The notes under the pieces: generated by a model
What the model was told of the DNA's origin: nothing
The model's database searches: none
What the model saw: the letters and a program-made list of their open reading frames with translations, nothing else
Position numbers and translations under genes: made by a program
Part shown: positions 1 through 20,000 of the stretch, one piece after another
Layout: each line of letters opens with the position of its first letter
How positions within the stretch are numbered: the stretch's first letter is position 1
IMG/VR virus record: IMGVR_UViG_2740892424_000003
DNA: 20,000 bases
From: an uncultured virus (IMG/VR IMGVR_UViG_2740892424_000003)
Lineage: Duplodnaviria; Heunggongvirae; Uroviricota; Caudoviricetes
Strand: one strand, 5' to 3'

Positions 1-2
1 TC

Positions 3-848
3 TCCACGGCCAGCATTGGGGCGCTAGTTGTTTTTGCGGCAAGCAGTGGCGGGGTTTACGTATCAAAAGATCGCGGCCTTACTTGTTTGATTGCCTCTGG
101 CGTTTCAGCTTCTGCCGTTTTCGAGTGCAATGGATTTATCTATGCAAGTAACAGTGGCAGCCTGCGACGCACGTCTAACGGGGATACTTGGGAGTACTGC
201 ACCGGAGTTACAGGTGCCGTTTGTGGTATCGCGTATGGGAATGGGGTGTATATCGCCCCATCAAGTGACTCAACGAATGTATGCTGGACAAGTTCGGATG
301 GTGTTTCATTCTCGATAAAGGTGACAGCTCCTGCAGCGGTAAAAACCAGCATTTGCTTTTCAAATGGATTGTTCTTTTTATCGACGACTCAAAGTTCGGT
401 TGTTGGCCCAAGCGTATCTAACAACGGTGAGTCATGGTTCGTTGCAACCCTCTACCAAGGGGCGTCACTGCTTGTTCACTTGGTTATTTCTGCTGTTGAT
501 CGAATTTACGCATTCACCAATGCGGGAATCTTTGAAACGTTGGATGCAACGCAATGGATTAAAATTGGTGTTATGCCGTCTTCATATACTGCCACGCCTA
601 ATTTCCCGCGAGGGTTCTATCAAGATGGATTGCTTGGTGTTTTATCCTCCTCATCAGTGTTGATGGCAAATCACCCCTCCGCCCTAGTGTCAATCACCTT
701 TGGTGGCGCTGCTCATGCTGCATGTATTTCTGGTGACTACCTTATTGCAGGACTTACGAAACCATCCAGTATTGTTCACAGGAGGAAGCTGGGGCGGGTT
801 GTAGGAAATCCAAGATATATAAGCGGAATTTACTACAGGGTAAAATGA
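3..848 (+). CDS. Phage tail fibre/receptor-binding protein, C-terminal part (5'-truncated by the window), beta-propeller with Asp-box/BNR-like repeats
   Basis: The frame is open from position 3 (STASIGALVVFAASSGGVYVSKDRGLT...), so the track start at 87 is not the real start. Repeated SxDGxxW/F motifs (SKDRGLT, SNGDTW, SSDGVSF, SNNGESW, TLDATQW). Lower GC than downstream genes; followed by a chaperone-like gene. Confidence 0.7.
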   Translation, partial: STASIGALVVFAASSGGVYVSKDRGLTCLIASGVSASAVFECNGFIYASNSGSLRRTSNGDTWEYCTGVTGAVCGIAYGNGVYIAPSSDSTNVCWTSSDGVSFSIKVTAPAAVKTSICFSNGLFFLSTTQSSVVGPSVSNNGESWFVATLYQGASLLVHLVISAVDRIYAFTNAGIFETLDATQWIKIGVMPSSYTATPNFPRGFYQDGLLGVLSSSSVLMANHPSALVSITFGGAAHAACISGDYLIAGLTKPSSIVHRRKLGRVVGNPRYISGIYYRVK

Positions 849-849
849 C

Positions 850-1149
850 ATGAACATGTTTATTGTTGATGGTCCTGGTGCTAATCGCGCTAGCGTCGGA
901 TTTAACGATATTGATCTCGAAATAAATGACAAGGTGTTAGCCATAAAAGCCGAGGCGGAGCGCCGTATCACCGCCTTGGACTGGCGCCTGCAAAGGGCTC
1001 AGGAGCGTGAGCAGCTTGGCGAGGCAGGTTTCGAGACGGTAGCCAATGTGTTGGCTCTGCGCGAACAGATCCGGCAGGCCAGCAATGCCGCTGAGCAGGC
1101 CGTATCCACGCTAACCGATGTTGGCGCTGTGCGCGCGTTCACCTGGTGA
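850..1149 (+). CDS. Putative tail fibre assembly/chaperone protein (99 aa)
   Basis: Starts 1 nt after the fibre stop. Helical, with the pattern IKAEAERRI...REQIRQASNAAE and a C-terminal W typical of fibre-associated small proteins. Confidence 0.6.
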   Translation: MNMFIVDGPGANRASVGFNDIDLEINDKVLAIKAEAERRITALDWRLQRAQEREQLGEAGFETVANVLALREQIRQASNAAEQAVSTLTDVGAVRAFTW

Positions 1150-1165
1150 ACGCAGAGACTTGAGT

Positions 1166-1192
1166 AAGCCGCCATCTGGCGGCTTTTTTATT
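1166..1192 (+). terminator. Rho-independent terminator
   Basis: AAGCCGCCA-TC-TGGCGGCTT followed by TTTTATT. Confidence 0.85.
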
Positions 1193-1201
1193 GGGGGAAA
1201 T

Positions 1202-2107
1202 ATGGTAGCCATCACAGCGACAACCACGCCTTTTGATGCCAAAGACGTGAACGACCAGGTTAATAAAACGATCAGCCAGGATGGCTTGCTGATGCGCATG
1301 GCCAAGGCCAAAGGCGAGCAGTACGCAGCTGGCCGCGGGCTCTCCAACAGCTCAATCGGTGCCGAGGCGTCGCAACGGGCGATCGTTGATGCTGCGTTAC
1401 CTATTGCCAGCCAGAACGCGGGGCAGGCATGGAAGAGTGACGAGAACCGAATTGATCGCGGTCATCAGCTGACTATGCAGGGGAACCAGTTTGGCCATGA
1501 AAAGGGAATGGCCAATATCAACGCGCAACTGCAAAAAGAGCGCGATCAGCTGTTGCACAAAAACAGCCTGGGGATGCTGGATGCAGAGGGCCAACAGCGC
1601 CTGAAAGAGTTGGGTGTTCAGAACCAATATCAAACTGAGCGCGATCAGCTGCTGCATAAGAACAGTCTCGGAATGCTGGATGCCGAAGGCCAACAGCGGC
1701 TGAAAGAGCTTGGGGCGCAGAGTGAGTACCAGAAGGAGCGGGATCAGCTATTGCACAAAAACAGCCTGGGGATGCTGGATGCAGAGGGCCAACAGCGCCT
1801 GAAAGAGTTAGATAACCAAAACAAGGCCAGCCTGGATCAGCTGGCCCAGCAGGTAGTGGCCAACACCCACGGCATGTACATGAGCACGGTCGATAAGGCA
1901 GTCAGCTCCTATAACGACCGCTATGCAGCTGTCATGGCTGACAACACGATGAAGGCTACAGACAAAGAGAAGCTGGTCAACAACATGAAGACCGAACTCA
2001 ACTCGACACTGAATATGTACCAGCAGATGTACTCCAACATCAGCACCATCAAACCGGATTGGACTAAGTTCCCGTCCGCATCATTGCCCGGCGTGAACGT
2101 AAAGTAA
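1202..2107 (+). CDS. Putative virion DNA-ejection/pilot protein with three 33-aa repeats (301 aa)
   Basis: ATG 1202 follows GGGGG; the track start at 1118 would run through the terminator. Q/N/A-rich helical composition; first gene of a cluster preceding a giant virion protein. Confidence 0.6.
   Translation: MVAITATTTPFDAKDVNDQVNKTISQDGLLMRMAKAKGEQYAAGRGLSNSSIGAEASQRAIVDAALPIASQNAGQAWKSDENRIDRGHQLTMQGNQFGHEKGMANINAQLQKERDQLLHKNSLGMLDAEGQQRLKELGVQNQYQTERDQLLHKNSLGMLDAEGQQRLKELGAQSEYQKERDQLLHKNSLGMLDAEGQQRLKELDNQNKASLDQLAQQVVANTHGMYMSTVDKAVSSYNDRYAAVMADNTMKATDKEKLVNNMKTELNSTLNMYQQMYSNISTIKPDWTKFPSASLPGVNVK
1538..1810 (+). repeat. Three tandem 99-nt repeats (ERDQLLHKNSLGMLDAEGQQRLKEL...), third unit partial
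   Basis: Units start at 1538, 1637 and 1736; the 25-aa core is identical in all three. Confidence 0.95.
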
Positions 2108-2116
2108 GGGGGTCAC

Positions 2117-2487
2117 ATGTTTGATTTTGGCGGCATGGTATCAAGTGCGATCGACATGGCCGATCAGGCGGTCGATGCGGTGCTTGGTGGCCTTTCCAGT
2201 GCGGGATCTTGGATGCAGAGTAATCCGGGTGCGGCAACGCTACTTGGTTCAGCCCTGGTCGCTGGCGGCTCATACCTTGAGAACCGAGAGGCTCAGAAGA
2301 ACCAGCGCAATATGCAGAAAGACATATGGGGTAGGGAGGACCAATTACGACAGGAGAACGGCCTGCCGGCCAACCTGACTCCGGTCGAGTACCAGGTATC
2401 AACGCCAGGGCTTGCCGGTGATGGCATGTCTACGGGGGGGCTCTTACCAGCGGGCTTCTTGCCAACATCAAGAAGCAGGGGGCGTAA
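2117..2487 (+). CDS. Small Gly/Ala-rich putative ejection protein (~123 aa) with an apparent frameshift at the G7 run 2434-2440
   Basis: RBS AAGGGGG. Adding one G gives ...TGGALTSGLLANIKKQGA*, stopping at 2485-2487 directly before the next ATG (2488). As assembled, the frame runs 289 nt into the next gene as low-complexity sequence. Confidence 0.65.
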
Positions 2488-3693
2488 ATGGCAAAGGGTA
2501 GCGGAAAGGGCAGCAGCAGCGGCAGCAGCAAGGGGAGTAGTGGCGGCAGCAAAGGCGCCAGCAGCTCGAGCAAGGGCGCTAGCAACAATAACCGCAATGG
2601 AAGCAGCCAAGGTGCCAGCGCAGGCAATCGTGGCAGCACATCCAGCTCCAGCTCCAGCAGCAAGGGTGCGGCATCCAGCAAGAGTGGTGGCGCGAGTTCA
2701 TCGGGCAGCAAGGGGGCATCTTCAACCAGCCGCGGCGGGCCTAGTTCAATTGGTGGTGGATCCAGTTATGGCATGAGCAAGGGCTCATTCAACAACTCAA
2801 TAGGTGCCAACAACAAGGGGCAGCAAGCCACCAGTGGTAACGGTAAAAACGACAACAACAGCGTTGCCAGTCGAATTGCGTCCGTCAGCAAGACCCTGAG
2901 CACCTACAAGGCCACCTCTACTCCTCCAAACCACAACATCAGCTCGATCGGCGGCCCGTCGATGTATGGCATGCACGATGGTTCATTTGGTGGAAAGGCC
3001 AAGGGAGCTCTTGGTCTTGGCCCGTCCACCAATTTCAACGAAACCATCAAGACTGACAATGTGAATGGGGTGATCGGCAACCTGCAGCGCAAGGCGCAAA
3101 ACGGCACTCTAACCGCCCGCGACAGGACCAATGTTGCCGACGCGTCCGGGGCATATAACAAACAGGCTGGCGCCAATATTTTTGGCGGCGCGCTGTTGGG
3201 AGGGGCTGGCAAGGCGGTTGCGGGGCTGGTCGGGGATATCGGAAATACCGACTCCTACTTCTCAGGCATCGGCCGAGATGCTGCGCGCGGTGATTTTGAT
3301 AGTGAACGGTTAACGGGGCAGCGAGGGCAGGCGCTGGGGTCAGAAGGGGGATTAGACTCGACCCTGAAAACCGCCTTGGGATTTTTGTCTGGCGTGGTGC
3401 CTGGTGCTGGCCAACTGCTTTCTGGTGTGGCGAGCGGCTTGACTCAGCCAGCATCAGGCTTTGGTGCTTCGCTCAACGACCTCAACGTACAGGCCGGTAA
3501 CAACTTCAATCAAGCCGGTGCAAATCGCAGCAATGGCGGCAGCAATGGCGATATCGCATCAGCCCCGCCCCGCTACTCGCTGCCAAACAACAATGACCTC
3601 GATAAGAGCATGGCTGGCGACTTTAATTTCAACCCCAGCCGATTTGATGTAACCCCCGGTATCCGGGCTCAGTATGCATGGGATGGTGAGTAA
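2488..3693 (+). CDS. Ser/Gly-rich putative ejection (internal virion) protein (401 aa)
   Basis: RBS GGGGG. About 90-aa S/G/K low-complexity N-terminus and Gly-rich hydrophobic segments; TAATG coupling to the next gene. Confidence 0.7.
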   Translation: MAKGSGKGSSSGSSKGSSGGSKGASSSSKGASNNNRNGSSQGASAGNRGSTSSSSSSSKGAASSKSGGASSSGSKGASSTSRGGPSSIGGGSSYGMSKGSFNNSIGANNKGQQATSGNGKNDNNSVASRIASVSKTLSTYKATSTPPNHNISSIGGPSMYGMHDGSFGGKAKGALGLGPSTNFNETIKTDNVNGVIGNLQRKAQNGTLTARDRTNVADASGAYNKQAGANIFGGALLGGAGKAVAGLVGDIGNTDSYFSGIGRDAARGDFDSERLTGQRGQALGSEGGLDSTLKTALGFLSGVVPGAGQLLSGVASGLTQPASGFGASLNDLNVQAGNNFNQAGANRSNGGSNGDIASAPPRYSLPNNNDLDKSMAGDFNFNPSRFDVTPGIRAQYAWDGE

Positions 3694-4172
3694 TGGGATT
3701 GATTCAAAGTATGCAGGGCCAGCAACCACAACAACCACAGCAGCAGGGCGGTAATGATGACGCCATGCATGCCAGCTTGATGGAGATGCTGGGCGCCACC
3801 CTGCTTGGTGATGGTGGGCAGGCCGTTGCCGGTCGCTTGCAGGCCGGCGAGGACAAGATCCAGGGGGTGGCCGATGCGGTGGCAGGGGGCATTTTCACCA
3901 TCCTCAAGCAGGCCATGGAAGCCGGTCGCGGCGTTCCTGCTCAGCAGATCGTCAAAGCGGTGTATGCCGGCTGCCGTGAGATGCTGACATCGGGCAAAAT
4001 TGGCGATCCAGATAGCAAGATCGACGCCCTGTTTCGCGCCATGGACAAACTCAAGGAGATGGACGCCGAGAACGACGTGATTGACGATCAGATCCTGGCT
4101 GAGGCCAGTCAGATACTGGAGGCTATCGTGCAAAAAATGGATGAAGCCGAACAGCAAGGGGGTGCAGCATGA
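3693..4172 (+). CDS. Phage protein, acidic helical (159 aa), ejection-gene cluster
   Basis: Coupled at both ends (TAATG, ATGA); high GC3. Confidence 0.75.
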   Translation: MGLIQSMQGQQPQQPQQQGGNDDAMHASLMEMLGATLLGDGGQAVAGRLQAGEDKIQGVADAVAGGIFTILKQAMEAGRGVPAQQIVKAVYAGCREMLTSGKIGDPDSKIDALFRAMDKLKEMDAENDVIDDQILAEASQILEAIVQKMDEAEQQGGAA

Positions 4173-4903
4173 GCCTGCTCGCAGCATTAGCCAAGGGCTT
4201 TGGTGCCGGTACCGTCAATAACGCGCAGGTAGGGTTTGCGGAGCAGCAGCGCCTGCGTGAAGCCGCTCAGCGTAAAGACGAGATGGGAACGGAGCTGGCC
4301 GCCCGTGACAAGTTGACACAGAAGCAGATCGACGCGAGCCGTGAAGAGAACAATACCCGATTCAAGGCAATGGCTGGCGAGAACCAGAAGAACCGGGATC
4401 ATGACTGGGCCATGTTCGAGAGGCGACTTGCACTGGAAACGCAAGCAGCGGCGGCCAACGCCAGCGTTCGCGCCCGCGAGACTCACGCCAAGAACATCAT
4501 GGGCACCATGGATCAGCTGTCCAAGCGCAAGGCGGAGCTGATGGGGAACGACAAGATTACCGATGAACAGCGCGCAGTAGCTCTGGGCGAGATTGATACA
4601 TTGGGCTACACCTTGGCATCTGACCCTGGCGCCCAGCAACTGCTGGGGGAGTTTGGGGGTGGAGGCTACGCCAATTACTGGCTTTCCTTGGCGCCGCAGA
4701 AGCAGGCCGAGCCGACCCAGGCACCACAACAATCAGTCGCCCCCCCTGCAACCCAGCCACCAAAACCGCAAGGCATCATCCCTCGTATGCAGGGTGACCG
4801 CTCTATCGAGAAGGCACTGATACAGTCTGGCAGGGAGGCATTGAATGCCAATAAAAATCCTGACGCCATGGCATCCAGCGCTTACCAGCAGATGTACAAA
4901 TAA
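4169..4903 (+). CDS. Putative ejection/DNA-transfer protein (244 aa)
   Basis: MSLLAALAKGFGAG N-terminus followed by a coiled coil, typical of podovirus injection proteins; ATGA overlap. Confidence 0.65.
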   Translation: MSLLAALAKGFGAGTVNNAQVGFAEQQRLREAAQRKDEMGTELAARDKLTQKQIDASREENNTRFKAMAGENQKNRDHDWAMFERRLALETQAAAANASVRARETHAKNIMGTMDQLSKRKAELMGNDKITDEQRAVALGEIDTLGYTLASDPGAQQLLGEFGGGGYANYWLSLAPQKQAEPTQAPQQSVAPPATQPPKPQGIIPRMQGDRSIEKALIQSGREALNANKNPDAMASSAYQQMYK

Positions 4904-4932
4904 TAAAGCCCGCCGAGTGGCGGGCTAATTTG
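4904..4932. terminator. Terminator hairpin between convergent genes, likely bidirectional
   Basis: AGCCCGCC-GAGT-GGCGGGCT flanked by A-rich and T-rich tracts. Confidence 0.75.
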
Positions 4933-4964
4933 TTCAGCTGACTGTATTTTTATCTTGTAAGTTA

Positions 4965-5510
4965 CTACTTAACATCTGCTGATTTTGCCAATTCATCAAG
5001 GGCTTTTTTAAAGCCATCCGCATGGCCGACAGTGCTGATAACTGCGTTTTCTTTCTGTTCCCCTTCATTTATGAAGTGTTTTTTAAGTATTGATTCAAAA
5101 CCTCTAACATCAGTATCGTGCCCATTGAAATTAACTATATTGGATGATGCCATTTTGACTGCTATCTCAATAGATTCGTCGCCAAACACCTGCGTATAGC
5201 ACTGAGAAAACCCACTCTTCTGTTTCTTTGTTGATGTTGCCTTGTATTGCTCACCATCAACAATTAGATCTCCATTGCATCTTGTTGCATTTATTTCTAG
5301 CAATGTGAAAGCTGATTCATTATTTAATGCTTCAAAGGTTACTTGGACCAAGTCATCATGATAAGACGCCCCAATCCACCCCTTTTGTCCATTCCAGTCT
5401 TTAACAATTTCCCATCTATTGGTATCTCGACCATCAATAGAAACATTCTCATGCTTGGCACAGCTAAAAATAAACACTGACATAATGACAGCTGCCATCT
5501 CTTTTTTCAT
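4965..5510 (-). CDS. Lipoprotein moron (181 aa), function unknown
   Basis: Signal peptide MKKEMAAVIMSVF-IFS-C17; RBS GAGGG; markedly AT-rich; antisense to the late operon. Confidence 0.8.
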   Translation of the reverse strand: MKKEMAAVIMSVFIFSCAKHENVSIDGRDTNRWEIVKDWNGQKGWIGASYHDDLVQVTFEALNNESAFTLLEINATRCNGDLIVDGEQYKATSTKKQKSGFSQCYTQVFGDESIEIAVKMASSNIVNFNGHDTDVRGFESILKKHFINEGEQKENAVISTVGHADGFKKALDELAKSADVK

Positions 5511-5700
5511 ATAACAAATCCCTCTGTTTTAATCCTCATAGAAGATCATTTAATGGAACTATAACATGACCACATGATGCCCCATTTGGTGCCAAAAATC
5601 CTTGATGCCACGCACACCGCAAGAATGCCACCAAGCTCACTGTGATAGCAGAGCCGAGCTTGCCATTTAGACAGTAGTGGCACAAAATTTCCCCATCATG

Positions 5701-5731
5701 GCCGGACCCTTAACAGGGGCCGGCTTTTTTA
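5701..5731 (+). terminator. Rho-independent terminator just upstream of the polyvalent gene
   Basis: GCCGGACCCT-TAAC-AGGGGCCGGC (one mismatch) followed by TTTTTTA. Confidence 0.8.
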
Positions 5732-5752
5732 TTGCCTGCGGAGAACGACTAC

Positions 5753-8700
5753 ATGGCCAAGCCAACCCGGGATGACTTCATTGCTGCCGCCAGGGCGCGC
5801 TATTTACCACAGCAACCAGACGACAATGGTGGCGATGAGCAGGGCATCATCGGTGACACTGTTGACATGTTCCAGCGTGGCCTGGGGCAGACCCTGGGTG
5901 GCGACCTTGAAACGGTTGGCCAGCTGACTGGCTCGCAGGGTATCAAGGATGCCGGGCGCGGCGTCAGTGCTTGGGCTGATGGGCAGCTGGATCAGGCGTC
6001 TACTCCCATGCGTGAGGCCATGGGCAAGCAGTTCTTTCAGGAAAATGCAGAGACTGGCGCCATTGAGGCAGGCGATGCATGGGCAGATCCGCGCGCGTGG
6101 GCGGGCAACTTCTCTACCGTGCTGGGCCAGTTTGTCGGGTTGGTGGGCGGTACCAAGGGGGCTGGGCTTATCGCCAAGCCCGCCCTGCGTGGCGCTGGCA
6201 AGCTGCTGGCAAAGGATCTGGTGGAAGGGCAAGCCAAAGAACTGGTGGCAAAAGCCACGGTGAAGGATGCCATCAGCGCTGGTGCGCTCGACTCGGTTCG
6301 GGCGGCGTATCTGGCGGCACCAGGGGAGGCAGCAAAGCGGGCTGTGCTGGATAAGGCCATTGGGCGCCTGACCTCCATTGGTTATGGTGCTCACGCTGGC
6401 GCCATGGCGTCTGGCATGCGGGCCCAGCAAGCAGAGCAAGAGGCGCGTGGCTACTTCAATGGGCTTGGCAACGACGAGCTCAACGCCAACCCCATCTATC
6501 AGCAGGCTTATTGGGAGCTGGCTGATGGCGAGATGCAGGGGGCTGACATTGGCGATATTCGACGAGCGGCGATCGACAGTGTTGCGGAGCTGGCGGCCAC
6601 CGATGCGTGGTCAGACCCGCGTGCGCTAACAGCGGATTTTCTATCCGGGGTGATGACTGGTGCCGGTGGTGGTGTCGGCGGTTTACTCGGCAAGGTGGGA
6701 AGCACCCGGGCTGGCGCTGCCGTGCGCGGCTTTGCCGGTGAAGGAGCCACTGAGGCGTGGCAGGGTGGCGAGACGCAGCGAGCCGTGAACCAGGCAGTGC
6801 AAGAGTGGGCGGACGAGAGTCGCGACCCCATGGCGGGCGTGCTGTCTGCTGCGCTGAACGAGGGGACGATTGGCGGCGCATTCGGTGGCGTAGTGGGTGC
6901 CGTGCATGGCCCACAGGCTCCAGATATGGCCAAGCCCTTGGTGCGGGTTGAGCGCCGGGTGGTTACCGGTGACCAGCAGATGGATGACATGATCCACGGC
7001 CTCGACCAGCGCCAGGCTGAGCGCGGGGCCAGCATCAGCAGCCAGATCGACAGCATGTTTGCCGGTGCCAACAACCCATTAGGGTCTGGCAAGTTCGATC
7101 CGGTTCGTGATGTGCCGGCTTACCAGCGACAGGGCTTTGTTCGTGGTAGTCACGACTTCCAGGGGAAAGCAATCGTACCGCTGGAGGGTGAGTTGCTGGA
7201 TCCGGCTACCGCCATGTCCGCCACGCCCAGTGGCCCACAGCCTGATATGGGTGGGCAACCTTCTGATCCCGCCCTTGATATGACCGCCATTGCCGATCAG
7301 CGCATCAGTGGCGAGTTGCAAGATGAGGCTGCCCTGCCTGGGCAGCAGGCCAATCTGCTGCCTGGTGCGACCTATGAGGGGGAGGCGCGCGAGGTGGGTA
7401 CAGATCTGCCAGTACCGCGCGGCCCGGCACCGGCACTGCCAGAGTCGAGCAACGCCGCCACAGTTCCACTGCCTGAAAGCGTGCGACTGACGCGCCGTGG
7501 CTTGCCTTTCTCCAGTGAGAAGGAGGCAGCCCTGGCCAGCCGCCAGGATGAAACCCCCATTCCCCTCGATGGCGGCGGCTTTGGCATCGCCAAGATTGCC
7601 GAGTTGGAGCAGGGGCGTGGCGAGCAGGCCGCGACTGTACCGCAAGACATCAACCAAGAGGTGAGAGATAACAGCTTGCCGCAACCGCTCGCGCCTGCCG
7701 TCGATACCGGATACCGCGAGGAGATCCCCGCCACCCAACCACAAGCAGAGGTTTTCAATGAGCAGGCTCCCCAGGTACTTGCAATCAGCAGTGAACGACA
7801 AGGTGATCAGCCTGGAGCAGGCCAACCAGTTGCAGAGAGCGCTGGAGCAGCCACTGCCGGACTCTCCGACCGAGCTGGAACCGGAGATCGGGCAGGTCTC
7901 CTTGCTTCTGCACCTGTACCAGATGGACAGCAGCAGAATGACCAAACACTGACTGCCCCGGCCACTGATGCCGGGGTTGATGTTTCTGGGCCTGCCGATC
8001 CCGCCCCGCTGCCGTGGGCTGAGTCCATCAACAATGCCGATGGCACCATCACGCTCAAAGGCGAGATCCCCATTATCAGGCAATGGGCCAAGGATAACGG
8101 GGTGAAGGCGATCCCAGGCAAGGGTGGGGTGGTCGTAGCCAAGTCCTCTGCCGCCAAGGTGCTGGATATGGTGGCACCAGCCGCCACTAAGCCGGTGCAG
8201 CAGATCGAAGCTGCCCGCGCCGAGGTTGCTCCCGAGCCCACAGAAGCACAGAAGGAGGCGGGGAACTACAAGAAGGGCCACCTCACGCTGCAGGGGCTGG
8301 ATATCGCACTGGAGGACCCCAAGGGGTCCACCCGCTCCGGCACCGATCAGGATGGCAAGGCGTGGCAATCGACCATGGCCCACGACTACGGCTACATCAA
8401 GCGCACCCTGGGGGCGGACGGCGATCACGTCGATGTGTTCATCGGTGACCAGCCGGATAGCGAAACGGTCTATGTGGTGGATCAGGTAGACCCCAAGACC
8501 GGCAAGTTTGACGAGCACAAGGTGATGATGGGGTTTGCCGACGAGCAGGCGGCCCGGGCCGGATACCTGGCCAACTATGAAAAGGGCTGGAAGGGGCTCG
8601 GCACTATCAAGGCCATGCCGGTTGATGAGTTCAAGGTATGGGTGAAGGAAGGGGATACCACCAAACCGATCGATGGCAAAGAGGAAGGGAAGCCTGCTGG

Positions 8701-11700
8701 TGAGCCGGACCCTGTTGCTGAGCCAGAGCGCATTATCAACTTCTCCAAGCAGGCCATGGCCCAAGGCGATAAGCCGGCCAAGTCCCTGACCCGCAAAGAG
8801 GCTGATTTGGTCACCAAGGAGTGGTTCAAGCAGTACAAGGGGGCAGCCGGCATTGATGTGCAGATCCACGCCACCCAGGCGGAACTGGAGCAGGCATTGG
8901 GGCTGGATGCGAAAGAGGGGCTGATCCGGCGCGCTGCTTTCGACGATGACACTGGCACCCTGCATGTGGCCGCTGACACCATTGCCAACCCCAAGCGGAT
9001 GCGCGAGATCCTGCGCCATGAAGTGCTGGCTCACTATGGCTTGGCCAATGTGCTTGGCGATGGCGAGTACACCAAGCTGATCAGCCGGCTCATCAAGTCG
9101 AAGAAAGACCCCAGCATGAAGGCGGTATGGGATTGGGTTGATACTCATTATGCCGATGAGGATATCGGGGTGCAGGCTGAGGAGGTGGTGGCTCACCTTG
9201 CGGAACTGGAGCAGGGCGCATGGGGGCGCGGCTGGGATCAGGTGGTGGCATGGGTCACCAAGGCACTGCGTGCAGTTGGCTTTGTGCCTGACGGCATCAC
9301 GGCTGCCGAGACGCGCAGCCTGATCGATGGGCTGGGCAATAAGATGAAGCGCGGCAGTCCTGATGATAGTGGCCCTGATGGCGGCAAGAAGTTTAGCCAG
9401 GAGGAGCAGCCAGCCAAGAAGGGCGGCATCAAGATGAGCCAAACCAGCACCCAGGCAGATGATGCCATGAAGAAGCTGAACCTTGGCCCCAAGCCAGATG
9501 TCATCGACAACACCAAGGCCAACCTGGACAAGCTGCGTGCAGTGGATCGCGGCGTGATCAAGTTGTGGGTGGATCGGTTCATCAAGAAGGCCAACACCGA
9601 AGTGCTCGATGCGCTGGCCCCCATCAAGTACGCAGAGCAAGCCGCAGGCATTACCGATGCTGCCGACTCGGGTTACATCGCTGCACGCATGGCGACTGGG
9701 GCGGCATCTACCATGCAGGCCACCATGCTCTATGGTCTGCCTGAGTGGAAGGACGGGGTGATCCAGCGCAAGGAAGGTACCGGCGAGAAAGATGCGCTGT
9801 TGGGAATCTTCTCTGACCTTGGCAAGGATTTGCACAACTGGCTCGGTTGGATGGCTGGCCACCGCGCTGAACTGCTGATGGAGCAAGGGCGCGAAAACCT
9901 GCTGAGTGAACAAGACATAGCGGCCCTGAAAGGGCTCGGCAAGGGGAAGGAGGCCAAGTTCATGGAGGCCAAAGCCCGCTGGAACCGCCTGAATGCTGCC
10001 ACCCTTGATCTGGCGCAGGAGGCCGGGCTGTTCACCGCTGATGCCCGGGCCGAGTTCGAAAACGAGTGGTACATCCCATTCTTCCGGGAATCTGACGATG
10101 GTGACGTGATCGCGCCATTCAAGCCGAAGGGTATTGCCAACCAGAACGCCGGGATCAAGAAGCTCAAGGGGGGCGAGGCCAACACCAACGACCTGCTCGA
10201 GAACATCTTTACCAGCACCAGCAAGCTGATCGACGCCTCCATGAAGAACATGGCAGCGCAAAAGACGGTCTGGAATCTGGCCGATACCGGTGCCATTGAG
10301 ATAGTTGCCAAGCCCAACATGATGGATTGGCGCGCACTCAAGAACGGCAAGGACCTGATCACCGTCAAGTTGGATGGTGAGGACTACATGATCCGGGTGG
10401 TGGACCCTGATCTGTACCGCGCCATGACCTTCTTCGACCGGCAACCGTTTGGAGCCATGGTGAATGTGGCCGCCAAAGCCAAACGCCTGCTGACGGCAGG
10501 GGTCACCGCATCCCCTGAGTTCATGCTGCGCAACTTCTTGCGCGACTCCCTCTCCAGCTGGGCGATCAGTAAAGACGGCTTCAAGCCGGTGATCGACTCC
10601 ATCAAAGGGGTGAAGAAGACGCTAGCCATGGAGGGGAGCACCATTGATGTGATGTTCAGTGGTGCCAGCTTCCTTGGTGGCTATGTCAACGGTAACGATC
10701 CGACGGCTATGGCCGACTCTGTGCGCAAATCACTGCGTCGCAAAGGGATGACACCTGAGCAGATCGCCAAGTATGAGAAATCCATCGTGCGCAACGCCGC
10801 CCACGTCAAGGGTGTAGTGGCCGATGTGTGGGACAAGTACAGCCAGTATGGTGAGGCGTTGGAGAATGCCAACCGCGAGGCCGTCTATGCGGCAGCGATC
10901 AAGGCTGGCAAGAGTCACGCCCAGGCGGCGTTCGAATCGAAGGATTTGATGGACTTCTCCATGCTCGGGGCGGCCCGTTTCATTCAGGGGGCATCAATGG
11001 TATTGCCGTTCTTCAACGCCCGCCTGCAGGGGCTCGGCAAGCTGAGCCGTGAGCTGCGTGACAACCCGCGGGAGATTGCCAAGCGCGCCGGCATGATCAC
11101 TGCAATGTCGCTCGGGCTGCTTGCTCTGAACTGGGATGACGAGCGCTATGAGGAGCTGCCGGACTGGGATAAGGATGCAAACTGGCACTTCTTTGTCGGC
11201 GATCAGCACTTCCGGATCCCCAAGCCGTTTGAGATTGGCGTGATGTTCGGCACAATCCCGGAGCGCATGGTGCGCGCCATGGGTGGCAAGGACACTGGCG
11301 CCCAGCTCGGCAAGGCGGTGGCCAGAGCGATCGGTGAAACATTCGCCCTCAACCCCACCCCGCAGATCGTCAAGCCGTTGGTGGAGTCCTATTTCAACTA
11401 CGACTCTTTCCGTGGCGGGCCCATCGAGAACGCACAGGATCTCGCTGTGAAGGCGGAAGCCCGTTACAACGAGCAAACCAGCCTGATTATGCGTGAACTT
11501 GGCGAAGCAATGGGGATGTCGCCCAAGAAGCTGGAGCACCTGCTGATCGGTTATACCGGCACGATAGGCGGCTACGTCATGGCCACCGCCGACGGCTTGA
11601 TCCGCGCAGCGCAGCCTGGCGAGTCAGCCAGCTGGCGCGCAGATGAGATCCCGTTGGTCAAGGCTGTGTATCGCGGCACCGGCCCTGCCAAATCTACCCA

Positions 11701-12013
11701 GCACATGGAAGAGTTTTACCGGATGCTGAACGAGGTAAACCAGCTCAAGCGCACCGTTGACCAGTACCGCAGTGAGGGGCTTACCGACAAGGCCAATGAG
11801 CTGCTGGATGAGCAGGGCGGTATCTTGAAGTCGCGCAGCAGTTTGAGTCGGACTCAGCAACAGGTACGAGTGGTGCGAAACAGGATTGAGCTGCTGCAGC
11901 GCGACCGAGTGCTGAGTGCTGACGAGAAGCGCCGGCGCATAGATGAGCTGCTTTCGCGCCGCAATGATCTGGTGTACCAGGCGGTGAACAACAACCGCAA
12001 GAACTGGGAATAG
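5753..12013 (+). CDS. Large polyvalent phage protein (~2086 aa): Gly/Ala-rich N-terminus, Pro-rich linker, InPase-like domain (~8230-8670), zincin-like metallopeptidase (~8790-9350), C-terminal LPD38-type region
   Basis: ATG 5753 follows GGAG. Motifs: PTEAQKEAGNYKKGH...YGYI...GADGDHVDVF...DEHKVMMGF (InPase of polyvalent proteins); HEVLAH (9017-9034) plus EEVVAH; YEELPDWDKD.NW.F...FRIPKPFEIG (LPD38). Confidence 0.85.
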   Translation: MAKPTRDDFIAAARARYLPQQPDDNGGDEQGIIGDTVDMFQRGLGQTLGGDLETVGQLTGSQGIKDAGRGVSAWADGQLDQASTPMREAMGKQFFQENAETGAIEAGDAWADPRAWAGNFSTVLGQFVGLVGGTKGAGLIAKPALRGAGKLLAKDLVEGQAKELVAKATVKDAISAGALDSVRAAYLAAPGEAAKRAVLDKAIGRLTSIGYGAHAGAMASGMRAQQAEQEARGYFNGLGNDELNANPIYQQAYWELADGEMQGADIGDIRRAAIDSVAELAATDAWSDPRALTADFLSGVMTGAGGGVGGLLGKVGSTRAGAAVRGFAGEGATEAWQGGETQRAVNQAVQEWADESRDPMAGVLSAALNEGTIGGAFGGVVGAVHGPQAPDMAKPLVRVERRVVTGDQQMDDMIHGLDQRQAERGASISSQIDSMFAGANNPLGSGKFDPVRDVPAYQRQGFVRGSHDFQGKAIVPLEGELLDPATAMSATPSGPQPDMGGQPSDPALDMTAIADQRISGELQDEAALPGQQANLLPGATYEGEAREVGTDLPVPRGPAPALPESSNAATVPLPESVRLTRRGLPFSSEKEAALASRQDETPIPLDGGGFGIAKIAELEQGRGEQAATVPQDINQEVRDNSLPQPLAPAVDTGYREEIPATQPQAEVFNEQAPQVLAISSERQGDQPGAGQPVAESAGAATAGLSDRAGTGDRAGLLASAPVPDGQQQNDQTLTAPATDAGVDVSGPADPAPLPWAESINNADGTITLKGEIPIIRQWAKDNGVKAIPGKGGVVVAKSSAAKVLDMVAPAATKPVQQIEAARAEVAPEPTEAQKEAGNYKKGHLTLQGLDIALEDPKGSTRSGTDQDGKAWQSTMAHDYGYIKRTLGADGDHVDVFIGDQPDSETVYVVDQVDPKTGKFDEHKVMMGFADEQAARAGYLANYEKGWKGLGTIKAMPVDEFKVWVKEGDTTKPIDGKEEGKPAGEPDPVAEPERIINFSKQAMAQGDKPAKSLTRKEADLVTKEWFKQYKGAAGIDVQIHATQAELEQALGLDAKEGLIRRAAFDDDTGTLHVAADTIANPKRMREILRHEVLAHYGLANVLGDGEYTKLISRLIKSKKDPSMKAVWDWVDTHYADEDIGVQAEEVVAHLAELEQGAWGRGWDQVVAWVTKALRAVGFVPDGITAAETRSLIDGLGNKMKRGSPDDSGPDGGKKFSQEEQPAKKGGIKMSQTSTQADDAMKKLNLGPKPDVIDNTKANLDKLRAVDRGVIKLWVDRFIKKANTEVLDALAPIKYAEQAAGITDAADSGYIAARMATGAASTMQATMLYGLPEWKDGVIQRKEGTGEKDALLGIFSDLGKDLHNWLGWMAGHRAELLMEQGRENLLSEQDIAALKGLGKGKEAKFMEAKARWNRLNAATLDLAQEAGLFTADARAEFENEWYIPFFRESDDGDVIAPFKPKGIANQNAGIKKLKGGEANTNDLLENIFTSTSKLIDASMKNMAAQKTVWNLADTGAIEIVAKPNMMDWRALKNGKDLITVKLDGEDYMIRVVDPDLYRAMTFFDRQPFGAMVNVAAKAKRLLTAGVTASPEFMLRNFLRDSLSSWAISKDGFKPVIDSIKGVKKTLAMEGSTIDVMFSGASFLGGYVNGNDPTAMADSVRKSLRRKGMTPEQIAKYEKSIVRNAAHVKGVVADVWDKYSQYGEALENANREAVYAAAIKAGKSHAQAAFESKDLMDFSMLGAARFIQGASMVLPFFNARLQGLGKLSRELRDNPREIAKRAGMITAMSLGLLALNWDDERYEELPDWDKDANWHFFVGDQHFRIPKPFEIGVMFGTIPERMVRAMGGKDTGAQLGKAVARAIGETFALNPTPQIVKPLVESYFNYDSFRGGPIENAQDLAVKAEARYNEQTSLIMRELGEAMGMSPKKLEHLLIGYTGTIGGYVMATADGLIRAAQPGESASWRADEIPLVKAVYRGTGPAKSTQHMEEFYRMLNEVNQLKRTVDQYRSEGLTDKANELLDEQGGILKSRSSLSRTQQQVRVVRNRIELLQRDRVLSADEKRRRIDELLSRRNDLVYQAVNNNRKNWE
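7758..7952 (+). CDS. Overprinted 64-aa gene in the +1 frame inside the polyvalent gene
   Basis: GAGGT RBS (7748-7752) 5 nt before the ATG; 54/64 codons end in G/C; GC-rich hairpin 3 nt after the stop. Confidence 0.75.
   Translation: MSRLPRYLQSAVNDKVISLEQANQLQRALEQPLPDSPTELEPEIGQVSLLLHLYQMDSSRMTKH
7955..7987 (+). terminator. Terminator-like hairpin following the nested ORF
   Basis: CCCCGGC-CACTGAT-GCCGGGG followed by TTGATGTTTCT (interrupted U tract). Confidence 0.55.
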
Positions 12014-12025
12014 CGGCCCTGGCTG

Positions 12026-12058
12026 GGCCTCAGTTAAGGGAGTAAACTGAGGCCTTTG
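12026..12058 (+). terminator. Hairpin/terminator after the polyvalent gene
   Basis: GGCCTCAGTT-N9-AACTGAGGCC-TTTG; the U tract is short. Confidence 0.55.
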
Positions 12059-12075
12059 TCAGGGAGGATTACGCG

Positions 12076-12279
12076 ATGTGGTTGCTTGGAGCGATTGTTT
12101 GCATGGTGCTGGCGCTGAAACTGATGAGCGTCAGTCTGGTGTTGGGCCTGATCCCGGCTGCTGCCGGTTACTGGTGTTTCAGCCAGTCAACGCGAGCGAG
12201 CCTCGAGACGTTCATGGCATTCATGTTCGCCCTGGTGCTGCTCGGGTTGGTGCTGAATGTGATAGTCGCGAACTGGTAG
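12076..12279 (+). CDS. Small membrane protein (67 aa, 2-3 TM)
   Basis: Strong RBS AGGGAGGA; almost entirely hydrophobic; high GC3. Confidence 0.75.
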   Translation: MWLLGAIVCMVLALKLMSVSLVLGLIPAAAGYWCFSQSTRASLETFMAFMFALVLLGLVLNVIVANW

Positions 12280-12303
12280 TGAACGCGGCCAACAATAACA
12301 CTG

Positions 12304-12333
12304 TTGACGAATGCCAGCTGAGAGGAGTAATGT
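12304..12333 (+). promoter_or_regulatory. Putative sigma70 promoter
   Basis: TTGACG (12304-12309), 18-nt spacer, TAATGT (12328-12333), upstream of a structured leader. Confidence 0.45.
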
Positions 12334-12537
12334 GCGCGGGAATCGAATGATTCCGCTCAGATGAGTGGGTTTTTAAAACCATAACCTGGAGATTGCCTTT
12401 TCCGGTTATGGTAAGCAGTGCCTAATTTACTTAATTATGGCGCCACCTGTGCGCCAGCCGTGAACCATAACCTTTAAACAACTGTCTGCAAGTGGCGCAT
12501 CCACTCGCGGCGGTACTTGCGTTATGGAGTTTTCACG

Positions 12538-12735
12538 ATGACTATTCTTGCCAACATCTCCTCCCTCGAACATCTGCTTCTCTGCTCCGACATGTCGCCG
12601 GAGGAACTGCACCAGGCTGAGCTGCTTCTGGCTGCTATTCGCCACGCCGTTACCCAACTTGCACCCCAACAATTTCCGCATAACAAGTCAGCATCGACGC
12701 CAGATGTGGCTTCGGCAGTGTTGCTGCCCGGTTAA
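12538..12735 (+). CDS. Small protein (65 aa) with an LE-x6-D-x2-PEE helical-hairpin motif
   Basis: GGAG RBS before ATG 12538. Similar to ORF 13378-13494. Its 3' 86 nt overlap the convergent HTH gene. Confidence 0.55.
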   Translation: MTILANISSLEHLLLCSDMSPEELHQAELLLAAIRHAVTQLAPQQFPHNKSASTPDVASAVLLPG

Positions 12736-13012
12736 TCAACTCCATGTGCTCATCGTCAGACACGTGCCAATCTGGATCGGCCAGGATGGCCTGAACGGAC
12801 ACGCCAAGCACTGAAGAGATCATGACGGCCTCGGCCAGCCCCATGAAGTCGTCGTGGTGTGGGGAAAGCCAGCGTGAAATGCTGGACCTCGGGATTTCTG
12901 TCAATTTGCTGATGTGGGTGTGTTTCAGCTTTCGCTCAGCGAGCAAGCGCCGCAACTTCTTCTTTGTGCGATGGACATAGGCAAGGCTAGAGCTGGTCAA
13001 GTAGCGTTTCAT
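12650..13012 (-). CDS. XRE/Cro-C1 family HTH transcriptional regulator (120 aa)
   Basis: LRRLLAERKLKHTHISKLTEIPRSSISRWL...ISSVLGVSVQAIL matches the XRE HTH pattern; RBS AGGA. Confidence 0.85.
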   Translation of the reverse strand: MKRYLTSSSLAYVHRTKKKLRRLLAERKLKHTHISKLTEIPRSSISRWLSPHHDDFMGLAEAVMISSVLGVSVQAILADPDWHVSDDEHMELINRAATLPKPHLASMLTCYAEIVGVQVG

Positions 13013-13206
13013 GAGTGTTCCTGTTTTGGCGCCAACCCGTGCTCTAGATCATGGCTTTATGGTTTGTCTTAAATTTGGGCCGCCTATGGTGCAAATGCTC
13101 AGTAATGACACATAAGGGGCATGTAGATTGTAGGTTAAAAATAAGAAGTAGAACGCACAGAGAAGTCACCGCCAAATCACCAGTAACGATGGAGTGTAGT
13201 GGTTGT

Positions 13207-13374
13207 ATGGCGAGTCACAGAGCACGGGATTTTTTTGATTCAAACTGGAAGGGTTGCATAGGGGACAAAGAAAGGACTCCCGAGATCCTGCAAAAAGTGG
13301 TAGATTTATGCAGGTACTGTATAGGTGTACAGTGTTTCACAGTCGAGAGGCTGAGAGAGAACGGGGGGCACTAG
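13207..13374 (+). CDS. Small Cys-rich hypothetical protein (~55 aa; alternative start 13189)
   Basis: Divergent from the HTH gene, contains CxxC (CRYC), and ends 3 nt before the next ORF. The start is uncertain. Confidence 0.45.
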   Translation: MASHRARDFFDSNWKGCIGDKERTPEILQKVVDLCRYCIGVQCFTVERLRENGGH

Positions 13375-13377
13375 CGG

Positions 13378-13494
13378 ATGGAATCACTTACCGAACTTGA
13401 AGAGTTTATTTGGACCTTGGATCTGGCTCCGGAGGAGGAGAAAAGAATCGCGCGCATTCTTGAGAAACTTCGCGAAGAAACCGCTGCGTCATGA
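13378..13494 (+). CDS. Acidic 38-aa micro-protein MESLTELEEFIWTLDLAPEEEKRIARILEKLREETAAS (absent from the ORF track)
   Basis: Translated by hand. GGGGGG upstream, amphipathic helices, followed by a terminator, and similar to ORF 12538. Confidence 0.65.
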   Translation: MESLTELEEFIWTLDLAPEEEKRIARILEKLREETAAS

Positions 13495-13514
13495 CGCGGA
13501 TTGGATTCGGATTG

Positions 13515-13537
13515 GCCCGCCACTGTGCGGGCTTTTC
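13515..13537 (+). terminator. Rho-independent terminator
   Basis: GCCCGC-CACTGT-GCGGGC-TTTT. Confidence 0.75.
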
Positions 13538-13601
13538 TATGCTCCCGGGTGGGGGAAAACAGAGGGAATAGTGAGGGATTACGCCGGTACGGAGGCTTGT
13601 A

Positions 13602-13658
13602 AAATCATATAGTTACAGATCTTGCATATTCCCGAAAAGAATCATAACTATATGATTT
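13602..13658. repeat. Perfect 14-bp inverted repeat made of IHF-like sites in the left att arm
   Basis: AAATCATATAGTTA (13602-13615) and TAACTATATGATTT (13645-13658); one mismatch to WATCAANNNNTTR. Confidence 0.7.
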
Positions 13659-13673
13659 AAAAGAAAATAAGTC

Positions 13674-13732
13674 GGGATTTAAAATCCCTCGACGTTCGCG
13701 TCGTGCCGGTTCGATTCCGGCCTCGGGCACCA
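13674..13732 (+). pseudogene. 3' half of tRNA-Leu(UAA) forming a prophage att core
   Basis: GGGA-TTTAAAA-TCCC anticodon arm, long variable arm, GGTTCGATTCC T-loop and CCA end. The D-arm and 5' acceptor strand are absent, replaced by AT-rich sequence. Confidence 0.9.
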
Positions 13733-13736
13733 TTAA

Positions 13737-13811
13737 AATCAAAGACTTACGAAGGCCACTAGCAATAGTGGCCTTTTTGTTTTTGGCCAAGTGGCGACAG
13801 AGTGGCGACAG
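13737..13811 (+). promoter_or_regulatory. Right att arm: IHF site, tRNA-type terminator and tandem integrase arm-type repeats
   Basis: AATCAAAGACTTA is a perfect IHF consensus; AAGGCCACTA-GCAA-TAGTGGCCTT-TTT (13752-13784); AGTGGCGACAG twice (13790-13811). Confidence 0.7.
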
Positions 13812-13839
13812 AGAATGCCAGCGGTTGTCGTTATTTTTC

Positions 13840-13868
13840 TTGAGGTGTACTATGTACACCATTAGATT
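13840..13868 (+). promoter_or_regulatory. TA operon promoter with palindromic operator
   Basis: TTGAGG-17 nt-TAGATT; GGTGTAC-TAT-GTACACC (13844-13860) overlaps the -35 element and spacer. Confidence 0.65.
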
Positions 13869-13890
13869 GATTGGCTAGAGTGAGTGATGG

Positions 13891-14223
13891 GTGAGTAACG
13901 CCATTGAGTTTATTGAGACATCGATCTTTACCAAGCAGATAAAAGCGCTCGCAACAGATGATGAGCTCAGAGCACTACAAACAGAATTGATTGCCCAGCC
14001 GGAAAAGGGTGATTTGATCCAGGGCACGGGGGGTCTGCGAAAAATTCGCATGGCAACTGGCCAGCAGGGGAAGAGTGGCAGCGCGAGAGTTATCTACTTT
14101 CTAGCGACAGCTGAGATGATTTACTTAGTGCTTGCCTATGCCAAGAGTGAGAAAGAAAGCCTGACATCGGCAGAAAAGGCCGAGTTAAAGCGCTTGACCA
14201 CGTTACTAAAAGGCGAGGTTTAA
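13891..14223 (+). CDS. higB: RelE-superfamily toxin, HigB-2 type
   Basis: FIETSIF...GDLIQGTGGLRKIR...GKSGSARVIY...YAKSEKESLT signature. Confidence 0.9.
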   Translation: MSNAIEFIETSIFTKQIKALATDDELRALQTELIAQPEKGDLIQGTGGLRKIRMATGQQGKSGSARVIYFLATAEMIYLVLAYAKSEKESLTSAEKAELKRLTTLLKGEV

Positions 14224-14224
14224 C

Positions 14225-14509
14225 ATGAACATGTTTGACGAATTGAAGGCTTCCCTTGAGGAGGCTGTTGAAATTAAGCAGGGCCTTCTTGAGCCTGCCG
14301 CGCGGACTCGCTATGAAGTGGCGGACGTAAAGGCTATTCGCCTCGCACTGAATGTTTCTCAGCAAGAGTTTGCCCAGGCTCTTGGGACGAGTGTTGATAC
14401 GGTCAAAAGTTGGGAGACCCGGCGCCGCAACCCGACTGGATTGGCAGCGAAGGTCTTGACGCTTATGCAAGAAAAGCCAGATCTCTACAGTGAGCTAGCT
14501 GCTCACTAA
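14225..14509 (+). CDS. higA: HTH antitoxin, HigA-2 type
   Basis: N-terminal MFDELKASLEEA helix plus XRE HTH (IRLALNVSQQEFAQALGTSVDTVKSWETRRRNP); toxin-first gene order. Confidence 0.9.
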   Translation: MNMFDELKASLEEAVEIKQGLLEPAARTRYEVADVKAIRLALNVSQQEFAQALGTSVDTVKSWETRRRNPTGLAAKVLTLMQEKPDLYSELAAH

Positions 14510-14531
14510 TGTGGACTGAGACGATAGATCG

Positions 14532-14567
14532 AGAAGAGGCCCCATAGTGTGGGCCTCTTCTGCTTTT
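14532..14567 (+). terminator. Terminator after the TA operon
   Basis: AGAAGAGGCCC-N8-GGGCCTCTTCT-GCTTTT. Confidence 0.75.
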
Positions 14568-14839
14568 GAGTGCGGAGAACGCCAAGATGAACCTCATTTG
14601 CTATGACCACCTCGGTTAACCATCACAGCTCATGCTTTTTCAAAATTTCAGTTATCAGATCAGCCCTCATCACACCTAACCAGTTGAAACAAAACGCCTT
14701 CACGTTATTCCCCCGCAGCAAATGAGATCCTTCCTGATCATTCAAATTCTCACGGAAAGTACGACTCTCCCTGCATATTCAATGAGTTATGTTTTCAGTG
14801 CAGCAATCCAGAGCCCCTCCAAACTGTAAAAAACCGCAA

Positions 14840-14995
14840 AAAGGATCCTTCTTTTCAGATCCTAACCACGCCCGAGATCCTTTATCTGGCGGGGCCTAGG
14901 CCTATGGTTTTGCGGTAATCCACTTTTGCAAAAAATTTTATTGATGCGGCGCGCAGGCGGGAGCGGAAGAGCGCGGTTTCCGTGACGCAGACACG
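14840..14995. other. Putative cos/packaging region of the P2/HP1-like prophage
   Basis: Non-coding; GATCCT three times, an AT tract, then GC-rich GGCGCGCAGGCGGGAGCGGAAGAGCGCG reminiscent of P2-family cos. Position between the last tail genes and att matches HP1-like genome order. The cut site cannot be determined. Confidence 0.45.
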
Positions 14996-15129
14996 GCGGT
15001 GTGCGTCGCCACGGTGTATTGGGGGGCTGTGAGCGCGTGGAGGCTTCACGTATGATGCAGCGCTGCCCGATGGTTGCCTCTCCATGCGGCGCCATTCCCT
15101 GGCCATGTTTAGGCGCCGTCAGGCAGATA

Positions 15130-15160
15130 GAAGAAGGCCCCACGGTGTGGGGCCTTCTTC
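15130..15160. terminator. Perfect 14-bp hairpin, terminator-like
   Basis: GAAGAAGGCCCCAC-GGT-GTGGGGCCTTCTTC. Confidence 0.6.
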
Positions 15161-15280
15161 GCATTAGTTATGTTCTACTACTTGTAAGCAGTTAACTGCA
15201 TGCACGTATCAGTTGTTGCTGCGTAGGCAAGGCCAGCACACCAGAAACCGGTGCTGCGGCAACGATAGCTGTTGTTGCTC

Positions 15281-15310
15281 AAAAAAAGCCAGCATAATGC
15301 TGCTTTTTTT
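15281..15310 (-). terminator. Terminator after the effector-immunity operon
   Basis: A7-GCCAGCAT-AATGCTGC-T tract at the DUF1240-like gene stop. Confidence 0.6.
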
Positions 15311-15731
15311 ATTTTGAATTTTTTCTATCTTTTAGTAATTGGCACTCATTAACTGATACGGCATAAACTTGATAAGAGTTCCAACGGGAGACCCGTCTTA
15401 GATCCTGACACTCCACGTAATTGTCAGACTTAAAACTTAATTTAATCTTGGTAGCAAAGGTTAAGATAGGCGCTATGGCGAAAATGACAATTAGCACGCT
15501 CCGTTGAAAAAGTTTGTCTGGATTTCCAATCTTTGCTACTGACATTAACACATGAGGAATCAACACAATGCCAACTAGCGGAGCACAGTAAGAAGCCCAA
15601 ATATTGGCAATGCCGCTAACCCTAAACGATGCAGATCCATTAGATAAAGTGGCATACAAATCATCTGATACCTGTTCAAATCCGAACCAGATAAAAGCTG
15701 CGGCAATGATCAGTCGTATGATATGAATCAT
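15309..15731 (-). CDS. DUF1240-like membrane immunity protein, Tmi-type (140 aa)
   Basis: Three hydrophobic segments plus C-terminal NYVEC...SR...VYA...C; ATGA-coupled to the upstream PAAR effector; AT-rich. Confidence 0.75.
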   Translation of the reverse strand: MIHIIRLIIAAAFIWFGFEQVSDDLYATLSNGSASFRVSGIANIWASYCAPLVGIVLIPHVLMSVAKIGNPDKLFQRSVLIVIFAIAPILTFATKIKLSFKSDNYVECQDLRRVSRWNSYQVYAVSVNECQLLKDRKNSK

Positions 15732-16786
15732 TCGGCCAACCTTTTAAGCGAGTTGCCAATCTCATCTGAGAATCCATAACGCTCATCTAATGCGTCTAGC
15801 TCACGACCCATAAAGAAAGAACCAAATGCAAAGAGAGCGCCAGTTACCAAAATTCCTGATACCGGTAGTGTCGCAACGACTAGAGACATGGTTACTAGCG
15901 TCATCATCCCCTTGATGATGTCACCAGAACTATTACCAACGAACTCGGCTAAGGTCGCCTCATCACGTAAGATGTAATCAGCAGCATTCACTCCTACAGC
16001 AAAGGCAATTTCTATCCCAGCATTTACTTTGACCCACCGAGCAGCACCTTTAACATCAGTTAAACCAATACCTATTTGAACAACTCGTGGATTACTCGAT
16101 TTCCATTTATTCCCTTTCATCAAGGTTTGAGCATGGCGGCGATAGTTCTTGATGATTACATAATCAATACCGTTGATATTCTTGGCATAAGAAATAACGC
16201 CTAATCCACCTAAGCCTTTGGCAGTTTGGGCAGCCGTTTTAACGCCATCTACCAAGTCGTGGTAGCTCTTAGTTGTACCCACTGCATCCTTACCACCCAT
16301 CTCAGAGTAAAGCGTCTGCAGCAGCTCTTTAGCCTCTGCCAATGAGAGTACAGCTATATCAGTTGGTGCCATGGTGTATACAACCTCTAGCGTCTTCCCC
16401 TGAGCAAAGTCATAGGGAGGCCAATAGGCATTTTTAACCGGTATCTCTACAGGCGTGACAGGTTGTGGTGCCGGTGCCGCTCGTCCTGCTGGTGCTTGGT
16501 CACCAATAACTACTGTCCCAGAACCAATGATGACACCGCCGCAATCAACTGCTCCGCCAGTTAAGGCTGCGGGCATTCCGTTGATAAAGACGGTAGAAGA
16601 ACCTGATGCAATTGATCTGGGGTGTGGTGGATTATTTGGTTTGTCATGAGGAGCGAGGGGATCACCAACACGGGCAGCAGGAATACCGTCTATGAACACA
16701 TCGGGCGACCCTGCAATGATAGCTGTAGGATGAAACCCATCATGGTCTGTACCAATATCACCTACTTTCGCAGCCTGTTTTGTCAT
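15728..16786 (-). CDS. PAAR-domain specialised T6SS effector with Tme-like membrane-disrupting C-terminus (352 aa)
   Basis: N-terminal PAAR domain (AAKVGD...IPAARVGD...MPAALTG, His/Cys ligands), Pro linker, then GLGGLG...YVIIK...NPRVVQIGIG and C-terminal TM helices; RBS GAGGA; adjacent to a DUF1240-like gene. Confidence 0.8.
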   Translation of the reverse strand: MTKQAAKVGDIGTDHDGFHPTAIIAGSPDVFIDGIPAARVGDPLAPHDKPNNPPHPRSIASGSSTVFINGMPAALTGGAVDCGGVIIGSGTVVIGDQAPAGRAAPAPQPVTPVEIPVKNAYWPPYDFAQGKTLEVVYTMAPTDIAVLSLAEAKELLQTLYSEMGGKDAVGTTKSYHDLVDGVKTAAQTAKGLGGLGVISYAKNINGIDYVIIKNYRRHAQTLMKGNKWKSSNPRVVQIGIGLTDVKGAARWVKVNAGIEIAFAVGVNAADYILRDEATLAEFVGNSSGDIIKGMMTLVTMSLVVATLPVSGILVTGALFAFGSFFMGRELDALDERYGFSDEIGNSLKRLAE

Positions 16787-17018
16787 CTGGATTCCTCATC
16801 GACACGAACAAAATATGCTCACGATATCATGGGCGCAAATGCAGCCCTAGATGCATGTTTCTGATTTTGTGCAGCCTGTGACAAAAAACGTCACAGATAA
16901 GATCAAAAAGAATTTGGTTTCCCTTAGTAACGATTACAACTGGTAGGCTTGTCGACTTTGTTGACGAAGAAGCAGAGCTCTCTGAGATGATGAAACAAGT
17001 GGTTAAGGCGAAGTTTGA

Positions 17019-17555
17019 ATGACGACTGTGCATGTTTCATGGCAGATGCGTGCCAGTGGATTGGTGGTCGCGTTACTCGGGATCGGTGGCGTTTGGATGG
17101 CCATGATATATGGTTCTGAATTCTTGGATCTGCTTGCACTGACACCTGCAGATCCGTTGCGAATGAATGACTGGCGAGGCTGGTTTGCAATCTTCATCGG
17201 CTTACTTGCGACCCCATTCATGCTGTATGCCGGTGGGAGATTGATGTTTTCCATTGCCATACCTGAGCCAGACCTTTCTTCAACGGCTGTTAAGCGACGG
17301 GGGATCGTTGTCATTTCTCTGATTATTGTTGCTGCTGTTTTGGGACTGCTGACGCAAAAAGCCAGTATGTCGAGTATTGAGCGTTTGGGATGGGAGCAGT
17401 GTTACGTCAAACAGACGAGCTGGCGTTTTGGCAAGGACCTCTACTCCCAAAATTGTGGTGCGCAAGGTCTCATGAAACTAGATCAGGCTTTCGACAAGCT
17501 CTCTCTGGAAGCACTGAAAGAGAAGCTTAACAAAGAGATGTTTGAGCAAAAATGA
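17019..17555 (+). CDS. Three-TM membrane protein resembling DUF1240/Tmi immunity (orphan, 178 aa)
   Basis: Three TM segments followed by GWEQC...SWRF...LYSQNC, echoing the neighbouring immunity protein's C-terminus. Confidence 0.6.
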   Translation: MTTVHVSWQMRASGLVVALLGIGGVWMAMIYGSEFLDLLALTPADPLRMNDWRGWFAIFIGLLATPFMLYAGGRLMFSIAIPEPDLSSTAVKRRGIVVISLIIVAAVLGLLTQKASMSSIERLGWEQCYVKQTSWRFGKDLYSQNCGAQGLMKLDQAFDKLSLEALKEKLNKEMFEQK

Positions 17556-17557
17556 GT

Positions 17558-17582
17558 AAGGGCCTTAGAGGCCCTTCGTTTT
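17558..17582. terminator. Terminator between convergent moron and tail genes
   Basis: AAGGGCCT-TAG-AGGCCCTT-CGTTTT. Confidence 0.7.
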
Positions 17583-19194
17583 ACTCGATGATGGGGGATA
17601 GCTGGCTGGCCAACTGCTTGGCTTGTTGGCCATGTCCTGTCATGGCCCCGCTGTTACCGGGTGCTGGCCCGCTGCCGTGGGTATGGCCGGCAGTGGCCGC
17701 GGCCAGCTGTTCCACCACGTTCATCAGCTGCAGCAGCAGCCTGAAGATGTTCACGCCCTCGGTCCCCATCCACGAACGGGGCGCCTCCAGGTGTTGCAGC
17801 TCGCCGGCAACAGCCCGGCGCAGCTGACCCACCACCTCGACCAGATCCCCCGCCGTGGTCTGGCTCATGTTGCCCAGACTCCCCAGGATGAGATCATCAC
17901 CTGCCAGCAGCTCGATGGCCCCCAGCGCCTCGATGAGCTTGAACCCGCCCACCGCCTCTATGCTGTGCTGTACCACCTGCAGTCGATGCTGGCCATGTTC
18001 CCCCAGGTAGTCGTCACTCTGGTGGTGCATCTGCAGGGCCTGGTCATGCAGGCGCCGGTCGGTGTGGCGGCTCAGGTTGCCCACGGTATCGGTGCGGCTG
18101 AACACCTCGGCCCGTTGTTGCTGCAGTTGCTCGCCCGGGGCGATGTCCGGCAGGGCCCAGCCGCTGCCGAGCACTGTACGGATAAAGGGCCGATCGGCCC
18201 GCCCAAAGGCAAAGCCCAGTTCAACCAGTGTCCCCTCGATGGGGAACTGCAGCAGGCCTTGCTCCTGCCCGCCGAACTGCACCGGCAGCGGCACGGCCCG
18301 ATAAAGTGGGGCGGCTTTGTCTGGTTGGCCATCTTCGCCTAGCAGTTGCACGTCCACCGCATAGCGGGGGCGAAAGGGGTCATTGAGCTGGCCGGCGCTG
18401 GCCTGATCGCTGATGGTCTCGACCCGCCCGAACTTGGGCAGGTGCATCTTGTCGGCCAGCTCCGGGAACTCCCCCTCTATCTTGCGCCGCTCTGGTGACT
18501 TGGTGACCTTGCCCGGGGTGGCCGTGGTCAGGGTCATTTCGTCACCCTTGAGCCGCACCCGTATCACCCGCTTGCCGTTGAGGATGGTGCCGGGACGGAT
18601 GGCCGGCACTGGTGACAGGGTCAGGGAGTCGCCTGCCTGGCGGCCTGACCAGGCGAGATCAAGCATGACCTCCTTGTCATGCCAGCGGCTGTCGGCGTGG
18701 CTGCCGACGAAGATGGCGCCATCGGGTTGCTGGTACCAGACAAAGTCAGGCACCTCAAAGGCGCGGCCAGCGTTATCGAGCAGCTGATAGCCGGTGCCCG
18801 CGCTGGTGAAGTTGGGGATCGGCCGGTCGGTGTAATCGCGGCCCTTGGGCAGCAAGAAGGTCAGCCCGGTTTGGTCGGTCAGCCAGGCCAGCAGGCCGCG
18901 CAGGGTGGCGTGTTGCTGGCTGACCGGCAGCCGAGAGCCCAAGGCGCCGGCCAGCTCACGGCACAGCAGTTTGCTGGCGCCATTGGCGGCAGGCTGCACG
19001 TCGTACACGTAACCGGTGAACCAGCGGCGCAGGTCACCGTTATAGCCGGTATCCAGGGTGAAGGTCTGCCCCTTGCGGGCGGTTCCCTCAATGGTCAGGG
19101 CGGCGCGGCCGCCGGCGTTGATGTCCAGCACCAGGTCGTGGTCGATGAGGTGCACCGGTTGGCCGGCGAGGGCCAGTGAAGTGGAGAGTTTCAT
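17581..19194 (-). CDS. HP1/K139-like baseplate hub-spike fusion protein (537 aa; last tail gene)
   Basis: Hub-like N-terminus, OB-fold-like middle (FPIEGTLVELGFAFGRADRPFI), beta-helix-like repeats and a C-terminal HTH tripeptide (HxH metal apex); very high GC3. Confidence 0.75.
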   Translation of the reverse strand: MKLSTSLALAGQPVHLIDHDLVLDINAGGRAALTIEGTARKGQTFTLDTGYNGDLRRWFTGYVYDVQPAANGASKLLCRELAGALGSRLPVSQQHATLRGLLAWLTDQTGLTFLLPKGRDYTDRPIPNFTSAGTGYQLLDNAGRAFEVPDFVWYQQPDGAIFVGSHADSRWHDKEVMLDLAWSGRQAGDSLTLSPVPAIRPGTILNGKRVIRVRLKGDEMTLTTATPGKVTKSPERRKIEGEFPELADKMHLPKFGRVETISDQASAGQLNDPFRPRYAVDVQLLGEDGQPDKAAPLYRAVPLPVQFGGQEQGLLQFPIEGTLVELGFAFGRADRPFIRTVLGSGWALPDIAPGEQLQQQRAEVFSRTDTVGNLSRHTDRRLHDQALQMHHQSDDYLGEHGQHRLQVVQHSIEAVGGFKLIEALGAIELLAGDDLILGSLGNMSQTTAGDLVEVVGQLRRAVAGELQHLEAPRSWMGTEGVNIFRLLLQLMNVVEQLAAATAGHTHGSGPAPGNSGAMTGHGQQAKQLASQLSPIIE

Positions 19195-19733
19195 GCCAGT
19201 ACGTCATCCATCGGTTTGAGCACATAGCGCTCGAAGCTGCTGAGATCCGGCTCACCATCCCCTTTGCCACCACCCTTGGCGGCACTGGTGTTATCGGTGC
19301 CCTGGCCCACGGTCGGGGCCGTCTTTGGCAGGCGTTGTTCGCGCTTCTCCGGTACCGAGTTGAACTCCTTCAAAGTGAACTGCACCTGCCAGGCTAATAG
19401 CCCCTCTTGCTCGCTGGCAGTGATGCGCCCAGCAAACTTGGCCTGGCGCACCTTCACCGACTTGGCCAAAAGCGAGCCGACCCGGTAGACGTGGCGCTTG
19501 CCGCCATCGCCCTTGGCATCGGCCAACTCAAACAGCCGGCTCAGCATGCGCTCATCCTTGAACGGGATGAGGCCGGAGACGTCGAGCTCCTTGGCCTTGG
19601 CGCCCTGTTCGGCGCTGCTGGTCGAGCTGGTCTGGCCGCTCTGGTCCTTGTCCTGAAACTGCATCGACGCAGAGACCCGCATCGATTTCATGATGATGGG
19701 CTCGCCATCGAGGGTCAGCATGGCTTGGCTCAT
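19191..19733 (-). CDS. HP1/K139-like baseplate/tail protein (180 aa)
   Basis: DKDQSGQTSST...EQGAKAKELDVSGLIPF motif; ATGA coupling at both ends. Confidence 0.7.
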   Translation of the reverse strand: MSQAMLTLDGEPIIMKSMRVSASMQFQDKDQSGQTSSTSSAEQGAKAKELDVSGLIPFKDERMLSRLFELADAKGDGGKRHVYRVGSLLAKSVKVRQAKFAGRITASEQEGLLAWQVQFTLKEFNSVPEKREQRLPKTAPTVGQGTDNTSAAKGGGKGDGEPDLSSFERYVLKPMDDVLA

Positions 19734-20000
19734 GGGGTTAACTCCTGCCAGAAGGTGAGCGGGGAGGGGGAGAGCAGCAGAGCCCCAACAGTCATGCTCT
19801 GGCTGTGGTCGGGTGGGGAGCTCTGCCCGAGCTGGGTGGCGAGGCTGGCCACATCCCCCTGGCCTTGCCAGTGCCAGAGCGTGCCGGACAGCTGGCCCAG
19901 CTGGGCAAGGGTCTCGGCGAGTTGTGCAAGGCGAGCGGTGCGGCGGGTCGCCAGCCCCTGCAGCTTGGCGATCGGGGGTCTGGCTATCCCGGGCCAGGCT
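19730..20000 (-). CDS. 3' end of an HP1-like tail-region gene (partial; absent from the ORF track)
   Basis: Translated by hand as ...PIAKLQGLATRRTARLAQL...PLTFWQELTP*; the stop overlaps the next ATG. Confidence 0.7.
   Translation of the reverse strand, partial: AWPGIARPPIAKLQGLATRRTARLAQLAETLAQLGQLSGTLWHWQGQGDVASLATQLGQSSPPDHSQSMTVGALLLSPSPLTFWQELTP

Follow-up and report, generated by a model that had tools for sequence, protein, structure and literature searches.

A probable +1-frame gene nested in a linker of a giant polyvalent protein gene of Aeromonas phages, with relatives in Vibrio and Thalassomonas phages

Known nested genes and the layout of the locus

Small same-strand genes that lie out of frame inside larger genes include the lambda Rz/Rz1 spanins, in which Rz1 is a lipoprotein working with Rz, and the phiX174 genes B in A and E in D. 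In Bacillus subtilis, the small regulatory gene comS is nested out of frame in the giant surfactin synthetase gene srfA.

Here we analyze the window, a stretch of 20,000 nucleotides from an uncultured Caudoviricetes phage (IMGVR_UViG_2740892424_000003), in which a giant polyvalent virion protein gene reads across a 64-codon ORF in its +1 frame. The arrangement is one of the known kinds, joining the Rz/Rz1-like nested genes and the hidden out-of-frame genes. As in Rz/Rz1 and phiX174, the small gene is complete, has a start of its own and sits wholly inside its host gene, on the same strand and in another frame, and the two would share one mRNA. Unlike Rz1, the predicted product has no Cys, lipobox or signal peptide, and both neighboring domains are variable; unlike the Rz/Rz1 pair, the host frame encodes no functional domain where it crosses the nested gene and behaves there as an unconstrained spacer. 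An Rz1-type o-spanin was rejected on the missing Cys and on the host gene, which encodes a polyvalent protein and not Rz. The locus also resembles comS, being a small gene out of frame inside a giant multi-module gene, but comS is bacterial, has a known regulatory role and shows no sequence relation to the gene described here.

Another close parallel is provided by the hidden HNH endonuclease genes of the ShiLan type, which are inserted out of frame in the DNA methylase genes of actinophages (Arsenault, Gosselin & Gogarten 2025, PMC11855218). Likeness to these insertions lies in an insertion-like module that carries a complete gene in another frame while the host reads through stop-free, and in the variable presence of the module among homologous host genes, here present in Thalassomonas phage BA3 and absent from the related podophages X14, 41E34.2 and 1.211.A. 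In contrast to those insertions, the window's product is a 64-aa three-helix protein with no HNH or nuclease signature in Pfam and no sign of homing, and its module is common to phages of three host genera. A hidden homing endonuclease was rejected because Pfam gave no nuclease domain for eight diverse members of the family, although the stop-free host frame and the variable presence agree with one.

The features of the locus are as follows.

5732..12013, + strand: host gene for the giant polyvalent virion protein, 2093 codons from TTG at 5732 (first ATG at 5753)
7733..7791, + strand: weakly structured initiation region, −25 to +35 around the nested ATG
7735..7988, + strand: conserved, indel-free block comprising the Shine-Dalgarno motif, nested ORF, hairpin and T-rich tract
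7748-7752, + strand: Shine-Dalgarno GAGGT, 5 nt before the ATG, with 0 Fitch changes at 5/5 positions in 27 distinct sequences
7758..7952, + strand: nested gene in the host gene's +1 frame, with an ATG start, 64 codons and a TGA stop
7956..7976, + strand: GC hairpin 3 nt past the nested stop, 7-bp stems 7956-7962 and 7970-7976 (CCCCGGC/GCCGGGG), 7-nt loop
7977..7988, + strand: T-rich tract TTGATGTTTCTG, the end of the conserved block, followed directly by the mosaic junction to variable cargo domains

The host protein contains an InPase domain (residues 838-972, 2.9e-60) and LPD38 (residues 1803-1976, 5.5e-52) by Pfam and matches DarB-like and polyvalent PHROG families; these two Pfam domains therefore identify it as a polyvalent protein, giant and multi-domain with an LPD-type domain. 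Where it reads across the nested gene, at residues ~676-745, it forms a low-complexity spacer, and its frame is stop-free there in every locus examined.

The nested ORF and its GAGGT motif are located exactly as an earlier note on the window had described them. Both GAGGT and ATG are invariant, with a variable spacer between them among the 27 distinct sequences, and the initiation region is weakly structured. Specifically, its MFE is −9.0 kcal/mol, which falls at the 2nd percentile of 60-nt windows taken along the host gene (mean −17.4, sd 4.3), and the median percentile over 27 loci is 0.07. The earlier note had found no convincing promoter; likewise, a scan for consensus sigma-70 sites gave no sigma-70-like promoter near the ORF (~7600-7757), in which respect we compared the locus with morons. 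The smallest conserved block begins only ~25 nt upstream of the ATG. One 151-nt contig of depth 2.5 from an RNA-labelled wastewater metagenome run covers 7703-7841, although contigs of this sort cannot show transcription; raw reads of an RNA run from another organism gave no match.

The same note's 7-bp GC hairpin and U-rich tail 3 nt past the stop are also present. Pairing is 7/7 in 24 of the 27 distinct sequences and 6/7 in the other three; the stems are nearly invariant, host-synonymous sites included, and the loop is variable. One locus (L024) carries a compensatory C:G to T:A change in the stem. In the window sequence alone the hairpin does not exceed chance (z = −1.2 against shuffles), with 8 terminator-like sites found versus 6.1 expected, and its support rests on conservation instead. 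The hairpin, with its weak T-tract, is confined to the Aeromonas lineage and is not present past the nested stop in Vibrio/Thalassomonas-type loci, a second point in the comparison with morons. In the Aeromonas lineage, hairpin and T-tract may act at the RNA level, in 3'-end formation or stabilization.

Selection on the nested frame

The comparison covered 36 Aeromonas phage and prophage loci, equal to 27 distinct block sequences, including the window, phiARM81mr, 30 loci found by the peptide and 3 more found by the N-terminal domain. ATG, GAGGT and TGA show 0 changes in the 27 distinct sequences, and the length is kept in 36/36 loci. Of the six frames, only the nested and host ones are open in 27/27; each of the remaining four is interrupted by stops in 10 to 27 of these sequences. 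When loci were ascertained independently of the block, via the N-terminal domain, all 13 testable loci carried it. One of them, L046, has an intact nested ORF at only 45% peptide identity, and a length of exactly 64 aa is retained by more than 100 clusters formed at 90% identity.

Over the block, dN/dS is 0.30 in the nested frame, 1.05 in the host frame and 0.98 in the third frame for the 27 distinct sequences, and 0.24 (nested) versus 1.19 (host) in the first set of 24. Fitch changes by nested codon position number 75/78/136 (chi-square p = 5e-6), a count inflated by a tree built from a short alignment, and the chi-square and Poisson figures overstate independence, as the loci share ancestry and recombine; without a tree, the lower bound is 43/48/78. 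Under neutrality, 7-13 nonsense changes would be expected in the nested frame and 0 were seen; neither nonsense nor start-loss nor stop-loss occurs among at least 169 substitutions. In line with this, host-frame pS among nine close relatives is ~0.35-0.6 along 4.7 kb and falls, from about 0.45, to 0.07-0.11 at 7724-7951, a ~5-fold dip confined to the nested-gene stretch, where host-frame pN/pS reaches 1.4-1.6.

The earlier note had proposed aligning homologous loci with dN/dS in both frames as its check, and had named +1-frame stops, lost starts and a dN/dS near 1 as signs against the gene. None of these signs is seen in the Aeromonas loci, in which dN/dS separates the frames and the ribosome-binding site, ATG, stop and 6-7 of the 7 hairpin pairs are kept. 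Taken together, an intact conserved ORF under purifying selection, with host synonymous variation suppressed, strongly supports that note's central proposal of a self-contained, separately initiated +1-frame coding gene, given selection on the nested amino acids and an unconstrained, stop-free host frame. These alignments show that selection keeps the start, ribosome-binding site, stop, length and amino acids of the predicted gene, and that freedom from stops is all that is maintained where the giant gene's frame crosses it, this frame encoding what reads as a low-complexity spacer.

Third-position composition carries less weight. The earlier note had reported a G/C excess in the nested frame and read it as codon-usage selection that had switched frames; its nested count at 7758-7952 stands (54/64), and its host count becomes 23/64 rather than 22/64. 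Host-gene GC3 is 0.71 overall and, in a sliding scan, falls to 0.36-0.38 only at 7748-8002. However, the proposed switch does not survive comparison with the Vibrio/Thalassomonas homologues, where nested-phase G/C is 0.79-0.87 despite a genomic GC3 of 0.28-0.50, and the bias therefore derives from host-frame needs, namely G/C-starting codons and no T before AA, AG or GA, and not from codon bias. Thus, a third-position G/C switch is not in itself evidence of a frame switch. The composition signal by itself is ambiguous, and the comparative evidence shows a feature that, judged from sequence, lies far beyond chance.

Distant relatives, module boundaries and the predicted product

Homologues in the +1 frame inside giant genes were found in Vibrio phages VvAW1 and vB_ValP_FGH and in Thalassomonas phage BA3, at 29-33% identity (hhalign probability 96.4%, E 1.2e-9), and in 11 IMG/VR contigs. 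All 12 Vibrio/Thalassomonas-type loci examined are intact, with 61-64 aa and a His-stop ending. One nucleotide alignment, built on the nested frame and so favoring it, gives 29% identity and a BLOSUM62 score of 1.21 per site for the nested reading versus 19% and 0.14 for the host reading. In the VvAW1-type subgroup alone, dN/dS is 0.35 vs 0.42 with few changes, which does not separate the two frames, and over all Vibrio/Thalassomonas types it is 0.69 vs 0.89 in a saturated comparison.

The nested gene coincides with boundaries of mosaicism. Around the indel-free block the flanks are mosaic and indel-rich, with major-allele frequencies of 0.87-0.94 within the block versus 0.2-0.7 outside, and phiARM81mr is alignable to the window by blastn at the conserved block only. 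The giant proteins of BA3 and X14/41E34.2 align at residues 1-467 and again at 793-2631, with the nested gene (471-535) starting at the breakpoint; homology between BA3 and FGH stops at the nested stop codon, and VvAW1-type relatives diverge directly past it. Between loci, the upstream domain ranges from 98% to 24% identity or has no detectable homology, and the downstream domain is swapped immediately past the block or the nested stop and is absent in 8 of the 32 loci compared. This runs against the earlier proposal that the gene travels with its adjacent domain, since both neighbors vary and the mosaic breakpoints fall at the ends of the small gene itself. Because 1.211.A, 41E34.2 and X14 lack the nested gene, the giant protein as such can do without it. 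A shared relative frame in phages of three genera, the differing flanks and the breakpoints at its own ends show what is, at the level of these comparisons, an autonomous module.

Gene callers had been expected to miss the ORF, yet it is occasionally called: several Aeromonas genomes carry scattered "hypothetical protein" calls of it (e.g., WP_303847632.1), and BA3_0004 (EU124666), a hypothetical protein annotated inside BA3_0002, belongs to the same family, its annotation using an upstream ATG that gives 110 aa. In the VvAW1 genome paper, a text search gave none of the words overlap, nested and embedded, and a literature search that covered few subscription journals returned no earlier description of the nested gene. 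A profile search of 1.84 billion representatives returned only the family itself, some fragments with broken frames and two ORFs on short contigs that look chimeric (P0003 and P0013), with no free-standing distant relative; because that library holds predicted proteins only, nested copies are under-represented in it.

The predicted product is small (64 aa, 7 kDa), helical and slightly acidic. AlphaFold2 gives a compact fold of three helices, with a pLDDT of 81 from 17 sequences and 87.7 from 116. No family was found for it in Pfam, PHROGs, a PDB-sequence profile search or the ESM Atlas, and no nuclease family appeared in Pfam at E ≤ 1 for eight diverse members. Fold searches gave no usable match in the PDB with Foldseek (best E 2.1 and 0.92) and only generic helical matches, none usable, in a wide VIA-align search (best Z 5.0); no nuclease was among the matches. 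Several HTH DNA-binding domains occur among the weak fold-search hits and were not counted as matches. In BFVD, the top hit is A8HNW3 (probability 0.97, E 0.12), which serves as a lead only; from its length of 110 aa alone, we infer that A8HNW3 is BA3_0004.

Competing explanations and a possible role

Taken together, the ORF at 7758-7952 is probably a genuine +1-frame protein-coding gene within the giant gene, with the module and expression scenario proposed here. Ribosomes would initiate internally at its own Shine-Dalgarno motif and ATG on the late mRNA for the giant protein, which is weakly structured there. The nested frame may be the older one, the linker of the giant gene having been overprinted when the small gene was swallowed by a read-through fusion. 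Its 7-kDa three-helix product could serve as a small adaptor or binding protein, co-produced with the giant ejected protein, and would act as an accessory factor rather than as the dedicated partner of either neighboring domain.

That last point bears on the role suggested in the earlier note, in which the small protein inhibits or immunizes against the adjacent cargo, or is a lysogen-expressed superinfection factor with its own hairpin-ended transcript. The terminator-like hairpin and T-tract conserved right past the stop in the Aeromonas lineage, the prophage state of the hosts and the small, helical, slightly acidic product are all consistent with it. We nevertheless consider this role quite unlikely: an immunity factor is hard to reconcile with an upstream domain that declines from 98% identity to no detectable similarity and a downstream one that is replaced or missing, and expression in the lysogen from its own promoter finds neither a promoter-like site nor space in a minimal block that starts so close to the ATG, while the hairpin itself is absent from the Vibrio/Thalassomonas homologues. 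It is improbable, too, that the block is a nucleic-acid element, either a recombination linker for cargo swaps or an RNA structure, with no +1 protein. The mosaic junctions at both block ends and the stems conserved at host-synonymous sites with one compensatory change would fit such an element, but variation is phased to the third position of nested codons, the dN/dS of 0.30 belongs to the nested frame only, ORF, start and stop are retained in loci with 29-45% peptide identity, whose DNA aligns barely or not at all, and the translated product folds confidently in AlphaFold2.

An equally small chance attaches to a fossil frame, that is, a small gene recently captured by or frame-shifted into the linker whose expression was lost, so that the signal reflects ancestry and not current selection. 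The nested frame does look older, with a folded product against a low-complexity host reading; however, the arrangement is common to phage groups whose flanks have lost detectable similarity, the length of exactly 64 aa recurs in the >100 clusters, and the substitutions include no disabling one. A programmed frameshift, by which ribosomes on the giant gene enter the +1 frame and terminate at 7952 to yield a truncated N-terminal product with a 64-residue tail, is highly improbable and was rejected: the upstream GAGGT could stimulate such a shift, and the conserved stop followed by a hairpin would suit it, but in 18 of the first 26 loci entry from upstream is blocked by a nested-frame TGA two codons ahead of the ATG, the ATG is invariant and no slippery heptamer is visible in the sequence. 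The chance that the selected frame is antisense, in a 1121-codon ORF at 7079..10444 that shares its wobble position with the nested frame, is close to negligible. Its dN/dS in the block is 0.43 and it is open in the window; antisense codons exactly complement host codons, however, and such a frame is therefore stop-free wherever the host avoids TTA, CTA and TCA. Internal stops in 10/27 distinct sequences refute an antisense gene, and outside the block that ORF shows normal host synonymous diversity.

Returning to the nested gene as a coding module, we suggest, as a rather unlikely extension, that it forms a mini-module defining the junction at which cargo is exchanged, its DNA serving as a homology anchor and its protein, translated in cis from the shared mRNA, as a general accessory factor of the ejected proteins; the latter might be a chaperone for packaging or ejection, for instance, or a counter-defense protein that is injected alongside. 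If this were true, a gene within a linker would take a functional part in building and diversifying polyvalent proteins in phages of several bacterial genera.

As a comparative case of dual coding in a phage, the locus is very clean: one frame appears selected for a folded protein and the other only to stay open and hydrophilic. It indicates that real genes, mostly lost in routine annotation, can lie hidden in linkers of giant polyvalent virion proteins, and it defines an uncharacterized small-protein family common to Aeromonas, Vibrio and Thalassomonas phages. Because this family is located exactly at the mosaic junctions of conflict-related giant genes, it is a candidate accessory factor of ejected proteins.

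Nested ORF, its signals and the surrounding genes

The ORF at 7758..7952, which lies in the +1 frame of the giant polyvalent virion protein gene, is very probably a real, selected protein-coding gene.

Features of the window (coordinates, strand, description)
5732..12013, +, giant host ORF, 2093 codons
Host protein residues 838-972, InPase domain (Pfam)
Host protein residues 1803-1976, LPD38 domain (Pfam)
7748-7752, +, Shine-Dalgarno (SD) GAGGT, 5 nt upstream of the nested ATG
7758..7952, +, nested ORF, 64 codons, ATG start, +1 frame of the host ORF
7956-7962 / 7970-7976, +, GC hairpin of 7 bp, 3 nt past the nested stop, then TTGATGTTTCTG
7079-10444, -, antisense ORF, 1121 codons, opposite the giant gene
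15731-16786, -, PAAR-motif protein (phrog_281)
17584-19194, -, baseplate protein (phrog_2258, E 9e-235)
19194-19733, -, phrog_1398

Among PHROG families, the host protein matches those of DarB-like and polyvalent virion proteins, and across the nested gene its frame reads as a spacer rich in Ala, Gly, Gln and Pro. Upstream of this spacer, the short host-frame motif RLTRRGLPFSSEKEAALASRQDETPIPLDGGGFGIAKI (7472-7606) is strongly conserved (pN 0.05) amid a fast-evolving, indel-rich region, retaining 47-62% identity even where the remaining N-terminus is about 25% identical. The PAAR, baseplate and phrog_1398 genes downstream on the opposite strand identify an element with a contractile-tail-type baseplate module. 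Between the giant gene and this tail module lies a small gene pair (13891-14506, +) encoding phrog_5869 and an HTH regulator-like protein (phrog_2104 / phrog_8). Upstream of the giant gene, seven of the eight ORFs in 3-5510 match no PHROG family at E <= 0.001; gene calling in this stretch is uncertain, with 2117-2776 overlapping 2488-3693.

Because a promoter scan found no sigma-70-like promoter near the nested ORF, we infer that the gene would be translated via internal initiation on late mRNA. The segment from -25 to +35 around the ATG is weakly folded (-9.0 kcal/mol against a host-gene mean of -17.4, the 2nd percentile), and the median percentile is 0.07 over 27 loci, including those resembling Vibrio phage VvAW1. 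This support for initiation is modest, since in a 200-nt context neither the SD (0.32) nor the ATG (0.22) is especially unpaired relative to the mean of 0.45. Frameshift entry into the nested frame is ruled out, since in 18 of the first 26 loci a TGA stands two codons upstream of the ATG.

Conservation and selection by frame

A blastn search of 7400-8300 against phage records matched only Aeromonas phage phiARM81mr, only over 7688-7989 (82% identity), with flanking sequence not alignable by blastn. A peptide-based scan of IMG/VR yielded 24 loci, and a peptide scan of one genome per species yielded 7 Aeromonas loci plus a spurious match (L033) that was dropped. A third scan, which used the N-terminal domain (query 5882-6961) and is therefore blind to the block comprising SD, nested ORF, hairpin and T-rich tract (about 7735-7988), yielded 14 loci. 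L043 stops short of the site, and all 13 others contain the block; three of them lie on new contigs (L040, L045 and L046, the last being divergent). In total, 36 Aeromonas loci represent 27 distinct block sequences. The ATG, GAGGT and TGA are in place in every one of them, the nested ORF spans 63-64 codons with both length changes being 3-nt indels, and the giant frame is open throughout the block. The block forms an indel-free island with a major-allele frequency of 0.87-0.94, between mosaic, indel-rich flanks at 0.2-0.7.

The earlier note had proposed comparing dN/dS in both frames together with conservation of the RBS, ATG and stop, and this comparison favours the nested frame: pooled Nei-Gojobori dN/dS over the 27 distinct sequences is 0.30 in the nested, 1.05 in the host and 0.98 in the third frame, with the signals kept throughout. 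A first set of 24 sequences gave 0.24 nested and 1.19 host. Fitch parsimony places 75, 78 and 136 changes at the three nested codon positions, with a concentration at the third (chi-square p = 5e-6, indicative only because, as in all these frame statistics, related, recombining sequences are treated as independent), and a tree-free lower bound gives 43, 48 and 78. With about 4.4% of single-base changes being nonsense, 7-13 nested nonsense changes are expected; the 169-289 inferred changes include none. In nine close relatives with alignable flanks, sliding host-frame pS is about 0.35-0.6 along 4.7 kb and falls to 0.07-0.11 only at 7724-7951, with pN/pS of 1.4-1.6; this sole dip is a classic overlapping-gene signature. 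Taken together, the frame-specific dN/dS, the host pS dip and the intact ORF in all homologues examined bear out the earlier claim of a separate protein-coding gene in the +1 frame.

The host frame across the nested gene is constrained only to stay open. A nested third-position T makes a host stop wherever the next nested codon begins AA, AG or GA, and where T would be synonymous it occupies 0 of 266 stop-making cells against 30 of 572 harmless cells (cells not being independent). Chance alone would give about 3-9 host-frame nonsense changes, and there are none.

Our recount of codons ending in G/C gives 54/64 in the nested frame, as previously counted, and 23/64 rather than 22 in the host frame, and in a sliding scan host-gene GC3, 0.71 gene-wide, drops to 0.36-0.38 only at the nested gene. 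From such a pattern, selection on codon usage had been argued to have switched frames. The conclusion of a nested gene stands, but the GC3 argument does not: in distant homologues giant-gene GC3 is 0.28-0.50, yet nested third-position G/C is 0.79-0.87, which means that genomic codon bias is not the cause. The pattern reflects host first-position needs for G/C-starting Ala, Gly, Pro, Gln, Glu and Asp codons, and additionally the host frame's avoidance of T before AA, AG or GA. The antisense ORF shares its wobble position with the nested frame and has a dN/dS of 0.43 in the block. As the selected frame it is rejected, with stops in 10 of the 27 block sequences, and elsewhere along it the host shows normal synonymous diversity. 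Its codons are exact complements of host codons and thus stop-free wherever the host avoids TTA, CTA and TCA; this 1121-codon ORF is probably a compositional by-product.

Distant homologues and the product

A tblastn search with the peptide gave a weak full-length match (31%, E 0.4) under the VvAW1 'DarB-like antirestriction' gene, and a fold search of BFVD returned a 110-aa phage protein (probability 0.97). Complete +1-frame ORFs of 61-64 codons are present in the giant genes of VvAW1, vB_ValP_FGH (Vibrio) and BA3 (Thalassomonas), that of BA3 being already annotated inside BA3_0002, from an upstream ATG, as hypothetical protein BA3_0004. A further scan added 11 IMG/VR loci with a nested homologue. 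All 12 loci examined have an intact ORF, an SD-like GGAG or GAGGT and a His-stop end. Profile-profile comparison of the Aeromonas and Vibrio-type groups gives a probability of 96.4% (E 1.2e-9, 61 columns). In one nucleotide alignment, which was built on the nested frame and so favours it, identity is 29% nested against 19% host, and BLOSUM62 per site 1.21 against 0.14. Within the Vibrio-type group alone, nested and host dN/dS are 0.35 and 0.42 (few changes) or 0.69 and 0.89 (saturated), and the frames are not separated. A11, V16-I17-S18, A22, Q31, L53 and the C-terminal His are invariant in an 8-member alignment. BA3 has a second CDS annotated inside the same giant gene, BA3_0003 (5036-5380, - strand, 114 aa, TTG start), also in its +1 frame, whose sequence looks low-complexity.

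AlphaFold2 predicts three helices (6-13, 19-30 and 42-55/61), with a mean pLDDT of 81 from 17 sequences and 87.7 (pTM 0.67) from 116. Fold searches gave no significant PDB match, and the product has no match among Pfam, PHROG or PDB-sequence families. A word-indexed search found 116 clusters at 90% identity, more than 100 of them exactly 64 aa; named members, for example from A. hydrophila, A. salmonicida, A. caviae and A. schubertii, are all 'hypothetical protein'. A full profile scan of 1.84 billion representatives detected no free-standing distant family. Two of its proteins from short metagenome contigs, P0003 (86 aa) and P0013 (79 aa), contain only the C-terminal 42 or N-terminal 23 family residues joined to unrelated sequence, and could be recombinant variants or assembly chimeras.

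Hairpin, module boundaries and origin

As a single sequence, the hairpin is unremarkable (z -1.2 against shuffles), and a scan gave 8 terminator-like sites where 6.1 would be expected. Across Aeromonas, however, pairing is 7/7 in 24 of the 27 distinct sequences and 6/7 in the remaining three; the stems are nearly invariant, including at host-synonymous sites, the loop is variable, and one locus (L024) has a compensatory C:G to T:A stem change. A conserved T-rich tract follows, and after it comes the mosaic junction. The Aeromonas hairpin probably has an RNA-level role, either in forming the 3' end or in stability. No such hairpin follows the stop in Vibrio-type loci, which marks it as a lineage-specific addition.

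The Aeromonas block keeps about 80% DNA identity where the N-terminal region upstream ranges from 98% down to 24%, and 8 of the 32 loci compared lack the proximal downstream region. An immunity or inhibitor role for adjacent cargo, as the earlier note had suggested, loses ground here: neither neighbour is constant, which argues against such a dedicated role. Among the podophages, the giant proteins of BA3 and X14/41E34.2 align over residues 1-467 and 793-2631 around an exchanged middle section, and the BA3 nested gene (471-535) starts at the breakpoint; BA3-FGH homology stops at the nested stop, and VvAW1-type contigs whose peptides are 98% identical diverge right after it. The module thus begins and ends with the small gene and not with any domain of the host protein. 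BLASTP finds no similarity between the VvAW1 N-terminus and its counterparts in BA3 and in the window. No homologue was detected in any forward frame of podophages 1.211.A, 41E34.2 and X14 (hmmsearch best E 0.18), and the nested gene is accessory. Mosaic breakpoints to at least three downstream cargo contexts fall exactly at the module end, at 7988/7989 past the T-tract in Aeromonas and directly past the stop in VvAW1-type loci (L051-L058), suggesting that the module is a preferred recombination joint.

Because the nested product is conserved and predicted to be folded, the host frame encodes fast-evolving, low-complexity sequence, and the module persists where its flanks do not, we propose as the simplest history that a small gene was swallowed once the giant gene read through it, in which case the host linker would be the overprinted frame. 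This full explanation, including the expression route and origin, is likely. The layout of the nested gene is common to Rz1 in Rz, the phiX174 nested genes and comS in srfA. The closest published parallel comes from HNH genes hidden out of frame inside actinophage methylase genes (PMC11855218). The nested gene is a new, well-supported case of the nested phage-gene layout.
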